Position numbers and translations under genes: made by a program | Part shown: in pieces, positions 1 through 64,000 of the stretch | Position numbering within the stretch: position 1 is the stretch's first letter | Layout: each line of letters begins with the position of its first letter | The notes under the pieces: model-generated | Database searches by the model: none | What the model saw: the letters and a program-made list of their open reading frames with translations, nothing else | What the model was told of the DNA's origin: nothing | Source of the DNA: an uncultured Bdellovibrionales bacterium | GTDB lineage: Bacteria > Patescibacteriota > Minisyncoccia > Moranbacterales > UBA1568 | Reading direction: 5' to 3' | Assembly: GCA_964444815.1 (NCBI GenBank) | Contig: CAYUIR010000001.1 | Location: 78,031 to 142,030 of the forward strand | DNA length: 64,000 bases

Positions 1-279
1 AGCAATATCTTTCTTGAAGTCTGGCTCGGGAGTGGCTTCTTGGGACTCGCGGCTCTCGTAGGGCTCCTCTCCTATTTCAGTCTGCGACTCCTTCAGGGCG
101 TGATGGGAGCGCCCATGACGGAAGAGGCGATGCTCGCTGCCAGTATACTTTCGATACTCCTTGGTCTGACAGTATTTAACCTCTTTAATTCAGGCATTCT
201 CCTCGGGTTTTACTTTATGTTTTTTGCAGTCGCGGCGCTCCTGGTGGAGCGAGATATCTCTTCACACTCTCAACTATGA
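1..279 (+). CDS. partial CDS (5' end outside window), hydrophobic C-terminal segment of a polytopic membrane protein
   Basis: Frame 1 is open from base 1 to TGA 277-279. The tail forms TM-like helices. The stop overlaps the next ATG (ATGA). Confidence 0.5.
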   Translation, partial: SNIFLEVWLGSGFLGLAALVGLLSYFSLRLLQGVMGAPMTEEAMLAASILSILLGLTVFNLFNSGILLGFYFMFFAVAALLVERDISSHSQL

Positions 280-1424
280 ACAGTCAGATTCGTGCTATTG
301 ATGTGAGACTCCTCGGCCGAAAGCGAACGGGGGATGAGACCGTGTTTTTTAATTTGACCAAAGAGCTTTTGGCGCAAGACAAGGACCATGAGTACTGGCT
401 GCTTACGGATGAGCGCGATGAGGCGACACTCGACACGCTCCGGGAGCGACTCGGTATCGTCGGTGCTACTCATGTGCGCCTCGTGACGCTCCCGGGTCGG
501 AACCGTTTTGTCTGGAATCTCGTCACTCTCCCGTGGTTTCTCCTGACACACAACGTGGCAGTCTTTCACACTCAGTATATTCTCCCGCTCTTTGTACCGG
601 CGCGGACCAAAGTCGTTGATCACATCCACGATGTGTCATTTGCTGCATTGCCTCAGTATATCGGCTGGAGTGACCGATTGTTTCTCTCTGTGTTTATCCC
701 GCTTGCTCTGAGACGAGCAGACCGGGTGGTTGTGCCATCGCAGTTCACGAAGGACGAGATCATCCGCTACTATGGGACCAGTGGAGACAAAATTGTACTC
801 GTACCCAATGCGCTCTCCCTAGAGTTTCAGGCGCTTTCCCAGCCGAGCTTCGAAGCAATACGCCAAGCATACGGACTCCCAGAGCAGTACATCATTTCCG
901 TAGGAACGCTCCAGCCTCGGAAGAATCTCCCGCTGCTTATTAGGGCTTGGGCCAAGCTACGAGAGCGTCTCCCTGAGGTGCGTCTCGTACTGGTGGGCAA
1001 TCGTGCGGGGCATCATTTTGATCTCGACATTGATCGAGCCATCGCTGAGTGTAAAGGTGAAGAAGGAGTGATATTCCCGGGTTATATCAAGGCATCGGAC
1101 TTGCCGGCCGTGATACGAATGGCCAAGGTGTTCGCCTTTCCCTCGCGCTATGAGGGTTTTGGTATCCCGCTTCTTGAGGCCATGAGTCAGGATGTCCCGG
1201 TCGTAGCCTCGGATATCCCGTGTCTCTCGGAAGTAGCCGGGCCAGCGGCGCTCTATTTCGACCCAATGAGTGTTGCCACTTGTGAGGAAAAATTGTATAC
1301 TCTTCTTACTGACAACAATGTACGAGAAAACGCCATCTCTCTCGGGAGAGGGCGGGTCTCACTATTTTCCTGGCGGGCCAGTGCCACCAAGCTCTTGTCG
1401 CTCTATGAAGAGCTCAGTCGCTGA
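276..1424 (+). CDS. glycosyltransferase family 1 (GT4-type)
   Basis: 382 aa. C-terminal EGFGIPLLEAM...VPVVASD motif typical of GT1/GT4 retaining transferases. Confidence 0.85.
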   Translation: MNSQIRAIDVRLLGRKRTGDETVFFNLTKELLAQDKDHEYWLLTDERDEATLDTLRERLGIVGATHVRLVTLPGRNRFVWNLVTLPWFLLTHNVAVFHTQYILPLFVPARTKVVDHIHDVSFAALPQYIGWSDRLFLSVFIPLALRRADRVVVPSQFTKDEIIRYYGTSGDKIVLVPNALSLEFQALSQPSFEAIRQAYGLPEQYIISVGTLQPRKNLPLLIRAWAKLRERLPEVRLVLVGNRAGHHFDLDIDRAIAECKGEEGVIFPGYIKASDLPAVIRMAKVFAFPSRYEGFGIPLLEAMSQDVPVVASDIPCLSEVAGPAALYFDPMSVATCEEKLYTLLTDNNVRENAISLGRGRVSLFSWRASATKLLSLYEELSR

Positions 1425-1454
1425 CACGTCATTCAATTCATTATCGTTTACGTT

Positions 1455-2675
1455 ATGTATACACCGAAGTCAACCGATGCCTCGCTCGGCGAAGGAAAAG
1501 CATCGACCAAGAAGCGTGTTATCCGGGTGGCACTCTTTGGTCTGGCTCTCCTCCTCATTGCAGGGGGTGCCTTTGCTTGGAAGACAGGGATTACTCTCGA
1601 CAAAATTTCACAGGGTGATGCCAATATCTTCAAGTCCCTTGTAAAAACGCTCCCGGGCGTCGAAAAGACTTTGAGTGGTGAAGCAGAAGGCCGAATCAAC
1701 ATTCTCCTCCTCGGCATGCGAGGCGAGGGCGTCGCAGGTGGTGGACTCCTCGCGGATACCATCATGGTTCTTTCGATTCATCCCAAGAACGGCGAGGGGG
1801 ATATGAGCAAGGCCTCGCTCATTTCTATCCCGCGCGACCTCTATGTCAAGGTGCCTGGTCGTGACGAACAGCGCAAAATCAATGCTGTCTATGCCCTCGG
1901 TGAAGAGCGTTCGCGTGGCGGTGGCGGTATCGAGGATATGCGCACCATCGTCGGTGAAGTGACGGGACTCGATATCTCGTACGGTGTCACTATCAACTTC
2001 CAGGGCTTCAAGGACCTCGTCAATGCCATTGGTGGTATTACGATTACGCTTGAACAGCCGTTTGAAGAAGGGATGCAGTTCCGTGGCCTCGAAAAGCGCT
2101 GTGATGGCATCACCTATACGGTGCCATCCGGGAGCTATGAGGAAAAGCGTATTCAGCGTAAAAATGGCACCTACTATGCCAATCCGAAGCGCTACCCGCT
2201 CTGCTTTGAAAAGATGACTACGTCTGCTATCGCAGAACTTGAGTGTGGCGGTAACTTCAAACTGCCAGCGGGTGAGAACTTGCTCGATGGTGACAAGGCG
2301 CTCTGCTATGCTCGCGCTCGGTATACGTCGAGTGACTTCGATCGAGCTCGGCGTCAACAAGAGGTCATCAAGCTGATCAAGGACAAATCCTTGTCACTTG
2401 GTACGCTGACGGATTTCTCCAAGGTCACAGCTATGCTCGATAGCCTCGGGAACAATGTCAGTACCAACCTCGAAGCCTGGGAGATGAAACGGATGCTCGA
2501 GTTGTACCAAAAGGCTGGAGACGCAGGCAATATCAACCAGAAGGTGCTTGAAAACTCCGAGGAGGGACTGCTCTACAATCCACCTCAGACCAAGGAAACT
2601 GGGTACATCCTCCTCCCGATTGGAGATAACTACGATCGAATCAAAGAGTTGTTTCGGAACTCTCTCAACTACTAA
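1455..2675 (+). CDS. LytR-CpsA-Psr (LCP) family cell-envelope polymer transferase
   Basis: N-terminal TM helix, then NILLLGMRGEG...ADTIMVLSI...SIPRDLYV...KINAVYALG, the LCP core. Confidence 0.85.
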   Translation: MYTPKSTDASLGEGKASTKKRVIRVALFGLALLLIAGGAFAWKTGITLDKISQGDANIFKSLVKTLPGVEKTLSGEAEGRINILLLGMRGEGVAGGGLLADTIMVLSIHPKNGEGDMSKASLISIPRDLYVKVPGRDEQRKINAVYALGEERSRGGGGIEDMRTIVGEVTGLDISYGVTINFQGFKDLVNAIGGITITLEQPFEEGMQFRGLEKRCDGITYTVPSGSYEEKRIQRKNGTYYANPKRYPLCFEKMTTSAIAELECGGNFKLPAGENLLDGDKALCYARARYTSSDFDRARRQQEVIKLIKDKSLSLGTLTDFSKVTAMLDSLGNNVSTNLEAWEMKRMLELYQKAGDAGNINQKVLENSEEGLLYNPPQTKETGYILLPIGDNYDRIKELFRNSLNY

Positions 2676-2708
2676 GGCATTCCGGGGAGAGGTCTCTCTG
2701 GTACGAAC

Positions 2709-3533
2709 ATGTCAGAAAAAGCGCTTACTATTGCCGTCAATGGGTATCGGAGTCCAGAAATCTTGCGACTCTGTCTTCAGTCTATAGAACGAGAGATGAC
2801 GGGGAGCGGCATAGACTACGAGGTGATTGTGGCTGATAGCGCCACAGAGGAGGCTACCGAGATGCTCATGCGGGAAGAATTTCCAAAAATGAGATTCTTT
2901 CCCTTTGTTCACAATGTCGGCTTCAAGAAGCTCGTGAACGTGTCCATCGAAGAAGCACGCGGGGAATACGTTTTTCTTATCAATAGTGACATCGTGCTCA
3001 GTCCGGGTGCGGTGCCGGAAATGCTCACCTACCTCAAGGCCCATCCAGAAATCGGACTCCTGGGACCCAAACAGTACAATTTCAACGGCAGTCTCCAGCA
3101 GAGTTGTTTCCATTTTTATCGACCCGAGACCATCCTCTATCGCCGGACCTGGCTCGGACGACTCCCATTTGGCAGGAACCATCTGCGCTGGTTTACTCTG
3201 GCAGACCTCGATTTGAGTCGGCCTCAAGCTGTCGACTGGATTATCGGATCAGCTATGCTCGTGTCTCGAGCCAAAGCCAAGGAAGTGGGACCGATGGACG
3301 AACGTTTCTTTCTCTATATGGAAGATGTTGACTGGTGTCGCCGCTTCTGGGAGCACGGATTTAAGGTGGTGCACTATCCGAATACGTTTGTCTACCATTA
3401 CCATGGCAAGGGGAGTGCGCGGGGCGGGTTCTTTGGTTCGCTCCTTGGGAATCGTCTAACGTGGTATCATATCGAGAGTGCCCTCAAATACTTTTGGAAG
3501 TATCGTGGGAAATCATTACCAACAGTACACTAA
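2709..3533 (+). CDS. glycosyltransferase family 2
   Basis: 274 aa. GT-A fold N-terminus (IAVNGYRS...VIVADSATEE) with FLINSDIV and DVDWCRR motifs. Confidence 0.8.
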   Translation: MSEKALTIAVNGYRSPEILRLCLQSIEREMTGSGIDYEVIVADSATEEATEMLMREEFPKMRFFPFVHNVGFKKLVNVSIEEARGEYVFLINSDIVLSPGAVPEMLTYLKAHPEIGLLGPKQYNFNGSLQQSCFHFYRPETILYRRTWLGRLPFGRNHLRWFTLADLDLSRPQAVDWIIGSAMLVSRAKAKEVGPMDERFFLYMEDVDWCRRFWEHGFKVVHYPNTFVYHYHGKGSARGGFFGSLLGNRLTWYHIESALKYFWKYRGKSLPTVH

Positions 3534-3542
3534 CAGCAACAT

Positions 3543-4820
3543 ATGACAGAGACAAACCAGGTTCCGCTGACCACACCAGAAAAGAAAGAGCAGGGCCATC
3601 GCCTCTTCAAAAAAGCGTTCCTTGCTTTTTTTATCCTCCTCTTGTTTGGCGTGACCTACTACACAGGGTATGAAAATGGGCGTGAAATGGGAGACGTCAC
3701 TGCTTCGGAAGTGCTCTCCCCAGAGGACGCCATCATCGTCAACAAAAAAAGTGCTGATACGACGATTGATTTCTCGCTCTTCTGGAAGGTGTGGGAGCTC
3801 CTCAAGGACAAATATGTCGATCGAACTGGTCTTGATGCCCGAGAACTCTTTTATGGGGCTATTGATGGGATGCTCGCTGCCACTGGGGACCCGTATACGA
3901 CCTTTTTTAGCCCAGAAGAGAATCGAGAGTTCAATGAAGATATATCGGGGGTCTTTGAGGGTATCGGGGCCGAGATGGGCATGAAGGATAATATCATCAC
4001 CATCATTGCGCCGCTTGAGGGGATGCCTGCAGAAAAGGCCGGACTCCTCCCGGGTGATAAAATCGTCAAGATCGATGATGTGGCTTCGAGTGGTTACTCG
4101 CTTGATGAGGCAGTCAAGCGTATTCGAGGAGCCAAGGGGACCTCGGTCAAGCTCACTATATTCCGCGAGGGTGATGAAGAAACTCGTGATATCACCGTAG
4201 AGCGAGGCATTATTTCTGTGAAGAGTGTTCGTTCTGAAACAAAAGAGGGCAATATTGCGTACATTCGCGTCAGTCGATTTGGCGAGGACACCGATGCACT
4301 GTTTACGGAAGCTGTCCGAAAGGCAGCCAGTGACCAATCCGAAGGGGTGATTATCGATCTCCGGAGTAACCCAGGCGGATTTCTCGATACGGCCGTAGAG
4401 ATGGCGAGTTTTATGCTCCCATCGGGACAGATTGTGGTCATCGAAGAGGACGGTGCTGGCAAGCGCAAAGAGCTCAAAGCACGAGGCGGAGATATCTTGA
4501 GTGCTCTTCCGACGGTCGTTCTCATCAATGAGGGTAGCGCGAGTGCTTCTGAGATTCTCGCTGGGGCCTTGAGTGAGAACCGGGACAATGTGACCCTTAT
4601 CGGCAAAAAGTCCTACGGTAAAGGATCTGTGCAGGAGCTGATACCAGTAGGCAAGGATACGGCGGTCAAGATTACCGTCGCACGGTGGTTGACGCCAGAA
4701 GGACACCAGATCAATAAGGCCGGTATCAGTCCGGATATAGAAGTCGGTATGACCGCTGAAGATCGTGAAAATAAGCGTGACCCACAGCTTGATCGCGCTC
4801 TCGAGGAATTGAAAAAATAA
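3543..4820 (+). CDS. S41 carboxy-terminal processing protease (Ctp/Prc-like) with PDZ domain
   Basis: TM anchor, PDZ (PAEKAGLLPGDKIVKID), catalytic region GVIIDLRSNPGGFLD and SASASEILAGAL. Confidence 0.9.
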   Translation: MTETNQVPLTTPEKKEQGHRLFKKAFLAFFILLLFGVTYYTGYENGREMGDVTASEVLSPEDAIIVNKKSADTTIDFSLFWKVWELLKDKYVDRTGLDARELFYGAIDGMLAATGDPYTTFFSPEENREFNEDISGVFEGIGAEMGMKDNIITIIAPLEGMPAEKAGLLPGDKIVKIDDVASSGYSLDEAVKRIRGAKGTSVKLTIFREGDEETRDITVERGIISVKSVRSETKEGNIAYIRVSRFGEDTDALFTEAVRKAASDQSEGVIIDLRSNPGGFLDTAVEMASFMLPSGQIVVIEEDGAGKRKELKARGGDILSALPTVVLINEGSASASEILAGALSENRDNVTLIGKKSYGKGSVQELIPVGKDTAVKITVARWLTPEGHQINKAGISPDIEVGMTAEDRENKRDPQLDRALEELKK

Positions 4821-4829
4821 CGGGCCGTC

Positions 4830-4858
4830 TTGACCAGTAGAGGGAGTTTTTCTATACT
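4830..4858 (+). promoter_or_regulatory. sigma70-like promoter of groES (TTGACC-17-TATACT)
   Basis: TTGACC 4830-4835, 17-nt spacer, TATACT 4853-4858, 30 nt upstream of the groES ATG. No CIRCE element here. Confidence 0.55.
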
Positions 4859-4887
4859 GTGAGGTGCATAACCCGTAAGAAAACTCT

Positions 4888-5166
4888 ATGAAGAAAACGA
4901 ATGTACAACCGCTCGGTGAGAATATCTTGATTCAACTCGAAAAGCCTGAACAGAAAACGGAAGCCGGTATCTACCTGCCAGAAACAGCCAAGGAAGAGCG
5001 TTCCCAGTTTGGGAGAGTCGCCGGTGTCGGTGAAAGCGATCGTATCAAAGTAAAGTCAGGTGACCGAGTCATCTTTCGACTGTACGGCGGTGAAGAAGTC
5101 ACTATCATGGATGCGTCGTACCTCATCTGCAACTACAAGGACGTCCTCGCCGTAGTCGAAGACTAA
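4888..5166 (+). CDS. groES: co-chaperonin GroES
   Basis: 92 aa. VQPLGENILIQ...TEAGIYLPETAKE...GRV..VG matches the Cpn10 pattern. Confidence 0.9.
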   Translation: MKKTNVQPLGENILIQLEKPEQKTEAGIYLPETAKEERSQFGRVAGVGESDRIKVKSGDRVIFRLYGGEEVTIMDASYLICNYKDVLAVVED

Positions 5167-5175
5167 GACAAAACA

Positions 5176-5202
5176 AAAAGCACCCGGGAGGGTGTTTTTT
5201 TT
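5176..5202. terminator. bidirectional rho-independent terminator between groES and the rhodanese gene
   Basis: AAAAAG-CACCC-GGGA-GGGTG-TTTTTTTT. Stem 5181-5185/5190-5194, flanked by an A-run and a T-run. Confidence 0.8.
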
Positions 5203-5203
5203 G

Positions 5204-6031
5204 CTACGGTTCGATGGGGAGACCGCTCTCTTTTTTGAGATAATCACTGCCAGCGAGCGTCTTGCCAGTAAAGATATTGAGATCGGCTAATCTGACACCA
5301 CCTTGAAATGAGGTCAGTTCGTTTTCGCCATAGACCACGATGGTACTACCTGCTGGGATCTCGCCTGAGCGCTTCTCTAATTCTTTGAGCGGAATATGAA
5401 AGGCTCCTCGAATATGAGCCCGTTCATAGGCTTCCGTCGTCTGTACATCGAGGAGCAAGAGATTGGTTGGGGGATTAAAATAGAGCTTTTTAAACTCATC
5501 CAAACTGATGTAGGTCACTTTAGATTGATCGAGAAATGAGTTGGGATTGCCCTCTGAAATGAGTTGATTGCCACCTCGCTTCCAAGCCTCGATGCCACCT
5601 TTCAACATGAAAACAGGGTAGGATTTCTGACGGAGGATAGTCTCAGTCGTTTCTCGTGTATTTTTATCCTGAGCCGAGAAAACAATGATGACCGTACTGC
5701 CTTCTTCTGGCACAAAGGTAGCGAGGGCTCCTGTTGAAATGGATCGGGATCCGAGGAGGTGTTCACTCTCAAAGTCAGCCTGGCCACGGACATCCACTAA
5801 GACGAGCTGTTCTTTGTTCATGAGCTTTTGCCGGATGGTATTGGCATCGAGTTCAGGGATCGGGTTACTTTCTGCGGGAGAAGGGAGGGCAGCGGAGATG
5901 TCTTCTTCTTTGGGAGTATCTTTAAAAAGCGTTCGTCCGATGAAGTAGCCACCGACTAAGAGCACGAGCAAACCGCCTACGAGTACGGCTCGAGCATTTT
6001 TCTTTTCTTGTGAAGTGGGGAGTTCGCGCAT
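5204..6031 (-). CDS. membrane-anchored tandem rhodanese-homology-domain protein (no cysteine at all)
   Basis: N-terminal TM helix. Two RHOD-like repeats (LVDVR...FESEHLLGS; LLDVQTTEAYERAHIRGAFHIP). The protein contains no Cys. Confidence 0.7.
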   Translation of the reverse strand: MRELPTSQEKKNARAVLVGGLLVLLVGGYFIGRTLFKDTPKEEDISAALPSPAESNPIPELDANTIRQKLMNKEQLVLVDVRGQADFESEHLLGSRSISTGALATFVPEEGSTVIIVFSAQDKNTRETTETILRQKSYPVFMLKGGIEAWKRGGNQLISEGNPNSFLDQSKVTYISLDEFKKLYFNPPTNLLLLDVQTTEAYERAHIRGAFHIPLKELEKRSGEIPAGSTIVVYGENELTSFQGGVRLADLNIFTGKTLAGSDYLKKESGLPIEP

Positions 6032-6042
6032 AAGAGTGGGTG

Positions 6043-7122
6043 CTACTCGAGGAGAGTACCGACAAAACCTTCGTTGCCATTGAGAAATTCCCGAATGGGG
6101 AGGGGTGATTTGCCTTCTAGTTGGACTGTCTCGAGGAAGAGTATACCGTTGCCTGTTTGAACACCAATTTTTTCACCGATTTCACAGACCATGCCGATAG
6201 GTTGCTTGAGACCAGGATTCAACTTTTGGACCGAAACGGTGAGGAGCTTGAGGCGGAGGAGATTGTCCTTTTTGTGCCAGTAAGCAAAGATACCTGGCCA
6301 AGGAAAGAGCGCTCGATAGCGGTTGTAGATACTCTCGGCATCGTCACTCCAGACGATCTTGCCGTCACTCCGTTCGATGAGCTGGCAGAGAGTCGCATCT
6401 TCATGGTTTTGCTTCTTTGGGGTGATGCGACGCTCTACCCAGTCTGGGAGGGTAGAGAGGAGGAGGTCACGGCCAGCCATCGTAAGTTTGTCTGTGAGAG
6501 TCTCCGTAGTATCATCTGGGGCAATCGGGACCGTCACTTGGGTCAAGATATCACCCGTATCCATCCCGCGGTCCATGAGCATGATGGTGACACCAGTTTC
6601 GCTGGCACCGGCAAGGAGCGCGTTTTGGATCGGAGAGGCGCCTCTCCAGAGTGGGAGAAGTGAGGTATGAAAGTTGATACAGCCGAATCCTGGGAGATTG
6701 AGGACCGATTCGGGGAGAATTTTGCCATAGGCAGCGACCATAATGAGATCTGGCTTCCAGTCTGTCAGTGTTTTGAGTGTAGCATCATCCATCCGTTCAG
6801 GCTGGAGGAGCGGGAGGGCGCGTTCGACGGCAAGTTTTTTGACTGGACTCTCTTCAATCTCTCGTTTTCGACCGGCCGGCTTGTCTGGTTTGGTGACGAC
6901 ACCGACGATGTTGTACTTGGCATCGAGGAGTGCCTGGAGGAGTGTGGCGGAAAGTGTCGGCGTACCCATAAAGACTACCCGGACCTTGGGTGGGCCTTGC
7001 TTGTCGGCGACAGTGGGCTTTGTGCTATGAGGAGAGCGCTTATCCTTTGAGTGATGCACCATCACTTTGTGGCCGCGGGTAGGCCAGAAATGCTCGACAA
7101 AGCGTCTAAAGAGGCTGGTCAT
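6043..7122 (-). CDS. fmt: methionyl-tRNA formyltransferase
   Basis: VVFMGTP...NIVGVVTKPDKPAGR, GCINFHTSLLPLWRGASPIQ motifs. Start is uncertain: ATGs at 7182, 7122 and 7062. 7182 would overlap def by 77 nt. Confidence 0.85.
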   Translation of the reverse strand: MTSLFRRFVEHFWPTRGHKVMVHHSKDKRSPHSTKPTVADKQGPPKVRVVFMGTPTLSATLLQALLDAKYNIVGVVTKPDKPAGRKREIEESPVKKLAVERALPLLQPERMDDATLKTLTDWKPDLIMVAAYGKILPESVLNLPGFGCINFHTSLLPLWRGASPIQNALLAGASETGVTIMLMDRGMDTGDILTQVTVPIAPDDTTETLTDKLTMAGRDLLLSTLPDWVERRITPKKQNHEDATLCQLIERSDGKIVWSDDAESIYNRYRALFPWPGIFAYWHKKDNLLRLKLLTVSVQKLNPGLKQPIGMVCEIGEKIGVQTGNGILFLETVQLEGKSPLPIREFLNGNEGFVGTLLE

Positions 7123-7591
7123 AAGGTAGATTTTTTTGTTTTTTCTCTTGTTTGAGGAAACGATGAAGGATGAGCACACCATCTAAGTGATCGACTTCGT
7201 GCTGGATGACTGTCGCGAGGAATCCGCTAGCGCGCAACTTCTTCGGGAGGCCCTTTTCATTGATATAGCGGACTGTGACCGTCTCGGAACGGAGAATGGG
7301 AAAGAATTCGCCTGGGAGACTGAGGCAACCCTCTTCTGAAACGATGAGCTCTTGTGAGCGGGATGTGATCTCGGGATTGATGAGGAAGTACTGTTTCTTC
7401 TCGACCTCAGCGACTGCGAGCCGGAGTGGGATATTGATCTGAGGCGCCGCCAAACCGACCCCGTGCTCCGTGTGCATGGTCACTATCATCTTGGGGAGGA
7501 GTTCCTGTATCTCAGGAGAGAGCGGGTCTGTGACCAGCTGGGTTTTTTGACAGAGGATGGATTTGTCCTCGCCAGTAACGAGTGGAAGCAT
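7106..7591 (-). CDS. def: peptide deformylase
   Basis: GVGLAAPQI, EGCLSLPG and HEVDHLDG motifs. ORF trimmed to the ATG at 7591, 10 nt after the priA stop. Confidence 0.9.
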   Translation of the reverse strand: MLPLVTGEDKSILCQKTQLVTDPLSPEIQELLPKMIVTMHTEHGVGLAAPQINIPLRLAVAEVEKKQYFLINPEITSRSQELIVSEEGCLSLPGEFFPILRSETVTVRYINEKGLPKKLRASGFLATVIQHEVDHLDGVLILHRFLKQEKKQKNLPYDQPL

Positions 7592-7601
7592 AGGGAGTCG
7601 T

Positions 7602-9563
7602 TTAGCGGAGAGAGAGTGGATCAATATCAATGATGAGGTCCTTGCTATTTTTTTCGAGAAAGATGCGGATATCAGGTGGAAGCGTCTCGCGGAATCGGAG
7701 GAGTGTCGTCGACTCAAACCGACCACGCTTTTTCGGTCGATCTACACTCTTCGTCGGATAGAGTCGACAGTCCTTGGTGAGGAGCGGTGAGAGTGCCCTC
7801 GCGAGGTGTTCACTCTTTTTGTGGACCTCTTGGGCTGACTTCCCAGTTGTGCCGAGAGCGACAAAACGCGCAAAGGGCGGATAAGCAAAGTCTCGTCTCT
7901 CTTCAACGAACTTGGCCAAGATACTCGAGCTCCCCTCAGTCACTATTTTTTGGAAAAAGGCGTGTTCTGGATGAAAAGTTTGGACGATGACTCGCCCAGA
8001 AGGGGAGGATACGGTCTGGCGCATGGCTCGGGAAATGTCCCGAAAAAGGCGCTCATCAGCCTGAAAATCAGGAAAAAGAAGGAGACTATCCGCATCAATC
8101 ATAGCAACGAGCGCGAGTTTCGGCAAGGGTGGATCTTTGAGGGCCATCTGGGTACCGATGATGATATCGAGCTCTCCGGCAAGGCCACGAGAGATGATCG
8201 CTTGCAGCGCTCCAGTTGATTTTTGGGTAGAGCTATCGAGGCGCGCGATACGAGCTGGCGGAAAACGCTTGCGGATTTCACGCTCAACCTTTTCGGTGCC
8301 AAAGCCCACATGACGAAACACGAGGTGGCCACAGCTTGGGCAGTTGGGAAAACTCCCGGTCTCAAAGGAGCAATTGAGACAGCGGAAACCACCATCTACG
8401 GTATTGATGAGGGGGTGATCACATTCCTTACAGCGGAAAACTTCTTTACAGCGCTCGCACACGGAGAACGCACTCAGACCCTGACGATTGATATAGAGGA
8501 GAATTTGCTCGCGCCGGGAGAGTGCCTCATCGATACGGAGCGCGAGCTCCTCGGAAACTGGGGAGTAATTCCGACGGTAGCGCTCGAGGCGCAGGTTCAC
8601 CACCGAGAGCCGACTCCCAAAGGGTGGATGGAGTGGTATCGGTGCGACTGGTAGCATATCGCCACGTTCTATCCGAGCCAGAGTCTCAACACTCGGAGTA
8701 CCAGAAGTCAATATGAGGGTGGCTTGGTGGATGTGAGCGAGTAGCTCGGCGACGCGTTTGCCGTGATAACGTGGGCTCATGTCCCATTGCTTATAACTCT
8801 CGTCTTGCTCCTCAGTGACAATGATGGCGCCTAGATTCTTGAATGGGGCAAAGAGGCCCTGGCGAGTCGAGAGGATAATCCGGGCTTCGCCACTTCGCAC
8901 TCGTTCCCAGGCAGAAAAGTAGGCACCGTCGGAGAGATGGCTCTGGAGCGTGGCAATTTTCGCGGCGGGGAAAGCACTCTCTAGAGCTCGGAGAAGGATG
9001 GGAATGAGCGTGATTTCCGGAACCAAGACGAGGACTTGTTTCTGAAACTTTTCGTAATGCTTGATGGCGAGAAGAAGCGAACGCTTGGCTCCAGTATCGC
9101 GCGAGGTATCGATGAAGAGCGGTCGCTCACTCTGTGCCCAGAATGGATTCGCCATGAGGACACGTTCTTCCTTGGTGAGTCGGATGACTTTCAGTACTAC
9201 GGTATGGGCTCCAGATTTTTTGGTGAGGCGCTCTTTGACCCGTTTGGCGATAAAATGTTTGAGTGTCTTCCCAAGCGGAGTAAAATATTCGGTACTGATT
9301 TCTTGGGCGAGTGCGCACTGTGCCCCATTAAGGAGAGCTGGTTCTATAACGTCGGTGACAAATTTCATCCAAGTAGGTCTCCGTCCTGGGAGAGCCTGAC
9401 ACTGAAAGACGATGCCTTGCCCCATCTGACGTCCAAACGATATGGAAACGAGTGAACCAGGCTCGACGGGTACGGTGCTTGCATAGCTAAAAAGCGGTGA
9501 CCGCGCGAGAGGCAGGATCATGAGGGGGGCCACTTCGAGGCGATAGAGCGAAGAGTCTTTCAT
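7602..9563 (-). CDS. priA: primosomal protein N' (PriA) homologue with degenerate helicase motifs
   Basis: VLVLVPEITLIP (motif Ia), Cys-rich Zn region CERCKEVFRCKECDHPL...CLNC...CPSCG, IIIGTQMALK (motif V). Walker A and B are not canonical (see findings). Confidence 0.85.
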   Translation of the reverse strand: MKDSSLYRLEVAPLMILPLARSPLFSYASTVPVEPGSLVSISFGRQMGQGIVFQCQALPGRRPTWMKFVTDVIEPALLNGAQCALAQEISTEYFTPLGKTLKHFIAKRVKERLTKKSGAHTVVLKVIRLTKEERVLMANPFWAQSERPLFIDTSRDTGAKRSLLLAIKHYEKFQKQVLVLVPEITLIPILLRALESAFPAAKIATLQSHLSDGAYFSAWERVRSGEARIILSTRQGLFAPFKNLGAIIVTEEQDESYKQWDMSPRYHGKRVAELLAHIHQATLILTSGTPSVETLARIERGDMLPVAPIPLHPPFGSRLSVVNLRLERYRRNYSPVSEELALRIDEALSRREQILLYINRQGLSAFSVCERCKEVFRCKECDHPLINTVDGGFRCLNCSFETGSFPNCPSCGHLVFRHVGFGTEKVEREIRKRFPPARIARLDSSTQKSTGALQAIISRGLAGELDIIIGTQMALKDPPLPKLALVAMIDADSLLLFPDFQADERLFRDISRAMRQTVSSPSGRVIVQTFHPEHAFFQKIVTEGSSSILAKFVEERRDFAYPPFARFVALGTTGKSAQEVHKKSEHLARALSPLLTKDCRLYPTKSVDRPKKRGRFESTTLLRFRETLPPDIRIFLEKNSKDLIIDIDPLSLR

Positions 9564-9620
9564 ATGCTGTCAGTGTAGCAAATTATTGCTCTTTTGGCTT
9601 TTTTGCGCTACTCTTCCGTC

Positions 9621-10169
9621 ATGAACAAGACTCGAAGACTCTTTGTCGGCCTTCCGCTCTCGCGGGAGCTCAAGAAACGCCTCGTGCGTGAAATGGACGC
9701 TTTCCCAAAGGAAGCGTCGCTTTTGACACGCGAAGAGAATCTTCAAGTGACTGTCTTTTTCCTCGGGTTTGTCCATGAGGGAGAGGTGGCCGATGTCTGT
9801 GCCCGGGTTGGGGCCGTCTGTACGGATCTCGAAGCGTTCGAGCTTGCCTTTACCGGGATAGAGCTCATCGACAGTGATGAGAATCCCAAAAAGATAGAGC
9901 TCAAGGGAGAGGCCAGTGAAGGGCTCAAGTTACTGCGAGAAGAAATCGAAAAGGAGTTTGCTTCGTTTGTGACCGAGAAGAAACTCTACCGTCCGCATAT
10001 CACACTTGCCAAAATCAAGAAACAGCGTTGGCTCGCTTTGCCGGAGAAGCCCGTGCTCAAGGACAAACTGCACCTCATGGAACCAATTGACACGGTGTGT
10101 GTCTACGAAAGTCTCACTATCGACGGCAAACGTCGCTACGAACCGATTGACACCTTCTCGCTCAATTGA
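9621..10169 (+). CDS. thpR: 2H phosphoesterase (RNA 2',3'-cyclic phosphodiesterase ThpR/LigT family)
   Basis: RLFVGLPL N-terminus. Second HxTx motif is present (RPHITLAK). The first is QVTV instead of HxTx. Start set at ATG 9621. Confidence 0.7.
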   Translation: MNKTRRLFVGLPLSRELKKRLVREMDAFPKEASLLTREENLQVTVFFLGFVHEGEVADVCARVGAVCTDLEAFELAFTGIELIDSDENPKKIELKGEASEGLKLLREEIEKEFASFVTEKKLYRPHITLAKIKKQRWLALPEKPVLKDKLHLMEPIDTVCVYESLTIDGKRRYEPIDTFSLN

Positions 10170-10179
10170 AGCAGGAGAT

Positions 10180-10890
10180 ATGAATACAGAAATACTTGGT
10201 GTTGATGTGAGCAATACTTCGCGAGCAGAGATACTCGCTCAGGTGATGACACTTTTAGGTGAACCCAGGTTTCACCGCATTGCGACGGTTAATCCTGAGT
10301 TCTTGGTCATGGCCGATAATGACCCGGACTTTAAGCTATCACTCCTCTCGGCCGATCTGTGTGTAGCAGATGGCATCGGTATCGTACTCGCTGGACTACT
10401 CAAGGGAAAGAATGTCACACGATTTCCCGGTGCGGACCTCCTCCATGACATCCTCACCATCGCTGAACGAGATGAACATCCTGTCTTCCTCGCTATCAAA
10501 AAAGACGGTCTCTCTTCATATCAAGTAATCCGCGTGTCTCTTCTCAAAAGGTATCCGAAACTTTCTGTTGCGGGGGTAGAGGTTATCATGACGGAACCCT
10601 GGGAACACTACCAGCTAAAAGCCAAAAGCTATAAGCTCGTTTTGTGCAATTTCGGTGCCCCAGCCCAAGAACTCTTTCTCGAAAGTCTGCGAGTCAATCC
10701 GGGCAATATTCGTCTCGCTATGGGTGTAGGTGGTAGCTTCGACTTCCTGACTGGCAGACAAAAGCGCGCGCCGCAGTGGCTCCGTACCCTCGGCCTCGAA
10801 TGGCTCTGGCGCTTCATCCTCCAACCCAAACGTTTCATTCGTATCTGGAACGCAGTGGTCGTTTTTCCGCTCAAAGTATTGATTAAATAG
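10180..10890 (+). CDS. WecB/TagA/CpsF family glycosyltransferase
   Basis: ATVNPEFLVMA...ADLCVADGIGIV...LCNFGAPAQELF...GVGGSFDFLTG...RAPQW...GLEWLWR. GGAG Shine-Dalgarno 4 nt upstream of ATG 10180. Confidence 0.85.
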   Translation: MNTEILGVDVSNTSRAEILAQVMTLLGEPRFHRIATVNPEFLVMADNDPDFKLSLLSADLCVADGIGIVLAGLLKGKNVTRFPGADLLHDILTIAERDEHPVFLAIKKDGLSSYQVIRVSLLKRYPKLSVAGVEVIMTEPWEHYQLKAKSYKLVLCNFGAPAQELFLESLRVNPGNIRLAMGVGGSFDFLTGRQKRAPQWLRTLGLEWLWRFILQPKRFIRIWNAVVVFPLKVLIK

Positions 10891-10936
10891 TGAAAAAAGG
10901 TTATAATAAAGCCACAAATCCGTATAGTAGTGTTTT

Positions 10937-12433
10937 ATGTCAAACGTTCGAGTCAGATTTGCCCCATCGCCAACAGGATTTCTCCATGTTGGGAGTCTTC
11001 GGACTGCACTCTATAACTATCTTTTCGCCAAGAAGCAGGGTGGAACTTACGTTCTCCGCGTCGAGGACACCGACCAAAAGCGTTATGTTGAGGGCTCAAT
11101 GGAAAGCTTGATACGTTCTTTGGATAGCATGTTTGTCGGGGCTGACGAAGGGGTGGTGCTCGAAAACGATGCGGTCATAGAAAGGGGTGCTCATGGCCCG
11201 TATGAACAATCCAAGCGCCTGCCTCTATATCGTGAATACGTAGACAAACTATTGGCGAACAAACAAGCCTACTACTGTTTTTGCACGCATGAGCGACTCG
11301 AGGAGCTCCGGAATGAGCAGTCCAAAAATAAGCAAGCACCTAAATATGACAAGCGTTGCCTCGCTCTCACAATGATTGAGAGAGCAGCCAAGACTCATGA
11401 GGGTGCTCCATTTGTGGTTCGCCTCAACGTCAATCCGGAGCGGGGAGCAGTAGTGTTTCAGGATATGGTCCGAGGCAAAGTGAGTATTCACACCAAGGAT
11501 GTTGACGATCAGGTTCTCATGAAATCTGATGGTTTTCCGACCTATCACTTGGCCAACGTTGTTGATGATCACCTCATGCAAATTACACATGTCATTCGTG
11601 GTGAAGAATGGCTCCCAAGTACTCCGAAGCACGTCCTTCTCTACGAAGCGTTTGGATGGGAAGCGCCACAGTTTGCGCATCTGCCGCTCCTCCTCAATGC
11701 AGACAAAAGCAAGCTCTCGAAGCGTCAGGGTGATGTGGCAGTGGAGGACTACCTTAAAAAAGGCTATCTCAAAGAAGCGCTCCTTAACTTTGTCGCGCTC
11801 CTTGGATGGAATCCTGGGAAGGGGAGTACCCGGGAAATATTCTCTCTCGATGAATTGGTGGAGGCATTTGATTTCGCTCAGATCCATAAAGGTGGCGCTG
11901 TCTTTGACTTGAAGAAGCTCGACTGGATGAATGGTGAATACCTGAAGAAACTCTCTGTCGATGAGCTCTACACTCGGGCGCTTGAGTTTGGCCAGTTTCA
12001 AAACGAATTTTTTGCGACGGTAGGGGAAGCATTGAAATCCGAGACTTATCTCAAACGTGTCCTGACCGTCGAGCGTGATCGACTGGCCCGTCTCACAGAC
12101 ATTGGGCTCCACAATCCCTTCTTCTTTGTTTTGGGGGAATATGAGGCCAAGATGCTCAACTGGAAAGACAATGATGCCAGTATGACGCGTGCTTCTTTGG
12201 AACAAGCAGAGAAGCTCCTTGAGAACTTTGACGATGCTACCTGGTCAACCCTCACTCTCGTTGAAGAAAAATTGCTCGCGGAAGCTGGCGATAAGCGTGG
12301 TGACTTTCTCTGGCCACTTCGGGTAGCACTCACCGGAGCCGAACGTTCACCTTCACCAGGCCAGGTTGCCTGGGTTCTTGGGAAAGCCGAGAGTCTCGCA
12401 CGCCTCAAACAAGCCATCGCCAAGCTGGTGTAG
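10937..12433 (+). CDS. gltX: glutamyl-tRNA synthetase
   Basis: RFAPSPTGFLHVGSLRTALYNY (HIGH region) and KLSKRQG (KMSKS). Confidence 0.95.
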   Translation: MSNVRVRFAPSPTGFLHVGSLRTALYNYLFAKKQGGTYVLRVEDTDQKRYVEGSMESLIRSLDSMFVGADEGVVLENDAVIERGAHGPYEQSKRLPLYREYVDKLLANKQAYYCFCTHERLEELRNEQSKNKQAPKYDKRCLALTMIERAAKTHEGAPFVVRLNVNPERGAVVFQDMVRGKVSIHTKDVDDQVLMKSDGFPTYHLANVVDDHLMQITHVIRGEEWLPSTPKHVLLYEAFGWEAPQFAHLPLLLNADKSKLSKRQGDVAVEDYLKKGYLKEALLNFVALLGWNPGKGSTREIFSLDELVEAFDFAQIHKGGAVFDLKKLDWMNGEYLKKLSVDELYTRALEFGQFQNEFFATVGEALKSETYLKRVLTVERDRLARLTDIGLHNPFFFVLGEYEAKMLNWKDNDASMTRASLEQAEKLLENFDDATWSTLTLVEEKLLAEAGDKRGDFLWPLRVALTGAERSPSPGQVAWVLGKAESLARLKQAIAKLV

Positions 12434-12487
12434 TACCAGATATGGGTATGGTATACTGAGAGTTACGGAGCTTGACCAAAACCAACC

Positions 12488-13741
12488 ATGCCCAAAAGAA
12501 ATACTTTCATTCAATCATTTTTTCTCCTCGCGCTTCTCTCTGGAGGCCTGGTTTCTACGTTTTTGGTCCGGGCGAGTGATAGTGTGACGACGCTCTCTGA
12601 TGCCCAGCAAAAGGCGCTCGAAGACAAGGAGGACGAGCTCGAGGAAATTGACGCCAAGATCAAGGCCTACAAACAGATTATCGATCTCAAACAGCGACAG
12701 GGGGCTACACTCGCCGAACAAATCGAAGGGCTACAGGCCCAGGTAGACAAGCTCGAACTTGAGATCAAGACAACAACCAAACAAATCAACGAGCTGGAAG
12801 GGCAGATTCGGGACTTGTCGCTCCGCGTCGCTGAGAAAAGCATTCTGATTGACCGTCAAAAGCGTATCCTCTCTGAGCTCATGCGTGTCTACTATAGCGA
12901 GTACTCGGGTGACAGTCAGCCGGTATTTTTGGCTTCGGCTGAGAGCCTGCTGTATTTCAAAACCGAGGGCTGGACCGCAAGTATCAGCGACCGAGTGAGC
13001 GAGCTCCTCGATTCCGTCAAAACTCTCCGTGATAGCCTCACCAAAGAGCAACAAGAAGTGAGTGAGAAAAAGGCGGAGGTGGATGCCCTCTACAAGGATC
13101 TTGCCGGTCGCAATGCCAATCTCGAAGCCACCAAAAAAAGTAAAGCATCACTTCTCGCCAAGACGCAGGCCGAAGAAACCAAGTATGATGGCCTTGTCGA
13201 TGACCTCCAGAAACAGCGCGATGATATCGAGAATGAAATCAATGACTTGGAATCCGGACTCTCGACGGATGGACTGCCGAGCTCGTCAAAGAGCCTGCTC
13301 GCGTACCCGGTGAAAAGCGTCAAAATTACTCAGAATTATGGCAAGACAAGCTTTTCCAAGAAGGCCTATGCCTCTGGCAAACACAACGGCGTGGACTTTG
13401 GTGGACCCTACGGCACGACAATTTATGCCGCCGCCGATGGCAAGGTGATCGGTATCGGAAATCTTGGTAAATATGCCTACGGTCGATGGATCGCTATCGA
13501 CCATGACAACGGTATGATTACGCTTTACGGCCACTTGAGCTCTCAGAGCGTCAGTAAAGGAGATAAAGTATCAAAAGGGGAGCAGATTGGCAAAATGGGG
13601 AGTACTGGTTATTCCACCGGGAACCACCTCCATTTCACTGTTTTCTCAGAAAAATCCTACGATGTCGTACCATCGAAGACCGTGAAAGGTCTCAATATTC
13701 CGATTGGTGCCACCGTCAATCCGATGAACTATCTGCCATAA
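12488..13741 (+). CDS. M23 family metallopeptidase with long N-terminal coiled coil (EnvC-like)
   Basis: Signal/TM, about 250 aa of heptad-rich sequence, then HNGVDFGGPYGTTIYAAADGKV...STGNHLHFTV. Confidence 0.85.
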   Translation: MPKRNTFIQSFFLLALLSGGLVSTFLVRASDSVTTLSDAQQKALEDKEDELEEIDAKIKAYKQIIDLKQRQGATLAEQIEGLQAQVDKLELEIKTTTKQINELEGQIRDLSLRVAEKSILIDRQKRILSELMRVYYSEYSGDSQPVFLASAESLLYFKTEGWTASISDRVSELLDSVKTLRDSLTKEQQEVSEKKAEVDALYKDLAGRNANLEATKKSKASLLAKTQAEETKYDGLVDDLQKQRDDIENEINDLESGLSTDGLPSSSKSLLAYPVKSVKITQNYGKTSFSKKAYASGKHNGVDFGGPYGTTIYAAADGKVIGIGNLGKYAYGRWIAIDHDNGMITLYGHLSSQSVSKGDKVSKGEQIGKMGSTGYSTGNHLHFTVFSEKSYDVVPSKTVKGLNIPIGATVNPMNYLP

Positions 13742-13779
13742 GCGGCTTTTATAGCTTCTTAGAAGAAAGAATCACCAGA

Positions 13780-14541
13780 ATGAAGAATAAATCATTCCCA
13801 ATCAGAACACGTTTTGCAAAGGACATCGTAGCGGAAGTACAGTTGCCAGAGCGCCAAATTGGGAAGATAGCTATTATTGCGAGCGGACTCCCCTCTGCCC
13901 CTGTTAAAAAGGAGTTTCTGCACTTTCTAGCTGCGCATGGTTATGTCGTTATCTTTCCTCGCTACCGCGGTACTTGGGAGAGCGATGGTGCATTTTTACG
14001 TGAATCGCCAGCGAAGGACATCGCTGATATTCTTTCTCAACTTGCGAAGAAGAAAAGCATTGTAGATCTCTTCACCAAAGAGAATATTTCTATAAAAGTT
14101 TCGACAGTTCATTTGTTCGGCTCATCATTTGGAGGACCGGCCGTACTACTAAATAGCAAGCATCCACTGGTCAAAAAAGTTATTGCTATTGCTCCTGTTA
14201 CAAATTGGCGTGTCGAAGGGGAGTCTGAGTCTTTTGTAGAGCATGTTCGTTCTACTCAGGCGACATTTGGTATGGCCTTTCGTCCGAATCATGATGGTGA
14301 TTGGTTGAAATTAATCCGGACTAATTTTTATAATCCCATTGATCATCTCGATCAAATCGATGGCAGTAAAGTCTTCATCATTCATGCTCAAGACGACACG
14401 CTTGTTCCAATCAGACCCTCGGTTGATTTCGCACAAAAAACACAATCAGCCATTTATATCAAACCGAGTGGCGGACATGGACTTCGTATGACCCACGGAT
14501 TTCTTTGGAAGAAAGTTGAGGCCTTTCTCAAGAAGCGATAG
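13780..14541 (+). CDS. alpha/beta hydrolase (S9/dienelactone-hydrolase-like)
   Basis: Nucleophile elbow GSSFGG, acid HAQDDTLVP, His in SGGHGL. Confidence 0.7.
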   Translation: MKNKSFPIRTRFAKDIVAEVQLPERQIGKIAIIASGLPSAPVKKEFLHFLAAHGYVVIFPRYRGTWESDGAFLRESPAKDIADILSQLAKKKSIVDLFTKENISIKVSTVHLFGSSFGGPAVLLNSKHPLVKKVIAIAPVTNWRVEGESESFVEHVRSTQATFGMAFRPNHDGDWLKLIRTNFYNPIDHLDQIDGSKVFIIHAQDDTLVPIRPSVDFAQKTQSAIYIKPSGGHGLRMTHGFLWKKVEAFLKKR

Positions 14542-14560
14542 CAATAAAAATTTGACATGA

Positions 14561-14602
14561 GACTCCCCTGGCGATTTTTTGAAAAAAGAGGGGAGTCTTT
14601 TT
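14561..14602 (+). terminator. rho-independent terminator after the hydrolase gene
   Basis: GACTCCCCT (14561-69) pairs with AGGGGAGTC (14589-97), followed by TTTTTA. Confidence 0.75.
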
Positions 14603-14856
14603 ATGCTCCGTACTATTGATAATACATCAAAATATTCGGATCGTTTTGATGGTATCTTTATCTCATGTCTGAGTATTCATGATTCAAGCAAAGGAGGAGG
14701 GATAGATGTATACCCCCGTAGATTCAAATGCCTCACAATCGATTATACGCATTCGTATATTCATAAAAATACAAAGCGCCAGTGGAGTACGATGATTGTA
14801 CGTGGTAGCGGATTATCTCTCTCTGGCTCTTCCTTACGTAATGTCCTATAAGTTAC

Positions 14857-14900
14857 ATTGTGAGACGTATAGACAATACTTCTCTCAAATAAGCCACGGA
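14857..14900 (+). repeat. direct repeat R1 (left copy) flanking AT-rich island I
   Basis: ATTGTGAGACGTATAGACAATACTTCTCTCAAATAAGCCACGGA. 42/44 identical to 16922-16965, with weaker similarity for about 150 nt further. Confidence 0.85.
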
Positions 14901-15095
14901 TCAAAGCTCGGTCTGGATATACCCTGTACCCATGACATACGCCACGCGTCTTTCCCCTACTACGATGGTCGGAAAAAACGAGAGTGGTATTTTGAATAAT
15001 AAAACAGAATGTAGCAAAAAATCTTCGAAAAAATCACTTCAATTTCGTAACCACCCCCCCCTACTTTTTCTTGCTTTGCGGGGGATTTACTAGAA

Positions 15096-15125
15096 AATAA
15101 AAAAGCCATCACTACAGATAGATGG
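15096..15125 (-). terminator. terminator of the ImmA-like/TM operon
   Basis: CCATC (15106-10) pairs with GATGG (15121-25). On the minus strand it is followed by a T-run. Confidence 0.6.
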
Positions 15126-15141
15126 TTTCTATAGGTCGACT

Positions 15142-15525
15142 CTATTTATTAGAATACGGATGGTTATTATATTTAATATCTGTAAAAATCCATCTCACCA
15201 TTATTTTTACGATTAAGACCGTTTCTCCCAGAGTGCCTAATGTTAATACTGAAAGAAAAGGCTGTAAATCAAAGACGTATGGTGAGTCTTTATACGTATA
15301 AAATATTACCCATATAAATACATACGTGATAATATTCTGCACCAACAGAAAAATAGGAAAAGCATATGCAAAAAACTTTCTGATGGTAAGTTTAAAAGCG
15401 GCATCTTTTTGCCATGTCTCCATTATAGAGGCAATGGCCTGATCTTTTTTGCTAGAAAAAACTTCCGCTTGTTCGGAGTAACTGAAATCACCGTTGTCTT
15501 CTGTTATTTGTGGTTCAGCAGGCAT
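15142..15525 (-). CDS. small membrane protein (2-3 TM), translationally coupled to the ImmA-like protease
   Basis: 127 aa. Acidic N-terminus then hydrophobic helices (FAYAFPIFLLVQNIITYVFIWVIFY; FLSVLTLGTLGETVLIV). Start overlaps the upstream stop by 11 nt. Confidence 0.6.
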   Translation of the reverse strand: MPAEPQITEDNGDFSYSEQAEVFSSKKDQAIASIMETWQKDAAFKLTIRKFFAYAFPIFLLVQNIITYVFIWVIFYTYKDSPYVFDLQPFLSVLTLGTLGETVLIVKIMVRWIFTDIKYNNHPYSNK

Positions 15526-16027
15526 AATCAGTTAATCCAAGATTTTTCAATCTATAAGCCATTGCAGTTTGGGAAACACCAAAGACACTTGCAATTAATG
15601 TTACATCCTTGGTTTTTGACCACCATATTTCTATTAAAGGTTTCGGCATCAGTAGACTTGCAGCAAAAGTATTTGCTTCTGCTTCTTCAGTCTTATCCTG
15701 CATTTCTAGATTCACAGTGTCTAGTCTCCAAAAAGTGTCTTTTTGTTTATCTTTGTGTAAGATGTAGTGCCCTAATTCATGAGCAATAGTAAATGACACT
15801 CTAGGAAAATACTCACCATCTGCAACATATATAGTTTTTGATACTCGATCTAGCTGTCCTAAAGCATCGGGTTCAGAAAAGTTAACCTTTTTTAAGGACA
15901 GGCCATATTTTTTAGCAACTTTCCCCAGATCTACTGGCGGAACAATTTGTTCTTCGCCATAAACTTCCGCAAGAACATCGGCTGCTTGAGCTTCTAAAGT
16001 ATTGAGTTTTTCTTGGCTGAGTTTCAT
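15515..16027 (-). CDS. ImmA/IrrE-family (COG2856-like) zinc metallopeptidase
   Basis: HEXXH as AHELGHYILH, downstream EEAEANTFAASLLMP, and a C-terminal VFGVSQTAMAYRLKNLGL tail typical of the family. Confidence 0.75.
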   Translation of the reverse strand: MKLSQEKLNTLEAQAADVLAEVYGEEQIVPPVDLGKVAKKYGLSLKKVNFSEPDALGQLDRVSKTIYVADGEYFPRVSFTIAHELGHYILHKDKQKDTFWRLDTVNLEMQDKTEEAEANTFAASLLMPKPLIEIWWSKTKDVTLIASVFGVSQTAMAYRLKNLGLTDYAC

Positions 16028-16111
16028 ATATAACTAGTTTACTACGCTTTCAGTATACCACAGGGATTGTTCCCTTTCCGCCTATTGAGTAGGTGTTATT
16101 TTTTCTATCTA

Positions 16112-16786
16112 CTAAGGAGTTGAAGATGGCGTCGTAGTAGGAATTTTATTTGGAAACTCGTAGATGATTTTTAGTAACATTTCAACAAAAGAGAGAAGAT
16201 TTTTTGCTTCTTCTTCAGTCATGATTGTAATCTCGTGATTAGCTTCATTTCCCTTTTGACGAATGTGGTCTACCCACCCTTTCGATGCCGGTGGAATATA
16301 GTTCTCATCAGATAGATATTCAACGTATTGAAGAAAGTTCAAATTTTGTGCGGCACCTTTATCTACAGCAACATGCATGAGTAGTTTTCGGCAAGATAGT
16401 ACCGTTGCAGTAAATGCATTTTTCGAATAAGCATCCCTTGCTTCTGTATAGAGATTTTTTACACCGTTGTCCGTAATTCCATTTACATCCCCACCTGGCC
16501 TAATACCAGGAGTTTGTTTTCTAGCTGCATCAAAAAATGTTGGCCTATAACAGTGATGGCAAATGTAAATTTCACCTTTTCTATCTCCACGACCATCTTC
16601 AAGTTCCCCTCGAAAAAAACCAACATTTGAAGCTAAGGAATTATTACAATAGCCACATGTATAGCTTTTTGAATTGAGAATACTCGTATTACTCCAAAAA
16701 TAGCTCATTCCATTAAAACGCTCAATATATTTATATCTTATTATACCACCAAAAATATAGTTGTAATATTTGATAAAATATGACAT
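16112..16786 (-). CDS. zinc-ribbon + DUF4145-like domain protein
   Basis: CGYC...CHHC ribbon, then a helical C-terminal domain (LSCRKLLMHVAVDKGA...WVDHIRQKGNEANHE...EEAKNLLSFVEMLLKIIYE) recalled as DUF4145. The start could be the second MSYF (16708). Confidence 0.55.
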   Translation of the reverse strand: MSYFIKYYNYIFGGIIRYKYIERFNGMSYFWSNTSILNSKSYTCGYCNNSLASNVGFFRGELEDGRGDRKGEIYICHHCYRPTFFDAARKQTPGIRPGGDVNGITDNGVKNLYTEARDAYSKNAFTATVLSCRKLLMHVAVDKGAAQNLNFLQYVEYLSDENYIPPASKGWVDHIRQKGNEANHEITIMTEEEAKNLLSFVEMLLKIIYEFPNKIPTTTPSSTP

Positions 16787-16827
16787 ATTCTTAAAATTAT
16801 ATTTATGTTCCTTTATTTAAGCCTTTT

Positions 16828-16851
16828 GTCCTTTAAATGAAATTAAAGGAC
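16828..16851. promoter_or_regulatory. 9-bp perfect inverted repeat upstream of the DUF4145 gene
   Basis: GTCCTTTAA-ATGAAA-TTAAAGGAC, 42 nt upstream of ATG 16786. Confidence 0.5.
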
Positions 16852-16921
16852 ATTTTTGTTTTAGGAGAAAACCGACTCAATTTATTTCTATTTTTACTGC
16901 CCTGCTGGTCGTTTAACTAGA

Positions 16922-16965
16922 ATTGTGAGACGTATAAACAATACTTCTCTCAAACAAGCCACGGA
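16922..16965 (+). repeat. direct repeat R2 (right copy) flanking AT-rich island I
   Basis: ATTGTGAGACGTATAAACAATACTTCTCTCAAACAAGCCACGGA. 42/44 identical to R1. Confidence 0.85.
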
Positions 16966-17127
16966 CTAAAAAGATACAGTACCGCATGTGTATTGCGCTC
17001 GATTTCCTGTTTATCCCCCTGCCCAGATGGCGTCAGATTTCAATGAGTACTTTTAAATATTGAATGAGGAAAGTTTCGGAAATTTTATGGTAAAAAATAT
17101 CGCGAGTTTTATATGCTACCCCCTACT

Positions 17128-17159
17128 GAAAATGAAAATTCCGGTGGTGGAGTCCGGAA
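17128..17159 (-). terminator. hairpin + T-run downstream of the 39-aa ORF
   Basis: TTCCGG (17139-44) pairs with CCGGAA (17154-59). The minus strand continues TTTTCATTTTC. Confidence 0.55.
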
Positions 17160-17207
17160 ATTAAAAAAAGCCCCGTGAATACGGAGCTTGGCGTTCAATT
17201 TGATTCT

Positions 17208-17327
17208 TTAGCGGAAGGCTCGGAGGACCAAGATGACGAGGATGACGACTACAGCGAGGCCGACACAACCACAGCCACGTCGACGACGGAGGCCACCTCC
17301 TATACTATTACGAAATCTTCCAAACAT
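17208..17327 (-). CDS. possible 39-aa basic/hydrophobic peptide (MFGRFRNSIGGGLRRRRGCGCVGLAVVVILVILVLRAFR)
   Basis: ATG 17327, stop 17208. Sits between two minus-strand terminators. No clear Shine-Dalgarno. An acidic ORF (17175-17384) lies antisense to it. Confidence 0.3.
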   Translation of the reverse strand: MFGRFRNSIGGGLRRRRGCGCVGLAVVVILVILVLRAFR

Positions 17328-17390
17328 ATGAGCATGCAAATGACTTATTTTGTATACAATAAGTATATCACAACTCCAATCTGAGTAAGA

Positions 17391-17418
17391 AAAAACCGGT
17401 CGGTACGCGATGCGTACC
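17391..17418 (-). terminator. terminator of the GGDEF gene
   Basis: GGTACGC-GAT-GCGTACC (17402-17418). The minus strand continues GACCGGTTTTTTTC. Confidence 0.75.
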
Positions 17419-17433
17419 TTCCGGTGGTCGGTT

Positions 17434-18345
17434 CTACTCGATAGCGTCAAGGTTGATATCGAGCGCTGTGTGGAGCACCGACTGGGTCGAGATGCAGACG
17501 GTATTTCCGCCTTTCTTTTTGGCGCGGTACATGGCCTCATCGGCTAGGCTCATCAGCCTGCTCAGAGTCACTGCGATATCGGACCCCGGCTCAATACTGC
17601 CGTCCATGATGCCGATGGAAGCAGTTACCTGTGGCTTACCTTCGATGAGCTGGAAGCGCCCATCCTGAGACATCTGCATGAGGAGCCGCTGTGCGCGTTC
17701 GCTGGCAAATGATGCATTCGCATTGAATGCCGCTAGCACGAACTCATCTCCACCTCGTCGACCAATGAGGTCTGTTCCCCGAGGGAAGCATTCACGAACG
17801 AGCTGGGCAAAGGCACACAGCACGCGATCGCCACCATCGTGTCCCTCGCTATCGTTGTAGATCTTGAAACCATCGAGGTCCACGTAAAGGACTGAGACAT
17901 CCGCGGTCGACTGAGGGTATGACGCTCGGAGCTGGTTCTGAGCCTCGGCGAAAAAGAACTCTTCGAATCCAGAGCGACTCAGAAGGCCCGTCAAAGGGTC
18001 TCTCGTTGAGCGTTCTTCGGCCAACCTGAGAGCGTTTGCAAGAGACGCTACCTGAGGCCGGAGACGTTTGATTTCCTGCTGTGCCTGATCGAGCTCGCTG
18101 ATCAGTCCCTCGAAGGTGTGTGCGCCGGTCTCCGTGGCCGCAGCCTCGTTGTGCCTCATCGTTTCAATACCCGCAAGGAGCGCCTTGTTCGCTTCCTCTA
18201 GCTTGCTGAGCTTATCTTCCAGAGCTTTCTCCGTCATCGCGTGTCGCTCCTCCGCTCTTGTGGCGGCGACACGGGCAATCCAGAGAAGGACAGTCAGAAG
18301 CAGAACGAGCACGCCGAGAAGCATGCTGGCGACAAAATAATCCAT
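17434..18345 (-). CDS. membrane-anchored diguanylate cyclase (TM + coiled coil + GGDEF)
   Basis: N-terminal TM helix, coiled coil, then LLSRSGFEE...VLYVDLDGFKIYNDSEGHDGGDRVL...RGTDLIGRRGGDEFVL. The RxxD I-site lies 5 residues before GGDEF. Confidence 0.85.
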   Translation of the reverse strand: MDYFVASMLLGVLVLLLTVLLWIARVAATRAEERHAMTEKALEDKLSKLEEANKALLAGIETMRHNEAAATETGAHTFEGLISELDQAQQEIKRLRPQVASLANALRLAEERSTRDPLTGLLSRSGFEEFFFAEAQNQLRASYPQSTADVSVLYVDLDGFKIYNDSEGHDGGDRVLCAFAQLVRECFPRGTDLIGRRGGDEFVLAAFNANASFASERAQRLLMQMSQDGRFQLIEGKPQVTASIGIMDGSIEPGSDIAVTLSRLMSLADEAMYRAKKKGGNTVCISTQSVLHTALDINLDAIE

Positions 18346-18511
18346 GGATGGTCCCCTTTTGGGATGTTGGGTTGGTGGGCTGGGTTGGAAAAGGACAACG
18401 TTTTATTCTGGCATGGAATCGATGCTTTGTCAAGGTTACGCGACCAGGTTTTCTTGATAAGATATGAGTAGCTTTAGACCTTATTTGGCCCATCCTTACT
18501 TCATCCCTCCT

Positions 18512-19669
18512 ATGCGTATCTCCTATTCGAGTGTCGGCACGTACCAGACCTGTCCACTCAAGTACAAGTATCAGCACGTCGACCGAATCCCTGAGCCCAA
18601 GAGCAAGGAGGCTGTCTTTGGGACACTCGTCCATGCGGTCATGAAGTATATCCACACCCCTGCCCTGCTCTCACCCACGGTCGAGCAAGCACTCGACTAT
18701 TTCGCCAAGGGTTGGAACAGCGAAGTCTACGAAGATGAACTCGAGGAGCGAGCGGCATTCTCGCAGGGTGTCACTATCATCCAGGACTATCTCTCACGGA
18801 ACAAGCCGAGCGACTACACGATTGTTGATCTCGAGAGTCGGTTCGCTATCGAGATAGGTGATGAAGTCTCGGGCAAGCATATCGTCTCTGGGATCATCGA
18901 CCGGATTGACCGGACCAAGGATGGTTATGAAATCATTGATTACAAAACGACACGCAAGATGCCGAGTCAGGACAAAGTCGACAATGACCTCCAGCTCTCT
19001 ATTTACCTCAAGGCCTTTCTTGCTCGCTACCCCAAAGAAATTGCCAATCTCGATAAAATAACCGTCAGTCTCTACTATTTGAAGCACGGGGTCAAGCTCT
19101 CAAGTACTCGGACGCGGGAACAGCTCGACCGCGTGGATGAGACGTTCCTCGGTGTGATCAAGTCTATCGAGGAGGCCAAATTTGAACCGATTCTCTCGCC
19201 CTTGTGTGACTGGTGTGGCTACCAGAAAATTTGTCCCCTTTGGAAGCACAAATTTGCTGAGACACGTCGAGTTGAAACGGAGGATGTGAAGCAGGCGGTC
19301 GCAGAATACCTCGATCTCAAGGGAAAGCTCTCGGAAGAAAAATTGCGTCTGGGGAAACTTCAGTCGCTCATTCTGGAGTATATGGAACAAGAAGGTGTGG
19401 ACCGAGTCTTTGACGAAGCCGGCATCATTGGCAAATCAATGCGCAAGACCTACAAATACGATGCCGAGAAGCTCCGTGCCGTCCTCGAACCGCTCGACAA
19501 GTGGGAATCAGTACTCAAAGTTGATGGTATCGCCCTCCGTACTATCCTCGCTACCCTCCCCTCCTCGACCCAAGACGAGGTCGAAATGGCCAAGGTGCTC
19601 GACAAGGAAAGTACTAGTCTGACGGTCAAGAGAAACAAAATAGAGGTTGATGACGAGCTCAGCCTCTAG
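18512..19669 (+). CDS. PD-(D/E)XK nuclease (RecB/Cas4-like, Fe-S cysteines) with C-terminal extension
   Basis: YSSVGTYQTCPLKYKY, GTLVHAVM, IIDRIDR...YEIIDYKT, CDWCGYQKICPLW. Start set at ATG 18512. Confidence 0.7.
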   Translation: MRISYSSVGTYQTCPLKYKYQHVDRIPEPKSKEAVFGTLVHAVMKYIHTPALLSPTVEQALDYFAKGWNSEVYEDELEERAAFSQGVTIIQDYLSRNKPSDYTIVDLESRFAIEIGDEVSGKHIVSGIIDRIDRTKDGYEIIDYKTTRKMPSQDKVDNDLQLSIYLKAFLARYPKEIANLDKITVSLYYLKHGVKLSSTRTREQLDRVDETFLGVIKSIEEAKFEPILSPLCDWCGYQKICPLWKHKFAETRRVETEDVKQAVAEYLDLKGKLSEEKLRLGKLQSLILEYMEQEGVDRVFDEAGIIGKSMRKTYKYDAEKLRAVLEPLDKWESVLKVDGIALRTILATLPSSTQDEVEMAKVLDKESTSLTVKRNKIEVDDELSL

Positions 19670-19687
19670 CTTCTTCCGTTTCCACAA

Positions 19688-20119
19688 TTATTCGCCGGAC
19701 TCGAGTGTACTCCCGTCATCCGGACAAGGGGCAAATTGGCACTCAGGGCCGACTTTGCCGACGAAACTGCCATCAGGGCAAGTTTTGACTTCTTGAGTGC
19801 AAACAAGCGATTCTTTGCCCTTGGTTTTGGTGGTGGGAGTCGGGACTTCGAGCGGTGCATCGATGATGCCTCGACGGTTGGGCAACCCATCAGGACACGG
19901 AGCAAACTGACAGTACGGACCACTGCGACCGACGGCACTCCCGTCTGGACACATCATAGCTTCCTCTGTGCAAGCAATACCGAGATCGTTCCCCTGATGA
20001 GTGAAGTCTACATACGACAAAACGAAAGCCCCCAGGAGAAAAACAAAGAGTATCAAAATCGAGAACAACATCGTGTCAGGATGGAGTGTGTGATGCCACT
20101 TGGTGTGTTTGTGTTTCAT
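19688..20119 (-). CDS. membrane-anchored protein with two CPDGS-x-VG-x2-GP-x-CQFAPCPD repeats
   Basis: 143 aa from ATG 20119. His-rich N-terminus and a TM helix. Two near-identical Cys-rich repeats, about 27-29 aa each, separated by a roughly 33-aa linker. Confidence 0.6.
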   Translation of the reverse strand: MKHKHTKWHHTLHPDTMLFSILILFVFLLGAFVLSYVDFTHQGNDLGIACTEEAMMCPDGSAVGRSGPYCQFAPCPDGLPNRRGIIDAPLEVPTPTTKTKGKESLVCTQEVKTCPDGSFVGKVGPECQFAPCPDDGSTLESGE

Positions 20120-20153
20120 GACTGTAGTATATATCGGAGTGAAGTGTGTGTAA

Positions 20154-20187
20154 ATAAAAAAGAGGCGCCCGTCGTTGCGGTGCGCCT
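20154..20187 (-). terminator. terminator of the 156-aa gene
   Basis: AGGCGC (20163-68) pairs with GCGCCT (20182-87). T-run on the minus strand. Confidence 0.6.
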
Positions 20188-20204
20188 GTGGTGGTGTGCG
20201 GCGC

Positions 20205-20675
20205 TTAGGCCGGCACTGCGTCATTGAGCGAGTGGAGCTCGCCGACGGGCTTGTGACGGAGGGCAATGCAATGTGCCACCAGCCGGTCCAGAGCTTCTGT
20301 GTTGTCGGCGGCTACCATGGCGCGCTTGAGCACATCGGGTACGCACTCCGGATCCTGGACGAGTGACCGCAGCCAGGTGGAGACGTCGGCCTCGGGAATC
20401 ACGCCACGATCAGCGAATTCGTGAGTGATCTCGAGGTAGGTATCGAGTCCGGTAGATGCCCCGACCCATACCTGGCAGTTGGTCGGGTCTATTCGATCGC
20501 AGACGGCGCGACCGAGGGTGAGCAATGCCTCCTGAGCCTTTGGCGCCAGTGGCGCACCATGCTCTGGCAGACGCACATCGCTCCACGGCACCAGCACCAT
20601 CTCCGAGCAGTGCTTCTGACTGCCGGGTGGGCAGTCACCGCACGGACCAGTGCATGCAATACGAAAGACTTTCAT
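20205..20675 (-). CDS. hypothetical protein, Cys-rich N-terminus
   Basis: 156-aa ORF (MKVFRIACTGPCGDCPPGSQKHC...) followed by its own terminator. No family recognised. Confidence 0.5.
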   Translation of the reverse strand: MKVFRIACTGPCGDCPPGSQKHCSEMVLVPWSDVRLPEHGAPLAPKAQEALLTLGRAVCDRIDPTNCQVWVGASTGLDTYLEITHEFADRGVIPEADVSTWLRSLVQDPECVPDVLKRAMVAADNTEALDRLVAHCIALRHKPVGELHSLNDAVPA

Positions 20676-20748
20676 GGTTTCTCCTAGAAGGGAGGGTGGG
20701 AATATTGCGCCCCCATTATACCTCCAATTCGCTATTTGGCAAGGGTCA

Positions 20749-20775
20749 ACAAAAAAGCCCTTCTGAGGGCTTTTG
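20749..20775. terminator. bidirectional terminator
   Basis: AAAAAAGCCCT-TCTG-AGGGCTTTT. Confidence 0.7.
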
Positions 20776-20815
20776 GGTTATATGTTGTGAAAATAGGACG
20801 ATGATGGAGATCATC

Positions 20816-21442
20816 CTACTCAAAAATCAAAGCGTCGCCATCTTTTAGAGTTTTATAAGGAATCTTGTTTTCAATGCAATACTGTACTTCTTTGTAAATG
20901 TCAGCTGATTCAGGATGGTCAGAATCAAAGTGTGGTAAGAATGCATAATCAATCAGACCAAGCCCCTCCCAAATTGCTTCTTTTTGACCAGCATACGGAA
21001 GATCTGTTGGATCATCAACGATAGCATATCCCCTCAAAGATGGAGAGAGCACGCATCCCGCGGCACTATAGCCAGCGTAAACAAAATCTTTTTGAGTTTT
21101 ATTATACTCTCGCAATATAGTATCGAGCCCACTAAGTCTCATCGCTTGGCGGAGTATAAAAGTATTTCCCCCGCTTATAAAGATTCCTCCTAAGTTCTCT
21201 AATTTTTCTTTGAGCTTAACTTCATTGTCAAAGTAATTTTTTAAATCAAGGACCTCTACTCGAAGTCCAACGTCAGCCAGACTCTGCATATCACTTGTTA
21301 CATGCTTTTCTCGTCTTTGCGGATCAGCTCCGGTAAAGTCCAATGCATTCGGTATATATCCCACCCTTTTATTTTCTGAAAACAATGCTAAAAGCGATTC
21401 TGGATGATTACCAATTTTATATGACGACAGATAGAATTTCAT
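20816..21442 (-). CDS. peptidase S51 (dipeptidase E-like) family protein, AT-rich
   Basis: GGIFISGGNTFILRQAM and the nucleophile context YAGYSAAGCV. GC clearly lower than the flanks. Confidence 0.7.
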   Translation of the reverse strand: MKFYLSSYKIGNHPESLLALFSENKRVGYIPNALDFTGADPQRREKHVTSDMQSLADVGLRVEVLDLKNYFDNEVKLKEKLENLGGIFISGGNTFILRQAMRLSGLDTILREYNKTQKDFVYAGYSAAGCVLSPSLRGYAIVDDPTDLPYAGQKEAIWEGLGLIDYAFLPHFDSDHPESADIYKEVQYCIENKIPYKTLKDGDALIFE

Positions 21443-21448
21443 ATGTTG

Positions 21449-21473
21449 TGCTGGGGAGGAAGGGAAATCGAAC
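21449..21473 (-). repeat. duplicated 3' end (T-loop + acceptor) of tRNA-Gln
   Basis: Minus sense GTTCGATTTCCCTTCCTCCCCAGCA, against GTTCGATCCCTTCCTCCCCAGCA in the intact gene. It abuts the S51 gene ATG. Confidence 0.8.
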
Positions 21474-21512
21474 TGCTCTCCGCCGGCTGGCGGATGCGCT
21501 CTATAGGGCTTC

Positions 21513-21532
21513 CCTGCCTACCGGCAGGCAGG
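21513..21532. repeat. 20-bp GC-rich palindromic element
   Basis: CCTGCCTACCGGCAGGCAGG. Confidence 0.85.
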
Positions 21533-21591
21533 CGCCCTCTAGTCCGGCAGTGCCGGTCACCTCAAACGGGCAAACAGGTATTTTCCCGACC

Positions 21592-21611
21592 CCTGCCTGC
21601 CGGTAGGCAGG
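21592..21611. repeat. 20-bp GC-rich palindromic element (inverse orientation of the centre)
   Basis: CCTGCCTGCCGGTAGGCAGG, the reverse complement of the 21513 copy. Confidence 0.85.
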
Positions 21612-21644
21612 CCTTTCCTCGTTCGATCTCTTCCATCATAACAC

Positions 21645-21669
21645 AAACAAAAAAGCCCCTGAAGGGACC
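21645..21669 (-). terminator. terminator after tRNA-Gln
   Basis: Minus sense GTCCC-TTCA-GGGGC followed by TTTTTTG. Confidence 0.6.
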
Positions 21670-21684
21670 TTTTGTTTGCGTATG

Positions 21685-21756
21685 CTGGGGAGGAAGGGAT
21701 CGAACCTTCGCATGGTGGGACCAGAACCCACTGCCTTACCGCTTGGCTACTCCCCA
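21685..21756 (-). tRNA. tRNA-Gln (anticodon CUG)
   Basis: Hand-folded cloverleaf: acceptor TGGGGAG/CTCCCCA, D-arm GCC/GGC, anticodon arm GTGGG-TTCTGGT-CCCAC, T-arm GAAGG-TTCGATC-CCTTC. U1-A72 as in bacterial tRNA-Gln. CCA not encoded. Confidence 0.9.
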
Positions 21757-21760
21757 GTAT

Positions 21761-22012
21761 CTATAAACTACCCAGTATTTCTTTGAGCTCCCTTCGTCCA
21801 CTCCTTGTTTTTAGGTAGAGCTCTCTCTTACGTGCTTTGTCCAGACTATCAAATCTTTCAGAGTAAATCAATCGTAGAGGCCTTCGATTCATCGTGGCCT
21901 TACACTTACCAGTATTGTGTTCTTCCAACCTTCTTTTTAGGTTATCTGTTGAACCAGTATAGGTTCGATTGTCATTTAGACTCAGAAGAACGTACACCCA
22001 GTTTTTTTGCAT
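21761..22012 (-). CDS. GIY-YIG domain nuclease (83 aa)
   Basis: WVYVLLS...YTGSTDNLKRRLEEHN...RPLRLIYSE...ARKRELYLK. ATG 22012 lies 2 nt after the tRNA-like segment ends. The stop is 4 nt from the tRNA 5' end. Confidence 0.8.
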   Translation of the reverse strand: MQKNWVYVLLSLNDNRTYTGSTDNLKRRLEEHNTGKCKATMNRRPLRLIYSERFDSLDKARKRELYLKTRSGRRELKEILGSL

Positions 22013-22014
22013 AA

Positions 22015-22110
22015 GACCAGAACCCACTGCCTTATCCGTCCTCGTTACGCTCGGCCGAGACAAGCCGCTTGGTTTACCTCGGCTCGCTATGCGAGACGGG
22101 CTACTCCCCA
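22015..22110 (-). pseudogene. decayed copy of the 5' half of tRNA-Gln with two hairpin insertions
   Basis: Minus sense TGGGGAGTAGC-[27 nt]-CCAAGCGG-[30 nt]-TAAGGCAGTGGGTTCTGGTC. All three blocks are identical to the intact gene up to the anticodon arm. Confidence 0.8.
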
Positions 22111-22167
22111 GTGAAAAAGCCTCCTTATCCTAGCGAAAAAGAGGCTTCTGGTCAAGATTGTCTCATC

Positions 22168-23082
22168 CTAAACCTTGAGGTAACGGCGGATAGCGATGCT
22201 ACTCGAGAGGACACCGAGCGCGATACCGAGAAGGAGGATGCCGCCAAACACTGGGAGAAAGAAACTAATATAGAGCCCCATGAAATTCCCCTGCGGGATA
22301 GCCCCCTCGGTGAGTGGCGAGATGAAGTAGGCAGCCCCAAAGAGAGCGACGGCAGTAGCAAGGGCGGCCGCGATACCATAGAACACTCCCTCGAAAACAA
22401 ATGGCATGCGTACGTAGATGTTCGACGCACCGACGAGGCGCATAATCTCAAACTCCTGACGGTGTGAGTAGATGGTGATACGGATGGTATTGAAGGTAAT
22501 AAGGACCGCGATAAAGATGAAAGCGGCGCCGAGGCCCAAACCAATCTTCTGGGTAGTCTGGTTGATGCGCTCAAGATTGGCAAAAATCTTTTTGTTCTTG
22601 TCGTAGTTGATGCGACTGATATCACTCTGAAAGGTCGAGCGCTCGAGCTGATTGACGATGACCTCATAGTATTCTGGGGCCACAGCCTTGATGACGAGTG
22701 ACGCCAGGAGTGGATTCTCCCCTATTTCTTCGATAGCCTGAGTGACAGCCACGTTATTCTTGTTTTCAGCGAGGAAAGTCTCAAGCGCCGCGTCACGGGA
22801 AACATATTCGACTGAAGAGATTTCCTTTTTGTATTTGGAGAGTTCGTCACGGATCTCAAGCATGCGGTATTCTGGGACGTCAGGGTTGAATGAGACGTTG
22901 ATGCTCACTTTGTCACGCATGTTCTGGAGCATGTAGTGAGTGGTCAGTCCGAGGAGCGACGAGATGCCCACGATGAAGAGTGAGAGTGTCAAGATGCTGA
23001 CCGTGGCAAATGACAACCAACCGTTGCGACGAAAGTTCTGCCACCCTTCACGAAATGTGCGCCACAGTTTGAGAGTCTTCAT
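22168..23082 (-). CDS. ftsX: cell division permease-like protein FtsX
   Basis: FREGWQNFRRNGWLSFATVSILTLSLF, a large extracytoplasmic loop, and 3 C-terminal TM helices. Confidence 0.9.
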   Translation of the reverse strand: MKTLKLWRTFREGWQNFRRNGWLSFATVSILTLSLFIVGISSLLGLTTHYMLQNMRDKVSINVSFNPDVPEYRMLEIRDELSKYKKEISSVEYVSRDAALETFLAENKNNVAVTQAIEEIGENPLLASLVIKAVAPEYYEVIVNQLERSTFQSDISRINYDKNKKIFANLERINQTTQKIGLGLGAAFIFIAVLITFNTIRITIYSHRQEFEIMRLVGASNIYVRMPFVFEGVFYGIAAALATAVALFGAAYFISPLTEGAIPQGNFMGLYISFFLPVFGGILLLGIALGVLSSSIAIRRYLKV

Positions 23083-23115
23083 ACCAAAAGAGAACCGCTT
23101 ATCACTTATGTTTGT

Positions 23116-23817
23116 CTATTGTAGCATATATTTTCCCTTGCTCTCGTCATGGGCGATGCGACCACCATTTACGATGATGACGCGCTTACCGAGCTTGTCG
23201 ACGATACCCTTGTTGTGAGTCGCGAGGATCACCGTGGTTCCGAATGAGTTGATCTCGAGAAGAAGTCGGATGATTTCGTTCGATGAAACGGGGTCGAGGT
23301 TGCCGGTCGGTTCGTCAGCAATGATGACCTTGGGACGATGGATGAGAGCCCGAGCGAGGGAGACGCGCTGTTGCTCTCCACCAGAGAGTTCCTTGGGGAA
23401 CTGGTGCATCTTGCCACCGAGGCCGACAATCTCGAGGATTTCTGGCACTTCGGCATCAATTTCTTCCTGACTACGACCATCGACTTCGAGGGCATAGGCG
23501 ACGTTTTCAAAGGCTGTTTTGTTCGGCAATAGTTTAAAGTCCTGGAATACCGTCCCGATATTGCGTCGATAAAATGGCAAGTGCTTGCGATTGATAGCAC
23601 CGAGTGGTCGCTCGTTGAAGTACACCTCACCCTCGGTCGGCACTTCTTCGGCATAGATGAGCTTGAGGAGAGTCGACTTGCCGACCCCACTCGCACCGAC
23701 GAGTGAGAGGAATTCGCCCGGGTAAATAACCAGATTCACCTTGTTCAAAACAGGGGCATTTTCGAGATACGTTTTGGTGACATTTTCGAATCGGATAATC
23801 GGCTTCTTTTCTGGCAT
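23116..23817 (-). CDS. ftsE: cell division ATP-binding protein FtsE
   Basis: Walker [10 protein letters not shown], signature LSGGEQQRV, Walker B VIIADEPT. Confidence 0.9.
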
Positions 23818-23837
23818 AAGATTATATAAATTTGCTA

Positions 23838-24924
23838 TTAGTTTGTTTTGAGATAACGTAGGGTGCTTTCGATAAAGGGTTCCAGGCCACCATCGAGGAC
23901 CTTACTGGTATCACTCGTCTCGACGTTGGTGCGGTGATCTTTGACCATGGTGTAGGGATGGAGCACGTAGGAGCGAATCTGATTCCCCCACTCAGCACTT
24001 TTGAACTCGCCTCGTAGCGCCCGTTTGGCCTCGGCCTCGGCTTCGAGTTTCTGCTGGAGGAGTTTGGAGCGGAGGAGCTTCATGGCTTGCTCACGATTCT
24101 GGAGTTGCGAGCGTTCGGTCTGGCAGGCGACGACAGTGTTCGTAGCGAGATGTGTGATACGGACGGCGCTCTCGGTCTTGTTGACGTTTTGACCCCCTGC
24201 CCCTGATGAGCGATACGTATCGATGCGGAGGTCTTCGGGTTTGAGTACGATAGCCGTGTCATCATTTTCGATCACCGGCATCACTTCAACCGAAGCAAAT
24301 GACGTCTGCCGAAGCGAGTTGGCATTGAACGGTGAGAGTCGCACCAGTCGATGGATACCCGCTTCACCGCGGAGATAGCCATAGGCATAGGCACCATCAA
24401 TTTCAAGCGTCACACTCTTGATACCCGCTTCACTACCACGAGTCTCATCGAGGACGCTCGACCGGAAACCATTTTGTTCGGCATAGCGGAGATACATGCG
24501 CATGAGCATCTCAGCCCAGTCCTGGGCATCGACGCCTCCGGCGCCACTCCGTACCGTAAGGAGAGCCGGAGCACTATCATACTCCCCACCGAGGAGGGTC
24601 CGGAACTCAAGCGAGCGAATCGTCTCCTCGGCGCTCTCATACTCTGGTGTGATGAGGGCCATGTCGACCCCTTCTTCCTCGGCAAAGAGCGCGAGGTTCG
24701 CGAGGGTGTCGCGGAGCGTATCAAAAGACTGGCGTTCGCGCTGGAGCGTCTCTATTTCTTGCATCACCCGTCCAGCCTTTTTGGGGTCATCCCAAAACGA
24801 CGGGCTCTCACTCTCTTTCTTGAGGACAGTGACCCGCTCGGCCTTTTTGGCAAAGTCAAAGATAGTCCTGGAGCTCCAGGAGTTTTTGTTGAAGAACGGC
24901 GACTTTTTGACTCATGTCATTCAT
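23838..24924 (-). CDS. prfB: peptide chain release factor 2, with programmed +1 frameshift
   Basis: ATG 24924, 22 codons, then TAT CTT TGA C (24864-24855). The +1 frame continues to 23838. SPF and GGQ (SGAGGQNVNK) motifs. Confidence 0.92.
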
Positions 24925-25056
24925 AGGAAAAGTATACCATATTCCGCTCTGCTCTTGAACCTTTTGAAAAACTGCGCTAGACTTTCCGAAGTGCAGAGGG
25001 AGCGGCGCACTTCAGCCAAAGGCTGATAAACTCCACGCGCAAGTCATTTTTTGAGA

Positions 25057-25129
25057 GCCGTCTTAGCTCAGTTGGTAGAGCGTGGCATTCGTAACGCCAA
25101 GGTCCGGAGTTCGATCCTCCGAGACGGCT
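25057..25129 (+). tRNA. tRNA-Thr (anticodon CGU)
   Basis: Acceptor GCCGTCT/AGACGGC, D-arm GCTC-AGTTGGTA-GAGC, anticodon loop TTCGTAA, T-arm CGGAG-TTCGATC-CTCCG. TTGAAC-17-TAGACT promoter about 80 nt upstream. Confidence 0.9.
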
Positions 25130-25146
25130 CTCAGAAAATAACACGC

Positions 25147-25196
25147 AGGTCTCAGGTTCCCTGCCCGCCTTTGGAGGGGATCCTGGAAGGTGGCTC
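25147..25196 (+). pseudogene. tRNA 3'-half-like remnant with a hairpin inserted in the T-loop
   Basis: AGGTCTCAGGTTC-[CCTGCCCGCCTTTGGAGGGG]-ATCCTGGAAGGTGGCTC. T-stem CAGG/CCTG is retained. Confidence 0.5.
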
Positions 25197-25215
25197 AAAA
25201 GTAAATATGACTGGG

Positions 25216-25276
25216 GTAACGCCAAGGTCCCAAGTTCCCTGCCTGCCGGCAGGCAGGAATCCCGGTCATCGGCTCC
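25216..25276 (+). pseudogene. tRNA-Thr 3'-half copy with the 20-bp palindrome inserted in the T-loop
   Basis: GTAACGCCAAGGTCC is identical to tRNA-Thr positions 35-49. It continues CAAGTTC-[CCTGCCTGCCGGCAGGCAGG]-AATCCCGGTCATCGGCTC. Confidence 0.7.
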
Positions 25277-25280
25277 ATAG

Positions 25281-25309
25281 AAAAAACGCCTTCATAAAGG
25301 CGTTTTTTT
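25281..25309. terminator. bidirectional terminator
   Basis: AAAAAACGCCTT-CATA-AAGGCGTTTTTTT. Confidence 0.85.
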
Positions 25310-25315
25310 GATGAG

Positions 25316-26353
25316 TCATTTCGCTAATTCGGTTTCGATGGCAGATTGGATGTCCTCACGGCTGACAGCGCCGTCGAGGAAAGTACCGTTCACAAAGGTG
25401 GCTGGAGTTGCTGCAATGTTGAGAGACGACGCCTCTTCCTTATCACGAGCTACTTGTTCACGAGGGGCTCCAGTTGCGAGGCAGGCAGTAAAAGCGCGAC
25501 CGTCGAGCTTGAGCCACCAGGCATAGTCTTTGAACTTCTGAGTACCCTTGGCCTTGCTCCACTCCCCTTGTTTGGTAAAGAGATAGTCAGCATAGGTATC
25601 AAACTTACCCTGCGCATGAGCACAGAGTGAGGCGACGGCTGCATTTTCGGCCTGGGCATGAAACGACAATGGCAAGTGTTTGTAGACTACCCGGACCTGA
25701 TCGCCAAATGGAGCGACAGCTTGCTTGAGGGTCTCACGGTAGGTACCGCAGTGAGTACACTCAAAGTCAGTATAGGTGACGATAGTGACTGGAGCATCTG
25801 CTCCACCACGGACGATGTCTCCTTCGCCGACAGTCGGAAGCTTGAGATATCGTCCAGCCGGGAGTCCGATGCGACTCATATCAAAGAAATACTGGCCATC
25901 CTGTCCCGCGAAGAGACTTGAGGCCTGTGAGTAAAAATTGGTATGGAGGATGTCTTTCGAAAAGATAAAAGCTGGGAGGGTCACAATATCAAATCGTTCG
26001 GCCAAACGCTTCCCGTACTCATCACCGATGTCGACCCGGACCGCATCAAGGGTCGGGATGACACGACGGAGCCACACCAGGGCCTCGTTCGGGTCGCAAG
26101 CATAACAGTTCTTGTCGGTAATAACCGTGAGATCAACTTTGGGATCGGCATAGCCCACCCAAGTCTTGCCACTCGTTTCGAGAACATTGTGAGTTTTGGT
26201 GGCATAGGAAGAGAATCCTTCCCCGCTCACCAGCTGAACAAAATCCACCGCGAGGCTTCCGAGAAACAGTCCACCCAAGATAATCGCCAACGCCAGGAGA
26301 TTCTGGGCATCATACTTTGGCTTGGCTTCACTCATCTTGGATCCTTCGTTCAT
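25316..26353 (-). CDS. membrane-anchored DsbA-family thiol:disulfide oxidoreductase
   Basis: TM anchor. Thioredoxin fold with FECTHCG (CxxC). An N-terminal second thioredoxin-like half contains CYAC. Confidence 0.8.
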   Translation of the reverse strand: MNEGSKMSEAKPKYDAQNLLALAIILGGLFLGSLAVDFVQLVSGEGFSSYATKTHNVLETSGKTWVGYADPKVDLTVITDKNCYACDPNEALVWLRRVIPTLDAVRVDIGDEYGKRLAERFDIVTLPAFIFSKDILHTNFYSQASSLFAGQDGQYFFDMSRIGLPAGRYLKLPTVGEGDIVRGGADAPVTIVTYTDFECTHCGTYRETLKQAVAPFGDQVRVVYKHLPLSFHAQAENAAVASLCAHAQGKFDTYADYLFTKQGEWSKAKGTQKFKDYAWWLKLDGRAFTACLATGAPREQVARDKEEASSLNIAATPATFVNGTFLDGAVSREDIQSAIETELAK

Positions 26354-26363
26354 ACAGGTGATG

Positions 26364-26684
26364 TTATTCGGTTACTACCTCGGCGCAAGACTCTCCTTGT
26401 GGGACTACAGACCGCTCCGTACTCGATGTGCTGGTGCGGATCAGTTCTTTTTCGAGGAGATTCAAGTCGAGCGTACCAGCACGGCTCGTCAGACGATAGT
26501 CATCGTAACCGATAGTGAGGCGATTATTGGCTACGGATTTGATACCAGCACCGAGAAGCGTCGCTATGAGAAACAGGATGGCGAGCGCTCGGGGCGTGTA
26601 TTCTCGTTTGGTGGCATTGCCAAGGATGGTCCTCAGTCGGAGGAGTTGCCTACTACCTTTTGCGAGCCACGGTGCCAAGTCCAT
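26364..26684 (-). CDS. hypothetical single-TM protein upstream of dsbA-like gene
   Basis: 107 aa from ATG 26684 (LAILFLIATLLGAGI helix). The longer ORF version overlaps the neighbouring gene. Confidence 0.45.
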   Translation of the reverse strand: MDLAPWLAKGSRQLLRLRTILGNATKREYTPRALAILFLIATLLGAGIKSVANNRLTIGYDDYRLTSRAGTLDLNLLEKELIRTSTSSTERSVVPQGESCAEVVTE

Positions 26685-26736
26685 AGGGTATGAAGTTTGA
26701 AGAATCACCGTATCATACTGGTCATTTTTTGACAAT

Positions 26737-26806
26737 CCCTTCGACGGGCTCAGGATCAACCATTCGACATGGGGAGGATAAACCCTTCGACTTCGCTCAG
26801 GGTAAA
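26737..26806 (+). repeat. three tandem 23-24-nt repeats with CCMTTCGAC core
   Basis: cccttcgacgggctcaggatcaa / ccattcgacatggggaggataaa / cccttcgacttcgctcagggtaaa. Confidence 0.8.
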
Positions 26807-26842
26807 GAAAAAGCACCTGGGCTAAAAGCGCAGGTGCAGAGG

Positions 26843-27607
26843 CTACTTCTTGAGGGCGTCTGGAGTGCGGATGGTCTGCCACTCGCCGTCCTTGGCTGGG
26901 CCATACCACCGCGAGAGGTGACCCTCGCAGTTGTTACTCTTTTGGCAAGTAGAGTCGAACTCGTTGTAGGCACTCGAGACTTCGCGCCAGTAATCGATAC
27001 CCATCTGGAGTCTCGCAAGGCCAGAGAGCTTGACTTCCATCTCAACCAGATAGTTCATCCCTGGCTTGGTCGCGACCTTGGGGTCGGTCCAGCCATGATA
27101 TATACGTGTTGGTGACTGAGCCAGGTCAATGACGAGATTCGATCCATCACTTGAAAGCATCGAGCCAGCCTTCTCCGAGCCCCCTGCATACCAACGAGGA
27201 GTACGCGGATAGAGTTCGCCATCAAATCGGAAAGCCCCCTTCTTCTGAGAAAAGTCCGTGACTTCGCTCACGACCGCTTCGATTCCCGTTTCAGGATTGC
27301 GCTCGATGAGACGAATGGCCCGGATGGCGATCTTGGCTTCTTGGCCTGGTTGCATCGAGCATGGCGCAACGCTAGTCACTTGCATCAGTGCCAGCACAGC
27401 ATGGAAGTTCTCCGGGGCTGACTTCCGCCACACAACTTCATCACGATGTTGTGCGCCGAACGGGACGTCGAACATGCTCGTGACGGCTGGTGCCTTTTCA
27501 TTGAAAGCACAGATCACTTTGGTGGTCTCGAGTGATTGCCCGTACGACCGCACACAAAAGGTGATGAGACCGACGAGAACAGCGAATAGTATCCAGGTTC
27601 TTTTCAT
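26843..27607 (-). CDS. secreted hypothetical protein
   Basis: Signal peptide MKRTWILFAVLVGLITFCVRSYG. 254 aa, no family recognised. Confidence 0.55.
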   Translation of the reverse strand: MKRTWILFAVLVGLITFCVRSYGQSLETTKVICAFNEKAPAVTSMFDVPFGAQHRDEVVWRKSAPENFHAVLALMQVTSVAPCSMQPGQEAKIAIRAIRLIERNPETGIEAVVSEVTDFSQKKGAFRFDGELYPRTPRWYAGGSEKAGSMLSSDGSNLVIDLAQSPTRIYHGWTDPKVATKPGMNYLVEMEVKLSGLARLQMGIDYWREVSSAYNEFDSTCQKSNNCEGHLSRWYGPAKDGEWQTIRTPDALKK

Positions 27608-27663
27608 GACTGACTCCTTGTTAAGGAAGTTGATGTCGTTTCAAAAGGCGACTGTATATTGAA

Positions 27664-28071
27664 TCACGCTTTGTCATGACTGTCAAGGAGGTCGATATCA
27701 TCGAGGACACTGTCGAGATCATCGATACTCCGCGAGCCGATACCATCAGCCTTGCACGATGGATTATCGAGTTCAGAGCGCACTTTCTCCACGACTGATA
27801 TCGGAGCTACTCCCCGGATAATATTGTCATTCACAGCGATATTTGGGCCCATACCGCATCCGGAGAGACAGCGAGAAGCCGGCATTACCAGTGCCTCCTC
27901 TGGGGCAAATCCAAGCTTGAGAGCGCGCAATACGTTCTCGGCGCCCCTTTGGCAACAACTGGGCTCAAGGCAGACCTTGATAGTCGCACGAGCGTCTGGT
28001 TTGGGAGTGGTTTCATTCATATCGACATACTGTACCACGATTTCCCTATCTTGACAATCCCTCTTGAGCAC
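27664..28071 (-). CDS. thioredoxin-like [2Fe-2S] ferredoxin domain protein
   Basis: C-x4-C (CLEPSC) and C-x3-C (CLSGCGMGPN), the spacing seen in NuoE-type 2Fe-2S domains. The start may be ATG 28020. Confidence 0.6.
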   Translation of the reverse strand: MLKRDCQDREIVVQYVDMNETTPKPDARATIKVCLEPSCCQRGAENVLRALKLGFAPEEALVMPASRCLSGCGMGPNIAVNDNIIRGVAPISVVEKVRSELDNPSCKADGIGSRSIDDLDSVLDDIDLLDSHDKA

Positions 28072-28094
28072 GGTATATAGTCTCTATCCCCCCA

Positions 28095-28367
28095 ATGGAG
28101 AAGTCCATGCCAAAAACTGTGGCGTGGACCCCTCCATGCCCACCGCGTCCCCCGTACTTTGTCTACGCCTGTCGCGCCTGTGGTAGCGAACTCGTATTCA
28201 TGGAACGATCTGAACACTCCGATCACCGAGTGTGCGTGACCTGCTTAGAGTCCCTGCTCGCTCGTCCAGGAGTTATTCCTAGGGCTGATAGGGCGTACTT
28301 CTGGCGTCTTGTCAAAGCGCAACGATCAAGGAGGCAAGTGATGGCCATCGACCCGAAGCGGCAATGA
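28095..28367 (+). CDS. small zinc-ribbon protein (CRAC...CVTC)
   Basis: 90-aa ORF. TTGACA-17-TATATA promoter about 20-45 nt upstream. Confidence 0.5.
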   Translation: MEKSMPKTVAWTPPCPPRPPYFVYACRACGSELVFMERSEHSDHRVCVTCLESLLARPGVIPRADRAYFWRLVKAQRSRRQVMAIDPKRQ

Positions 28368-28456
28368 CCGCCTCGGGATTATTTTTTAGTTTGACTTTGG
28401 ACCCGAGGAAGCATATAAAGTAGGTATGTCCGGTCCGCCGGTTCGTTCACAACCAG

Positions 28457-29056
28457 ATGGAGACTTTCGCCATGTCCATGACGACTGTTAGAGTTCCGGT
28501 TCGTGTGCATTGCATCGGACCAGACGATCAACTCCCCACGGAGCCTGACCAACTCGAAAGAGCACTCACCGAGCGCGAATCACTGCTCGAAGATGTCCGA
28601 GGTGAGTACCTCAATCCTGATCTCAGGTTCGACACCCCCGACTCGTACTGGATTCTTGCCTATCGCCTACAGCATGGCGAGCAACCGGCAGAACCCATGT
28701 GCTTCATGAACATGCGTCTGCATCCCGGACGAGCGTTCTGCATCGGGGTCATCGCCTCTCCCCGCTTTCCATCACGGCATCGTCGACCACTCAAGCTGGC
28801 TTGGCGAGAAATGCAGTTGATTCTCCTGGAGCTACTCGACTTTCTGAGCAATTTGAACGAGAAACGAAAACAAGAAAATCTCGCGCCAATCGGTGTGCTC
28901 TCCATATGCGCTACTCCAGTCGAAGAGATGGCTATGCAGGGCAATGAGGCATTGCTCAAGACCGGCTTCCGTCAATGCTCCGAAAGCATCTACGATGCGC
29001 CAGGCAGTTGCTCGATGTATCTACGATCGCTCGGTCTCCAATCACTGATGCTGTAA
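28457..29056 (+). CDS. hypothetical protein
   Basis: 199-aa ORF. TTGACT-17-TATAAA promoter upstream and a hairpin + T-run terminator at 29063-29089. Confidence 0.5.
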   Translation: METFAMSMTTVRVPVRVHCIGPDDQLPTEPDQLERALTERESLLEDVRGEYLNPDLRFDTPDSYWILAYRLQHGEQPAEPMCFMNMRLHPGRAFCIGVIASPRFPSRHRRPLKLAWREMQLILLELLDFLSNLNEKRKQENLAPIGVLSICATPVEEMAMQGNEALLKTGFRQCSESIYDAPGSCSMYLRSLGLQSLML

Positions 29057-29090
29057 CCACCACGGTTCGGGATTCCCGAATCGTTTTTTC

Positions 29091-29969
29091 TTACTCTTTT
29101 TCCTTTTCCGGCTCCACTGCTGGTACCGGCGTAGATTTTTTGGGGAAGTTCAAGAGGGTTGCGATCGTGAGAACCAGTGTAAAGGCAAACGGCATTCCCA
29201 TCACTCCAAAGAATGAGAGGAGGAGGTGATAGCCAAGCGGGAGCGGGAGGAGAAAGAGTCCAGTGAGATAGGCTCGACCATAGGACAGTGAGTACTCTCG
29301 ATAACGCGCCACAAGTAAGACGACGACGGCACCCAAGATGAGATAGACGAGATAACCGACAAAATACCATCCGTAGAGTATGAATGGCATGAGACAGAGC
29401 CCGATCAGGATGGTGAGTTTGAGGTAGCGCGAGGCCTGAGCTACAAAATTACTATACGTCGACTCGTCTACGGTGAAAGTCTCGCGTCCCAGCAATCGCG
29501 TCAAATCATAGATGCGGTATTCGCTTTTCTCGGCATTGTAAAACCCAGCACTCTGCTCCCCGAGGATGAACCAGGTATCGTGGCGGGTAAAATCACTCGT
29601 AGAAATTGCTCGGGTCGTATCGATGACGAGGAGATTCTCTGGCATGTCAGCTTCGGTCGTGCGCCACTCAATTGGGATCGGGAGCGTGTACGGTTCATCG
29701 ACATTGGTTGAGACGACACCTTGCTTGACCGTGAGCTCCAACTCCTCTGGAAAAAGTTCCGTGACGTTTGCTACCTCACGGTCCCAGCGCTCCGAAAGAA
29801 TCTCATGCACGAATCGGACGGTCCCCGGGAGAGCGATGACTACTTGAGCGATGACGAGGACACCAATCAGCCCCGCATAAAATTTCAACCCCTGCTTGAG
29901 TGTAAAAGACTGCTCAACGAAAAACGCTGGTCGATAGACTTGATCTTTGACCCAGGTCCATAGTTTCAT
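29091..29969 (-). CDS. polytopic membrane protein (DUF1189-like architecture)
   Basis: N-terminal TM, a roughly 150-aa loop, and 4-5 C-terminal TM helices. The family call is from memory. Confidence 0.55.
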   Translation of the reverse strand: MKLWTWVKDQVYRPAFFVEQSFTLKQGLKFYAGLIGVLVIAQVVIALPGTVRFVHEILSERWDREVANVTELFPEELELTVKQGVVSTNVDEPYTLPIPIEWRTTEADMPENLLVIDTTRAISTSDFTRHDTWFILGEQSAGFYNAEKSEYRIYDLTRLLGRETFTVDESTYSNFVAQASRYLKLTILIGLCLMPFILYGWYFVGYLVYLILGAVVVLLVARYREYSLSYGRAYLTGLFLLPLPLGYHLLLSFFGVMGMPFAFTLVLTIATLLNFPKKSTPVPAVEPEKEKE

Positions 29970-29987
29970 AGAGTTGACGTAAAGTGA

Positions 29988-30284
29988 TTAGGCTTCAAAA
30001 CCAATTTTGTTGGTTGGTCCTTCCGATGGAGTGACATTACCAAACTGAGCCTCGTATTTGCCAAGGTTGTCTGTCATCGCGACGAGGAGGCGTTTGAAAT
30101 GGCCAGGGTTCAGGATAATCCGAGCATTGAGCGTACCAGTCGGTGGGAAGACGTTCAGGAAATCAATCACAAACTCTTCCTGGGTATGGAGGACATTGGC
30201 CATGTTGGAGTAGAGTCCCCGGAGGGCTTCATCACTCGCTTTAATCTGAATATTATTTTGATTCGATGGTGCCTCTGTGGCCAT
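29988..30284 (-). CDS. DUF3467 domain protein
   Basis: LYSNMANVLHTQEEFVIDFLNVFPP...ARIILNPGHFKRLL pattern. TATAAT upstream. Confidence 0.65.
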   Translation of the reverse strand: MATEAPSNQNNIQIKASDEALRGLYSNMANVLHTQEEFVIDFLNVFPPTGTLNARIILNPGHFKRLLVAMTDNLGKYEAQFGNVTPSEGPTNKIGFEA

Positions 30285-30399
30285 AGGGTTGTTTCAAACA
30301 GTTATGTCCCTATTATACCACTTCTGACTCTCCCGCTTGACAAAAGACCTGTTTGCGAGACAATGCAGGCATCCCAAACACTTTCCAGAAAGGAGCGGG

Positions 30400-30702
30400 A
30401 TGGACACGAAAGTTCATAAGCAGAGTCTCCGTCGCGCCGCCTTGGAAGAGGTTGAATACTGGCTGATGGCTGATTTTGAGAAACACCCCAATCTCCCCAT
30501 CATCTTGGTAGCGCCTCCCGGGAGTCAGCACAAGCCGATCTTCGACCAGGTGTACCGGTCGATGCGAGAGTATTATTTCCACTTGTCTCTCACGACACTG
30601 GAGTGCCACCTCACCATTGAAGAGCTAAGCGACGCCCTGATCCGAGTAGCTCGCATCTATAGCAAGGTCGAGTTGACATCTACCACCACCCCACCCCGGT
30701 AA
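30400..30702 (+). CDS. hypothetical protein (100 aa)
   Basis: AGGAG Shine-Dalgarno 4 nt before ATG 30400. The terminator hairpin CCCGG/CCGGG + T-run overlaps the stop. Confidence 0.5.
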   Translation: MDTKVHKQSLRRAALEEVEYWLMADFEKHPNLPIILVAPPGSQHKPIFDQVYRSMREYYFHLSLTTLECHLTIEELSDALIRVARIYSKVELTSTTTPPR

Positions 30703-30736
30703 ACTTGACCGGGCTTTTTCTTGTCAATAATTTAAT

Positions 30737-30757
30737 TACGTAATTAGTTACGTAATT
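30737..30757. promoter_or_regulatory. TACGTAATT-AGT-TACGTAATT site A
   Basis: Part of the near-palindrome AATTACGTAATTAGTTACGTAATT, directly after a terminator. Confidence 0.6.
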
Positions 30758-30852
30758 CTTCTTTCACTTGACCATTGACGAAGGCGGCATTTCATGCCAA
30801 GGTATGAACATTCGACAAGAAAATTCTTGTTGCAAACCACACAGGAGGTGCG

Positions 30853-31206
30853 ATGAATTGGAGAATTGAGCGAGCCCACCAAGAGCTCCCGGCCGAGTTG
30901 GCCATCTTTGCCCGACGAGCGTTCGTCCGCAGCTGTGAAAAGGTATACGGAGTGGCAGTACCAATCGAGCACGTCGTTGCCTGTACCCTCCAAACGAGCA
31001 GCCTGACACGGTTCTTTGTACTAATCTGGCTAACCGAAGATTCGATGAGGATACTTGCAAAGGGGAACTTCTATCTCACGACATCAGGCGGACAATTGGT
31101 AATGCGCTTTCTCCAAACCGCCGATTGGAAACGTGTCGCCGTCGACCGGGCACGCCGGGATAACTACATCAATTCGGGTGGATTCCCCTCGATTACCGGG
31201 CCCTGA
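30853..31206 (+). CDS. hypothetical protein (117 aa)
   Basis: Strong Shine-Dalgarno ACAGGAGGTG 4 nt before the ATG. Terminator GCCG..CGGC + TTTTTC downstream. Confidence 0.55.
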   Translation: MNWRIERAHQELPAELAIFARRAFVRSCEKVYGVAVPIEHVVACTLQTSSLTRFFVLIWLTEDSMRILAKGNFYLTTSGGQLVMRFLQTADWKRVAVDRARRDNYINSGGFPSITGP

Positions 31207-31258
31207 GCCCACCAACCGCCGACCCTAAACTGAAGGCCGGCGTTTTTCTTTTCTTTGA

Positions 31259-31789
31259 TTATTTCGGCTCTGAAATTTCGGCTGAATTAAACAGCACGGA
31301 AAAGTCCCCACACCACGTAAGAGCATAGCGATACTGTGAGATATCTATCCCCTTCGGTACGGTGTAATTGATATTGCCCTCTGTCCCCTTGATTGGTCCG
31401 AGGTCGACATACTCTTTGGCTGCCAAGTCCTTGGCGAGGTAGACTCTCACATCGGGACCATTGATGGTCTTGTAGTTTTCATATCGAAGAATCGTTTCGT
31501 CTGCATTCCTCACGATACGGACTACACCCGAAGCAGGATGGGCGGGAGTATCGACAATCGGAAATGGTCCGGATATAACTGGTGCTGTCTCTCTGCTTGG
31601 ATCAGGCTCCCCGACTGCAATCGACTGAGGCAGTTCTTTTGATGGGCTCGTCTCTGGTGTCGCTACAGGCAAAACATCATTCACCACTTTGTTTAGGAAA
31701 AGCGGTGATAGTGCGTACCAAGCGACCGCCACGAGGACTGACATACCGAGCGCAATCAAAATGTGCTTTTTTTGTATACCAGCACTCAT
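31259..31789 (-). CDS. membrane-anchored DM13 domain protein
   Basis: TM helix, then GVVRIV...ILRYENYKTINGPDVRVYLAKD...YRYALTWCGDFSVLF, recalled as the DM13 pattern. Trimmed to ATG 31789. Confidence 0.65.
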   Translation of the reverse strand: MSAGIQKKHILIALGMSVLVAVAWYALSPLFLNKVVNDVLPVATPETSPSKELPQSIAVGEPDPSRETAPVISGPFPIVDTPAHPASGVVRIVRNADETILRYENYKTINGPDVRVYLAKDLAAKEYVDLGPIKGTEGNINYTVPKGIDISQYRYALTWCGDFSVLFNSAEISEPK

Positions 31790-31921
31790 ATATCTGAATC
31801 GAGAATAAATTAGCAGTACATTCCTCAATTGTGTTGACAATCCCCCTTTGTTACTGGCATTATACCACCAATCGACAGGGTCCCTGTCGATACCACAGCA
31901 CCTTACAGATTGGAGTTCGCC

Positions 31922-32491
31922 ATGATCATCGGCCTCTACAAGGATCATCACCATCTGCCATTCTGGCACAGCCCGCAACTGCCGTTCGAGCTCTTCAGCC
32001 CCGAAACCCACAGGGCAAGGGTCTTTACCTTCTATCACGGTTCCGACCGGGAAAAGAAACAGCCCGTGCCTGAAAGCTGGATCTGGCCTGTCCTCATTGG
32101 CCTCCACATGGTGGACATCCCTGTCATGGCTCACGTGTCTACCTTCTGTGACCACGAAGGTCCCGACATCTGGCATTACCCCAAACGTGTTTGGGTCCAG
32201 ATTTCGACACTACCCGATGTCGTCAATGAAGCTGGAATCCCGGTCACCGTCGTCGATGGAAAGACCGTGGTGCAGGGTCTCTGGGGTTGGGACAATGGCA
32301 CCTACACCCCCTACGAGCTCCTTCCCAAGGACCAGCAGAAGCCTTCTCCCGAAAACGCTCGGCCGGAGTTCTGGCGCGACTTCTTCGTGGCACAGCTCAA
32401 GAGCGTGAAGATTGCTGCCACCGCAGCTCGCACCAAGGCAGTCGCCGAAGCGGAAGCAGCGACAAATCTCCTGGCCGTCATTCCCGATTGA
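31922..32491 (+). CDS. hypothetical protein (189 aa)
   Basis: GGAG Shine-Dalgarno 6 nt before ATG 31922. His/Trp-rich N-terminal half and an Ala-rich tail. T-run terminator downstream. Confidence 0.5.
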   Translation: MIIGLYKDHHHLPFWHSPQLPFELFSPETHRARVFTFYHGSDREKKQPVPESWIWPVLIGLHMVDIPVMAHVSTFCDHEGPDIWHYPKRVWVQISTLPDVVNEAGIPVTVVDGKTVVQGLWGWDNGTYTPYELLPKDQQKPSPENARPEFWRDFFVAQLKSVKIAATAARTKAVAEAEAATNLLAVIPD

Positions 32492-32563
32492 CAAGCGGAC
32501 AGCCCGAGCACAAAGCAGAACTCAACGCCGACTCTCCACGTGAGGGCCGGCTTTTTTCTTTGT

Positions 32564-32584
32564 TACGTAATTAATTACGTAATT
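32564..32584. promoter_or_regulatory. TACGTAATT-AAT-TACGTAATT site B
   Basis: Lies within the perfect 20-nt palindrome TTACGTAATTAATTACGTAA (32563-32582), directly after a terminator. Confidence 0.6.
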
Positions 32585-33160
32585 CTATTGCATATAAATT
32601 TCTTCCGTTGATTGTAAAAGGTCCATTATCTCATCGTTGTGCATACCACGCGCCACAGCGTACTCCAGATACTTAAGAGAATTTTCATGCTGTTCGGCAT
32701 CATAGGCATCGACTCCATCGAGGGCCAAGATGACTTCATAGTCACGCATGTAGGCGTCGATAGCGGTCGTTCGGACGCACGTCATCGTATTGATACCAGT
32801 GAGAATGAGCGTATCAATGCCCTTTGCTACCAAGTAGGTTTCGAGGTCGGTATTGAAAAATGAACTAAAACGCTTTTTTACTATCTCTCTGTCGTCGGCA
32901 TCACGGTGCAGTTCGGGCAGCAACCTCACACCATCAGTACCCTCTATGGTCACCGGCTTGTTGTGCTTGCGATTGTAGAGTGGAGCATCAGAGAGATCGG
33001 CTTTGTATTCCTGACGTATCCAAATGACCGGGATGCCTCGAGTGTGAGCCCTATCCACAAGTGCATTCACCGAGTTTGTGAGCTTTTCCCGGCGTTCTGC
33101 TAACGGACCGCTAAGGAAAAATTCTTGCTGCAGATCAATAACGAGTAACGCTGGTTGCAT
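32585..33160 (-). CDS. isochorismatase-family cysteine hydrolase (nicotinamidase-like)
   Basis: ALLVIDLQQEF, IPVIWIRQEY, LTGINTMTCVRTTAIDA (catalytic Cys context). Start set at ATG 33160. Confidence 0.8.
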   Translation of the reverse strand: MQPALLVIDLQQEFFLSGPLAERREKLTNSVNALVDRAHTRGIPVIWIRQEYKADLSDAPLYNRKHNKPVTIEGTDGVRLLPELHRDADDREIVKKRFSSFFNTDLETYLVAKGIDTLILTGINTMTCVRTTAIDAYMRDYEVILALDGVDAYDAEQHENSLKYLEYAVARGMHNDEIMDLLQSTEEIYMQ

Positions 33161-33290
33161 AGGTTTGAAAATGCTATTCAAATAATTCAACTTCAGGCTC
33201 ATTTTAGCACATCTGTTCACTATTGACTTTTATGCTGAAATGTGCTATCATAAAAAGTTCGTAAGCTCACGAACGCAACGAGGAAGCGCT

Positions 33291-33569
33291 ATGACTGGTG
33301 ATGAGTTCTACACTGTTGCGGCGGCCCAGAAGTGGTTCGCAGAGCAACTCAAGCAATTTCCTGCCCTGCCCGGACTCACGGCAACAAAGCAGGAATTGCT
33401 GAACCTGAACAACGGTGATGCCGAATTGCCGCAGTTGTACGAGGCGATGGTCGGCTATCGTTGGCACCTTCAGCTGGCCCACAACGATCAATTGTCCTTG
33501 GTGGACGTCGTCGTGGCGTTCACAGCGGCCGCCCAAGAAGCGGGCAAGCTCACGATCATCGAGGGCTGA
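33291..33569 (+). CDS. hypothetical protein (92 aa)
   Basis: TTGACT-17-TATCAT promoter (33223-33251), AGGAAG Shine-Dalgarno, hairpin terminator 33601-33628. Confidence 0.5.
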   Translation: MTGDEFYTVAAAQKWFAEQLKQFPALPGLTATKQELLNLNNGDAELPQLYEAMVGYRWHLQLAHNDQLSLVDVVVAFTAAAQEAGKLTIIEG

Positions 33570-33627
33570 GCGACCGCCGGTAACCGCCGGCAAACCAAGA
33601 AACGGCAGTACCTAACAAGGCTGCCGT

Positions 33628-34149
33628 TTAAATTTTCTCTTTTAGAATTTTGTTGATGAACTCTAGCTTTCTTCGATAATATTCTCGCGTTGATAGGCCG
33701 TTGCCAGACTCTTTCAATCTTCTGTATTCTTCCAGCTTGGCTGGGTCGCTTCGCAGGATAGTCTCAAATTTTACCAAGTTTTTCCAGTCGACACTCTCTT
33801 CATTGATCGGGAAAATGTCGATATGTTTGCCGTTTTCCTCTGTAACAAACCGGGCTCGTTTCAGAGGGTAGAAACTTCTGGGCTCACCAAAGCGTGACTT
33901 CAAAGCCTCGACTAACGCTTCAAATCTCGCTGGACTTACTGGGAGGTACACATCAATTTCGTCCTGACCAGATATACCGAGACTCGTCGCGCCATGATGC
34001 TCTATCCTGACATCCTGTCCCAAAGCCTCCTGTATCTTGGCTCTTACCCTTTGAAACTTCTCTTCCGCCGTAATATCAAATGGAACTATCGTGATAGTTT
34101 TGATATCCGATAGGCGTGCAATCCACTTTTCCTGTTCAGGTGTTAACAT
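33628..34149 (-). CDS. GrpB-like nucleotidyltransferase-fold protein
   Basis: IEHHGATSLGISGQDEIDVYLPV...HIDIFP pattern recalled from the GrpB family. The start overlaps the upstream stop (TAATG). Confidence 0.6.
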   Translation of the reverse strand: MLTPEQEKWIARLSDIKTITIVPFDITAEEKFQRVRAKIQEALGQDVRIEHHGATSLGISGQDEIDVYLPVSPARFEALVEALKSRFGEPRSFYPLKRARFVTEENGKHIDIFPINEESVDWKNLVKFETILRSDPAKLEEYRRLKESGNGLSTREYYRRKLEFINKILKEKI

Positions 34150-34439
34150 TATTTACTTTTTCTAAGCTTCACTTCTAGAATAAGTGCTGAACCAATAAAG
34201 AGTATGAAGTCAAAAAGAAGCTTAGCTACTGAAAAGCCATACTCTTTTTCAAAAGTGTAGGCACCTATGTAGACTTCATTCGGACCTTCCCAAATAAATG
34301 GGAGCGGAAAACCCACTATTACTTTTGGTGAGTCTGCAGTAAGCATAAGAGGAATTAGCTGCAAAGTTAGCCCGATGAGTATTGTGACAATCAATAGAAA
34401 GAGTTTACTTGGTCTCATAGAACTATGGCCTCTCACCAT
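34149..34439 (-). CDS. small membrane protein (96 aa, 3 TM)
   Basis: Hydrophobic helices. Coupled to the GrpB-like gene by a 1-nt overlap. AT-rich. Confidence 0.5.
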   Translation of the reverse strand: MVRGHSSMRPSKLFLLIVTILIGLTLQLIPLMLTADSPKVIVGFPLPFIWEGPNEVYIGAYTFEKEYGFSVAKLLFDFILFIGSALILEVKLRKSK

Positions 34440-34476
34440 TCTTGTTGGCGATAGAGAGGATGAAGTTTATATTAAG

Positions 34477-35025
34477 CTAAGCAATAGTTATAAGCTGAAC
34501 TCCGGCTGGAATTTTTGCTTCTACAATCTCATGAACAAGGCCTATGTTCTTCGCTTCTTCTGAGGAGATAATCCCCCCTTTTCTCATTAAGTCATCAATT
34601 ACTTTATAATCAATCCCGGTAAAGTCACTAACATTCTTTGCGATGTTCTCTCTGTCTCGTCTAAGAGTAGCCAATCTTTCACCTAACTGCTCTTCAGTTA
34701 AGCTGGACTGCCCGAAGTTTGCCATGACCCCGTGAAATAAAAAGGATGAGTTTTTCTGAGCGAGACGCTTAGTGCCAGCAGAAAATATCACGCTTGCAAT
34801 TGAATCAATTTGTCCAACATTATGGACATTAATTGGTATCGGCGAAGACTTGATAAGAGTCGCAATATTCATACCATCAAAAACGCTTCCACCGGGAGAC
34901 GAGATAAGAATATTAATTTCAGTAAATTGGCTATTGATAGCAGTTGTAATTGCACCAAGAAGCTGTCCAGCAGACTGAGAGTTTACGCCAGCCTGAAAAA
35001 TTATATATAGTTGCTTCATATCCAT
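34477..35025 (-). CDS. ClpP-fold serine protease-like protein (stand-alone)
   Basis: ISSPGGSVFDG, GQIDSIASVIF (compare ClpP GQAASMG), FLFHGV (compare MIHQP), EEAKNIGLVHEIV (compare EA..YGL.D). Confidence 0.65.
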   Translation of the reverse strand: MDMKQLYIIFQAGVNSQSAGQLLGAITTAINSQFTEINILISSPGGSVFDGMNIATLIKSSPIPINVHNVGQIDSIASVIFSAGTKRLAQKNSSFLFHGVMANFGQSSLTEEQLGERLATLRRDRENIAKNVSDFTGIDYKVIDDLMRKGGIISSEEAKNIGLVHEIVEAKIPAGVQLITIA

Positions 35026-35690
35026 TATTGCTTAGCTATCTTTCTAATTACATCTACTGCCGGAGAATTATAAATAAATTCTACCTGCGAACTTACCTCC
35101 GTAAGAATACTGTGTGCATTTCCAGTTGCCGTAAACTCGATGTGGATCTGTCCGGGTTGTGGCATGGGTTGACCGGGGACATTCATTGCTTGTAAACCAG
35201 GTTGAACAATAACTGGTGCGCTTGTTGTAGACTGAACTGGAGAAATCTTCTGATCTGCAATTCTTCTAATCAAATAGTCAAGAAACTCTACACTGGAATA
35301 GAATCGACTTATAGTATCTGCTCCGGTTTCCTCAAGTTCTGAGATGAACAAATGTATACTATTGTTCCAACTATTTGTTGGTAAAAGGGTGTGTGATAAT
35401 CGATAGGTATGGTTATTTAATCTGGCTTCTCTAATCTTTTGTTCCGCACTACGTATTTCTTGGAGGATGAGACTAGCAATATCGCGTTTCTGGTCCTGCT
35501 TTTGTTTCAAATACAAATAGTAAGCAACAAATGCTGTAAAAAGAGTTAGGACAGCCACGAAAAACTGAGAATTAAGTGCCAACCAAACTTTTGGAAAGTT
35601 TTCAATTACGGCACTTAATATAAAGATTGCCCCAGCTAATAGCGCCGATGAAGTAACTACATATGTTGCAATGTTAAATACTTTTTTCAT
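35025..35690 (-). CDS. 2-TM membrane protein with helical/Pro-Gln-rich ectodomain
   Basis: 221 aa, two N-terminal TM helices. The stop overlaps the ClpP-like ATG by 1 nt. Confidence 0.5.
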   Translation of the reverse strand: MKKVFNIATYVVTSSALLAGAIFILSAVIENFPKVWLALNSQFFVAVLTLFTAFVAYYLYLKQKQDQKRDIASLILQEIRSAEQKIREARLNNHTYRLSHTLLPTNSWNNSIHLFISELEETGADTISRFYSSVEFLDYLIRRIADQKISPVQSTTSAPVIVQPGLQAMNVPGQPMPQPGQIHIEFTATGNAHSILTEVSSQVEFIYNSPAVDVIRKIAKQ

Positions 35691-35716
35691 ACAGTTTAGT
35701 ATTTAGTTAATTATAT

Positions 35717-35775
35717 AAAAGCGGGGCGAAATGCCCCGCTTTTATGCTACTCTTATTTCTTTTCTTCTTCAACTT
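35717..35775 (-). repeat. copy r1 of the dnaK 3' end + terminator repeat
   Basis: AAAAGCGGGGC-GAAAT-GCCCCGCTTTTATGCTAC-TCTTATTTC..., also serving as terminator of the 217-aa gene. Confidence 0.8.
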
Positions 35776-36406
35776 TGCTTTCAGGCGCCCCGTCTGAAGC
35801 CGAGGTAGGCTCAGATTGTACTACTTCTGAAAGCTGTGGTCTTGATGGCACATATGGGGATAAGAGATTCTCACTCCCCTTATGTTCCGGCGACAATTGA
35901 GTGAGATTCTTAGGTTCACCGTTCATATTATTAAAGTTAATGGCAGAAAAGATAAGAATTGAAACAAGGGCGAAAATAAATGTCGATATAGTTATATAGT
36001 TTGTTCTTGTGATACTTTTACCGTACTTCCGTGGAGGAATAAACCCAACAATACTACTACTATTCATAAACATCCGGTCCATGGGAGAGATATCTGCATA
36101 CCACTTGTCTAACGATAGAATTTGATCTTCACTTTGCCAAGTGCTCAACAGATACCCAATTATCTGTGATACTATTGAAATGCTCAGTAGTATCCAAGAA
36201 ATAAAGAGAAGTGATGTGAAATCAAAATGGAGATTCGTATTAAATACGACATTAACAGAGAGAACAAAAACACCTGTAACTAGGTAGAGCAACATCTTAT
36301 CAAGAGCGTTTTGAGAAGAAAGATGATGTGTACGGGCCTGCTCTCTAGTTCTGTTGTAATAATCTTGAGCCTCTTCAAAACTTAAGTTTGGCATATGTTT
36401 ATCCAA
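35753..36406 (-). CDS. polytopic membrane protein (217 aa)
   Basis: 3-4 TM helices and a C-terminal acidic/Ser-rich tail ending EEEKK. AT-rich. Confidence 0.5.
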   Translation of the reverse strand: MDKHMPNLSFEEAQDYYNRTREQARTHHLSSQNALDKMLLYLVTGVFVLSVNVVFNTNLHFDFTSLLFISWILLSISIVSQIIGYLLSTWQSEDQILSLDKWYADISPMDRMFMNSSSIVGFIPPRKYGKSITRTNYITISTFIFALVSILIFSAINFNNMNGEPKNLTQLSPEHKGSENLLSPYVPSRPQLSEVVQSEPTSASDGAPESKVEEEKK

Positions 36407-36463
36407 AAGCGGGGCATTTCGCCCCGCTTTTATGCTACATCTTATTTTTTCTCTTCGCTAGGC
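36405..36463 (-). repeat. copy r2: dnaK terminator + last dnaK codons
   Basis: AAAAGCGGGGC-ATTTC-GCCCCGCTTTTATGCTAC-ATCTTATTTT. The loop is the reverse complement of the r1 loop. Confidence 0.8.
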
Positions 36464-38364
36464 TTTTCCTCTGCAGGCTCGGTCTCGGCGTCCTTCGGAG
36501 CATCAGCCGTACCCTCGGCCTTAGCTTCACCGGCAGCACCCTGCTTGGCGGCCTCAGCTTCGGAAGTGGCCTTATACAGCTTCTCGCCAATCTTCTGAGC
36601 TGCTTGGGAGAGGACTTCGGTCGCTTTCTTGATAGCGTCGAGGTCGTCACCGTTCTTCACCTTGTTGAGCTCTGTGATGGCATCCTCTACCGGCTTCTTC
36701 TCTTCGGCCGTGATCTTGTCACCGGCGTCTTTCATGGCTTTCTCTGTGGTGTATGAGAGCGTGTCGGCCATGTTGCGAGCTTCGATGAGGGCCTTCTTGT
36801 TCTTGTCTTCTTCGGCGTGGAGCTCGGCATCTTTCTTCATGCGCTCGATTTCGTCTTTCGACAAACCGGTCGATGATTCGATGCGGATGTTTTGGCTCTT
36901 GCCAGTCGCTTTGTCCTTGGCGGACACGGTGAGGATACCAGAGGCATCGATATCAAATGTCACCTCAATCTGTGGCACACCCCGGGGAGCCGGCATGATG
37001 CCATCGAGGATAAACTGACCGAGCGACTTGTTGTCCCCTGCCATCTCGCGCTCACCCTGGAGCACATGGATCTGGACCGACGGCTGATTGTCAGAGGCGG
37101 TCGAGAATACCTGGGAGCGACTGACTGGCACCGTGGTGTTGCGGTCGATGAGCGGGGTACGGACTCCGCCCATGGTCTCGATACCAAATGTGAGCGGAGT
37201 AACATCGAGGAGGAGGACATCTTTGACTGAGCCTTCGAGCACACCACCCTGGATAGCGGCACCGAGAGCGACCACTTCATCCGGGTTCACCGTGATGTTG
37301 GGCTTCTTGCCAAAGAATTTCTCTACTTCGGCGAGGACGAGAGGCATGCGGGTCATACCACCGACCAGGACCACTTCGGAGAGGTCCTTTACATCAATCT
37401 TGGCATCGGCGAGGGCCTTCTTCACTGGTTCAAACGAAGCCTTGACTAAATCCCCGACCAATTCTTCGAGCTTGGCCCGAGAGAGTTTGATGAGAAGGTG
37501 CTTGGGACCAGAGGCATCGGCGGTGATAAACGGCTGGTTGATTTCGGATTCCTGCGCGGTCGAGAGTTCAATCTTGGCCTTTTCAGCGGCTTCCTTGATG
37601 CGCTGGAGGGCGAGTGGGTCCTTGGACAGGTCGAGTCCTTCTTGCTTCTTGAATTCATCGAGGATCCAGTGGATGATGCGCTGGTCAAAGTCGTCACCAC
37701 CGAGATGCGTATCACCATTGGTCGAGCGGACTTCTACGGTGTCTTCGGATACTTCGAGGATAGAGATATCGAACGTCCCACCACCGAGGTCATAGACGGC
37801 GATCTTCTCGTCTTTCTTCTTATTGAAGCCATAGGCGAGAGCAGCAGCCGTCGGCTCGTTGATGATACGACGGACATTGAAGCCAGCGATTTCTCCGGCT
37901 TCCTTAGTCGCCTTGCGCTGTGAGTCATCGAAGTAAGCCGGGACCGTGATGACGGCATCGGTGATTTTCTCCCCGAGCTTTTCCTCAGCATCGGCCTTGA
38001 GCTTGGCCAAGACCATGGCGCTTATCTCCTGTGGGCTATACTCCTTGCCACCCATGACGATCTTGACGCCTTCACCGGCCTGGACCACCTTGTACGGCAG
38101 GGTCTTCATATCACGCTGGGCATCTTCGTCACTAAAGTGTCGTCCGATGAGACGCTTGACCGAGAAGAGTGTATTCTCTGGGTTGGTCACACTCTGACGC
38201 TTGGCGAGGAGCCCCACCAGACGCTCACCAGTTTTTGACACGGCGATCATCGACGGAGTCGTGCGATTACCTTCTTTGTTCTCGATAATGGTCGGGGTCC
38301 CACCCTCCACGAATGCCATGGCAGAGTTGGTTGTCCCGAGATCGATTCCTAATATCTTGGCCAT
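36442..38364 (-). CDS. dnaK: molecular chaperone DnaK (Hsp70)
   Basis: [27 protein letters not shown], full-length 640 aa. Confidence 0.98.
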
Positions 38365-38384
38365 ATGATTATATTTACTACTTT

Positions 38385-38405
38385 AATTACGTACTCAATT
38401 ACTTA
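38385..38405. promoter_or_regulatory. TACGTAATT-like site C just upstream of dnaK
   Basis: Plus strand AATTACGTA-CTC-AATTACTTA, which in minus sense is TAAGTAATT-GAG-TACGTAATT. Lies 21-41 nt upstream of the dnaK ATG. Confidence 0.5.
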
Positions 38406-38465
38406 TTATTGGCGATAGCCCCGCTCATGAGCTCCCCCACACTGGTGAGGGAGCCGAGCGCGTGG

Positions 38466-38873
38466 CTACTTCACCGATACCGTGACCTTCTTGGGTTTCA
38501 CGGATTCCTCCTTGGGCATCGTGATGGTGAGAACGCCCTTGTCATAGTGTGCTTGGGCGTCACTTCCCTTCACGGCCATCGGGAGGACGACTGAGCGAGA
38601 GAAGCTCCCGGTGCGGACTTCCTTCCGGTAATAGTCCTCACGCTTCACTTCCTGCTTTTCCTCAGAGCTGCCGCTCACGGTCAGAACATCATTTTCGATA
38701 GTGATGTCGACCTTGGCGGGATCGATACCTGGGACGGAGAGTTCGGCCACGACGTTGTCCTTGTCCTGATAGACATCGAGCGCCGGGAAGAAATCTACTG
38801 CCCCGAGGAACTCATCTCCGAAGAATCGGCTGAGGTCGTTCGTTGGCATAAATGGGATAAGATGGCGTGTCAT
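38466..38873 (-). CDS. Hsp20/alpha-crystallin small heat-shock protein
   Basis: ALDVYQDKDNVVAELSVPGIDP...GVLTITMPK. Start set at ATG 38873, which has AAAGGAGGTGA 7 nt upstream. Confidence 0.88.
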   Translation of the reverse strand: MTRHLIPFMPTNDLSRFFGDEFLGAVDFFPALDVYQDKDNVVAELSVPGIDPAKVDITIENDVLTVSGSSEEKQEVKREDYYRKEVRTGSFSRSVVLPMAVKGSDAQAHYDKGVLTITMPKEESVKPKKVTVSVK

Positions 38874-38933
38874 ATGGTTCTCACCTCCTTTCATTGCATT
38901 GATGATTGTTAACGGTAGATTGTCGATTGAATA

Positions 38934-39563
38934 CTACGAAACGCTCACTCTGGCTGGCCTGACTACTTTCGTACCTACTTTGTATCCCTTCTGAAGTACC
39001 TTGGCGATTTTATGTCCTTTCTCTTCGCTTCCCTCTGCACCTTCGACAGGCTCTGGACCTCCAGTTCCTTCGGAACTTACGGCTTCATGAAGACTGGGGT
39101 CAAAGAGTTCGCCGGGTGTGGCATCTATCATAGTCACTCCATTTTCTGTCAGTACTGTTTCCAATTGTTTCTCAATGTACTGGATACCCGTCACCCAAGG
39201 ACTGTCCTTTTGTTCGGGTGGGACATGCGACGTCGCGGCGCGGAAGTTGTCGAGGACCGGGACGATATCGAGTACAAGCTTCTCTATGAGATATCCGCCG
39301 AGCTCCTTCTGCGATTCTGCCTGCCGTTTCTTGTAGTTTTCAAAGTCCGCTTGGGTCCGCTTTAGGTCGGTCAAATATTCTTCTGCTTTGACCTGCCACT
39401 CCGACTTTTCTTCATCAGTGTTTTCATTCGTCATCGGCTCTTCGCCTGCTTGCTCCTTGCTACTCTCTTCTTCCTCCTCATTCATTGTTGGTTTTTTCTT
39501 AAGCATATGTTTGCGCATTATTTTATTAGGATGAGCGAGTGAGAGCACTCTTGGCGATTTCAA
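38934..39563 (-). CDS. grpE: nucleotide exchange factor GrpE
   Basis: YLTDLKRTQADFENYKKR...VLDNF...H.A. Several in-frame ATGs, so the N-terminus is uncertain. Confidence 0.88.
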   Translation of the reverse strand: MKSPRVLSLAHPNKIMRKHMLKKKPTMNEEEEESSKEQAGEEPMTNENTDEEKSEWQVKAEEYLTDLKRTQADFENYKKRQAESQKELGGYLIEKLVLDIVPVLDNFRAATSHVPPEQKDSPWVTGIQYIEKQLETVLTENGVTMIDATPGELFDPSLHEAVSSEGTGGPEPVEGAEGSEEKGHKIAKVLQKGYKVGTKVVRPARVSVS

Positions 39564-39623
39564 ATTGTCTTTGGCGTTCTTCTTCAGTCATGACCTCTGG
39601 TTCTTCTGCTTCGGTGTCTTGGT

Positions 39624-40370
39624 CTACCATACCTGTGGGATGAAGATAATCATCACTCCCATCGAGGTCCCGAGGAACTTGCGCATGTATTCGATGAGGG
39701 ATTTGTTCTTGGCGTAGTCCATCCGCTTGGGTCCGATGATAGCGAGCATCCCGCGTCCTTCGTCAGTCTGGTACGGCGCGACGATCATCGAGCAGTTGTC
39801 GATACCAGTGATAGGATTCTCATTGCCGATAAAGATGCGCGTTTCGCCGTCTTTGAGCGTAAGCATGATACCGTCGAGCTTTTCATCCAGCGTATCAAGC
39901 GTTTCTACTAGGCGACACAGTTCATCGATTTCTTGGAATTCTGGCTTCTCGATCATCTCTCGCATCCCAAAATCATAGAGCTCGTCCTTGCCTACCATGC
40001 CCGATACCGCAAGGTTGCCTGAGAACGCAGAGAGGAGCTTGGCGGTACTCCGACTGAGGCGAGTGTTCTTGGCCTTCATCATGAGGAGCTCTTTCTGGAG
40101 TCGGCGCTGATCCTCACGCGAGAGATCGGTATCACCCATCATTTCCTCCACATACATCCGATACCCGAGGTCAGTCGGGATGCGTCCAGCGGAGACGTGG
40201 GGCTGGTAGAGGTACCCGGCTTCTTCGAGCGATGCCATGTCGTTCCGGAGGGTCGCGCTACTCACACCGAAGTCATAGTGCTCAAGGAGCGCTTGGGACC
40301 CTACCGGCACGGCGGTCTTGGTGTAGAGCTCGACGATAGCGGAGAACAATTGTTTTTGACGATCGATCAT
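39624..40370 (-). CDS. hrcA: heat-inducible transcription repressor HrcA (short, 248 aa)
   Basis: Winged-helix N-terminus (LFSAIVELYTKTAVPVGSQALL...SSATLRNDMASLEEAGYLYQPHVSAGRIPT). CIRCE lies upstream. Confidence 0.88.
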   Translation of the reverse strand: MIDRQKQLFSAIVELYTKTAVPVGSQALLEHYDFGVSSATLRNDMASLEEAGYLYQPHVSAGRIPTDLGYRMYVEEMMGDTDLSREDQRRLQKELLMMKAKNTRLSRSTAKLLSAFSGNLAVSGMVGKDELYDFGMREMIEKPEFQEIDELCRLVETLDTLDEKLDGIMLTLKDGETRIFIGNENPITGIDNCSMIVAPYQTDEGRGMLAIIGPKRMDYAKNKSLIEYMRKFLGTSMGVMIIFIPQVW

Positions 40371-40448
40371 AGGAAGAAGCTTTTAGCTTATAGGCATTAG
40401 CTTGTAGGAAATACCCCGGGAAATATCATAAAACTTCAATACAATTTC

Positions 40449-40489
40449 ATTATAATAAGTGGTTAGCACTCTGTCAAGTCGAGTGCTAA
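40449..40489 (-). promoter_or_regulatory. hrcA operon promoter (TTGACA-17-TATAAT) overlapped by a perfect CIRCE
   Basis: CIRCE TTAGCACTC-N9-GAGTGCTAA at 40463-40489. The -35 TTGACA (40477-40472) lies in the CIRCE spacer. The -10 TATAAT is at 40454-40449. Confidence 0.9.
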
Positions 40490-40507
40490 TTGGAAGTTTT
40501 TGGCACG

Positions 40508-40570
40508 CCACCACACCAATATTAAAGCTTTATAAAAGCAATTTTTCGAGAGTGGTCATTGGTGTGGTGG
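40508..40570. repeat. 13-bp inverted repeat with AT-rich 37-nt loop
   Basis: CCACCACACCAAT (40508-20) and ATTGGTGTGGTGG (40558-70). Confidence 0.7.
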
Positions 40571-40573
40571 AAT

Positions 40574-40626
40574 AAAAAAAGCCCGCCCGAATCGCAATGA
40601 TAAGTTGCGAATCGTTGCGGGCGGGC
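40574..40626 (-). terminator. long hairpin terminator of the yidD-led operon
   Basis: GCCCGCCCGAATCGCAA...TTGCGAATCGTTGCGGGCGGGC, with a T7 run on the minus strand. Confidence 0.75.
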
Positions 40627-40668
40627 CCTCTGGAGAGCCTCCATTGGACTTATTGAACCAGGCCTGAG

Positions 40669-40872
40669 TTAGCCCGGCTTGCAAGCATGCTTGCAATCGA
40701 TAGTGCAGACATTGCTCCGCGGGTCAAAGTGCCGGCGCGCCAACTTTGGCACGAGGCTAATGACCGTTGAGGCATGCTGTTTGCGAGTTGCTTCACGGCA
40801 GGGCACTTCTCTCCCCTTGCCACCATGGGAGGCCGTGCGATGCTTCGACTTCACTGAATGACTCTTGCCCAT
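40669..40872 (-). CDS. small basic protein with C-terminal CTIDCKHAC (67 aa)
   Basis: GGAGGAA Shine-Dalgarno 5 nt before ATG 40872. Last gene before the terminator. Confidence 0.5.
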   Translation of the reverse strand: MGKSHSVKSKHRTASHGGKGREVPCREATRKQHASTVISLVPKLARRHFDPRSNVCTIDCKHACKPG

Positions 40873-40884
40873 GTTTTCCTCCTG

Positions 40885-41106
40885 TCATTGACCAGGGCGG
40901 TTGAGGGCAATGGCCACGCGGTGGCACAAGGGATGATCCGGACACGGCCTCGTGCTGTAGGCACACGGTTCTGAGCTGTACTGCCACGATGCATGACGGA
41001 GATTCGTACTCACACCGAGACGATTGCACCAGGTGCCCTGCTCAGGGAGTATAGTCACCGCCTCGACATCGGACGGAGTCATTCCGGACATGAGTGTTGT
41101 CTGCAT
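40885..41106 (-). CDS. small Cys/His-rich protein (73 aa)
   Basis: AGGAGA Shine-Dalgarno 4 nt before ATG 41106, 9 nt after the upstream stop. Confidence 0.5.
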   Translation of the reverse strand: MQTTLMSGMTPSDVEAVTILPEQGTWCNRLGVSTNLRHASWQYSSEPCAYSTRPCPDHPLCHRVAIALNRPGQ

Positions 41107-41114
41107 GCTGTCTC

Positions 41115-41510
41115 CTAACGGTTGTGGGTGTGGGGACGATTGGAGCGGTGCCAGGGCCAGCGTCGATGATGCGCGGGACCATAGGGTGAATACCCCGACG
41201 TTGACCGCATGACGCGCTTTGTACGAGAAAGCACAGTCACTGCCGGCTCGACAAAGGTGAGGTTGTCGAGCCTCAGCTCCCCGAGGTCGGGGCACTGGTC
41301 CAAATCACCCGCGACAGCCTCGAGGAGTTGTGCTATCGCATCGCTGTCCGCGAAAATGCGGACGCGACCGGTGGACACGCGCCCAAAGAGGGCGCCGGGT
41401 TCACGCAGAGAATCTGCTTGCTCATCGGTCAAGAAGACCACACCGACATGCACGGCCAACCCAGCCGTGACAACCACGGCGGGGTCCTGATCATTTTCAT
41501 CGATCATCAT
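41115..41510 (-). CDS. hypothetical protein (131 aa)
   Basis: GAGGAGG Shine-Dalgarno. ATGA overlap with the upstream gene. The Arg/His/Pro-rich C-terminal tail looks odd. Confidence 0.45.
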   Translation of the reverse strand: MMIDENDQDPAVVVTAGLAVHVGVVFLTDEQADSLREPGALFGRVSTGRVRIFADSDAIAQLLEAVAGDLDQCPDLGELRLDNLTFVEPAVTVLSRTKRVMRSTSGYSPYGPAHHRRWPWHRSNRPHTHNR

Positions 41511-41794
41511 GCCTCCTCGAATTTTTCAAGAAATCGCTGGGCCCGCTCGTTCCGTCTTGCCAGTGCCAGTTCGTCAAGCCTGTCTTCACAGGCCTTCGAA
41601 CAGGTACCTGAAAAACGACTACTCTTTCCCGGTACATCGTGTCGACCGTACGGGAATTGGAACCCGGCACCACACACGATGCAGTGTCCATTGATGAGCG
41701 GAAGAGATTCTGCGGGCGCATGCCCGACTTCTGTGGCCTTCACTGCCTTACTCCAGTTTGTTAACGATCTATACGACAGGGTCATAGCCCCCAT
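41507..41794 (-). CDS. zinc-ribbon protein (HCIVCG...GTCSKAC) with helical tail
   Basis: 92-95 aa. The start (41785 or 41794) overlaps the yidD 3' end in another frame. Confidence 0.5.
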
Positions 41795-42005
41795 CGTTCC
41801 ACGGATGGCAGCGGATGATGCGCTTGGCACCGATCCAACTTCCTCGGAAGACTCCATACCGGGCGATAGCCTGATAGGAATACTCTGAGCAGGTAGGATA
41901 GAAGCGACAGAACCGCATCGGTATGACTCGACCGATAATCCCATGATCAAAAGAAAGGGTCTTTTGATACATGCGGATGATGCCGAGAGCGATACTTTTG
42001 AACAT
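41769..42005 (-). CDS. yidD: membrane protein insertion efficiency factor YidD
   Basis: IRMYQKTLS...[19 protein letters not shown]...[20 protein letters not shown]. Confidence 0.9.
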
Positions 42006-42019
42006 ATCGTCATTGTCCC

Positions 42020-42048
42020 TTGTTTCCAGCTTTTGTCAATGGTATAAT
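42020..42048 (+). promoter_or_regulatory. corA promoter (TTGTTT-17-TGGTATAAT)
   Basis: Extended -10 TGGTATAAT, with the TATAAT hexamer at 42043-42048. Confidence 0.5.
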
Positions 42049-42108
42049 GTTGAGGAAACAAACACAAAAAGATTCTCAGCCCACAGGGCTGATGAGTCCT
42101 CTGGCTCA

Positions 42109-43017
42109 ATGAAAACGATACAACACAAAAACCTTACGTGGATTGATTTCGAGGACCCGAGTCCCGATGATATCACCTACCTCCAGGAGAACTTCAATAT
42201 CCACCCCCTCGCTATCGAGGAACTGGTCACCCCAACCTATCAGCCCAAAGTCGTCCAGTACGATGGTTGTTTGTTTTTTTCGATTCATATCCCCCTCTTT
42301 GATACCAAACTCCGCACTACGTATCCTGGTGAGCTCGATATCATCCTGACCAAGGAGCACCTCATCACCAGTCATCGCCACACCATCTACCAACTCTCAA
42401 GCTTTTTCGATTTGCTCGAACAGAGTGAGGGCAAACGCCGCCTCTACCTCGAGCACAGTCCGGCCCGGCTCCTCCATCACATTCTCGAGATCCTCCTCAA
42501 TTCTTGTTTCCCCAAACTCGATCACATTACGGAAAAGCTCGACTTTATCGAGATGCAGGTATTCTCGGGCAAAGAGAAAGAGATGGTGCTCGAGATCTCG
42601 GTACTCAAGCGCGATATCCTCAACTTCCGTCGAACACTCAAGCCCCAGCGGGCCATCATCGAGTCGCTCATCCAGCGTGACCATCCCCATATCCCGAGCG
42701 AACTCACCGTCTACTACCAGGACCTCATCGGGACCAATATCCGACTGTGGAACCTCCTTGAGAGCCAAAAGGAGACCATCGAAGCGCTCGAGGATACCAA
42801 CAACTCGCTCCTCTCAAACAAACTCGATCAAACCATGAAGGTGCTCACCATCTTTTCGGCTATCCTCCTCCCGCTCACTGCCTATTCCAACATGATGTCG
42901 ATGAATGCCGCTGTGCCCTTTATTCACAACGACTTTGGGTTTTGGATTCATCTCTTCATAATGGGGCTCATCTCGATTATCACCTTTGCCATCTTCAAGG
43001 TCCGCAACTGGCTGTAG
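42109..43017 (+). CDS. corA: CorA-family divalent cation transporter (SMN instead of GMN)
   Basis: Cytoplasmic domain plus 2 C-terminal TM helices. LLPLTAYSNMMSMNAAVPF occupies the position of the YGMNF motif. Start set at ATG 42109. Confidence 0.8.
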   Translation: MKTIQHKNLTWIDFEDPSPDDITYLQENFNIHPLAIEELVTPTYQPKVVQYDGCLFFSIHIPLFDTKLRTTYPGELDIILTKEHLITSHRHTIYQLSSFFDLLEQSEGKRRLYLEHSPARLLHHILEILLNSCFPKLDHITEKLDFIEMQVFSGKEKEMVLEISVLKRDILNFRRTLKPQRAIIESLIQRDHPHIPSELTVYYQDLIGTNIRLWNLLESQKETIEALEDTNNSLLSNKLDQTMKVLTIFSAILLPLTAYSNMMSMNAAVPFIHNDFGFWIHLFIMGLISIITFAIFKVRNWL

Positions 43018-43134
43018 CATGTAGAGCAGAATGTAGAACGTAGAAAGGAGAATGACGAGAAAAACCGACTACTCGGCTTGCTTTGGGCCTCGTTTTTCTT
43101 TATGCTGTATTCAAGAATCACTATTCTCTATTCC

Positions 43135-44547
43135 ATGCAACTCTACAATACCCTCACCAAGCAAAAGGAAGAATTCACCCCGCTCCATACTGGCAAAGTG
43201 GGCATGTATGTCTGTGGGCCGACCGTCTATGACTACATCCACATCGGCAACATCCGCGCCTATACCTTTGCGGATACCCTCCGCCGGGTGCTCGAGGATA
43301 TCGGCTACGAAGTGCGCCTGATCAAAAACATCACCGACGTCGGCCACCTCACGGCCGATGATATCGCCCAGGGCGACAGTGGTGAAGACAAGGTCGCCAA
43401 AAAAGCAGCCAAAGAACACAAGACTCCTGAGGAAATTGCTCGGTTCTACGAGGAGTATGCTCTCACGACCGAGAAGCAGATGAACATTGAGCCGGCTCAT
43501 TACTTTCCCCGGGCCACGGCACATATCAAGCAGATGATCGTGCTCATCGAAGAGCTCATCGTCAAGGGTCACGCTTACGAGAAGAATGGCAATGTTTTCC
43601 TCGATGTGACGACCTTTCCCGACTATGGTCGCCTCTCCGGCAACACCCTCGCCAATCTCGAAGTGGGCGCCCGGCTCGAAGAACATCCCGACAAGCGAAA
43701 TCCCTGGGACTTCGCGCTCTGGCTCCACGCCCCCGAAGGACACCTCATGCATTGGTCCTCCCCTTGGAGCGAGGGCTATCCTGGCTGGCACATCGAGTGT
43801 AGCGCCATGAGTATGGAGTATCTCGGGGACACGCTCGATATCCATACTGGTGGTGAAGACAATATCTTTCCGCATCACGAAGCAGAAATCGTCCAGTCAG
43901 AGGGGGTGACCGGCAAGCCATTTGTACGGTATTGGCTCCACACGCGCCACATGCTCGTCGACGGCACCAAAATGTCCAAATCCAAAGGGAACTTCTATGT
44001 CCTCGAGGACCTCATCACCCGGGGCTATACCCCGATGGATTTCCGCATGCTCCTTACGAGCGCTCACTATCGGAGCCAGATGAATTTCACTTGGGAGTCG
44101 CTCGAGCAGGCCAAGAAAAACAAGGAAACGCTCTTTGCTATCGTCAGTCGCCTGTCTGATATTCCTGCTACCGAAAACGATGCTACGGGATTCGATGGAG
44201 CTGAGTCGCTCAGTGCGATGCGGAGCGCCATGCAAGACGACCTGAATACTCCGGAAGCACTTGCCCTCACACTCGAACTCTCGAAGAAAATTAACACCCT
44301 CCTTGATAGTAACGAGCGGGTCAATGCTACCATACTCGGACTCGTCTTTGAAAAAATATTCTTCTTTTTTGGACTAGCTCTCGAGAATCAGGTGATTCCA
44401 GAGGCTATCCATGCCCTCGCCAAAGCCCGTGACACCGCCCGCGAGAATCGTGACTGGGCCGAGTCCGACCGTCTGCGCGATGAGATAGCGACCGCGGGCT
44501 ACAAAGTCGAAGACACCGCCCGAGGCTACCGTCTGAAAAAGTTATAA
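43135..44547 (+). CDS. cysS: cysteinyl-tRNA synthetase
   Basis: [16 protein letters not shown] (HIGH), [17 protein letters not shown]. Confidence 0.95.
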
Positions 44548-44585
44548 CTACTTAGAAGCCTCGCTTCTCAGTAGAAAGAATAAAG

Positions 44586-44620
44586 AAAAACGGGAGGGTC
44601 CACGTAGGACACTCCCTTTT
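44586..44620. terminator. bidirectional terminator between cysS and the lipoprotein gene
   Basis: AAAAAC-GGGAGGGTCC-ACGTA-GGACACTCCC-TTTTG. Confidence 0.75.
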
Positions 44621-44637
44621 GCTTGGCTGAACTCAGC

Positions 44638-45117
44638 CTACTTCTTGGTCGAAGGCTTCGACGGCAGAACCTGCTCGCGCTTGCCCTTGAACCTCAGTTC
44701 TTCGGAAAAACGTTCGACGTGATGGACACACCGTCCCCGGTAGTAGGTGAGGACCAAGGGACCGTGAGTTGCGTACTGCTTGAGCTTGGTGAGCTCAGCC
44801 GGAATAAGGCGACACATCGCGTAGTCGCTGACCTTCCCCCGGGCCACCACGACTCTGGCCACTGCATCAGTCGCGTTCCCGATCTCTTCGTAGAGCAGAA
44901 GCTCGCGCTCCGCTTGTTGAAGAAGCAAAGCGAGATCGCTCGCCGTCTGTTTGGCATCGGTCTCCGCTCGTGTCGGTACGGGTGCTTGCCGTCGCTCGTC
45001 CGGTGGCGTAACGAGCTCAACGCGGTCCATCGGCTTGCTTTCAGGCAAGCTGCCACAAGCAGTAACGAAGCTGGTCAAAGCGACCAGGGCTAAAGAAAGG
45101 AACTGTTTGATATGCAC
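44638..45117 (-). CDS. putative lipoprotein
   Basis: GTG start. Lipobox-like LTSFVTAC. TTGACA-18-TTAATA promoter upstream. Confidence 0.55.
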   Translation of the reverse strand: MHIKQFLSLALVALTSFVTACGSLPESKPMDRVELVTPPDERRQAPVPTRAETDAKQTASDLALLLQQAERELLLYEEIGNATDAVARVVVARGKVSDYAMCRLIPAELTKLKQYATHGPLVLTYYRGRCVHHVERFSEELRFKGKREQVLPSKPSTKK

Positions 45118-45264
45118 TGTGCGTGCTCCGGTTGTACACCTCCCACGAGGTGTTCAAAGTATTAACGCATACTTTGTTCGGTATGTCAAGTCTAAATTAG
45201 CTCTAGAAAGTTTGCGAGCCGGACAATCACGATGTGATGCCGGCTCTGGTTCGGTGGATCCCTC

Positions 45265-45447
45265 TTACAACTGAGGGGGCTTGGGTGGTGACCCGAAGAT
45301 GTGACCTGGTGCCTCACCGAGTCCCAGCTGACGTTGGGCCATCTCTTGAGACTCCTGCTGTCGGGTTCTCTTTGCACCTGGGAGATGCCATGTGACAAGT
45401 GTCACCAGCGCCAACACGGGCGCCAAAAGGATTGAAGCGATCTTCAT
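45265..45447 (-). CDS. small secreted/membrane protein (60 aa)
   Basis: GGAGGGG Shine-Dalgarno before ATG 45447. N-terminal hydrophobic helix MKIASILLAPVLALVTLV. Confidence 0.5.
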   Translation of the reverse strand: MKIASILLAPVLALVTLVTWHLPGAKRTRQQESQEMAQRQLGLGEAPGHIFGSPPKPPQL

Positions 45448-45493
45448 TTCTTCCCCTCCAGGAAGTTTTCGTTGCGGGTCGGTTTCTCGCGCG

Positions 45494-45628
45494 CTATGCA
45501 CGCTCTTGGTAACGCTCAGCTACGAGCTGATCCGCTTGGGCGACGGCTCGGTCCAGCCGCTGCCAAGCCCGTTCCGGGAACAGGTGTTCTAGACACCTCC
45601 TCCAGTATGATCCAAAGAACTTGCTCAT
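45494..45628 (-). CDS. 44-aa ORF not in the supplied track (MSKFFGSYWRRCLEHLFPERAWQRLDRAVAQADQLVAERYQERA)
   Basis: AGGAGA Shine-Dalgarno 7 nt before ATG 45628. TAGACA-17-TATAAT promoter about 25 nt further upstream. Confidence 0.45.
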   Translation of the reverse strand: MSKFFGSYWRRCLEHLFPERAWQRLDRAVAQADQLVAERYQERA

Positions 45629-45696
45629 CGTATTTTCTCCTGGTTGGTTTGTTTATATTATACACCTTTTTGAGTATTTTGTCTAGTGGTAGTACC

Positions 45697-45746
45697 ACCC
45701 TATGAAATACGGCTTTGCCTGTCGCTTACGGCGAATTTCATAGGGT
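45697..45746. repeat. 12-bp inverted repeat in the dnaB upstream region
   Basis: ACCCTATGAAAT (45697-708) and ATTTCATAGGGT (45735-46), with a 26-nt loop. Confidence 0.7.
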
Positions 45747-45829
45747 AAATATCCACATGTGCACCAAAGCTGGCTCTCTTTTGGTCCACACGGTATAATG
45801 CTCTCGTAACAGACCTATCTTTCACCACT

Positions 45830-47182
45830 GTGGCTCCCAAAACTGATCACCTGCGCGTTCCCCCACACAACCTCGAAGCCGAAGCCTCGGTCTTGGGCTC
45901 ACTCATGCTCGACAAAGACGCGGTCATCAAGATCGCTGACCTCTTGAAGCTCGGTGATTTCTACAAGGACGATCACAACCTGATCTACGAAACGATGCTC
46001 GCTCTCTACGAAGAACGCGAGCCAATTGACGTCCTGTCACTCTCAAACAAACTGGAAGAAAAAGGCAAACTCGAAAAAGTCGGTGGCTCAAGCTATCTCG
46101 CGTCACTCGTGAACACCGTGCCATCGGCCGTGAACGTGGTCCACTATGCCAAGGTAGTCCAGAAAAAGGCCCTGCTCCGTCGGCTCATCACGGCAGCGAG
46201 TGACATCATCGAGCTCGGCTATGACGAATCCGAGGACGCCCAGAAGCTCCTCGATGAAGCCGAACAAAAAATCTTTGCGGTGTCACAGAAGTACATCAAG
46301 CAGGACTTTATCCCTATCAAGTCTATTCTCGAACTCGCCTTCAACCGGATTGATGAGCTCCACAAGAGTGACAATGCTTTCCGTGGCGTCGAGACCCACT
46401 ACCCTGACCTCGACAATCTCCTCGCCGGACTCCAGAAGTCCGATCTCATCATCCTCGCGGCGCGACCATCGGTCGGTAAGACAACCTTTGCTCTCGACCT
46501 CGCCCGTCAGGTGGGAGTCCACAGCAAGGTTCCGGTCGGAATATTCTCGCTCGAAATGGGTGCGGACCAGCTCGTCGACCGTATGATCGCGGCCCAGGCC
46601 GGGGTCGACCTGTGGCGACTCCGCACCGGCAAGCTCTCAAGTGAAGGCGCTGGCAACGACTTTGAGAAAATCTCTGATGCCATGGGTGTCCTCTCCGAGG
46701 CTCCTATATTCATCGACGACTCGGGCTCGCTCAACATCATGGAGATGCGGACTATGGCCCGTCGCCTCCAGGCTGAGCACGACCTCGGTCTCATCATCGT
46801 CGACTACCTCCAGCTCATGGAGGGACGGAGTTCCAAGGGCGACAACCGGGTCCAAGAAATTTCTGAAATCTCTCGTGGCCTCAAGCAACTGGCTCGTGAA
46901 CTCAATATCCCCGTCATCGCCCTCTCGCAGTTGTCGCGTGCCGTCGAATCCCGCCCAGACCAAATCCCGAAACTCTCCGACCTCCGTGAATCTGGATCTA
47001 TCGAACAAGACGCTGACGTGGTCATGTTTCTCTACCGTGAAGACCGGGTAAAGCCCGATACCCCGAACAAGGGCATCGCTGATGTCATCATCGCCAAGCA
47101 CCGTAACGGTCCCGTCGGCAAGATCTCGCTCTACTTCGATGAGAATTCAACGACGTTCCGTTCACTCGAAACCAGTCACTAG
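45830..47182 (+). CDS. dnaB: replicative DNA helicase DnaB
   Basis: PPHNLEAEASVLGS, Walker A ARPSVGKT, IIVDYLQLM, SQLSR. GTG start. Confidence 0.95.
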   Translation: MAPKTDHLRVPPHNLEAEASVLGSLMLDKDAVIKIADLLKLGDFYKDDHNLIYETMLALYEEREPIDVLSLSNKLEEKGKLEKVGGSSYLASLVNTVPSAVNVVHYAKVVQKKALLRRLITAASDIIELGYDESEDAQKLLDEAEQKIFAVSQKYIKQDFIPIKSILELAFNRIDELHKSDNAFRGVETHYPDLDNLLAGLQKSDLIILAARPSVGKTTFALDLARQVGVHSKVPVGIFSLEMGADQLVDRMIAAQAGVDLWRLRTGKLSSEGAGNDFEKISDAMGVLSEAPIFIDDSGSLNIMEMRTMARRLQAEHDLGLIIVDYLQLMEGRSSKGDNRVQEISEISRGLKQLARELNIPVIALSQLSRAVESRPDQIPKLSDLRESGSIEQDADVVMFLYREDRVKPDTPNKGIADVIIAKHRNGPVGKISLYFDENSTTFRSLETSH

Positions 47183-47183
47183 T

Positions 47184-47780
47184 ATGCAATATCCCAAAGC
47201 GTTTCAGTCGCTTATCGCGCATTTTTCTGCCCTCCCATCGGTCGGTCCCAAGATGGCTGAGCGTATCGTGCTCTACCTCTTCAAGCAAGATGCCGAGAAG
47301 CTCCAGAGCTTTGCTGAGAGTCTCGAAGAACTCCCTCGGCTCAAGAGCTGTACCCGCTGCTACCACATCGCCGAAAGCGAACTCTGTAGCATCTGTGCTG
47401 ACAGTCGGCGTGATACCACCGCACTCTGCGTCGTCGAGGAGCCCCTCGATGTCATCGCGCTCGAACGCCTCGGCATCTACTCTGGTCTCTACCATGTACT
47501 CGGCGGACTCCTCGAAACAGGCAAAAATGACAACAGTGGCAATCTCCGCATCAGCGAACTTCTCGACCGTGTCGCCCATGATGGGGTCGTCGAAGTAATT
47601 CTCGCCACCAACCCGACGACTGAGGGTGATCTGACGGCTCTCTATCTCAAGAAGAAACTCGAGGCCTCAGGGGTCAAAATTACGCGTATAGGACGAGGTC
47701 TCGCAACGGGAGGTGACATCGAGTACGCCGATGAGCTCACCCTTAGTGCCGCCTTGACAAATCGCAAGGAACTGGCATAA
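47184..47780 (+). CDS. recR: recombination protein RecR
   Basis: LPSVGPKMAERI (HhH), C4 zinc finger CTRCYHIAESELCSIC, Toprim segment. ATG 1 nt after the dnaB stop. Confidence 0.93.
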   Translation: MQYPKAFQSLIAHFSALPSVGPKMAERIVLYLFKQDAEKLQSFAESLEELPRLKSCTRCYHIAESELCSICADSRRDTTALCVVEEPLDVIALERLGIYSGLYHVLGGLLETGKNDNSGNLRISELLDRVAHDGVVEVILATNPTTEGDLTALYLKKKLEASGVKITRIGRGLATGGDIEYADELTLSAALTNRKELA

Positions 47781-47809
47781 TTATCGTATCTCAATCAGAG
47801 GAGACGCAC

Positions 47810-48073
47810 ATGCGAGAGTTTTCGCTGTTTAATCCCGATACCAGTACGCCACCAGCCAGCCGTAGCAACACGGTCGTGGTGGACCCATTGGTCACGCAGG
47901 CAGACCAGGAGGCACTCATGTCAGCGCAGTTTGCCGCACTGCATGGAGAGCCGTGGGTCGCTCGTGCGCAAGTCGATGATCCACGCTTCCCACCCCTCAC
48001 CCAGAGAATGGGATTGGTCGGGATGGGCGGTAGCAACGACACGTACCTGCGTCAGTTTGCATTCAACGCGTAG
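47810..48073 (+). CDS. hypothetical protein (87 aa)
   Basis: GGAGA Shine-Dalgarno. Terminator hairpin 48083-48104 + T-run. Confidence 0.45.
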   Translation: MREFSLFNPDTSTPPASRSNTVVVDPLVTQADQEALMSAQFAALHGEPWVARAQVDDPRFPPLTQRMGLVGMGGSNDTYLRQFAFNA

Positions 48074-48123
48074 GCCAACCAAGCGGATCCGAACACGGAC
48101 CCGCCTTTTTCTTTGCTGGAACG

Positions 48124-48145
48124 AAAAAACCACCCTTTCGGGTGG
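48124..48145 (-). terminator. rplU terminator
   Basis: CCACCC-TTTC-GGGTGG, with a T-run on the minus strand. Confidence 0.75.
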
Positions 48146-48154
48146 CTTTGAAAT

Positions 48155-48463
48155 TTAGGCGGAAATCTTGGTGATTTCGACTTCGGTATAGGCCTGGCGA
48201 TGGCCATAGCGGACCAAGTAGCGCTTCTTTGGCTTGTGCTTGATACCCTTCACTTTGTCGTGACGATCCTGGGCGACAACTTTGCCCTCTACCACAGCCT
48301 TTTCAAGGACAGGAGTCCCGACATGAGCCACAGTCTCATCCCCAACAAAGAGCACCTCAAACTTCACGAGGCCGTCAATTTCGGTGTCGAGTTTTTCAAT
48401 CTTGACCTTGTCTCCCTCTGAGACTTTGTATTGTTTGCCACCCGTTCTGATAATCGCGAGCAT
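48155..48463 (-). CDS. rplU: 50S ribosomal protein L21
   Basis: MLAIIRTGGKQYKVSEGDKVKIEKL...HRQAYTEV. Confidence 0.93.
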   Translation of the reverse strand: MLAIIRTGGKQYKVSEGDKVKIEKLDTEIDGLVKFEVLFVGDETVAHVGTPVLEKAVVEGKVVAQDRHDKVKGIKHKPKKRYLVRYGHRQAYTEVEITKISA

Positions 48464-48530
48464 ATGCCTTTCGTAAGCCAATAATATACTTGTCCACTGT
48501 ACCGGATTTGCCCGATTCTGTCAATGACGC

Positions 48531-50297
48531 CTAGGCGAGGACTGCTTTGATACGCCTGACCCCGGCAGAACTGGCTTCTTCTTTCACTATTTTGAAGGTG
48601 CCAAAGGTGGCGATATCAGCCGTAGTGACGACATGAGGGCCACCACAGAGTTCGCGCGAATAGACCGTCCCATCAGGAGCCACTACCTGGTACACGGTCA
48701 CTTTTTCTGGATACTTCTCCCAGAAACTCCCCTCTACCCCTTCACTTTTGGCGACGTCCTTGTCCATGACCGTCGTCCCCACAGTGGCACCAGCTTTGAT
48801 CGCTTCGTTGACGTAGCTTTCCACCCGATCGAGGACCTCACGAGACACCTTTTCCGGGTAGGTAAAGTCAAATCGCGTACGCTCTTCGGTGATGTTGGAT
48901 CCGGCCTGATGCACTCCGTCACCAAGCTCCTTGCGGAGAGCAGCGAGCATGAGATGGGTCGCAGTGTGGTAGGCGGTCACTTTGGCACTGTGATCCGCGA
49001 GACCGCCCTTGAACTTGCCGGCACTCGCAGTACGCGAGAGGTCCTGGTGCTTCTTGAATTCGGCCTGAAAAGCGACCTTGTCGATGGTTACTCCCTTCTC
49101 TCGTGCCAATTCTTCGGTCATTTCGAGGGGGAAACCGTAAGTAGAAAACAATTCAAAGGCATCCTCTCCGGTGAGTGTCCCAGCTTCTGTCCGTCGCGCT
49201 ACTTCCTTGAGCCCTTTTGAGATTGTGGCTCGAAACTTGGACTCCTCGCGCGTCAATTCACTCAAAATAGTTGCCTCGCCTCGTTTGACTGAGTCGTAGA
49301 CAGGAGCAAAGAGGGTGATATAGGACTGGGCGATTTGTGCTACCACGGGCTCTTCATAGCCCATCTTGTAAAACTCGCGGATGGCTCGACGAATGAGCCG
49401 ACGAAGGATATAGCCCTGGTCGACATTCTTCGGTACCACCCCGTCGGCTATCATATGGGTGGCCGCCCGCAAATGGTCTGCAATAATCCGACCCGAACGT
49501 TCAACATAGCGCTCGGGTCCCACGAGCGTCCGAATCTCTTGGAGTACCGGTGCAAAAGCATCGGTTTCGTAGACATTCTTCTGGCCGTTCAAAGTCACAA
49601 TAGTACGCTCAAGTCCCATGCCAGTATCCACACATGGGGCTGGCAGTGTATCGAGTGTGTCGGCATCAACCCGGTTGTACTGCATGAACACGTTGTTCCA
49701 GATCTCCATCCACTGCTTCGGATGAGTCCCCTTGTTCCCCTGTGGTTCCCCCTCGCCCACCCAGTAAAATATCTCTGTGTCGGGTCCACAAGGTCCAGTC
49801 GGTCCCGCTGCCCACCAGTTGTCTTCGGCCGGGAGATAGGCAATGCGTTCGACTGGTACCCCGAGAGACTGCCAAATACCGGCTGATTCTTCATCTCGCG
49901 GAGCGTTGTTATCTCCTTCAAAGACCGTGACCGACAGCATAGCCGGATCGAGCGCGAGCCACTCTCGGCTGGTCAAAAACTCCCAGGACCAGGTAATAGA
50001 TTCTTGCTTGAAATAGTCACCGAGTGACCAGTTGCCAAGCATCTCAAAAAATGTCAGGTGTGTATCGTCGCCAACATCATCGATATCGCCGGTCCGGACA
50101 CACTTCTGGACATCCACGAGGCGCTTGCCCATCGGATGAGGCTTGCCGAGGAGGTACGGCACGAGCGGTTGCATCCCAGCTGTATTGAACAGAACCGATG
50201 GATCGTTCTCTGGTACGAGTGGAGCCGAGGGTATGACCGCGTGTTCCTTGCCCTTAAAAAACTGGAGGTATTTCTCACGGAGTTCGTTCGTGTGCAT
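48531..50297 (-). CDS. alaS: alanyl-tRNA synthetase, compact form (588 aa, no C-Ala domain)
   Basis: FNTAGMQ, FFEMLGNWS, DTGMGLERT, and editing-domain HTATHLM and CGGPHV. Ends right after the editing core. Confidence 0.9.
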   Translation of the reverse strand: MHTNELREKYLQFFKGKEHAVIPSAPLVPENDPSVLFNTAGMQPLVPYLLGKPHPMGKRLVDVQKCVRTGDIDDVGDDTHLTFFEMLGNWSLGDYFKQESITWSWEFLTSREWLALDPAMLSVTVFEGDNNAPRDEESAGIWQSLGVPVERIAYLPAEDNWWAAGPTGPCGPDTEIFYWVGEGEPQGNKGTHPKQWMEIWNNVFMQYNRVDADTLDTLPAPCVDTGMGLERTIVTLNGQKNVYETDAFAPVLQEIRTLVGPERYVERSGRIIADHLRAATHMIADGVVPKNVDQGYILRRLIRRAIREFYKMGYEEPVVAQIAQSYITLFAPVYDSVKRGEATILSELTREESKFRATISKGLKEVARRTEAGTLTGEDAFELFSTYGFPLEMTEELAREKGVTIDKVAFQAEFKKHQDLSRTASAGKFKGGLADHSAKVTAYHTATHLMLAALRKELGDGVHQAGSNITEERTRFDFTYPEKVSREVLDRVESYVNEAIKAGATVGTTVMDKDVAKSEGVEGSFWEKYPEKVTVYQVVAPDGTVYSRELCGGPHVVTTADIATFGTFKIVKEEASSAGVRRIKAVLA

Positions 50298-50307
50298 AGT
50301 GGAGTCG

Positions 50308-50568
50308 TTACAGGGTGTTCATCTTGCGTTTATGGCGGGCGATTTCATCAGTGAGCGTAGCAATCTTTCGCTCAAGTTCATGGCTTTCGGCTACTTTGAC
50401 CTCGAGGTCGCCCTGCAAATGCCCGATATCGGTCTTCAACTTGCGGATAGCTATCGTAGCGTCTTCATGAAGGCGCGTGAAGCGACTCTTGTCTCCCTCA
50501 AATACAAAGAGTTCGGACTGGAGTCGGCGTCTCATGGCTTGTGCTTCGGCATCCTGAGGATCAATCAT
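50308..50568 (-). CDS. small coiled-coil protein
   Basis: 86 aa, heptad-like, no TM. Function unknown. Confidence 0.45.
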   Translation of the reverse strand: MIDPQDAEAQAMRRRLQSELFVFEGDKSRFTRLHEDATIAIRKLKTDIGHLQGDLEVKVAESHELERKIATLTDEIARHKRKMNTL

Positions 50569-50622
50569 AGCGTAAAAGTTGGTGCTTTATCGTAGCAAAA
50601 TATAGGAAGAAACTCAAGTACT

Positions 50623-52530
50623 TTATTCCTGACCGGGTTCAATGAGTACCGTCACCCGACTGTTTGAGCTGGGGACCGTCCTCGTGAACCACTGGGGCTT
50701 GAAGGCAATCTCAATTTTCTTGATCTCTGGGAATGACGCCAAGACTTCATCGATACCCTTCTCATCTTTACCGAGGATGGCTTCTTCGAACACGTCGCGA
50801 TTGATCACTGACTCTGAAATTACCTTGGCATGAGTCTTTAACTTGACTGTCCGAGCGTCGAAATCGGGTACTGCCTCTCCATAACTTAGGACCACATCGA
50901 CTGGTTGAAACGATACGCCAGAAACCATATTCTTCCCCTGCGAGAGTATATACTGCTTGATGGCTTCTTCTGAGTACACGAAGCCTCGTATCCGATAGGT
51001 GTTTTCGTACTCAAACGATGTCGCCACTGTACCCGAAAGTGGTAACGTGGCGTCGCTCAATGAGATGATATCGAGATTCTCCTCCAGGATACGTTCACCC
51101 GGCAAAAGCTCTGACTTGGCGCTTTCGAGAAATACCTCTCGCGCCCTAGTCCGTGCTTCGAGCGAGGCTTTTTCAAGGTCGGACTTGGCAATAACGGTTT
51201 GATTAGCACTACCACTCCCATCACTGCCGCCAGCCATGGCCTTGACGATTCGGGCCGAGAATTTATCATACTTGGGACTCCCCTTGAAACCAGGGATGGT
51301 AAAAGTTCCCGAAGAAATATTGTAACTCGTACCTGTCTGATCGGCGATGACGCTCGCCTCGATGGTCCCAGGAGTCGTCCCCTTCATCCCCGGCACTGTT
51401 ACGCCCTCAGTGAGACGAAATACCTTGCCATCAGCGGTCTCAAATCGAGTCGTAGCCACGAGAGACTGTGGATCACTGCTAAACGTGTTCGAGATAGCTA
51501 TCGTCCCGCGAGCTTTCTGAGTGGTACCAGCGGCGGTACCAGTCGCCTCGACTGAAAGTTTGGCCTTCTGTTCTTTTTCAATGATACGAACGGGCACCGT
51601 AAGAGTATCAGATGGTTCTACATCAGCCCGACCCTCAAATGGGAGGTCAACTTCTTGCACCGTTCGGTATGGTACGACGTGCACCTCTGCTTTGGGGAGA
51701 AAAAGAAATGTCCCCACACCGATGAGTGACATAAGCGAAATACCTCCAAGTATGGCAAAAATTCGGCCAGCCTTGGGCGATGTCACGGGGATGCGAGGCG
51801 CGGATGAAGGGGTCACTTCGGCCAACTTTGGCTCTGACTCATTTCTCGGTACGCCACCTTGGGTAAAAAAATTGCGGAGACGAGCTTCTCTACCGGTTTG
51901 AGTGGCCTCGCGATTCGCTCCACGTTCGCTTGGGGTCGGAGGCACGACAGGCATCGAGCGCTCAATCGGGAGTACTATCTGTGGTCGGAGACCCTGCGGA
52001 GCGGGTTTCGCTTGCATACTCGGCGCACCATCAAAGCGCTTAGAATTGAGACTCGGTGGCCGTTCGGGTGTAGCATTGCGGATACGAAGTGTCCGAGCTC
52101 CGGGCGCCGCTGGCTCTCGAGCGGGCGCACTCTTTGGAGGCTTGATCCCCCCTCCGTAAAAATCACTACTCCCGATATCTTGAGATCGGAGTCCACCGAG
52201 CGTGGGCTTGATGGTAGAAAGAGGCGCAGGTGTCACTTCCGGGGTGAGTTCGATATGCTCTGCAGCGCGTGAAAAATCGTCCGTATAGCGCTCGGCCGTG
52301 AGCCCAGCCTTCTCAGCGAGGAGCATCCCAGCCTCGTCTTGGGTCACGATCACGATACGTTTGCCAAGCTTTTCTGCTTCACGCTGAAAGAGTCGTAGGT
52401 TGACAATACTCTGGAGGACTAGCGCGCGCTTGGGAAAGACAAAGTAATTCTCCTCGGATGATGAGCGACGCAATCGCCCAATCACGGAGATAATTTCTTC
52501 GTCGTTTTCGATATAAAATGTCTGAGGCAT
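50623..52530 (-). CDS. bitopic membrane protein: small cytoplasmic domain, Pro-rich linker, TM, large ectodomain
   Basis: 635 aa. TM IFAILGGISLMSLIGVGTFLFL near aa 255. The start lies 4 nt after the ftsA-like stop. Confidence 0.6.
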   Translation of the reverse strand: MPQTFYIENDEEIISVIGRLRRSSSEENYFVFPKRALVLQSIVNLRLFQREAEKLGKRIVIVTQDEAGMLLAEKAGLTAERYTDDFSRAAEHIELTPEVTPAPLSTIKPTLGGLRSQDIGSSDFYGGGIKPPKSAPAREPAAPGARTLRIRNATPERPPSLNSKRFDGAPSMQAKPAPQGLRPQIVLPIERSMPVVPPTPSERGANREATQTGREARLRNFFTQGGVPRNESEPKLAEVTPSSAPRIPVTSPKAGRIFAILGGISLMSLIGVGTFLFLPKAEVHVVPYRTVQEVDLPFEGRADVEPSDTLTVPVRIIEKEQKAKLSVEATGTAAGTTQKARGTIAISNTFSSDPQSLVATTRFETADGKVFRLTEGVTVPGMKGTTPGTIEASVIADQTGTSYNISSGTFTIPGFKGSPKYDKFSARIVKAMAGGSDGSGSANQTVIAKSDLEKASLEARTRAREVFLESAKSELLPGERILEENLDIISLSDATLPLSGTVATSFEYENTYRIRGFVYSEEAIKQYILSQGKNMVSGVSFQPVDVVLSYGEAVPDFDARTVKLKTHAKVISESVINRDVFEEAILGKDEKGIDEVLASFPEIKKIEIAFKPQWFTRTVPSSNSRVTVLIEPGQE

Positions 52531-52534
52531 ACCA

Positions 52535-53824
52535 CTATCCTATTATGTGTTTGACTATTTTTTTTTCAAGTGATTCCATACTCCGATGGAGGATAGCAGA
52601 GAGCATCTTTTCTTCCTCAATAGCATCGAGAAGCGCCAGATGAGCGAGGCCAATCGGGGTCATATCCTGGGGATTATTGAGTTCACCCGTCTCATCGGTG
52701 ATACTCGCTACATCATGAGGCTGGAGAAAAGAAACCTGGGGTGGCTTGGAAAACGGCAGCGTCCCAGCCCATTCTGGAGTAAGGAGTGACTGTTTGATAC
52801 CCGGGAGCGCCGAACCACCACCACAGAGAAAAATACGTGATGGCAGGAGATCAGTCTCAGCAAACTCCATAAGGGAGAGCTCTACTCCACCGAGCCAAAT
52901 CCGACAGTCATCGGCAAACAGCGCTGCCACCCGCTCGGCATCATCGCTCTTGAGTCTCCCGTTGGCGTAGTCGAGTTTCATAGTTTCGGCCAGCTCAAAA
53001 GACAGACCGAACTCTTGGGCCAAGCGTTTGGTAAAAGCACGACCGCCGAGAGCAAACATTTTGGTCCCTTCGAGACCGCCATTTCTGACGACTGCGATAT
53101 CGGTCGTCCCACCACCGACATCAATAAATATGGCACTAAAATCCATCATATCCTCAACCTCAACCGAACGGGCGACCGCGTAGGGCTCGGCCGCTACTGA
53201 GAGGAGGTCGAGATCAAGCTCATCAGCAATCGTCTCGAGAGCTCCCAAGTGAATCATTGGGGCGTAGGCGTTAAACACGCTCATTGATACTGACCGGCCC
53301 TGGAAATCTATGGGGTTCAAGACATGATAGCCATCGATACGGACATCTACCATGGCAGCATTGATGAGCTTCACATCGATATCATTCTGACCCGTCTCCC
53401 ACGACAGCTGGCGTTTGATACGTTCATAGGCCTTTTCCTGGACCTTTTGGATGATCATCTTGAGCTCGGACACGCCGATGTGCATCTCTGGATTGACTCG
53501 CTCATAGTGCACGGTCGTTGTCGTCCCCTTGACGAGCTCACCTGCGATACCGATAATACTCTTCTCAATACGCTTGACCCCTGCCTTTTCCTTGGCGATA
53601 GTGATGGCCTCTCGCGCGGATTCAATCACGCCGCTGATGTCAGAGACGGCGCCACTTTGCATATTGCCAATCTTCTGGGCTGTCCGACCGACGCCAATGA
53701 CCACCCCTCGCCGAGCACCCTTTTCAATACGAAGAATAAGCGCTTTGACCACCTCGGTCCCGATATCAAGCGCCAAGACCAAATCTGAATCTTTACGAAA
53801 TGAGAGACTACCAAAAAGACCCAT
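52535..53824 (-). CDS. ftsA: actin-fold ATPase, FtsA-like (FtsA/PilM family)
   Basis: LALDIGTEVVKA, FIDVGGGTTDIAV, LCGGGSALPG. Confidence 0.8.
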   Translation of the reverse strand: MGLFGSLSFRKDSDLVLALDIGTEVVKALILRIEKGARRGVVIGVGRTAQKIGNMQSGAVSDISGVIESAREAITIAKEKAGVKRIEKSIIGIAGELVKGTTTTVHYERVNPEMHIGVSELKMIIQKVQEKAYERIKRQLSWETGQNDIDVKLINAAMVDVRIDGYHVLNPIDFQGRSVSMSVFNAYAPMIHLGALETIADELDLDLLSVAAEPYAVARSVEVEDMMDFSAIFIDVGGGTTDIAVVRNGGLEGTKMFALGGRAFTKRLAQEFGLSFELAETMKLDYANGRLKSDDAERVAALFADDCRIWLGGVELSLMEFAETDLLPSRIFLCGGGSALPGIKQSLLTPEWAGTLPFSKPPQVSFLQPHDVASITDETGELNNPQDMTPIGLAHLALLDAIEEEKMLSAILHRSMESLEKKIVKHIIG

Positions 53825-53859
53825 AGTATACGCGAAATGTTTGTGTTTCTATTATAGCA

Positions 53860-54885
53860 CTACCCGAGTCGTTCTGGGGCGATACTCTTTCTCATGGTCT
53901 CCATCGTTGACTCATCGAGGAGCCCCTCGATGGCACCATACTCCCCGACGACGCTTCCGCTATTGGCAATCCCACAGGCAAGCGCCTCAGGCAGTGTCCG
54001 GCCAGCTAAGTGCGCCCCAAAGAAGCCTGATCCAAACGCGTCACCTGCTCCGGTACTATCTACTACCGTAGTGCGTGTATGAATCGGACAGTACCAGAGT
54101 TCCGTCCCGTCATAGCCCCAAGCCCCCCGTTTGCCATCAGTCATCCCAATCATCTTGACACCATGACGGGCGAGACTCCGGAGGAGAAAAGCTTCGTCGT
54201 TCAGTTCATCATCAGTCGGTCGAGGACTCGATTGCATGAGGAGCTCGATGGCTTCGTCCTTATTGAGGAGAAGCACGTCGACCTCGGGAAGCATCTCAAA
54301 GATATACTTGGCATCCTCACGGATATTGTGTTGCCCCGGATTGAGCGCGAGCTTTTGTCCATACTGCTTTTTGGCCTCGCGTATAGCCAAGAGATTAGCG
54401 TGCCAATCGCCATTTAAAGCACTAACAAAGAGCCACTCTGCCCCCTTGAGTCGAGATGACTCGACGACGAGTCGTTCATTGGCATCACGATTGTGAAAGA
54501 TGGTACGCTCGCCAGTCTCCATGACCACAATGATAGCCGAGAGGTCAGTCTTGGCATCGGGATACGTCGTAAGGAGGTCTGTGGCGACACCGATACGGTC
54601 GAGTTCGTGCACGATGTACCGACCAATTTCGTCTCCACCGATACAACTGTATGTTGCGACAGTGCGACCGAGTCGAGCCAAACCACAGGCGACATTGGCT
54701 GCTACGCCACCAATCGCTTCGTAGCGATCGGCGACGCGGTACTTGCCACCGAGCTCAAACGCGATTTTCTCTTTGGCCGTGATATCATCAGGCGTCTCGA
54801 TAATGATGCCTTCATCGGTCGGAAAAAATATATCCTTGGAGGATGATCCGATACAAATAACCTCTGGACTTTTATGAAACCACAT
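53860..54885 (-). CDS. PfkB-family carbohydrate kinase
   Basis: GGVAANVA and DSTGAGDAFGSGF motifs. Confidence 0.85.
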   Translation of the reverse strand: MWFHKSPEVICIGSSSKDIFFPTDEGIIIETPDDITAKEKIAFELGGKYRVADRYEAIGGVAANVACGLARLGRTVATYSCIGGDEIGRYIVHELDRIGVATDLLTTYPDAKTDLSAIIVVMETGERTIFHNRDANERLVVESSRLKGAEWLFVSALNGDWHANLLAIREAKKQYGQKLALNPGQHNIREDAKYIFEMLPEVDVLLLNKDEAIELLMQSSPRPTDDELNDEAFLLRSLARHGVKMIGMTDGKRGAWGYDGTELWYCPIHTRTTVVDSTGAGDAFGSGFFGAHLAGRTLPEALACGIANSGSVVGEYGAIEGLLDESTMETMRKSIAPERLG

Positions 54886-54896
54886 AGTGGACTCGC

Positions 54897-56207
54897 TTAC
54901 TCAGTTAGTGTGACAGGTATCTCAACCTTCTGCAGCTCTTGATAGATTTCGGAGAGGCGATTGTACTTGGCGAGGCGTTCACCTCGGGAGAGCGAGCCTG
55001 ATTTGATGAATTCAGCCCCCGTCCCGACAGCCAAATCAGCAATGAAATCATCCGGTGTCTCACCAGAACGATGAGAGATAATGCGGTTCATGCTATTTGC
55101 TTGAGCAAGGCGCATACAATCCAGGGTCTCCGACACCGTTCCGATCTGATTGACTTTGATGAGGACGGCATTGCAGGCCTTTTCAGCAATCGCTTTTTCC
55201 AATCGAGAGACATTGGTCACCAGGAGATCATCACCGATGAGCATGACGGTCTGGTGCCATGAGGCTGGCTCACGCTCGAGCTTTTCCTTCATAGCGGCCC
55301 ATCCCTGCCAGTCTTCTTCATGGAGACCATCCTCGATCGACACGATAGCGTGCTTGGTCATCCATTCGCGATAGAGATTGACCAGCGATTCTCGTGACAG
55401 CTTTACGTCTTCGGGCTTCAAAAGATACTGATCCTCAGTCTTATCATAAAATGAATCAGCTGCCACATCGAGCCCGATATAGATCTGCTCCCCGAGCACA
55501 TAACCTGCCTCACGCACCGCCTCACCGATGAGTTCGAGTGCCTGAGCATGTCCCTCCACTCGTGGAGCAAATCCACCCTCATCGCCTACCGCGGTGGTGA
55601 AGCCTCGTTGATGGAGCAGTTCTTCCAAGGCGTGAAAAATCTCACTCCCAGCCCGGAGCTGCTCAGGAAATGAGGCAATACCAAAGGGAACAATCTTGAA
55701 TTCCTGCACTGAGAGCCCAGAATCGGCGTGTTTACCACCATTCACGATGTTGAACATCGGGACTGGGAAATGCCCCTTGGCTTCTTTCTTGCCATACAAA
55801 CTGGCGATATGAGTATGAAGTGGTACACCTGCGGACAAGGCGGCAGCACGACAGACAGCAAGTGACACCCCGAGGATAGCGTTCGCCCCGAGTCGCCCCT
55901 TGTTGGGTGTCCCATCGAGCGTCCGCATCGCCTGGTCAAGCTCGGTCTGCTTCGATGCCTCCATGCCTCGCACCGTATCAGCTATGATCGTATTTACGTG
56001 CGCCACGGCCTGAAGCACGCCTTGGCCACGGTAGCGTCTGGTGTCGCCGTCACGAAGCTCCAATGCCTCAAAAGCACCGGTTGACTTCCCCGAAGGGACC
56101 CCTGCCTTGGCCACGGTGCCATCGTCGAGTGTCACCCGAACCTCGACGGTCGGATCTCCCCGTGAATCAAGAATTTCACGCGCCCAAACTTCCAAAATCT
56201 TTGCCAT
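54897..56207 (-). CDS. eno: enolase
   Basis: REILDSRGDPTVEV, SHRSGETPD, LLIKVNQIGT-like segment. Confidence 0.97.
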   Translation of the reverse strand: MAKILEVWAREILDSRGDPTVEVRVTLDDGTVAKAGVPSGKSTGAFEALELRDGDTRRYRGQGVLQAVAHVNTIIADTVRGMEASKQTELDQAMRTLDGTPNKGRLGANAILGVSLAVCRAAALSAGVPLHTHIASLYGKKEAKGHFPVPMFNIVNGGKHADSGLSVQEFKIVPFGIASFPEQLRAGSEIFHALEELLHQRGFTTAVGDEGGFAPRVEGHAQALELIGEAVREAGYVLGEQIYIGLDVAADSFYDKTEDQYLLKPEDVKLSRESLVNLYREWMTKHAIVSIEDGLHEEDWQGWAAMKEKLEREPASWHQTVMLIGDDLLVTNVSRLEKAIAEKACNAVLIKVNQIGTVSETLDCMRLAQANSMNRIISHRSGETPDDFIADLAVGTGAEFIKSGSLSRGERLAKYNRLSEIYQELQKVEIPVTLTE

Positions 56208-56272
56208 ACACTTGTATAAAGCCCAAAAATCAAATCACAAAATCCAATGTCCTCACATTACACTTCATTATA

Positions 56273-57322
56273 TCACGCCTGGAGAGCCACGAGTCCAGGG
56301 AGACTGTCTCCACTCAAGTACTCAAGCATCGCTCCACCACCAGAAGACACAAAACTGATCTTGCCGATAGCACCAGCTTTTTCGAGTACCGCGAGTGACT
56401 CTCCACCACCGATGACTACGTACGCATCACTTTTCAAAATGGCGTGGAGGATAGCGTCAGTCCCGATGTCATAGGGCTTTTCTTCAAACTTACCCATCGG
56501 TCCATTCCAGATGATGGTCTTGGCGGTTGCAATAATCTGAGTGTAGTAGCCGATGGTTTGCGGTCCGATATCCAGACGGAGCGATGAATCAAAGTCATTT
56601 GGAAGGAGCACTCGCTCTGAGAATGCAATTTTCTGATCCAGTGCCTCATTGGCGATTCTCCCACCCACCAAGACCGCATCATAGCTCTGCTCGAGCGCCT
56701 GAATGAGCGGGAGTTTGGTCTCGATCTTGGCACCACCGATGATAGCGATGGCCGGATGCTCGGGAGCCGTCCGCACCCGATCAAGCTCGGTCAACTCCTC
56801 CACGAGCCTCAGTCCAGCGTAGGATGGCAGGAGCCTGGTCACGGCCTCGACCGAGGCATGAGCGCGGTGACAGACGCTAAACGCCTCATTGACGTAGTGA
56901 GTAAACGGAGTCACGAGTCGCTTGGCAAATTCTCCGTCGTTCTTTTCTTCTTCGCCGTAAAAACGGACATTTTCGAGGAGAAGCACCTGCCCCGGGAGGA
57001 GTGCCTCCAGTGCTGTCACGACTGAATCCCCGACGCAGTCAGGCACAAAGACGACTTCGCGGTCGAGCGCTCGGGCTACAGCATTGGTAAGTTTGGCCAC
57101 CGAATACGCTTGGTCCGGCCTGCCATCCGGACGGCCAAAATGAGTGAGGAGAGCGATTTTGACATGGGCACTTTCAGCAATCCGGTCCACGGACTTCTTG
57201 ACGATATCCAGTCGGAAATGTTCTTCGATGTCACCGATATTACTCTGCTCGATATTGAAATCCACTCGCATGAGGACACGTGCACCGGAAAAATCTACCC
57301 CCTCCATACTGCGCAGTTCCAT
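56273..57322 (-). CDS. pgk: phosphoglycerate kinase
   Basis: VLMRVDFN, LTHFGRP, WNGPMGKFE, GGGESL. Start set at ATG 57322, after the mraY stop. Confidence 0.92.
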   Translation of the reverse strand: MELRSMEGVDFSGARVLMRVDFNIEQSNIGDIEEHFRLDIVKKSVDRIAESAHVKIALLTHFGRPDGRPDQAYSVAKLTNAVARALDREVVFVPDCVGDSVVTALEALLPGQVLLLENVRFYGEEEKNDGEFAKRLVTPFTHYVNEAFSVCHRAHASVEAVTRLLPSYAGLRLVEELTELDRVRTAPEHPAIAIIGGAKIETKLPLIQALEQSYDAVLVGGRIANEALDQKIAFSERVLLPNDFDSSLRLDIGPQTIGYYTQIIATAKTIIWNGPMGKFEEKPYDIGTDAILHAILKSDAYVVIGGGESLAVLEKAGAIGKISFVSSGGGAMLEYLSGDSLPGLVALQA

Positions 57323-57351
57323 AGGTTTCTCGTCTTCAAAAATTACTGAAA

Positions 57352-58488
57352 TTATTCGCCCATGCCGAGGATGCCGATCATGACACCAATGAGCGCGGTC
57401 AGTGCTGTAAATATCCAGGCGCGCATAACAATCTTGGGCTCTGGCCATCCCTTGGCTTCAAAATGATGGTGGATGGGAGCAGCGAGAAATACTTTGCGAC
57501 CAAAGAAACGCTTGGAAAAGAGCTGAATGGCGACACTCCCTGACTCAATGGAGTAGATAGCCACGATCACAAAGAGGACGAGAGCAGAATTCGTGAGCAT
57601 CGCGACCACCCCGAGTGTCGTCCCGAGCGCAATGGCACCCGTATCGCCCATAAAGAATCGTGCCGGGTAGATGTTGAACCAGAGAAACGCGAGGAGTGCT
57701 CCAGCGAGCGCTGCGCAGAACGCTGCGAGATCCATCTTGTTGTGTACAAAGGCAATGAGCGAAAAGGCGCTAAAGGCGATGAGTAGTACTCCGCCGTTTA
57801 ACCCATCAAGTCCGTCGGTTTCATTGGAGGAAATAGCTGCAAACAGAATAACAAAGATAAAAAGCGGAACATACCACCAGCCGATAGTGAAGTCACCGAC
57901 AGCCGGGATATGAATCTCATCCCAACCAAGCTTGCTATAAAACCACCAGGCCCCAAATCCTGCGATAAGAAACAGCCACCAGAACCGAAAAGCGAAACGC
58001 ATCCCGCCACCCTTGTTGGTCCCTTTGCCGCGGACGCTCATGTAGTCATCGAGGAGGCCAAGGAGGCCTGCCGTGACCAGTACAAAGAGTGGGAGCCACA
58101 CCTGAGAGCGCTTGAAGAAATCCAGCCGAGCGATGAAGTTCGTGTTGGTCCATTCAGCGATAAACGGGAAAACATAGTGCGAGAGGAGTACGAGAAGGAG
58201 TACTGTCACCCAGACGATGACTCCCCCCATAGTTGGTGTCCCCGCTTTGCCAGCATGGAGCTTGTTCACAAATGTGAGCTGCTCACCATTAACTGAGCGC
58301 TCTTTGATCTTGATGCCAAATTTGTACTTGTAGAGAAGATACGTCCACAGCGGCGTCAATCCAAACGCGATAAGAAACGCCAAGAGACCCGTGGTCAGTA
58401 CTTTGAGCACGTTTATGATCGTGGGAACACTCTGAATCTGCGCAATCTGTATAGCATCCATACCAAGTAATTTAAAAACTATTTCCAA
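57352..58488 (-). CDS. mraY: phospho-N-acetylmuramoyl-pentapeptide transferase MraY
   Basis: GTPTMGG, NETDGLDGL, FMGDTG, APIHHHFE. An alternative ATG at 58461 would remove the 10-nt overlap with dac. Confidence 0.93.
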   Translation of the reverse strand: MEIVFKLLGMDAIQIAQIQSVPTIINVLKVLTTGLLAFLIAFGLTPLWTYLLYKYKFGIKIKERSVNGEQLTFVNKLHAGKAGTPTMGGVIVWVTVLLLVLLSHYVFPFIAEWTNTNFIARLDFFKRSQVWLPLFVLVTAGLLGLLDDYMSVRGKGTNKGGGMRFAFRFWWLFLIAGFGAWWFYSKLGWDEIHIPAVGDFTIGWWYVPLFIFVILFAAISSNETDGLDGLNGGVLLIAFSAFSLIAFVHNKMDLAAFCAALAGALLAFLWFNIYPARFFMGDTGAIALGTTLGVVAMLTNSALVLFVIVAIYSIESGSVAIQLFSKRFFGRKVFLAAPIHHHFEAKGWPEPKIVMRAWIFTALTALIGVMIGILGMGE

Positions 58489-59522
58489 TCATGCGCCTGA
58501 AAACTCCAGTCAAACATAGACCGAATACTCTGCCAGCGTGACTGATCATCGAGGACTACGGCCACTACTTTGTGATTCGCAGTATAGTCAGTCGCTACGG
58601 CGAGCAGCGAGTATCCAGCGAGCGGGGTAAAGCCCGTCTTGGTGCCGATGAGATTCGGGAATTGACCGAGCAGTTCATCCGTATTGAAAATTTCATGTTG
58701 GTAGCGACCATCAGCCGACGAGATAAACTGCTTTTCATTGCGCATAATTTCCCAAATTTCCGGGTATTCGAGAGCATGGATAGCCACTTTCGCGATATCT
58801 GCCGCCGAAGAATAACACTCTTCCTCACGTCCATCTGGCTCCAGTCCTGAGGGCGTACAGAAGTTTGAATTTTCTAGCCCGAGCTCCTTCGCTCGCTCAT
58901 TCATGATCTTGGCAAAGCCATCCTGGGTCTTGCCAATGTGCTTGCCTAAAGCGATAGCAGCGTCATTGGCGCTATTCATAAGGGCGGCCTTCAAGAGATT
59001 TCGAACACTCATTTGCTCCCCCGGCTTGAGACGAACGCCGTTACAGAACCCGGAGCGTGGACATCCGACTCGTGTCCCCTCCGCATAGACCGCTTCTTCA
59101 TCGATGGTCACGAGTTCATCAAGATCCTTGACCCGCTCCATGACAATAGTAGCCGTAAAGAGCTTGGTAAGCGAAGCAATCTGACGCTGTTCGTGAGCAT
59201 TACGTTCGTAGAGCACTTTGCCTGATTCAGCATCCATGATGATCGAAGCATGCGCCGTTACTATAGCCAGACGAGGCGAATATTCTTTCAGTTCTGGTTG
59301 AAAACTAGTAGCGAGCTCCCGACTTTCTTCCACTACTGGCTGTACTTCTTGCGTGACGCCGAGCACCGCCCCTGCTACCGGAGCATCAAATCGGTCCGCT
59401 TCAGAAAAATAAGCATCGATCGTTGACTCGAACCACGCGAGAAGTGGCTGACTCCCACCGCTGTACCACCCAAAAGCAAAGGCGGTTGCGACAAGCATAA
59501 GACTGAGTAAGAAAAAGCGCAT
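58479..59522 (-). CDS. D-alanyl-D-alanine carboxypeptidase (S11, PBP5/6-like)
   Basis: SLTK, SAND (SxN) and KTGFT motifs. N-terminal TM. Confidence 0.88.
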   Translation of the reverse strand: MRFFLLSLMLVATAFAFGWYSGGSQPLLAWFESTIDAYFSEADRFDAPVAGAVLGVTQEVQPVVEESRELATSFQPELKEYSPRLAIVTAHASIIMDAESGKVLYERNAHEQRQIASLTKLFTATIVMERVKDLDELVTIDEEAVYAEGTRVGCPRSGFCNGVRLKPGEQMSVRNLLKAALMNSANDAAIALGKHIGKTQDGFAKIMNERAKELGLENSNFCTPSGLEPDGREEECYSSAADIAKVAIHALEYPEIWEIMRNEKQFISSADGRYQHEIFNTDELLGQFPNLIGTKTGFTPLAGYSLLAVATDYTANHKVVAVVLDDQSRWQSIRSMFDWSFQAHDWK

Positions 59523-59525
59523 AGA

Positions 59526-60134
59526 TTATTCTTCGATGGGTGATGACTTTTTTGTTTGTGTCTCCTCTTCAGATGCGACATCTGGCTGTCCAGCCAAGAT
59601 GAGTTTGAGTCGTTCATCTTGCGAGAGAGTCTCAAAATCCGGTAACTCCGAAATCTGCCCCAATCCCAATGACTCAAGAAATCGAAACGTCGGGCGGTAG
59701 AGATACCCCCGACTGTCACTCGGATTCCCCTCACGTGAAATAAGGTCTCGGAGAAGGAGGTTGCGGAGCGTAAAGCTACAGTTGACTCCCCGGATGGCAT
59801 CAATCTCAGAGCGAGATATCGGGGAGCGATACGCGACAATCGAGAGCACTTCTAGCGCCGCTTTGCTCAGGTTCTCTTGGAGCTCGCTTTTGGTCAGGGC
59901 CTCAACGATTGGGGCGTGCTCAGGTTTGGTAGCCATAAGAAACGACTCACCATCCGAAAGAATCATGAGTCCGCGCAAAGCATTACTCTGATAGTCTACC
60001 GCCAATGCTTGTCCTGCTACTCGTATCTCATCTTTGGGTGCACCGAGAATTTTCTCCAGACGAGTGAGAGACAGTGCCTCTCCACTGACAAAAAGGAGCG
60101 CTTCGAGTGATGACTGGAGGGAGGATTGAGACAT
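59526..60134 (-). CDS. scpB: segregation and condensation protein B
   Basis: LEALLFVSGEALSL...AALEVLSIVAYRSPISRSEIDAIRGV. Confidence 0.9.
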   Translation of the reverse strand: MSQSSLQSSLEALLFVSGEALSLTRLEKILGAPKDEIRVAGQALAVDYQSNALRGLMILSDGESFLMATKPEHAPIVEALTKSELQENLSKAALEVLSIVAYRSPISRSEIDAIRGVNCSFTLRNLLLRDLISREGNPSDSRGYLYRPTFRFLESLGLGQISELPDFETLSQDERLKLILAGQPDVASEEETQTKKSSPIEE

Positions 60135-60137
60135 AGG

Positions 60138-60845
60138 CTAAGAAACCAATCTTTTTATACGGATATCGCTAAAATACTTCTCCTGCTCCACCGAGATAAA
60201 GCGCTGTTTGATGAGCTCAAGCATAGCGAGAAATGAAACGATGACTTCCACCCGATTCTCGGCATTTTCGATAATCTCTCGGAACGATGACTCTACCCGC
60301 GCGCCGAGGGTCGTCTGGAGATGTGAGATTTTTTCCTCAAGCGTAATCACGAGGGCGATTTCCTTTTCTGGCAGGACTTCAAATACAGGAATATCACCGA
60401 GGACATCGACAAAATGCTGGCGAAGCATTTCTTTGGTCAGACCCTTGGGGGGATAAAAAACCACCTGTGTACCGAGAAAACTCTCACGATGATAAGCGCT
60501 TTTCCTCGTCCGAAAAAAGTTTCCCAGTCCCTGCGAGGCCTCACGAAACAAGCGATAGGCTTTGAGATGATACTCGAGGTCTTCCATCGCCTCTTCTTCT
60601 TCGTCACTAAAGGTAAGAATTGGGAGGAGCGCTCGCGACTTGATCAGGATGAGCCGAGCCGCGATGGTGAGAAACGCCGAAAGATTCTCAAGCGACAGAT
60701 GCTCTTCATCTCGAATGTAGGCAAGGTACTGATCGGCTACCTGGGCAAGACTGACTTGGGTAATATCCATCTTCTCCTTTTCGATGAGCGTGAGGAGGAG
60801 ATCAAGTGGTCCCTCAAACTTTTCCAGATGAAATTGATACGCCAT
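60138..60845 (-). CDS. scpA: segregation and condensation protein A
   Basis: FEGPLDLLLTLIEKEKMDITQVSLAQVADQYL. Start set at ATG 60845 (the ORF extends to 60872). Confidence 0.88.
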   Translation of the reverse strand: MAYQFHLEKFEGPLDLLLTLIEKEKMDITQVSLAQVADQYLAYIRDEEHLSLENLSAFLTIAARLILIKSRALLPILTFSDEEEEAMEDLEYHLKAYRLFREASQGLGNFFRTRKSAYHRESFLGTQVVFYPPKGLTKEMLRQHFVDVLGDIPVFEVLPEKEIALVITLEEKISHLQTTLGARVESSFREIIENAENRVEVIVSFLAMLELIKQRFISVEQEKYFSDIRIKRLVS

Positions 60846-60943
60846 AAGAGTCAAAACGGAGTAAAAGCGCACAAACGAAAGAGGAAATGGGACAATCCAC
60901 TTCCTCTCTACGATACCATTTTTAGCCTATTTTTGAAACTCCC

Positions 60944-62722
60944 CTACTTCCCATTCACATTGGACTTTATATCACACGCAAAGTTGAAGTAGCCTTGGGT
61001 AGCGGTGAGATTGAGGAAGGGCTTATCGGGACTCGCCGTGTCTACCAAGATAGTCAAGATGACATTGACTATGAGGTAGGCAGAGAGCATCACGGCAAAG
61101 CCAATGAGAGAAGCTATCATGCCTCCTTTGGCCGTTTGCATCATGCCACTATTCCCCGCTGAGAGGATGTAGAGGACTCCCATGGCAAAGATGACGGTAA
61201 TGGCTATGATCGCCATGATCTTGAGTCCCCAGGCAACGAGGCCTTGACCTCCTAAGACGATGTGACAGAGGGTGCAAGGTTTGGTTTCGTCTATATCAGT
61301 CGTATTCTTGTTGTCGATGTTTCGGCCACAAGGGATGAGAGAGGGAGAGTCGGCAGAGGGAGATGGGGCTGGAGTAGGATTGGGAGGTGCGATAGGACTA
61401 GGACCAGGACCAGGGGCCGGTGACGGACCGGGGCCAGGGGATGGAGCAGGTCCCGGCGTAGGAGTTGGCCCAGGACCGCCCGATGGCTTCCCTTCATTAC
61501 AAAGCGCTCGTGTCCCACCACTGATACCATCGCAATTCCAGTACCAGTTGCCCCCATCTTCTTGTGGAGTTGAGCTGGTTCCGGCTAAACAATTGTTGTG
61601 GGTCGGAGCGCACCTACCATCAATCGGACCACCCCCTCCACCGCCGGTTCCACCTCCACCACCACTGCCTCCACCACTGCCACCCACGGTCACCGTAACA
61701 GATTTTTTGCCCGCTGAGACACCATTAGAATCCAAGCAATCCAGATAATACGTAGTGGTAACACTCACAAACTGTACGGCCGACCCATTGGGAAGATCGG
61801 TGATATTGCCATTCCAACCACCAGAGGCAAAGCAGCCAGCGACACCACTGGTTTGCCAAGAAAGAGTGGCCTGGCCAGGAGCAGGCAGCGATGTCACACT
61901 CCCGGTAAATATGACACTGGGTTTGCCTGGGGCCGACGCCGTACACGATGTCTGCGTCGGTTCTGAAAATACGCCATCCATACAACTATAGGTCGTACTC
62001 CCGATGTAGCCAGGTTGTGTGTTGGCGACAGCTTTGGATTTGCCTGATTCGAGGGTCTCCGAAACATAGGCGCTACAGTTGGTCATCCACACCAGATTGC
62101 CCATAAACGTACAAGGGGCTCCTGGTGTCACCGTAACAGGGACAGATCTCGTTGGACTACTCTCGCGAGGAGAGCCGTTAACATAATTCACGCACGTCAT
62201 CGTATAGGTGGTTGATTCAGTCGGATACAGTTGTTTGCTCCCGTTCTGCTGTTGCGGGCCGATTGGACCTCGTGAATCATTCAAGAAACACACCACATCA
62301 CTCCCTCCGGTAGAGCTCCATGTCACAGTAACTGGATTTCCCGCCTTGACGGAGGTAGGATTAGCAGAAAGGTCGAGTGTAACATCAGATACTTGGGTTA
62401 CCAATACACGTTCACCACTTGATGCATTTGTATTGTCCCAGCACTCGAGATAATAGGTAACTTGCTTCGTAACGACTACCTTCATCGAGCCACTAGTTGT
62501 TGGCCACGGTCCAGTCCACGGAGAGTTGTCAGTGGCTGTACAACGTGTGGCACCACTGATAGTCCAGATAATATCTATACTCGTCCCTGACGGAACCGTT
62601 GCCGGACTCGGATTCGATGTCAGTGTCACCACTGGAGCAGCCCAAACCAGCTGTGGCATGAAAAACCATGTCACTCCCAATACTCCTCCACCCAGCCACT
62701 GCCAAAGTCTCGATGTTGTCAT
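60944..62722 (-). CDS. large surface protein: signal peptide, repeated Ig-like Cys-pair modules, poly-Gly and Pro-rich linkers, C-terminal TrbC/VirB2-like pilin TM hairpin
   Basis: Three roughly 70-aa modules (..W.xSGAxxC...TYYLxC..). GGSGGGSGGGGGTGGGGGG. GPGPTPTPGPAPSPGPGPSPAPGPGPSP. C-terminus IMAIIAITVIFAMGVLYILSAGNSGMMQTAKGGMIASLIGFAVMLSAYL. Confidence 0.7.
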   Translation of the reverse strand: MTTSRLWQWLGGGVLGVTWFFMPQLVWAAPVVTLTSNPSPATVPSGTSIDIIWTISGATRCTATDNSPWTGPWPTTSGSMKVVVTKQVTYYLECWDNTNASSGERVLVTQVSDVTLDLSANPTSVKAGNPVTVTWSSTGGSDVVCFLNDSRGPIGPQQQNGSKQLYPTESTTYTMTCVNYVNGSPRESSPTRSVPVTVTPGAPCTFMGNLVWMTNCSAYVSETLESGKSKAVANTQPGYIGSTTYSCMDGVFSEPTQTSCTASAPGKPSVIFTGSVTSLPAPGQATLSWQTSGVAGCFASGGWNGNITDLPNGSAVQFVSVTTTYYLDCLDSNGVSAGKKSVTVTVGGSGGGSGGGGGTGGGGGGPIDGRCAPTHNNCLAGTSSTPQEDGGNWYWNCDGISGGTRALCNEGKPSGGPGPTPTPGPAPSPGPGPSPAPGPGPSPIAPPNPTPAPSPSADSPSLIPCGRNIDNKNTTDIDETKPCTLCHIVLGGQGLVAWGLKIMAIIAITVIFAMGVLYILSAGNSGMMQTAKGGMIASLIGFAVMLSAYLIVNVILTILVDTASPDKPFLNLTATQGYFNFACDIKSNVNGK

Positions 62723-62745
62723 AATACAAACTTATCTCTTATGTG

Positions 62746-64000
62746 TTACCCAAAAAACTGAGCCACCTGAGTCACCATGACCAGAGCTGCGAGAGCAATA
62801 GCGATAGCGATGGTAGCATAGGTCACGATCTTCTTGCCTGTTTCTGCCTTACCCTCGTCTCCCCCAGCGGTGAGGTACATGAGACCACCGATAACCAGCA
62901 TGATGATCGCGATGATGCCTACGATGGAGAGGAGGAAGCTTAAGACCTTAGAGGCTATCTCAGTAAAGGTTTGAGCTTCTTCGACTACTTGGGTGACTTC
63001 TATCCAGCCTAAGAGTTCTCCAATTTCTTTGAGGAAGGCAGGAGCAGCGATAGCGAGAGCGAGACCAACCATAGAGGCAGTGATGGCTACTTTAGCCTGA
63101 GTGACTCGTGATTCATTGCCAGCCGAGAGGATATACATGACCGCTCCTACGATAATCATGATGATAGAGAGGACGACTACGATACTCTGAAGGGTTGAGA
63201 GGACGGCGGTTAAGACACTGTCTAAGGAATTGTATTTGAGAGGGTTAAAGTAGCCCACTCCAGGAGAAGGGAGGGCGAGAGGGGTACAGCAGGAGGCTCC
63301 GGTATCACCACAGGTGCCTGAAGCTTGAGTGTACTTGTCAGGGGCACATCCTCCTGAGACACAGGTGTTTGGGGCTTGGCAGGTGCCATCGCCTAAGGGA
63401 GGAGCGGGAGGTCCAGGGGGAAGAGGTGGGGCTGGAGGACCCAGGGGGAGAGGAGGCGGAACGGGGCCGCTACAATCGTTTTTGGCACAAGAAGAGCTAC
63501 ACTCAGCGGGACAGAAACCATTACTTCCGGTTCCCCTATCACAGGCTTCACCGGGATCTATCTTGCCATTGCCACATTTGCGGGGATCAACCTGAGGAGG
63601 CGTAAATGACCCACCATCAGAGTCACGAAACACTGCCTCCGTGGTCGCCCGAAATGTACCCCATTTATTGGTACACTCGATACTAAAAGTCCGCGGGGCT
63701 GTGACAGAAAATGGGGTCGATCGATGGTAGCCCGAGATATCCACTGGACCATCCCGATTGAGGGTGGCGCTCCCATTGTCAAGCCAGTCTACTGCCTTAC
63801 ACGTTGCCGGAGGGTAGACCCCATTATCATAGACCTGCCAGATGATGACTCCTTGTCCACCAGGAACGGTATAACCGCCTGGCGAGAGCGCAATATACAC
63901 GCTTGGATAATTTGGTAGGCCATTATCGACTGTCACGCTCAAGTTGGCACTCACGCTGTCCTCTGGCGTGAGGTAGCCCCGAGCAGCGATGACGGCCTCG
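62746..64000 (-). CDS. partial CDS (5' end outside window): surface protein with Ig-like module, Cys-rich and PPAPPLP linkers, and two tandem pilin-like TM hairpins
   Basis: The frame stays open upstream of the GTG at 63954 to the window edge. MYILSAGNESRVTQAK... and MYLTAGGDEGKAETGK... modules. Confidence 0.7.
   Translation of the reverse strand, partial: EAVIAARGYLTPEDSVSANLSVTVDNGLPNYPSVYIALSPGGYTVPGGQGVIIWQVYDNGVYPPATCKAVDWLDNGSATLNRDGPVDISGYHRSTPFSVTAPRTFSIECTNKWGTFRATTEAVFRDSDGGSFTPPQVDPRKCGNGKIDPGEACDRGTGSNGFCPAECSSSCAKNDCSGPVPPPLPLGPPAPPLPPGPPAPPLGDGTCQAPNTCVSGGCAPDKYTQASGTCGDTGASCCTPLALPSPGVGYFNPLKYNSLDSVLTAVLSTLQSIVVVLSIIMIIVGAVMYILSAGNESRVTQAKVAITASMVGLALAIAAPAFLKEIGELLGWIEVTQVVEEAQTFTEIASKVLSFLLSIVGIIAIIMLVIGGLMYLTAGGDEGKAETGKKIVTYATIAIAIALAALVMVTQVAQFFG

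Follow-up and report, generated by a model that had tools for sequence, protein, structure and literature searches.

A minimal GIY-YIG nuclease gene nested in a tRNA-Gln(CUG) unit: a candidate selfish cassette in Patescibacteria

How does a gene for a small nuclease come to lie within a tRNA transcription unit, between a partial and a complete copy of the same tRNA gene? In the window (the whole 64,000-nucleotide stretch of DNA analysed here), an interrupted half copy of tRNA-Gln(CUG), an 83-aa GIY-YIG open reading frame (ORF) and an intact tRNA-Gln gene form one promoter-to-terminator unit on the minus strand. The first-pass annotation had read this locus as a homing-type cassette that disrupted the tRNA gene and kept a functional copy, and all of the elements that it described (three tRNA blocks, 27- and 30-nt inserts, the 83-aa ORF, the intact tRNA-Gln and the tight junctions between them) were found on the minus strand.

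A sigma-70-like promoter (TTGACC-17-TAGGAT; 22127..22155, minus strand, as are all features below) serves the whole unit and is orthologous to the tRNA-Gln promoter at empty sites; CTTGACCAGAAGCCTCTTTTTCGCTAGGATA is common to the window promoter, to related locus L021, where it stands 5' of an uninterrupted tRNA-Gln, and to L001, where it stands 5' of a half copy. The half copy (22110..22015) is followed by the nuclease gene (single-domain, UPF0213/Slx1-like, Pfam PF01541; 21761..22012), with the tRNA homology stopping 2 nt (TT) ahead of the ATG at 22012. At the other end, the stop codon TAG is followed by ATAC and then by the intact tRNA-Gln(CUG) gene (21684..21756), which was called by ARAGORN, scored 59.8 bits as an Rfam tRNA, is identical to the empty-site tRNA of L021 and is presumably functional. 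An intrinsic terminator (21650..21673) closes the unit. ARAGORN called no second tRNA or tmRNA, and neither ARAGORN nor Rfam called the half copy a tRNA. The nuclease gene is the only ORF of the unit, with no integrase in or beside it; no other GIY-YIG gene was present in the 64-kb window, and the contig index held no exact match to the window protein. The promoter (22155-22127), the terminator (21673-21650) and a second tRNA-Gln fragment (21475-21449) with a 165-nt structured element were additions to the first-pass annotation.

The half copy spans 96 nt and represents tRNA-Gln(CUG) positions 1-38, split by the two inserts. Block 1 (TGGGGAGTAGC, 22100..22110) equals tRNA positions 1-11 (acceptor 5' strand and start of the D-arm), block 2 (CCAAGCGG, 22065..22072) positions 12-19 (D-arm to G18G19) and block 3 (TAAGGCAGTGGGTTCTGGTC, 22015..22034) positions 19/20-38. 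Insert 1 (27 nt, CCGTCTCGCATAGCGAGCCGAGGTAAA, 22073..22099) lies at the 5' edge of the D-loop and insert 2 (30 nt, CTTGTCTCGGCCGAGCGTAACGAGGACGGA, 22035..22064) within the D-loop between G19 and U20, the position of the hairpin in nearly all related cassettes. The three blocks matched the intact gene at 39/39 positions, and their ordered pattern occurred once in the window and in 0/100 shuffles. Insert 1 was identical at 27/27 positions in L102 and differed in the loop only in L001. TAAGG in block 3 could act as a ribosome-binding site; of this block, all related loci kept at least TAAGGC/TAGGA, mostly 8-17 nt 5' of the ATG, and the hairpin was found mostly 11-22 nt 5' of the ATG.

The earlier description of the half copy as decayed was contradicted by comparison with related loci, where the half copy and its inserts behave as a conserved module. 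Between the window and L003, the closest syntenic pair, the leader was 96% identical compared to 59.5% identity at ORF third positions, and hairpin inserts were 80-100% conserved while synonymous sites were saturated (dS about 1.6). The same hairpin stem was present in halves of tRNA-Gln, tRNA-Val and tRNA-Asp, nearly invariant across all three (93% of cells paired) and with variable loops; of the nine stem pairs, four are constant and two change on a single side (G-C to G-U), and compensatory double changes in the stems were not seen. In a G-U asymmetry test for an RNA-level hairpin, the sense folds of type-A hairpins were slightly more stable, and the terminal C-A favours the opposite strand. 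Pairing of the two inserts with each other, as also proposed before, was recovered in the RNAfold minimum (CCGUCUCG with CGAGGACGG, so that CCAAGCGG caps a long hairpin), although this fold was no more stable than shuffled sequence (z = 0.14) and the pairing alone is thus weak evidence. The hairpins appear to be a selected cis element. They could control the nuclease gene, as its operator or as an element of its mRNA, or be a structure that the nuclease recognises; they may also serve as an interruption that prevents processing, cleavage or recombinational loss of the repeat.

Three other interpretations of the leader were tried and set aside. A dispersed palindromic mini-element (MITE-, REP- or GC-cluster-like) was rejected because the copies are not scattered: CGYCTCG...CGAGG hairpins were confined to this locus in the 64-kb window and, among related loci, to tRNA copies beside a GIY-YIG gene. 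Long ORFs that span the leader (134 aa for L001 and, with a TTG start, 100 aa for the window) were regarded as by-products of conserved nucleotides, the frame being closed in other loci. Pairing of the half-copy acceptor strand with the 3' end of the real tRNA, seen when the whole transcript was folded, follows trivially from sequence identity and was not counted as evidence.

By its motifs, active-site residues and fold, the encoded protein belongs to the GIY-YIG superfamily (PF01541). The Pfam domain matched residues 3-73 (E=2.1e-16); Y7, Y18, G20, R28 and H32 were invariant in the family alignment, E31 and E64 nearly so, and the AlphaFold model (pLDDT 92.6) had a predicted E-E-H-E-H-H fold. 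Searches with phmmer recovered PDB 1zg2 (E=1.6e-7) and 1ywl (E=1.8e-7), and Foldseek placed 1zg2 at the top and Slx1 chains at ranks 2-11, with I-TevI reaching only E=0.34. The best structural matches, 1ZG2 and the Slx1 nuclease domain, had TM scores of 0.62-0.70 at 27-34% identity, and the modelled fold appears Slx1-like, i.e. resembling a structure-specific nuclease. The protein has the features of UPF0213/prokaryotic Slx1-like single-domain GIY-YIG proteins and shares its size and single-domain build with the UPF0213/YhbQ-like proteins BH0048 (1ZG2) and EF2693 (1YWL), whereas eukaryotic Slx1 requires Slx4 and a RING domain. No DNA-binding or other extra domain was found in the 83 residues, judging from the nearly full-length Pfam span and the model; the protein is therefore not an I-TevI/Seg-type enzyme, and a homing endonuclease of that type was rejected on this ground. 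All copies examined had an intact ORF under constraint (dN/dS 0.07-0.13; 0.07 against L003).

The same plan, in which the 5' half of a tRNA with a D-loop hairpin is followed by the ATG of a GIY-YIG gene and then by the intact tRNA, was found at about 23 distinct loci, mostly in Patescibacteria; these include 15 of the 16 genome loci with a downstream tRNA as well as L002, L055, L065, L074, L094, L102 and L104. The cassette tRNAs were Gln(CUG), Gln(UUG), Asp (L018) and Val (L020), each half copying the tRNA of its own locus, and a mirror form of the module followed Gly, Ser and Gln genes. The junction between ORF and tRNA was extremely tight across loci, with the stop codon often within the tRNA, and in about 560 kb of related loci a 5' half with a hairpin was found only directly 5' of a GIY-YIG ORF. 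GIY-YIG genes without a tRNA half copy, which the first-pass annotation had named as evidence against its model, were confined to a minority of family members (L004, L070 and L100, of which L070 and L100 stand alone with no tRNA).

An empty site in relatives, proposed earlier as a check, was found. L021, the closest metagenomic relative (FtsX 76% identical), has the same promoter and a single uninterrupted, identical tRNA-Gln with no GIY-YIG gene. Overall, 35 of 44 FtsX-linked tRNA-Gln loci were empty and 9 had any family member nearby, and occupied relatives (FtsX 79, 74 and 72% identical) interleave with the empty L021 (76%); related genomes thus differ in whether this otherwise conserved site carries the gene. 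The tRNA T-loop carried a T54-to-C change at 4/19 occupied vs 2/37 empty loci, a difference that was unconvincing as a sign of nuclease resistance in cassette-linked tRNAs.

Several features are suggestive of exchange and recombination. Homology between non-syntenic loci was confined to the stretch from half-copy position 1 through the tRNA 3' end, the nucleases of CUG and UUG loci were intermixed (L009 vs L016, 76%), and hairpin type tracked the clade of the nuclease rather than the tRNA. Although L094 shares synteny with L065, its nuclease and hairpin were L074-like (76% vs 43%), and its half copy and downstream 3' piece match another tRNA-Gln type than its intact tRNA; we interpret this locus as a cassette replacement, in which one clade was swapped for another at one site. 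A tandem duplicate unit was present in L020, and arrays of 5'-truncated, hairpin-riddled tRNA copies were present in L004, L005, L011, L016 and L104, both of which are expected by-products of recombination. Near-identical cassettes were not found in different genomes (the best cross-context pair was 80% identical at the nucleotide level), and because these are absent and dS is saturated, residence appears to have been long and much of the pattern may reflect vertical descent and loss.

On balance, we consider it somewhat probable that a selfish cassette, able to be exchanged horizontally, occupies the 5' side of tRNA-Gln(CUG) and is co-transcribed with the displaced tRNA. The payload would consist of the conserved hairpin, a short tRNA stub and the minimal Slx1/UPF0213-type GIY-YIG gene, and would sit between direct copies of the tRNA 5' part, with a dead half left at the original position after the promoter and the full working tRNA past the ORF. 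The old tRNA promoter would transcribe the entire unit, and RNase P cleavage at the real tRNA 5' end would free the tRNA and leave a nuclease mRNA with the tRNA half as its 5' UTR. With tRNA sequence on both sides, the unit could move into a naive tRNA-Gln gene through recombination or gene conversion: a break at or near the D-loop, repaired from an occupied allele, would copy the hairpin, the stub, the ORF and a second 1-19 segment, and would yield the observed geometry. The nuclease probably makes this break or acts on the hairpin structure, and unequal exchange between the repeats would generate tandem units and dead tRNA copies. Expression of the nuclease may moreover be coupled to processing of the tRNA, as suggested by an ORF that lies between promoter and tRNA and often has its stop codon within the latter.

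The earlier proposal of an insertion that kept a working tRNA was supported by the empty site of L021 and the 35/44 empty loci, by the cassette-limited homology and by L094; its qualifier "homing-type" was not supported in the I-TevI/Seg sense, the protein being a catalytic domain only and far nearer to Slx1/UPF0213. Sequence-specific homing is hard to picture for 83 aa without a DNA-binding domain, and an occupied allele keeps an intact tRNA that would remain a target if recognition lies within the tRNA. In addition, strong purifying selection would fit a host function too, and a simple homing model leaves the sequence conservation of the hairpin stems unexplained. A less conventional variant, to which we give little weight, is that a minimal nuclease and a stem-loop in a tRNA 5' half enable structure- or RNA-directed invasion of tRNA genes with no DNA-binding domain required. 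The enzyme would use the hairpin, in the form of RNA or of extruded or single-stranded DNA, as its handle or substrate, the flanking tRNA-identical segments would give target recognition, and the host might come to depend on the tRNA linked to the cassette, since displaced copies lose their activity.

The closest precedent is the GIY-YIG enzyme SegB of phages T4/T6, which lies among tRNA genes, recognises a conserved tRNA-gene motif (the T-psi-C stem-loop) and homes; it is absent from related genomes, is preferentially inherited with flanking tRNA genes and drives amplification of tandem tRNA segments (PMC2330249; PMC13096335). Both systems have a GIY-YIG gene lodged among tRNA genes, whereas SegB is a phage protein of about 220 aa with a DNA-binding part and the window protein is an 83-aa catalytic domain in a CPR chromosome, nearer to Slx1 than to I-TevI. 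A hairpin-interrupted tRNA 5' half is a fixed part of the window cassette and is not mentioned for SegB in the parts consulted of the SegB reports (PMC2330249; PMC13096335). No description of a tRNA-nested arrangement of a UPF0213/Slx1-type nuclease was found in the literature searched, and the cassette looks to be previously undescribed. If this reading is true, it gives a concrete biological context to the widespread, uncharacterised UPF0213/YhbQ family of small GIY-YIG proteins, and shows that a minimal free-standing nuclease cassette can colonise essential tRNA genes of reduced CPR genomes non-lethally. It would also account for the half copies and hairpin-riddled dead copies at CPR tRNA loci that confuse tRNA annotation and genome binning, and the conserved hairpin beside a domain-poor Slx1-like nuclease would be a candidate for structure-guided targeting.

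Strong constraint on the ORF (dN/dS about 0.1 at saturated dS), FtsE-FtsX-cassette synteny conserved down to 40% FtsX identity and the Slx1-like fold would also be expected of a nuclease gene that serves the host from within a tRNA operon, which we regard as unlikely but worth weighing. Under this explanation, an ancient tandem tRNA-Gln duplication received a UPF0213/Slx1-like gene that then descended vertically with frequent loss, gene conversion with the adjacent tRNA maintaining the identity of the half copy; roles could include defence, repair of breaks or branched DNA, or the metabolism of tRNA or RNA. GIY-YIG domains of the Slx1 type are widespread in prokaryotes, and an RNA role was proposed for them from one that is fused to a TrmH-type tRNA Gm18 methylase (PMC1564403), which also favours a host function. 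However, a family member lies near so few FtsX-linked tRNA-Gln loci, with occupied and empty relatives interleaved, and the same module recurs on Gln(CUG), Gln(UUG), Asp and Val, with the mirror form after Gly, Ser and Gln. The clade swap in L094 and the tandem units and piles of dead tRNAs, which are typical of selfish DNA, argue in the same direction, and the hairpins have no partner copy, so that gene conversion does not explain their conservation.

Another improbable explanation is that the nuclease works with the interrupted tRNA half as an RNA partner, whose stem-loop would be a protein handle flanked by tRNA-identical segments. This RNA would serve either as an operator, of translation or transcription, that imitates the target of the enzyme or as a base-pairing guide that leads a domain-poor nuclease to tRNA genes. 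There are precedents for such operators: I-TevI represses its own gene at an operator that resembles its homing site, and the mRNA of E. coli ThrRS contains a tRNA-like operator to which the enzyme itself binds. The near invariance of the hairpin stems across Gln, Val and Asp while loops vary, the better conservation of the leader relative to ORF third positions, the covariation of hairpin type with nuclease clade, the spacing of the hairpin ahead of the ATG and the lack of a targeting domain in the protein are all consistent with a partner role. Against it, the putative RNA fold has no compensatory double changes and, in the window leader, is no better than shuffled; the same hairpin is reversed in a downstream dead copy of L005; in other clades (L074, L094 and L055) the site holds hairpins of unrelated sequence; the right-hand tRNA segment is down to 6-8 nt in L016 and L009; and family members without a preceding tRNA half have no hairpin.

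The tRNA fragments might instead be scars of other tRNA-targeting elements (integrase islands or palindromic mini-elements), with the GIY-YIG gene a bystander in a scrambled hotspot, which seems very unlikely. Immediately downstream of the unit, a 27-nt tRNA-Gln 3' piece (GTTCGAttTCCCTTCCTCCCCAGCA, 21449..21475; T-loop, T-stem 3' strand, acceptor 3' strand and GCA, with a 2-nt T-loop insertion; 17/17 exact, 0 expected by chance) adjoins a structured 'X' element of 165 nt (21476..21640) that carries an antisense T-arm (GGAAGAGATCGAAC), a conserved core and two copies of a 20-nt palindrome (21592-21611 and 21513-21532). The X core has a homologue in L006 and analogous elements occur in L010, L013 and L032. 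At permissive thresholds, Rfam recovered only intact tRNAs from the window region and five related loci, with no intron, ribozyme or known sRNA in the leader or X element. Recurrence of the 3' piece and X element in L032 without a GIY-YIG gene, where the terminator is duplicated in an attL/attR-like manner, and the palindrome-bearing 3' fragments that trail the window tRNA-Thr would fit such scars. The hairpin-bearing 5' half, however, was found nowhere in about 560 kb of related loci but directly 5' of a GIY-YIG ORF, the ORF-tRNA junction is very tight, and the unit lacks an integrase. Integrase-type elements insert in tRNA genes and regenerate them, leaving attL/attR with a duplicated tRNA 3' part, and encode a tyrosine or serine recombinase. 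Like the window unit, they leave one intact tRNA and a partial duplicate; in the unit, it is the 5' part that is duplicated, the tRNA lies 3' of the payload and a nuclease is the sole gene, and an integrase-type island was thus rejected. The integrase-type scheme fits only the 3' piece and the X element, which is probably a separate insertion outside the nuclease cassette.

It is scarcely credible that the locus encodes an interrupted, split or permuted functional tRNA, in which splicing would join the half copy to a 3' part and the nuclease ORF would ride within an intron. Patescibacteria tRNA genes often harbour group I introns (PMC13011429, a paper that nowhere mentions GIY), and the window does have a 5' half and a 3' piece. 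However, no group I or II core was found (no Intron_gpI match in the window region with E allowed up to 10, or in five related loci with E up to 1), a complete tRNA lies within the would-be intron, the outer pieces lack positions 39-51, carry extra inserts and do not sum to a tRNA, the 3' piece is absent from most related loci, and the hairpin stems directly abut the junctions, leaving no bulge-helix-bulge. The earlier statement that this is not a tRNA intron therefore stands, on the absent group I core and the complete downstream tRNA. The window unit shares its phylum and its target, the tRNA gene, with those introns, and differs from them in that they have a ribozyme and are spliced; an archaeal-type split or multi-intron tRNA was also rejected, given the flush stems, the intact tRNA and the truncated copies.

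Yeast mitochondrial GC clusters are described as short mobile GC-rich palindromes (PMC4478555), and as such they resemble the short GC-rich hairpin inserts found here, some of which occur in either orientation or in tandem (L016, L005 and the 20-nt palindrome of the window). Unlike GC clusters as described there, the CCCGYCTCG...CGAGGYGGR hairpins occur only in tRNA copies beside the nuclease gene and have stems conserved across species. The 20-nt palindrome is present in three copies, all adjoining tRNA genes.

Read on the minus strand, the locus runs from the end of the FtsX gene (22168) through a sigma-70-like promoter (TTGACC-17-TAGGAT, 22155–22127), a 96-nt interrupted half copy of tRNA-Gln(CUG) (22110–22015), an 83-codon GIY-YIG ORF whose ATG (22012) lies two bases past the half copy (Pfam GIY-YIG, E=2.1e-16) and an intact tRNA-Gln(CUG) four bases past the ORF stop (21756–21684; ARAGORN; Rfam, 59.8 bits) to an intrinsic terminator (21673–21650). 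The half copy comprises three blocks identical to tRNA-Gln(CUG) positions 1–11, 12–19 and 19–38, set apart by inserts of 27 and 30 nt; this ordered pattern occurred once in the window and in 0 of 100 shuffles. Coordinates, Pfam, ARAGORN and Rfam bore out in every detail the half copy, ORF and intact tRNA-Gln described in the first-pass annotation, which had not included the promoter, the terminator or a downstream tRNA-Gln fragment.

Empty sites were surveyed by aligning FtsX against metagenome contigs, chosen because FtsE-FtsX-tRNA-Gln synteny is conserved. The GIY-YIG gene was missing at 35 of 44 FtsX loci with a linked tRNA-Gln; the other 9 had the upstream cassette, i.e. interrupted half copy plus nuclease ORF (4 loci), a downstream family member (3), or a family member at some other position in the locus (2). 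The nearest relative, L021 (FtsX 76% identical), is empty: it has the same promoter sequence as the window, then an 85-nt leader and one uninterrupted tRNA-Gln identical to the window's, with neither half copy nor hairpin. Occupied relatives with FtsX identities of 79, 74 and 72% bracket this empty locus. This comparison, which the first-pass annotation had called for, favours the insertion proposed there from the sequence, and the half copy occupies the start position of the original tRNA.

Alignment of homologues against one genome per species yielded 18 loci, nearly all from Patescibacteria and chiefly Moranbacteria (probably the lineage of the window too), and in 18/18 a tRNA gene lay no more than about 200 nt from the nuclease gene. 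A tRNA-Gln (CUG or UUG) begins 0–30 nt past the ORF in 14 loci; the downstream tRNA is tRNA-Asp in L018 and tRNA-Val in L020. In 15 of the 16 loci with a downstream Gln, Asp or Val tRNA, a 5' half copy of that tRNA stands directly before the ATG and is broken by at least one GC-rich hairpin, nearly always in the D-loop between G19 and U20. Metagenome examples with clearly different tRNA-Gln sequences were also found (L002, L055, L065, L074, L094, L102 and L104). The 3' boundary of the half copy ranges from about position 24 to 46, and every half copy keeps a stub, TAAGGC/TAGGA, mostly 8–17 nt upstream of the ATG; we infer that this stub may now act as a ribosome-binding site. The ORF stop codon lies within the tRNA in about ten loci (L002, L005, L006, L008, L012, L013, L014, L015, L020 and L055), often at U8-A9-G10 (e.g. 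...NIGE-stop), so that RNase P cleavage would strip the stop codon from the mRNA. Distant members L071 and L017 have a mirror form (tRNA, ORF, tRNA 3' piece), which also occurs 3' of tRNA-Ser(GGA) in one Firestonebacteria and one Phycisphaerae MAG (L019, 2697–3230; L103, 1331–1790). About 27 nt of the tRNA trailer, present as a direct repeat, flank the L019 and L103 members, as does a CCGCCA 3' piece.

Several comparisons suggest that the unit can be exchanged between loci. Between loci without common flanking genes, blastn homology extended only from half-copy position 1 to the tRNA 3' end. The identity matrix showed nucleases of CUG and UUG loci interleaved, and hairpin type tracked nuclease clade, not tRNA. 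L094 and L065 are syntenic across 2.4 kb, yet their nucleases are 43% identical; the L094 nuclease is 76% identical to that of L074, whose double hairpin is also in L094, and the half copy and downstream 3' piece of L094 are of the L074 tRNA type, its intact tRNA being of the L065 type. In L020 (790–1519), a MAG labelled Gammaproteobacteria, a unit of tRNA-Val 5' half, hairpin and GIY-YIG is repeated exactly in tandem, giving two copies upstream of the intact tRNA-Val. Extra 5'-truncated, hairpin-filled tRNA-Gln copies in L004, L005, L011, L016 and L104 are debris of the kind expected from unequal exchange and serial replacement. The T-loop GTCCGAA (T54 to C) was present in 4 of 19 cassette-linked tRNA-Gln genes (L002, L011, L013, L065) and 2 of 37 at empty loci, an excess that is suggestive, not significant.

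L104 (1395–2125; also L105) has the order FtsX, pterin-4a, tRNA-Gln(UUG) half with hairpins, GIY-YIG and intact tRNA, and two more 5'-truncated tRNA-Gln copies downstream whose D-, anticodon and T-loops contain hairpins. The window nuclease has its closest relative (89% identical) in L102, in an upstream context unlike the window's; the L102 (622–670) and L006 (3331–3380) terminators are homologous, which hints at mosaic flanks. In L002 (3374–3763), a 23S-rRNA-intervening-sequence protein gene (PF05635) lies between FtsX and the cassette; small ORFs of this sort, too, are typical of selfish insertions.

We lean slightly towards a selfish, tRNA-nested cassette that lies between direct tRNA 5' repeats and spreads by recombination or gene conversion. 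The captured tRNA promoter would transcribe the cassette, RNase P would free the real tRNA, and naive tRNA-Gln genes would be entered via recombination or gene conversion; a D-loop break repaired from the occupied allele would yield the observed geometry, hairpin position included. The nuclease may take part in this spread, as we infer from family membership and the precedent of SegB, a phage GIY-YIG enzyme reported (PMC2330249; PMC13096335) to lie amid tRNA genes, to recognise a tRNA motif, to home and to amplify tRNA segments. The main weaknesses of the selfish-cassette reading are a nuclease without a DNA-binding domain, an occupied allele that still holds an intact potential target, long residence times and a hairpin sequence constraint that it does not explain; saturated synonymous sites in intact ORFs would also speak against rapid turnover. 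Searches of the available literature found no description of the arrangement of tRNA half copy, hairpin, GIY-YIG and intact tRNA. They yielded the SegB reports, a 2006 GIY-YIG phylogenomics paper and a survey of tRNA-borne group I introns in Patescibacteria (PMC13011429), which does not mention GIY-YIG. Free-standing nuclease cassettes at tRNA targets are a known kind; the minimal size, 5'-half duplication and conserved hairpin module are unusual here.

The 83-residue protein is a GIY-YIG catalytic domain alone, in which the expected active-site residues vary little or not at all across 20 homologues. Among solved structures, BH0048 and EF2693, both UPF0213 proteins, come closest in sequence, and the predicted structure (pLDDT 92.6) matches UPF0213 and the Slx1 nuclease domain (TM 0.62–0.70, about 30% identity) and I-TevI only at E=0.34. 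Sequence and predicted fold place the enzyme in the prokaryotic Slx1-like branch, not among phage or intron homing enzymes, and so do not support the "homing-type" label of the first-pass annotation in the I-TevI/Seg sense. ORFs were intact in all copies examined (dN/dS 0.07–0.13), with synonymous sites saturated even in the nearest syntenic pair. Stand-alone members occur among housekeeping genes of the PrfB/FtsE/FtsX region (L070, 1399–1635; L100, 2203–2442), with no tRNA fragment or hairpin around them. That the nuclease is Slx1-like, serves the host and merely resides in a tRNA operon would suit the constrained ORFs and, set against the recurrence of the module on tRNA-Gln, tRNA-Asp and tRNA-Val genes, seems unlikely.

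Window and L003 were 96% identical in the leader (the region before the ATG), 78% in the ORF and 59.5% at third positions. Type-A hairpins were 80–100% identical in eight loci whose third positions were 36–57% identical, and 34/34 identical among L008, L012 and L013; the outer stem (G/CCCGYCTCG...CGAGGYGGR/T) was nearly invariant in tRNA-Gln, tRNA-Val and tRNA-Asp contexts, with variable loops. Because hairpins and leader are conserved beyond saturated third positions, the inserts are a selected cis element, which may act at the RNA or the DNA level, rather than decay, and the leader, stem and intact constrained ORFs contradict the earlier description of the half copy as decayed. That the interrupted half is a functional RNA or operator would agree with such conservation and is doubtful: no compensatory double substitutions were found in the hairpin stems, the window leader folded (RNAfold) no better than shuffled sequence, and one dead tRNA copy bears the hairpin inverted. 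Family members without an upstream tRNA half had no hairpins. In L016 (2780–2850 and 3370–3590; partly N-masked), a 31-nt hairpin unit forms tandem arrays at the D-loop position, both of the half copy upstream and of a dead copy downstream.

About 175 nt past the terminator, the minus strand carries a tRNA-Gln fragment from T-loop to 3' end (21475–21449; 17/17 exact over the final 17 nt), adjoining a 165-nt structured element (21476–21640, minus strand). Together they have an antisense T-arm at the left end and a sense T-stem and acceptor strand at the right, and we regard the two as one insertion, distinct from the cassette, in the region of the T-loop. The element had no Rfam match; its core is common to L006 (3375–3505), L010 (3395–3520) and L013 have analogous elements with a different core, and L032 (3260–3520, minus strand) has two such analogues in tandem, a duplicated terminator and no GIY-YIG gene. 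Such elements would fit a reading in which other elements left the tRNA fragments behind as scars and the nuclease is a bystander, one that we consider improbable beside the half copies that directly precede the nuclease ATG. A spliced or split tRNA is most improbable next to an intact tRNA-Gln.

Past tRNA-Thr(CGU) (25057–25130, plus strand), two diverged tRNA 3' fragments (25131–25290, plus strand) both have a T-loop insert, with the palindrome CCTGCCTGCCGGCAGGCAGG in the second. A 20-nt GC-rich palindrome, CCTGCCTRCCGGYAGGCAGG, occurs at 21513–21532, 21592–21611 and 25238–25257 (3 copies per 64 kb vs. 0.01 expected by chance), in both orientations and every time within tRNA-derived debris.

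Follow-up and report, generated by a model that had tools for sequence, protein, structure and literature searches.

Partial tRNA-Thr genes with hairpin-interrupted T-loops, a dispersed 20-nt palindrome and a small GIY-YIG gene at tRNA loci of a Moranbacteria-like genome

Two tRNA loci and their displaced pieces

The 64-kb stretch of DNA analysed here (hereafter the window) carries only two tRNA genes, tRNA-Thr(CGT) and tRNA-Gln(CTG), and both are accompanied by partial tRNA copies, hairpins and a 20-nt palindrome designated P1 (Table 1). The intact tRNA-Thr gene is followed by two 3'-half-like segments in the same orientation, copy 1 and copy 2. This succession had been pointed out in an earlier note on this DNA and was confirmed, the intact gene being called by ARAGORN and Rfam and the two copies matching tRNA-Thr alleles of related genomes. 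Both copies begin at GTAA of the anticodon loop and both are interrupted at one and the same T-loop position, TTC^RA, the pieces of the locus being separated by spacers of 8 and 17 nt.

Copy 2 starts with GTAACGCCAAGGTCC, 15 nt that correspond to positions 35-49 of tRNA-Thr (BLAST E=4e-5, 800-nt flank), and continues with CAAGTTC, the palindrome and AATCCCGGTCATCGGCTCCA; the 15-nt identity and the location of the palindrome within the T-loop were thus found as initially described. For copy 1, the described layout held, whereas the extent first given (25147-25196) was too short at both ends (Table 1). The left arm of its insert (CCTGCCCGCC) equals P1 at 9/10 positions and the right arm is unrelated (about 3-4/10, by eye), so that calling the insert a degenerate palindrome was half right; a decayed P1 was rejected as its origin, the surrounding fragment being 93% conserved. 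The T-stem pairing attributed to copy 1 (CAGG/CCTG) is present only if the register is shifted by one base. Ahead of the intact tRNA-Thr, the older central fragment carries in its anticodon loop a 15-nt hairpin, TCAGCCAAAGGCTGA (25012-25026), and homologues of this fragment with other hairpins were encountered in relatives L134 and L138.

Table 1. Features of the tRNA-Gln and tRNA-Thr loci, in positions of the window
Feature	Position	Strand	Evidence or remark
Displaced tRNA-Gln 3' fragment, T-loop to 3' end	21449..21473	-	nt 58-73 100% identical
Hairpin-rich region X, between tRNA-Gln terminator and 3' fragment	21474..21634	-	DNA fold z = -2.9
Second palindrome family, P2 (TCCGCCAGCCGGCGGA)	21479..21494	.	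close variants next to P1 in L026 and L034
P1 copy, one mismatch, in loop of hairpin CTAGAGGGC-GGAA-GCCCTATAG	21513..21532	.	empty in L133, L134, L137 and L075
P1 copy, one mismatch, X site 1, cgaacgaggaaagg^ggtcggg	21592..21611	.	filled in window, L138 and L075; empty in L133, L134 and L137
tRNA-Gln terminator	21649-21673	.	precedes region X
tRNA-Gln(CTG), intact	21684..21756	-	ARAGORN, Rfam
Single-domain GIY-YIG gene, 83 aa	21761..22012	-	Pfam PF01541, E=4e-16
Displaced native 5' part of tRNA-Gln (nt 1 to ~39)	22015..22110	-	same upstream sequence as before the intact gene of L137
Older central fragment (~nt 14-48) of a B-type tRNA-Thr, upstream of intact gene	24999..25045	+	local alignment to allele B
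tRNA-Thr(CGT), intact, allele A	25057..25130	+	ARAGORN; Rfam tRNA 62.3 bits; acceptor stem GCCGTCT/AGACGGC
Copy 1, displaced allele B 3' half of tRNA-Thr, running from anticodon loop to 3' end	25139..25197	+	alignment to L133 allele B
Imperfect hairpin insert, 19 nt, in copy 1 T-loop between GGTTC and GATCC	25160..25178	+	gap versus allele B
Trailer of 17 nt, aaagtaaatatgactgg, travelling with allele B	25198..25214	+	same sequence behind the intact allele B gene of L133
Copy 2, mosaic displaced 3' half	25216..25277	+	first 15 nt, allele A; from the 3' side of the T-loop onwards, C-type allele of L192
P1, perfect 20-nt palindrome CCTGCCTGCCGGCAGGCAGG, between C56 and A57 of copy 2 T-loop	25238..25257	+	no target-site duplication
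Bidirectional intrinsic terminator, common to the tRNA-Thr unit and the convergent DsbA-like gene	25281..25309	.	inverted repeat with T and A runs

On the minus strand, the tRNA-Gln locus successively displays the displaced 5' part, the GIY-YIG gene, the intact tRNA gene, its terminator, region X with two P1 copies and P2, and the 3' fragment. The GIY-YIG gene is tightly enclosed, its ATG lying 2 nt past the displaced 5' fragment and its stop codon 5 nt ahead of the tRNA-Gln 5' end. PF01541 spans ORF residues 20-90 and no other Pfam domain was found in the 83-aa protein, for which NCBIfam returned only a weak group I intron endonuclease match; the closest solved structures are those of the UPF0213 proteins BH0048 and EF2693. 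Two hairpin-bearing inserts (22072-22098 and 22035-22064) occupy the D-arm of the displaced 5' part. An orthologous cassette was present in L138 and L188 and absent from L133, L134 and L137, where tRNA-Gln is uninterrupted. The GIY-YIG gene sits 3.3 kb from the tRNA-Thr locus, and no GIY-YIG gene or remnant was detected at the tRNA-Thr locus itself, be it that of the window or that of any relative examined.

Region X is closed by a 12-bp inverted repeat of T-arm sequence. It is kept in L133, L134, L137 and L138 and occurs also downstream of tRNA-Ala in L075; no Rfam match was obtained for it. Its two P1 copies are inverted relative to each other, with 59 nt between them, and the one at 21513 is a clean 20-nt insertion without duplication. 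Close variants of P2 adjoin P1 in the unrelated genomes L026 and L034. Rfam, at gathering as well as permissive thresholds, matched nothing beyond tRNAs in the tRNA-Thr and tRNA-Gln trailers.

Alleles of tRNA-Thr and the origin of the displaced halves

Orthologous DsbA-tRNAThr-prfB loci of Moranbacteria relatives were collected via DsbA-like homologues and neighbouring proteins, the DsbA-like homologues placing the window itself in a Moranbacteria-like organism (Patescibacteria). Three tRNA-Thr alleles circulate among them and are told apart by their acceptor stems: A (GCCGTCT) is the intact gene of the window and of L134-136, B (GCCACCT) occurs in L133, L138 and L188, and C (GCCGATG) in L137, with a C-type gene in L192. 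The locus is composed of C alone in L137 and of B alone in L138 and L188. It displays A followed by a C-type fragment without T-loop (C') in L134-136, while L133 combines a 5' fragment of C upstream, allele B, an uninterrupted 3' half of A and the C-type fragment C'. The upstream fragment of L133 holds a 38-nt hairpin in its D-loop. In the window, A precedes a 3' half of B and a mosaic A/C 3' half.

Copy 1 and the 3' half of the L133 B allele, including the trailing flank, were identical at 54/58 aligned positions and differed by one clean 19-nt gap. Likewise, the 3' part of copy 2 agreed at 27/28 positions with the intact tRNA-Thr gene of L192 (3' end plus trailer), this C-type likeness covering the 3' side of the T-loop, the acceptor strand, CCA and the trailer. 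The same L192 gene contains the P1-empty site, GGTTCAATCCCGG, and comparison with it leaves an insert of 20 nt without target duplication. As the T-loop without P1 works in a functional tRNA, the polarity of the event at this site is that of an insertion. The fragment array varied among relatives at 95% amino-acid identity and was absent in L137, L138, L188 and L190. Since the copies match other alleles and the locus is polymorphic, this comparison across relatives, which the earlier note had called for, demonstrated at the level of aligned sequences that they are cast-off 3' halves of different tRNA-Thr alleles, left by serial gene replacement. The reading of the segments as serial scars was therefore correct, in the sense of gene replacement.

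Alleles A, B and C differ in their acceptor and anticodon stems, which indicates that the whole gene was replaced and not a half of it. In the fetched loci, 5' tRNA parts occurred solely upstream and 3' parts solely downstream of the intact gene (61 hits versus 9 in the control). A tandem-duplication origin was rejected, since the trailers behind fragment and intact gene differ. An intron or a split tRNA was discarded as well: the inserts, 19-20 nt long, reside in T- and D-loops of truncated copies that lie beside an intact gene.

Scars of integrase att sites offer another account of these fragments. Elements with tyrosine or serine integrases (prophages, ICEs or CIME-like remnants) would have repeatedly entered the anticodon loop of tRNA-Thr, leaving attR-type 3' copies when their bodies were deleted, and the palindromes would be unrelated REP-like insertions. 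The fragment boundaries do fall in the anticodon loop and T-loop, reportedly the classic crossover sites of integrases (in the 2002 classes of Williams), and a large serine recombinase adjoins tRNA-Gln in L188 and L190. Partial tRNA genes resulting from element integration are well known (PMC9897764). Direct partial copies beside an intact tRNA, boundaries in these loops and serial accretion are features that the present arrays share with att-site duplications and cis-mobilisable arrays. Yet, neither cargo nor integrase accompanies them: a Pfam scan of the ORFs between 13.7 and 33 kb of the window revealed no integrase or recombinase, and the cargo that does survive elsewhere is a GIY-YIG ORF. 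The layout is also too tight, with spacers of 8-17 nt in the window, tRNA-Thr followed by five 3' halves within about 420 nt in L053 (an unrelated MAG), and at least 18 metagenome tRNA genes with a P1-bearing T-arm no more than 500 nt downstream, mostly 19-120 nt away. Moreover, 5' fragments exist upstream, and exchanging 3' halves between alleles with different acceptor and anticodon stems would yield a non-functional hybrid. Att scars are thus an unlikely origin, and replacement of the entire gene is retained.

It might also be argued that selection keeps the 3' halves because they function as RNA in one transcript with tRNA-Thr, for instance as processing or terminator structures or as tRNA-half decoys. 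Both copies lie between tRNA-Thr and the sole terminator and should consequently be included in the primary transcript; in several metagenome cases, the T-stems flanking P1 are intact. However, the array varies and is even missing among the close relatives mentioned above, the T-stem of copy 2 is broken, that of copy 1 depends on its register shift, and no Rfam family was matched besides tRNA itself. Retention as functional RNA is thus most unlikely as an explanation of what serial replacement accounts for.

Distribution and insertion sites of the P1 palindrome

Counting copies with one mismatch, P1 was found three times in the window versus 0.01 expected, always beside one of the two tRNAs. 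A genome scan with one genome per species uncovered at least 120 P1 loci in many phyla; by our own estimate, about 1-2 matches would be expected by chance in the 596 Gb scanned. Patescibacteria, Bacteroidota, Omnitrophota, Planctomycetota, Nitrospirota, Chloroflexota, Proteobacteria and cultured isolates were represented among the matches listed, several cultured Bacteroidota carry P1, and one match resides in a record titled complete chromosome. Complete genomes with P1 include those of Winogradskyella echinorum KCTC 22026, Olivibacter oleidegradans CCM 7765 and Flagellimonas yonaguniensis as well as the curated WWE3 genome. A further 48 stretches with P1 came from IMG/VR viral contigs. Neither the palindrome sequence nor a combination of GIY-YIG with tRNA insertion was described in the literature searched. 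Rfam, applied to metagenome loci with conserved P1-bearing sequence, recognised no family beyond tRNAs, and a Pfam screen of the 150 ORFs nearest P1 showed neither an enriched enzyme family nor a transposase, the neighbours being housekeeping genes; none of these adjoining ORFs was recognised as a Y1 transposase. P1 behaves as a tiny, non-autonomous dispersed element of 20 nt that occurs across phyla. The alternative idea of a tRNA-derived repeat family found no support.

A short perfect palindrome that appears in many unrelated assemblies can suggest an adapter, and several short contigs break at palindromes, so that chance similarity or an assembly or library artefact had to be considered. 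Three copies in the window far exceed the chance figure given above, and related genomes contain real alleles that match the flanks. Across P1 sites, assemblies obtained independently from several samples are 97-100% identical, and P1 occurs in cultured-isolate genomes and in the record titled complete chromosome, from many assembly projects. The window region itself is reproduced at 100% identity by independent assemblies from other samples (L002) and is thus no assembly accident. This explanation is effectively refuted.

None of four comparisons between filled and empty P1 sites disclosed a target-site duplication; judged from these alignments, P1 is an insertion that does not duplicate its target. 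Perfect flanking stems of at least 6 bp surrounded 10.4% of 182 P1 copies versus 1.9% in shuffled flank pairs, and most copies lie outside recognisable hairpin loops. P1 also occupied the middle of other P1 copies and the loops of GTCAT-type hairpins. Many copies, mostly from Bacteroidota, have direct repeats of 6-9 nt as flanks or form short tandem arrays; together with the small number of hairpin-loop sites, this means that no single simple insertion rule accounts for every copy. In sets collected without a flank requirement, the T-loop consensus was interrupted in only about 1-2% of 187 copies. With contexts so varied, the T-loop is not the target, and the part of the initial proposal that involved an element targeting T-loop DNA had to be abandoned. 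P1 is enriched in loops of hairpins and of tRNA fragments and shows a preference for exposed hairpin loops, the T-loop being one favoured loop. The survey of palindrome contexts thus had a double outcome: P1 lies mostly outside T-loops, yet the tRNA flanks in the window are not chance similarity, as they match real alleles of relatives.

A metagenome scan for GTTC followed by P1 gave, among the matches listed, 122 sites, of which 29 were good T-arms interrupted at TTC^RA, while D-arms read on the other strand accounted for at least 12. Among the same matches, 23 of the 29 P1-bearing T-arms lay no more than 500 nt from an intact tRNA, and ten isotypes were represented. The common insertion point of the two window copies, which the first description had considered the unusual part, is therefore real and recurs after TTC in these 29 T-arms and in L053, where the last of the five 3' halves holds P1 after GGTTC and the first holds a different hairpin at the same point. 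The 5' boundaries of fragments clustered in the anticodon loop and at the junction of variable region and T-arm, and some P1-bearing fragments were still 100% identical to the resident gene. P1 as an intron-like insert of unique functional tRNAs was rejected as a general explanation: when P1 was removed and ARAGORN rerun, only six full-length tRNAs appeared, and for four of them an intact copy of the same isotype was called in the same locus.

Could P1 be immobile on its own and spread only by vertical descent and by homologous recombination or gene conversion among tRNA-like and X-type repeats? Region X is indeed repeated within genomes, its tRNA-Ala copy in L075 bearing P1 at site 1 and its tRNA-Gln copy in L133 lacking it, and copy 2 is clearly a recombinant mosaic. 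However, the T-arms that house P1 belong to ten or more isotypes and have unrelated stems, P1 was also encountered in D-arms, in unrelated hairpin loops, in other P1 copies and between ordinary genes, and its contexts across phyla and viral contigs exhibited no homology past the 20 nt. Spread by recombination alone is accordingly very unlikely, and P1 is better regarded as an insertion in its own right.

Small GIY-YIG genes, a proposed mechanism and relations to known systems

In the fetched loci, 20 of 24 small GIY-YIG ORFs lay within 300 nt of P1 (4.2 expected), and nine of 13 distinct GIY-YIG ORFs were closely followed by a tRNA on the same strand, at 30 nt or less in eight cases and with an overlap in L130; as these loci were chosen for the presence of P1, such tRNA and GIY-YIG frequencies are conditional on P1. 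The isotypes behind the ORFs were Gln, Arg, Leu, Lys, Val and Met. In P1-selected loci, small GIY-YIG genes and tRNA fragments thus co-localise with P1.

The reading that we favour, with a probability of roughly 0.7, superimposes serial tRNA replacement and hairpin insertion into the leftovers, both probably driven by GIY-YIG enzymes. In a first layer, incoming tRNA-bearing DNA would repeatedly replace the tRNA-Thr gene, each replacement shifting downstream the 3' half of the old gene, beginning in its anticodon loop, and, in relatives, shifting old 5' pieces upstream. Copy 1 is on this reading the leftover of a B-type allele, and copy 2 a mosaic leftover that joins a C-type 3' part to 15 nt identical to the resident gene. 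In a second layer, these leftovers, free of selection, took up hairpins at TTC^RA, copy 2 receiving P1 and copy 1 the 19-nt hairpin that resembles P1 in part. Small single-domain GIY-YIG nucleases of the type encoded within the split tRNA-Gln gene probably drive both layers; by analogy with Ssn enzymes, they would act on single-stranded DNA folded into hairpins, for instance extruded arms of tRNA genes. P1 may be the cognate hairpin of such a nuclease or its passenger, and a GIY-YIG enzyme may be the inserter of P1. The cassettes would survive because they bring along the replacement part of the tRNA. The spacers at the tRNA-Thr locus are just 8-17 nt long, so any cargo that arrived there is now gone.

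A broader proposal can be put forward only tentatively. P1 and the small GIY-YIG genes might form an undescribed cross-phylum mobile system that invades tRNA genes through single-stranded hairpin loops (T-, D- and anticodon arms), carries a replacement piece of the tRNA and leaves the displaced pieces marked by P1. P1 would then be among the smallest mobile DNA elements known. If our interpretation is right, small nuclease cassettes overwrite tRNA genes in CPR and several other phyla and thereby give rise to tRNA pseudogenes and fragments that confuse annotation, as well as to repeats that break short-read assemblies. The occurrence of an exact 20-nt palindrome across phyla and viral contigs would further require an insertion mechanism not described so far, and P1 would provide the small GIY-YIG (Ssn-like) ssDNA nucleases, which are little understood and of interest to biotechnology, with a concrete candidate substrate. 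As cultured Bacteroidota carry P1, the question is open to direct laboratory testing.

Among known systems, Ssn/SRM (NTS/SRM; Chenal et al. 2025, PMC11893778) comes closest; its Ssn-family GIY-YIG proteins bind hairpin repeats in ssDNA and cut nearby, these repeats flanking their genes. The term tRNA does not occur in the main text of that article. Both systems involve a GIY-YIG-only protein of about 80-100 aa (83 aa here), short GC-rich hairpin repeats around the gene and dispersed elsewhere, similar hairpins across phyla and a hairpin-gene-hairpin layout. The spatial tie between nuclease gene and hairpin repeat is also common to them, as illustrated by the 20/24 ORFs close to P1. In contrast to Ssn hairpins, P1 is a perfectly symmetric 20-mer without an oriented conserved flank, and the present GIY-YIG gene resides inside split tRNA genes. 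The hairpins that flank the 83-aa gene are of other types (P1, P2 and others), and the SRM motif HGTCWY..RNCYNB had 0 matches in the 64-kb window versus 0.4 in random sequence.

As short extragenic non-autonomous palindromes that lack target duplications, P1 copies further resemble REP/REPIN (RAYT) and IS200/IS605-derived elements, which are thought to be handled as ssDNA hairpins. REPs are lineage-specific and imperfect and possess a conserved GTAG-type head, whereas the same P1 sequence recurs in different phyla and, judged by eye, the flanks listed share no conserved head. Tiny GC-rich palindromes that enter hairpins, beside tRNA genes, are also familiar from fungal mitochondria as mobile GC clusters or double-hairpin elements. 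The latter are organellar, lineage-specific and 30-60 nt long; unlike them, P1 is linked to GIY-YIG-tRNA cassettes.

Among GIY-YIG enzymes, SegB-type homing endonucleases are larger; they include a DNA-binding domain, cleave dsDNA and propagate through homologous repair, which leaves the target unduplicated. The 83-aa protein differs from them in size, and its target tRNA is left as duplicated fragments. Nevertheless, SegB of phage T4 is a free-standing GIY-YIG homing endonuclease in a tRNA cluster (PMC2330249), and the tRNA-Gln cassette of the window shares with it the location of a GIY-YIG gene among tRNA genes and its presence/absence polymorphism between relatives.

P1 in tRNA genes and other sequence contexts

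The 20-nt palindrome P1 was encountered inside tRNA sequences of further contigs. At L235:1-500, tRNA-Arg(CCT) pseudogenes, each with P1 in its T-loop, formed a tandem array in which they alternated with GIY-YIG ORFs (nuclease genes); this arrangement looks like serial insertion of a cassette whose cargo is still intact. A tRNA-Met on an IMG/VR contig (L171:2239-2330) displayed P1 within its variable region yet was still recognised by the tRNA model of Rfam with a score of 50 bits, and here the palindrome may be tolerated as an extra arm of a working tRNA.

Other contexts were recorded as well. The arrangement ggggagaggcagtcgggttc[P1]caaagctttagaatgcgggtc, with P1 at an identical position, was conserved in seven metagenome contigs (L201, L210, L215, L223, L252, L272 and L276) and may represent an undescribed structured RNA or element; the four of these loci scanned against Rfam (L201, L210, L223 and L252) matched no family. 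Among Bacteroidota, P1 was often flanked by direct repeats of 6-9 nt or located within short-tandem-repeat arrays (L016, L023, L078, L092, L118, L296 and others), possibly the footprints of repeated insertion and excision.

Surroundings of tRNA-Gln and tRNA-Thr

Region X, closed by a 12-bp inverted repeat of T-arm sequence, was present in the window and in the relatives' loci L133, L134, L137, L138 and L075; in one relative (L075) it was found downstream of tRNA-Ala. Comparison of region X with Rfam gave no match. Since a large serine recombinase gene directly adjoined the tRNA-Gln locus in relatives L188 and L190, this tRNA gene is also exploited by a conventional integrative element.

Near tRNA-Thr, the anticodon loop of the decayed B-type fragment contained a 15-nt hairpin, and homologous fragments in L134 and L138 displayed hairpins differing from that of the window. 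ORF callers split the neighbouring prfB gene because it contains CTT TGA C (24855-24861, minus strand), the classic signal for programmed +1 frameshifting.

Features of the window and of relatives' loci (window positions unless a locus is named)
Feature	Position	Remarks
Low-GC island	14000-17000	GC 0.39-0.43
IrrE-like M78 peptidase	15515-16027	inside island
DUF4145 protein	16112-16786	inside island
Region X	21474-21634	hairpin-rich, conserved; 3' of tRNA-Gln
prfB	23838 to about 24926	minus strand
B-type tRNA-Thr, decayed central fragment	24999-25045	upstream of tRNA-Thr
AT-rich palindromic motif TTACGTAATTAATTACGTAATT	30715-30759, 32554-32589, 38366-38396	repeated, intergenic
Large serine recombinase gene	L188:9527-11044	directly beside tRNA-Gln locus
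Large serine recombinase gene	L190:9224-10768	directly beside tRNA-Gln locus

Further features of the window and label of a related genome

The low-GC stretch, bracketed by 63-nt direct repeats sharing 84% identity (14843-14905 and 16908-16970), may have been inserted as an island, or it may constitute a module for defence. The repeats of TTACGTAATTAATTACGTAATT may constitute a set of operator sites. Proteins of the MAG GCA_964500505.1 (L075 and L133), labelled 'Bdellovibrionales', were 95% identical to those of the Moranbacteria-like window, and this bin is probably mislabelled or mixed.

Follow-up and report, generated by a model that had tools for sequence, protein, structure and literature searches.

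AbrB and Abh are transition-state regulators of Bacillus subtilis that bind DNA through an N-terminal swapped-hairpin (looped-hinge helix) fold. AbrB is a 94-aa protein of the Firmicutes that carries a C-terminal tetramerisation domain and recognises a loose consensus. It autoregulates and acts pleiotropically. The fold is also found in type II antitoxins such as MazE, VapB and PrlF, which belong to PF04014, possess a C-terminal toxin-binding tail, and repress their own synthesis through palindromic operators located before their own genes. MetJ is a ribbon-helix-helix protein that uses S-adenosylmethionine as its co-repressor. Its operators, the metboxes, are composed of 2-5 tandem palindromic 8-bp words that abut one another (8-bp period), where each box holds one dimer and neighboring dimers cooperate. 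MraZ, the regulator of the dcw operon, is a member of the SpoVT/AbrB superfamily that binds cooperatively to 3-4 boxes of fixed period at its own promoter and represses it, each major groove taking one SpoVT/AbrB "cradle" (PMC12957436). The MraZ protein, of ~150 aa, is a fusion of two domains that assembles into rings, and its boxes are direct repeats of GTG(G/T) with a 6-nt spacer, which corresponds to a 10-bp period.

The stretch of DNA analysed here (the window, 64 kb) belongs to a Candidatus Moranbacteria genome. Three intergenic arrays, named A, B, and C, are present in it, in which the palindromic octamer TTACGTAA repeats with an exact 12-bp period; the array at site C is degenerate. Judged from comparative sequence analysis, these arrays are quite probably operators for a ~58-aa single-domain protein with the AbrB/MazE/SpoVT fold, which many Patescibacteria, Moranbacteria among them, encode. 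The ultrasmall Patescibacteria (CPR) account for a large part of the diversity of bacteria and have tiny genomes with few recognisable regulators. To our knowledge, almost nothing is known about their transcription control. No paper in the literature searched connects TTACGTAA, AbrB-type proteins, and Patescibacteria, and by that search the protein and its arrays are previously uncharacterised.

The repeat is best described as a 12-bp unit, AATTACGTAATT, in head-to-tail copies. A sequence-only reading of the window had presented it as a 21-nt motif at three sites, and the coordinates of all three were verified. Its count of five TTACGTAA copies was confirmed as well, though the chance level of roughly one copy was an overestimate; the computed expectation for the 64-kb window is 0.34. 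Five or more copies appeared in 0 of 100 dinucleotide shuffles, placing the motif above its composition-corrected expectation. With up to 3 mismatches allowed, the 21-mer pattern matches the window at sites A, B, and C only (0.01 expected). Pairs of octamers at a 12-bp offset with a total of up to 3 mismatches were observed three times, all of them intergenic, compared to 0.06 expected per window. An Rfam scan of the window returned two tRNAs only and no match at sites A-C.

Site A (30734..30757) is composed of the units AATTACGTAATT and AGTTACGTAATT, and the octamer is exact in both (30736 and 30748). The 21-mer within it, at 30737-30757, reads TACGTAATT-AGT-TACGTAATT. The preceding gene ends in an intrinsic-terminator-like hairpin, CCCGGTAAACTTGACCGGG, followed by a T-run (30695..30723, + strand) that lies outside of the repeat, and site A begins 14 nt past this T-run. 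Conserved -35-like TTGACC/TTGACG boxes are found 9 nt downstream of the site. Gene Y (30853..31206, + strand) encodes a 117-aa protein of no known family and is the first gene 3' of site A, which lies 98 nt 5' of its ATG. Gene Y is a candidate target, and site A would control it. Gene Y was also considered as a divergent form of the regulator and rejected; its HMM match, the top one, is insignificant, the profile-profile probability is 4%, and its single-sequence AlphaFold model has a pLDDT of 53 and does not show an AbrB-like fold. Both octamers of site A are kept in the relative L200, whose DnaK is 98% identical, and the differences fall in the spacer and flanks. This conservation is a weak argument, given 95% identity over the entire spacer.

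Site B (32561..32584) is located between convergent genes and is composed of the units TGTTACGTAATT and AATTACGTAATT. Its 21-mer at 32564-32584 reads TACGTAATT-AAT-TACGTAATT and, as first noticed in the sequence-only reading, is embedded in a perfect 20-nt palindrome, TTACGTAATTAATTACGTAA, at 32563-32582. On one side, gene Z ends in an intrinsic-terminator-like hairpin and T-run (32527..32557, + strand), and site B starts 4 nt past that T-run. On the other side, the TAG stop codon of an isochorismatase gene (32585-32587) abuts the last base of the site. Downstream of site B, some small ORFs on the minus strand were dismissed since their translations resemble noise. In L200, both octamers of site B are kept while the spacer and flanks vary, and in L205 only the first octamer is kept. 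A promoter role for site B is not obvious. Placed between two gene ends, it may be an orphan, a site in decay, or a roadblock when bound.

Sites A and B bracket a 1.8-kb block composed of gene Y, a DM13 gene, and gene Z. The two sites are nearly identical, L200 has a non-homologous gene in place of gene Z but retains the terminator and array beside it, sites turn over among relatives, and the number of units varies. These features could be expected of a dispersed repeat or recombination element (REP/BIME, MITE, or att) bounding a mobile block, as had been suggested earlier in the form of a recombination or boundary site. However, the surroundings of the sites lack target-site duplications as well as genes for an integrase, transposase, or RAYT, and the order of the block is syntenic in L200. 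REP-type repeats are lineage-specific, whereas this word is kept across CPR phyla, and arrays elsewhere are mostly solitary, with a start codon beside them. Such an element is thus extremely unlikely, and the bracketing of the block by sites A and B looks incidental. Turnover is also seen for individual sites between close relatives. An array lies upstream of DM13 in the relative L202 only, its place in the window being taken by a plain TGGTATAAT promoter, and the dnaK site is found in the window only.

That dnaK site is site C (38375..38406, - strand), a degenerate array located 10-42 nt 5' of the dnaK ATG. Its + strand sequences at 38375, 38387, and 38399 are TTACTACT, TTACGTAC, and TTACTTAT. 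The half-site TTAC is kept at each of these positions, and site C is therefore composed of three degenerate units. On the dnaK strand, the array reads ATAAGTAA-TTGA-GTACGTAA-TTAA-AGTAGTAA and is preceded by a -10-like CAATAAT. The minus-sense 21-mer at 38385-38405, TAAGTAATT-GAG-TACGTAATT, was confirmed to lie 21 nt from the dnaK ATG (38364). A comparison of dnaK upstream regions, proposed along with the motif, showed no conservation of the site. The upstream regions of four relatives (L200, L202, L204, and L206) lack TACGTAA and contain only AGTAA-rich sequence. The unit variants ATAAGTAA and GTACGTAA are also present in candidate operators upstream of the 58-aa regulator's own gene.

The dnaK gene (36442..38364, - strand) is the last gene of an hrcA-grpE-hsp20-dnaK string and is the candidate target of site C. 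The same string has a known heat-shock operator, a perfect CIRCE element (TTAGCACTC-N9-GAGTGCTAA) at 40463..40489 upstream of hrcA. Both CIRCE and site C are inverted-repeat operators, known or proposed, of one chaperone gene string, but CIRCE has another sequence, is present as a single copy, and is bound by HrcA. It is the sole CIRCE match and does not overlap with sites A-C, and the motif is indeed distinct from it. Site C would repress an internal dnaK promoter that lies downstream of the CIRCE/HrcA-controlled operon start. This arrangement suggests a second control layer for dnaK beside HrcA/CIRCE.

When one genome per species was scanned for the exact pattern, 118 loci were identified, ~76 of which are in Patescibacteria. 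Many of these loci carry 3-5 units with the 12-bp period. The arrays show a positional bias, being mostly intergenic; at most 9 of 75 are inside called ORFs, though 85% of the scanned DNA is coding. Distances to start versus stop codons in tandem gene pairs are not discriminating because both are short in compact genomes. Elsewhere, arrays occur singly beside unrelated genes, and the genes that neighbor them are functionally heterogeneous. In five MAGs, one array is found at the 58-aa gene and others are found elsewhere in the genome. On viral contigs, no candidate stretch encodes the regulator, and only 19 scattered motif matches were found.

Any pair of octamers can form a 9-10 bp stem, a terminator at the end of a gene adjoins both site A and site B, and some arrays elsewhere have A-run/T-run flanks or are placed after tRNA genes. 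The arrays could thus function in the transcript, terminating it from either direction or stabilising its 3' end, rather than as protein-binding DNA. The stems, however, are AU-rich and weak, site B is not followed by a U-run, site C is unable to fold, and genuine GC-rich terminators are already present before sites A and B. Placement immediately after a T-run terminator, reported earlier for sites A and B, is true for both but is not a general feature. Terminator adjacency is not enriched among arrays (13/75) compared to control intergenic positions (38/319). Neither the 12-bp period, the 3-5 units, nor a word shared across phyla would be expected of terminators, and an RNA-level role is very unlikely.

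The arrays are instead associated with a protein. In many Patescibacteria genomes, an array is located 4-60 nt 5' of a conserved gene encoding a ~58-aa protein of the AbrB/MazE/SpoVT fold. Eight CPR loci picked by the motif have the array ~10-60 nt upstream of this gene. The association was also tested in reverse with 80 metagenome loci (418 kb) chosen by the protein alone, using a single protein as the query. An exact TTACGTAA is present within 90 nt upstream of the gene in 31 of these 80 loci, usually as 2-3 units right after a TAnAAT box. Of the 20 strict arrays in the 418 kb, 15 are 4-38 nt before the ATG of the regulator and five are 4-88 nt before other genes. The Moranbacteria loci L080, L208 (with two paralogues), and L209 have an array before the regulator gene, and additional ones precede other genes (MsrA, TspO, and HD_4, for example) by 16-69 nt.

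The DNA word and the protein also co-vary. Proteins with an xGGxS loop are accompanied by TACGTAA repeats in 19 of 23 cases and by TTCAGTAA in 0 of 23. Proteins with a [KR]SGGG loop are accompanied by TACGTAA in 0 of 12 cases and by TTCAG[TG]AA, with a 12-bp period, in 11 of 12. Loop class and DNA word never cross over. The variant repeat TTCAGTAA is thus paired with a subclass that has an altered DNA-contact loop, while the period is unchanged, and the variable residues align with the Arg15 loop of AbrB. Terminators would not be expected to co-vary with a DNA-binding protein. Because of the association between array and protein and the co-variation of loop and DNA, the sites are read as operators for homodimers of the regulator. 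The sequence-only reading had pointed to the operator of an unidentified dimeric regulator; these comparisons support that part, and the 58-aa protein is the candidate.

The AlphaFold model of the 58-aa protein has a pLDDT of 85 and is a single domain with a beta-beta-alpha-beta-beta order. Its best PDB matches by Foldseek are MazE (top, 1ub4_C), AbrB-N, SpoVT, and Abh, with a probability of 0.97-1.0. The model has 33-36% identity to AbrB-N with an rmsd of ~1.8 A, and a profile search reaches AbrB-N at E ~0.04. Two of three members score above the Pfam PF04014 cut-off of 24.7 bits (26.3 and 30.6 bits), and the third is below it. Like AbrB, the CPR protein appears to be autoregulatory with broad and functionally mixed targets. 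Unlike AbrB, it consists of the 58-aa domain alone, whose N-terminal tail is basic, is found in Patescibacteria, and is associated with a sharp palindromic octamer in phased arrays. Some databases name it "MazE antitoxin." It shares the fold and PF04014 with type II antitoxins and would share their autorepression through palindromic operators, but it does not have a C-terminal toxin-binding tail, and its arrays are also located at many unlinked genes. A type II toxin-antitoxin operator was rejected; the protein is a 58-aa single domain, and the genes downstream of it are diverse (RadC, N6/N4 methyltransferase, MazG, GIY-YIG, Fic, and type I R-M), none being MazF or PIN. The arrays resemble those of MraZ in having short repeated boxes of fixed period just before or overlapping the regulator's own promoter. 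MraZ boxes were also rejected, as the word here is the palindromic TTACGTAA with a 12-bp period and the regulator is single-domain and not at dcw. As in the metboxes of MetJ, tandem short palindromes with one dimer each are proposed for the CPR arrays, though MetJ is unrelated in sequence and taxon.

A short LexA box, TTAC-N3-GTAA, has been reported for Bdellovibrio, and the half-sites TTAC and GTAA are common to both motifs (PMC8565304). Several MAGs with the motif are also labelled Bdellovibrionales. The spacing here, however, is N0 rather than N3, and the units occur every 12 bp. There is no lexA in the window, the neighboring genes are not SOS genes, one of the "Bdellovibrionales" MAGs is syntenic with the Moranbacteria window, and the CPR regulator is encoded in several of them. 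A box for LexA or another known stress regulator is hardly credible.

The 58-aa family was not found in the 64-kb window by tblastn and a six-frame HMM search, and it was not found in the 20-kb syntenic stretches of four relatives. At the position in the window that is syntenic with the regulator gene of L085, pgk and mraY abut instead. We infer that the source genome encodes the protein outside of the window. The absence of the gene from the window could also mean that a different regulator binds the arrays here, such as a MarR-type winged-helix protein or another dimeric factor. Consistent with this, 13 non-CPR loci (mostly in Bacteroidota, with Ignavibacteriaceae and others) carry TTACGTAA-N4-TTACGTAA 3-24 nt upstream of a ~315-aa MarR-GNAT gene. 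The presence of an identical 20-mer before an unrelated regulator in Bacteroidota means that the DNA word alone does not identify its binder. However, a MarR-GNAT homologue is found in neither the window nor the examined CPR loci, and in CPR, including Moranbacteria, the array tracks and co-varies with the AbrB-type gene. A different regulator is quite improbable.

The 58-aa protein would form the swapped-hairpin homodimer that is typical of the AbrB/MazE/SpoVT fold, with one dimer per palindromic octamer, TTAC|GTAA. Owing to a 4-bp spacer rich in A/T and a period of strictly 12 bp, 2-5 dimers would be able to bind adjacent to one another, probably cooperatively. The regulator's own array lies between a -10-like box and the start codon, where the protein would block RNA polymerase and repress its own gene. 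The protein thus probably represses and autoregulates. Physical binding, the stoichiometry of one dimer per octamer, and repression as the direction of control are what we infer from this arrangement.

A pure promoter-operator model does not predict arrays in convergent gaps, to which site B and ~17-20% of the arrays at CPR loci belong, not fewer than the 10% background. An alternative is genome punctuation across the Patescibacteria, where an abundant minimal AbrB-fold protein would coat short intergenic arrays, insulating neighboring transcription units by roadblock termination and helping nucleoid organisation in very compact genomes, rather than controlling a classical regulon. The coated arrays would include those that follow a terminator or a tRNA gene and those where convergent genes end. 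This alternative would account for site B, the mixed neighbors, the clustering in variable or defence islands, and the fast turnover, but it is unlikely overall.

As operators for the 58-aa protein, the arrays would be a first handle on transcription control in CPR, if the protein docks on them. The pairing of DNA word and protein, which is comparative, allows target genes to be predicted in thousands of uncultured genomes. It would also be a natural example of protein and DNA specificity shifting together in the AbrB fold. In the window, one further TTACGTAA octamer (14834..14841) is found alone in a low-GC stretch with no partner 12 bp away, and it is probably not a functional array.

A 12-bp palindromic unit, AATTACGTAATT, arranged in head-to-tail copies, gives the best description of the repeat in the window. 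Five copies of the octamer TTACGTAA are present in the 64 kb, where dinucleotide-preserving shuffles predict 0.34, and 0 of 100 such shuffles reach that number, a result that bears out the excess reported by the sequence-only reading. Sites A, B and C are the only matches to the 21-nt pattern in a scan of the window that tolerates three mismatches (0.01 expected), and all three lie where that reading had placed them. Site A (30734-30757) consists of the units AATTACGTAATT and AGTTACGTAATT. Site B (32561-32584) consists of TGTTACGTAATT and AATTACGTAATT and has a perfect 20-nt palindrome within it. The degenerate site C keeps the half-site TTAC at 38375, 38387 and 38399, giving three units with the identical 12-bp period. 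Octamer pairs 12 bp apart, with up to three mismatches, number three where a first-order Markov model expects 0.06 per window, and all three are intergenic. The fifth TTACGTAA octamer (14834-14841) is without a partner at 12 bp, lies inside overlapping short ORFs in a low-GC stretch, and is probably non-functional. The motif is distinct from CIRCE, as had been claimed, because a perfect CIRCE element is located apart from the sites at 40463-40489, upstream of hrcA. The Bdellovibrio-type LexA box, TTAC-N3-GTAA (PMC8565304), is almost certainly not the explanation for these arrays, since its spacing differs from theirs and they are not found at SOS genes.

The minus strand of the window carries the gene string hrcA-grpE-hsp20-dnaK. 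The closest named homologues of its DnaK are all from Candidatus Moranbacteria/Moraniibacteriota, which assigns the window to the Patescibacteria (CPR). Site C is positioned after a strong hairpin 3' of hsp20 and before the dnaK start codon, with the array core 10-42 nt upstream of the ATG and preceded by CAATAAT. Site A follows the terminator of an uncharacterised 100-aa gene and is 98 nt upstream of the uncharacterised 117-aa gene Y, with conserved -35-like boxes (TTGACC/TTGACG) directly downstream of the site. On one side of site B is the terminator of the uncharacterised gene Z, on the other a convergent isochorismatase-family gene whose stop codon faces the site; there is no promoter for site B to govern. 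The earlier observation that terminators adjoin the sites is correct for A and B but does not hold as a general rule, as terminators are not enriched next to arrays elsewhere. An RNA hairpin or terminator function for the arrays is very unlikely: their stems are AU-rich and weak, site B is not followed by a U-run, site C does not fold, and real terminators are already present upstream.

The hairpin between hsp20 and dnaK, GGCTCCCTCACCAGTGTGGGGGAGC (38410-38450, minus strand), lies in a 91-nt region with a folding energy of -32 kcal/mol (z = -3.8). Its stem is not followed by a U-run, and a similar stem is found at about 9900-9950 of the relative L202. This hairpin may be an intra-operon processing or stabilising element. 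Two stretches of the window, 34001-36000 (39%) and 14001-18000 (38-43%), are low in GC compared to ~52% in the remainder. The first, between dnaK and the isochorismatase gene, encodes a ClpP-family protease and small membrane proteins and could have been acquired.

With each bacterial or archaeal species represented by one genome, an exact search for TTACGTAATT-NN-TTACGTAA identifies at least 118 loci. Among the matches listed, ~76 are from many lineages of Patescibacteria, including Saccharibacteria, Moran-, Parcu-, Doudna-, Davies- and Paceibacteria, a count that takes in MAGs under the names 'Bdellovibrionales' or 'Gammaproteobacteria', of which one is syntenic with the window and several encode the CPR 58-aa regulator. 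Many of the listed loci have 3-5 units, the period is 12 bp in every case, and degenerate units extend into both flanks of two-unit sites. At most 9 of 75 arrays in the CPR loci listed fall within called ORFs, where the coding share of the DNA is 85%. Convergent-gap arrays are not depleted in CPR loci (12/60 vs ~10% background), though some are gene-calling errors. The adjoining genes have mixed functions, such as ribosomal proteins L1 and S2, Ile-tRNA synthetase, Ddl, MiaA, MnmA, an M16 peptidase, an RNase J-like protein and PdxT.

Clustering of the array-adjacent genes in the listed loci yields two recurrent neighbours, a MarR-GNAT fusion and a ~58-aa gene. The ~315-aa MarR-GNAT gene is 3-24 nt downstream of TTACGTAA-N4-TTACGTAA in 13 loci among the matches listed (L002, L006, L030, L039, L041, L058, L059, L061, L063, L069, L086, L112 and L118), in Bacteroidota, Ignavibacteriaceae and a few other non-CPR genomes. 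It looks like a second, unrelated autoregulated factor with an identical operator word, and it is treated here as a separate system. That a different binder occupies the arrays in the window's own genome is unlikely, as such a binder is without support in CPR. Bacteroidales and Rikenellaceae MAGs (L012, L042, L087, L101, L034, L048, L070, L096 and L110) carry several arrays per genome, with 3-4 TTACGTAA units; neither an AbrB-type nor a MarR-GNAT gene is present in the fetched 8 kb of these loci.

The ~58-aa gene is about 10-60 nt downstream of the array in eight CPR loci among the matches listed (L009, L017, L037, L055, L056, L080, L085 and L113). The protein has the consensus MARRKxxDxNIRKLTKxGxKSIGLTLPIExVRELGWREKQKVVVK...IxDWKK and belongs to a family of at least 2,940 clusters at 90% identity, whose named members are almost all Patescibacteria and whose database labels are absent or generic ('hypothetical', 'MazE antitoxin', 'AbrB/MazE/SpoVT family'). 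Two of three members tested score above the cut-off of Pfam PF04014, and the family profile reaches the AbrB N-domain in the PDB with an E of about 0.04. The AlphaFold model (pLDDT 85) has the order beta-beta-alpha-beta-beta, and its best structural matches are MazE, AbrB-N (35% identity, rmsd 1.8 A), SpoVT and Abh. No copy of the gene was found within the 64-kb window, and full-text literature searches turned up no link between the octamer motif or the 58-aa family and regulation in Patescibacteria.

Because the association was first found from the motif, the analysis was repeated starting from the protein, with 80 metagenome loci (418 kb) selected solely for encoding a relative. An exact TTACGTAA is located within 90 nt upstream of the gene in 31 of the 80, usually as 2-3 octamers with a 12-bp period between a TAnAAT -10-like box and the start codon. 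Strict arrays number 20 in the 418 kb; 15 are 4-38 nt before the regulator ATG and the other five are 4-88 nt before other genes. The 4-nt spacer varies by lineage (TTAA, TGTA, CAGG, GCGG and others) and the period is constant. Among 23 non-redundant loci whose protein has the loop xGGxS, 19 have TACGTAA repeats and none the variant repeat. A paralogous class with the loop [KR]SGGG has TTCAG[TG]AA or TTACTGAA repeats, again at 12 bp, in 11 of 12 loci and TACGTAA in none. In L125, L133, L140, L153, L176, L189, L191, L193, L195, L197 and L199, all of this class, TTCAGTAA/TTACTGAA replaces TTACGTAA upstream of the regulator gene. Other small protein classes have further variants, e.g. TAAGTATTTAAATACTTA and GAGTTAACTC. 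Judged from sequence, these classes and their repeats form a natural specificity series. The variable loop aligns with the Arg15 loop of AbrB, which contacts DNA. A DNA word that changes with the predicted DNA-contact loop of the adjacent gene is the strongest available in-silico evidence that the protein binds the word.

The 58-aa protein is also encoded in Moranbacteria, where an array precedes its gene in L080, L208 and L209. L208 has two paralogues 2.3 kb apart, and five arrays in 14 kb, a clustering similar to that of the three arrays inside an 8-kb part of the window. Extra arrays in these loci are 16-69 nt upstream of other genes (an uncharacterised 188-aa gene, TspO, MsrA, an OGFr_N-domain gene and an HD-domain gene). 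The regulator heads same-strand defence-type strings at L208 1316-6983, L209 5305-14961 and L210 10001-15357, with a Fic/RhuM gene before it and, after it, RadC, N6/N4 or EcoRI-type methyltransferases, a MutH-like nuclease, a type I restriction system, Mrr and GmrSD.

In L200, whose DnaK is 98% identical to that of the window, sites A and B keep both octamers intact and differ in spacer and flanks; this is weak evidence for site A because the whole intergenic region is 95% identical. The recombination or boundary site suggested by the sequence-only reading, or any mobile element, is extremely unlikely: recombinase and target duplication are absent near the sites, the A-B block is syntenic in L200, and different phyla share the octamer word. 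Site positions shift in more distant relatives, with fast target turnover. The DM13 gene, without an array in the window, has one 8 nt upstream in L202; in L205 a single octamer of site B is retained, and an array precedes another gene. The proposed comparison of dnaK upstream regions reveals a clear site C in no relative. L200, the closest relative, has no hsp20 between grpE and dnaK (9417-10001 vs 38364-38934 of the window), and site C and the hairpin are missing together with it. Gene Z (189 aa, 31922-32491) is replaced in L200 by a non-homologous 133-aa gene (14467-14868), with conservation of the terminator and array B that come directly after it. Fast evolution is also seen in genes X and Y; Y is 73% identical where DnaK is 98%. 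The relatives' variable region downstream of dnaK contains an RVT_1 reverse-transcriptase gene of ~365 aa (L202 15423-16523, directly after the DM13 gene; L205 5638-6735), which could represent a retroelement, for example of the diversity-generating kind.

The window's sites are probably operators of the 58-aa protein family. The dimeric regulator envisaged earlier agrees with array placement, the link to the 58-aa gene and the fold, from which we infer binding. The protein would dimerise through swapped hairpins, as AbrB-type domains obligately do, with one dimer on each palindromic octamer, and the fixed 12-bp period would permit cooperative binding of neighbouring dimers. MraZ, of the same superfamily, offers a parallel, as a repressor that binds 3-4 regularly spaced boxes at its own promoter (PMC12957436). 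That the 58-aa protein acts by repression is about an even call. Upstream of its own gene the array separates the -10-like box from the ATG, a position suggestive of autorepression by occlusion. In the case of dnaK, CAATAAT before the array and an array end ~10 nt from the ATG are compatible with repression of an internal promoter, which would add to HrcA/CIRCE control at the operon head. At site A, with the array just upstream of -35-like boxes, control could go in either direction. Systems in which a small repressor-type protein is autoregulated and has a repeated operator are familiar. The regulator missing from the window, the convergent-gap arrays, the mixed neighbours and the fast turnover sit less easily with the operator reading. 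They are compatible with a global AbrB-like regulator, and also leave room for a more architectural role.

What makes the association valuable is that it spans CPR broadly, that the motif is sharply defined and that it opens the way to clear experiments. An array is also found in a MAG of Pacearchaeota, a DPANN archaeon (L021 7174-7193), 26 nt upstream of a membrane-protein gene, and hints that the system, or the word alone, reaches other ultrasmall lineages.
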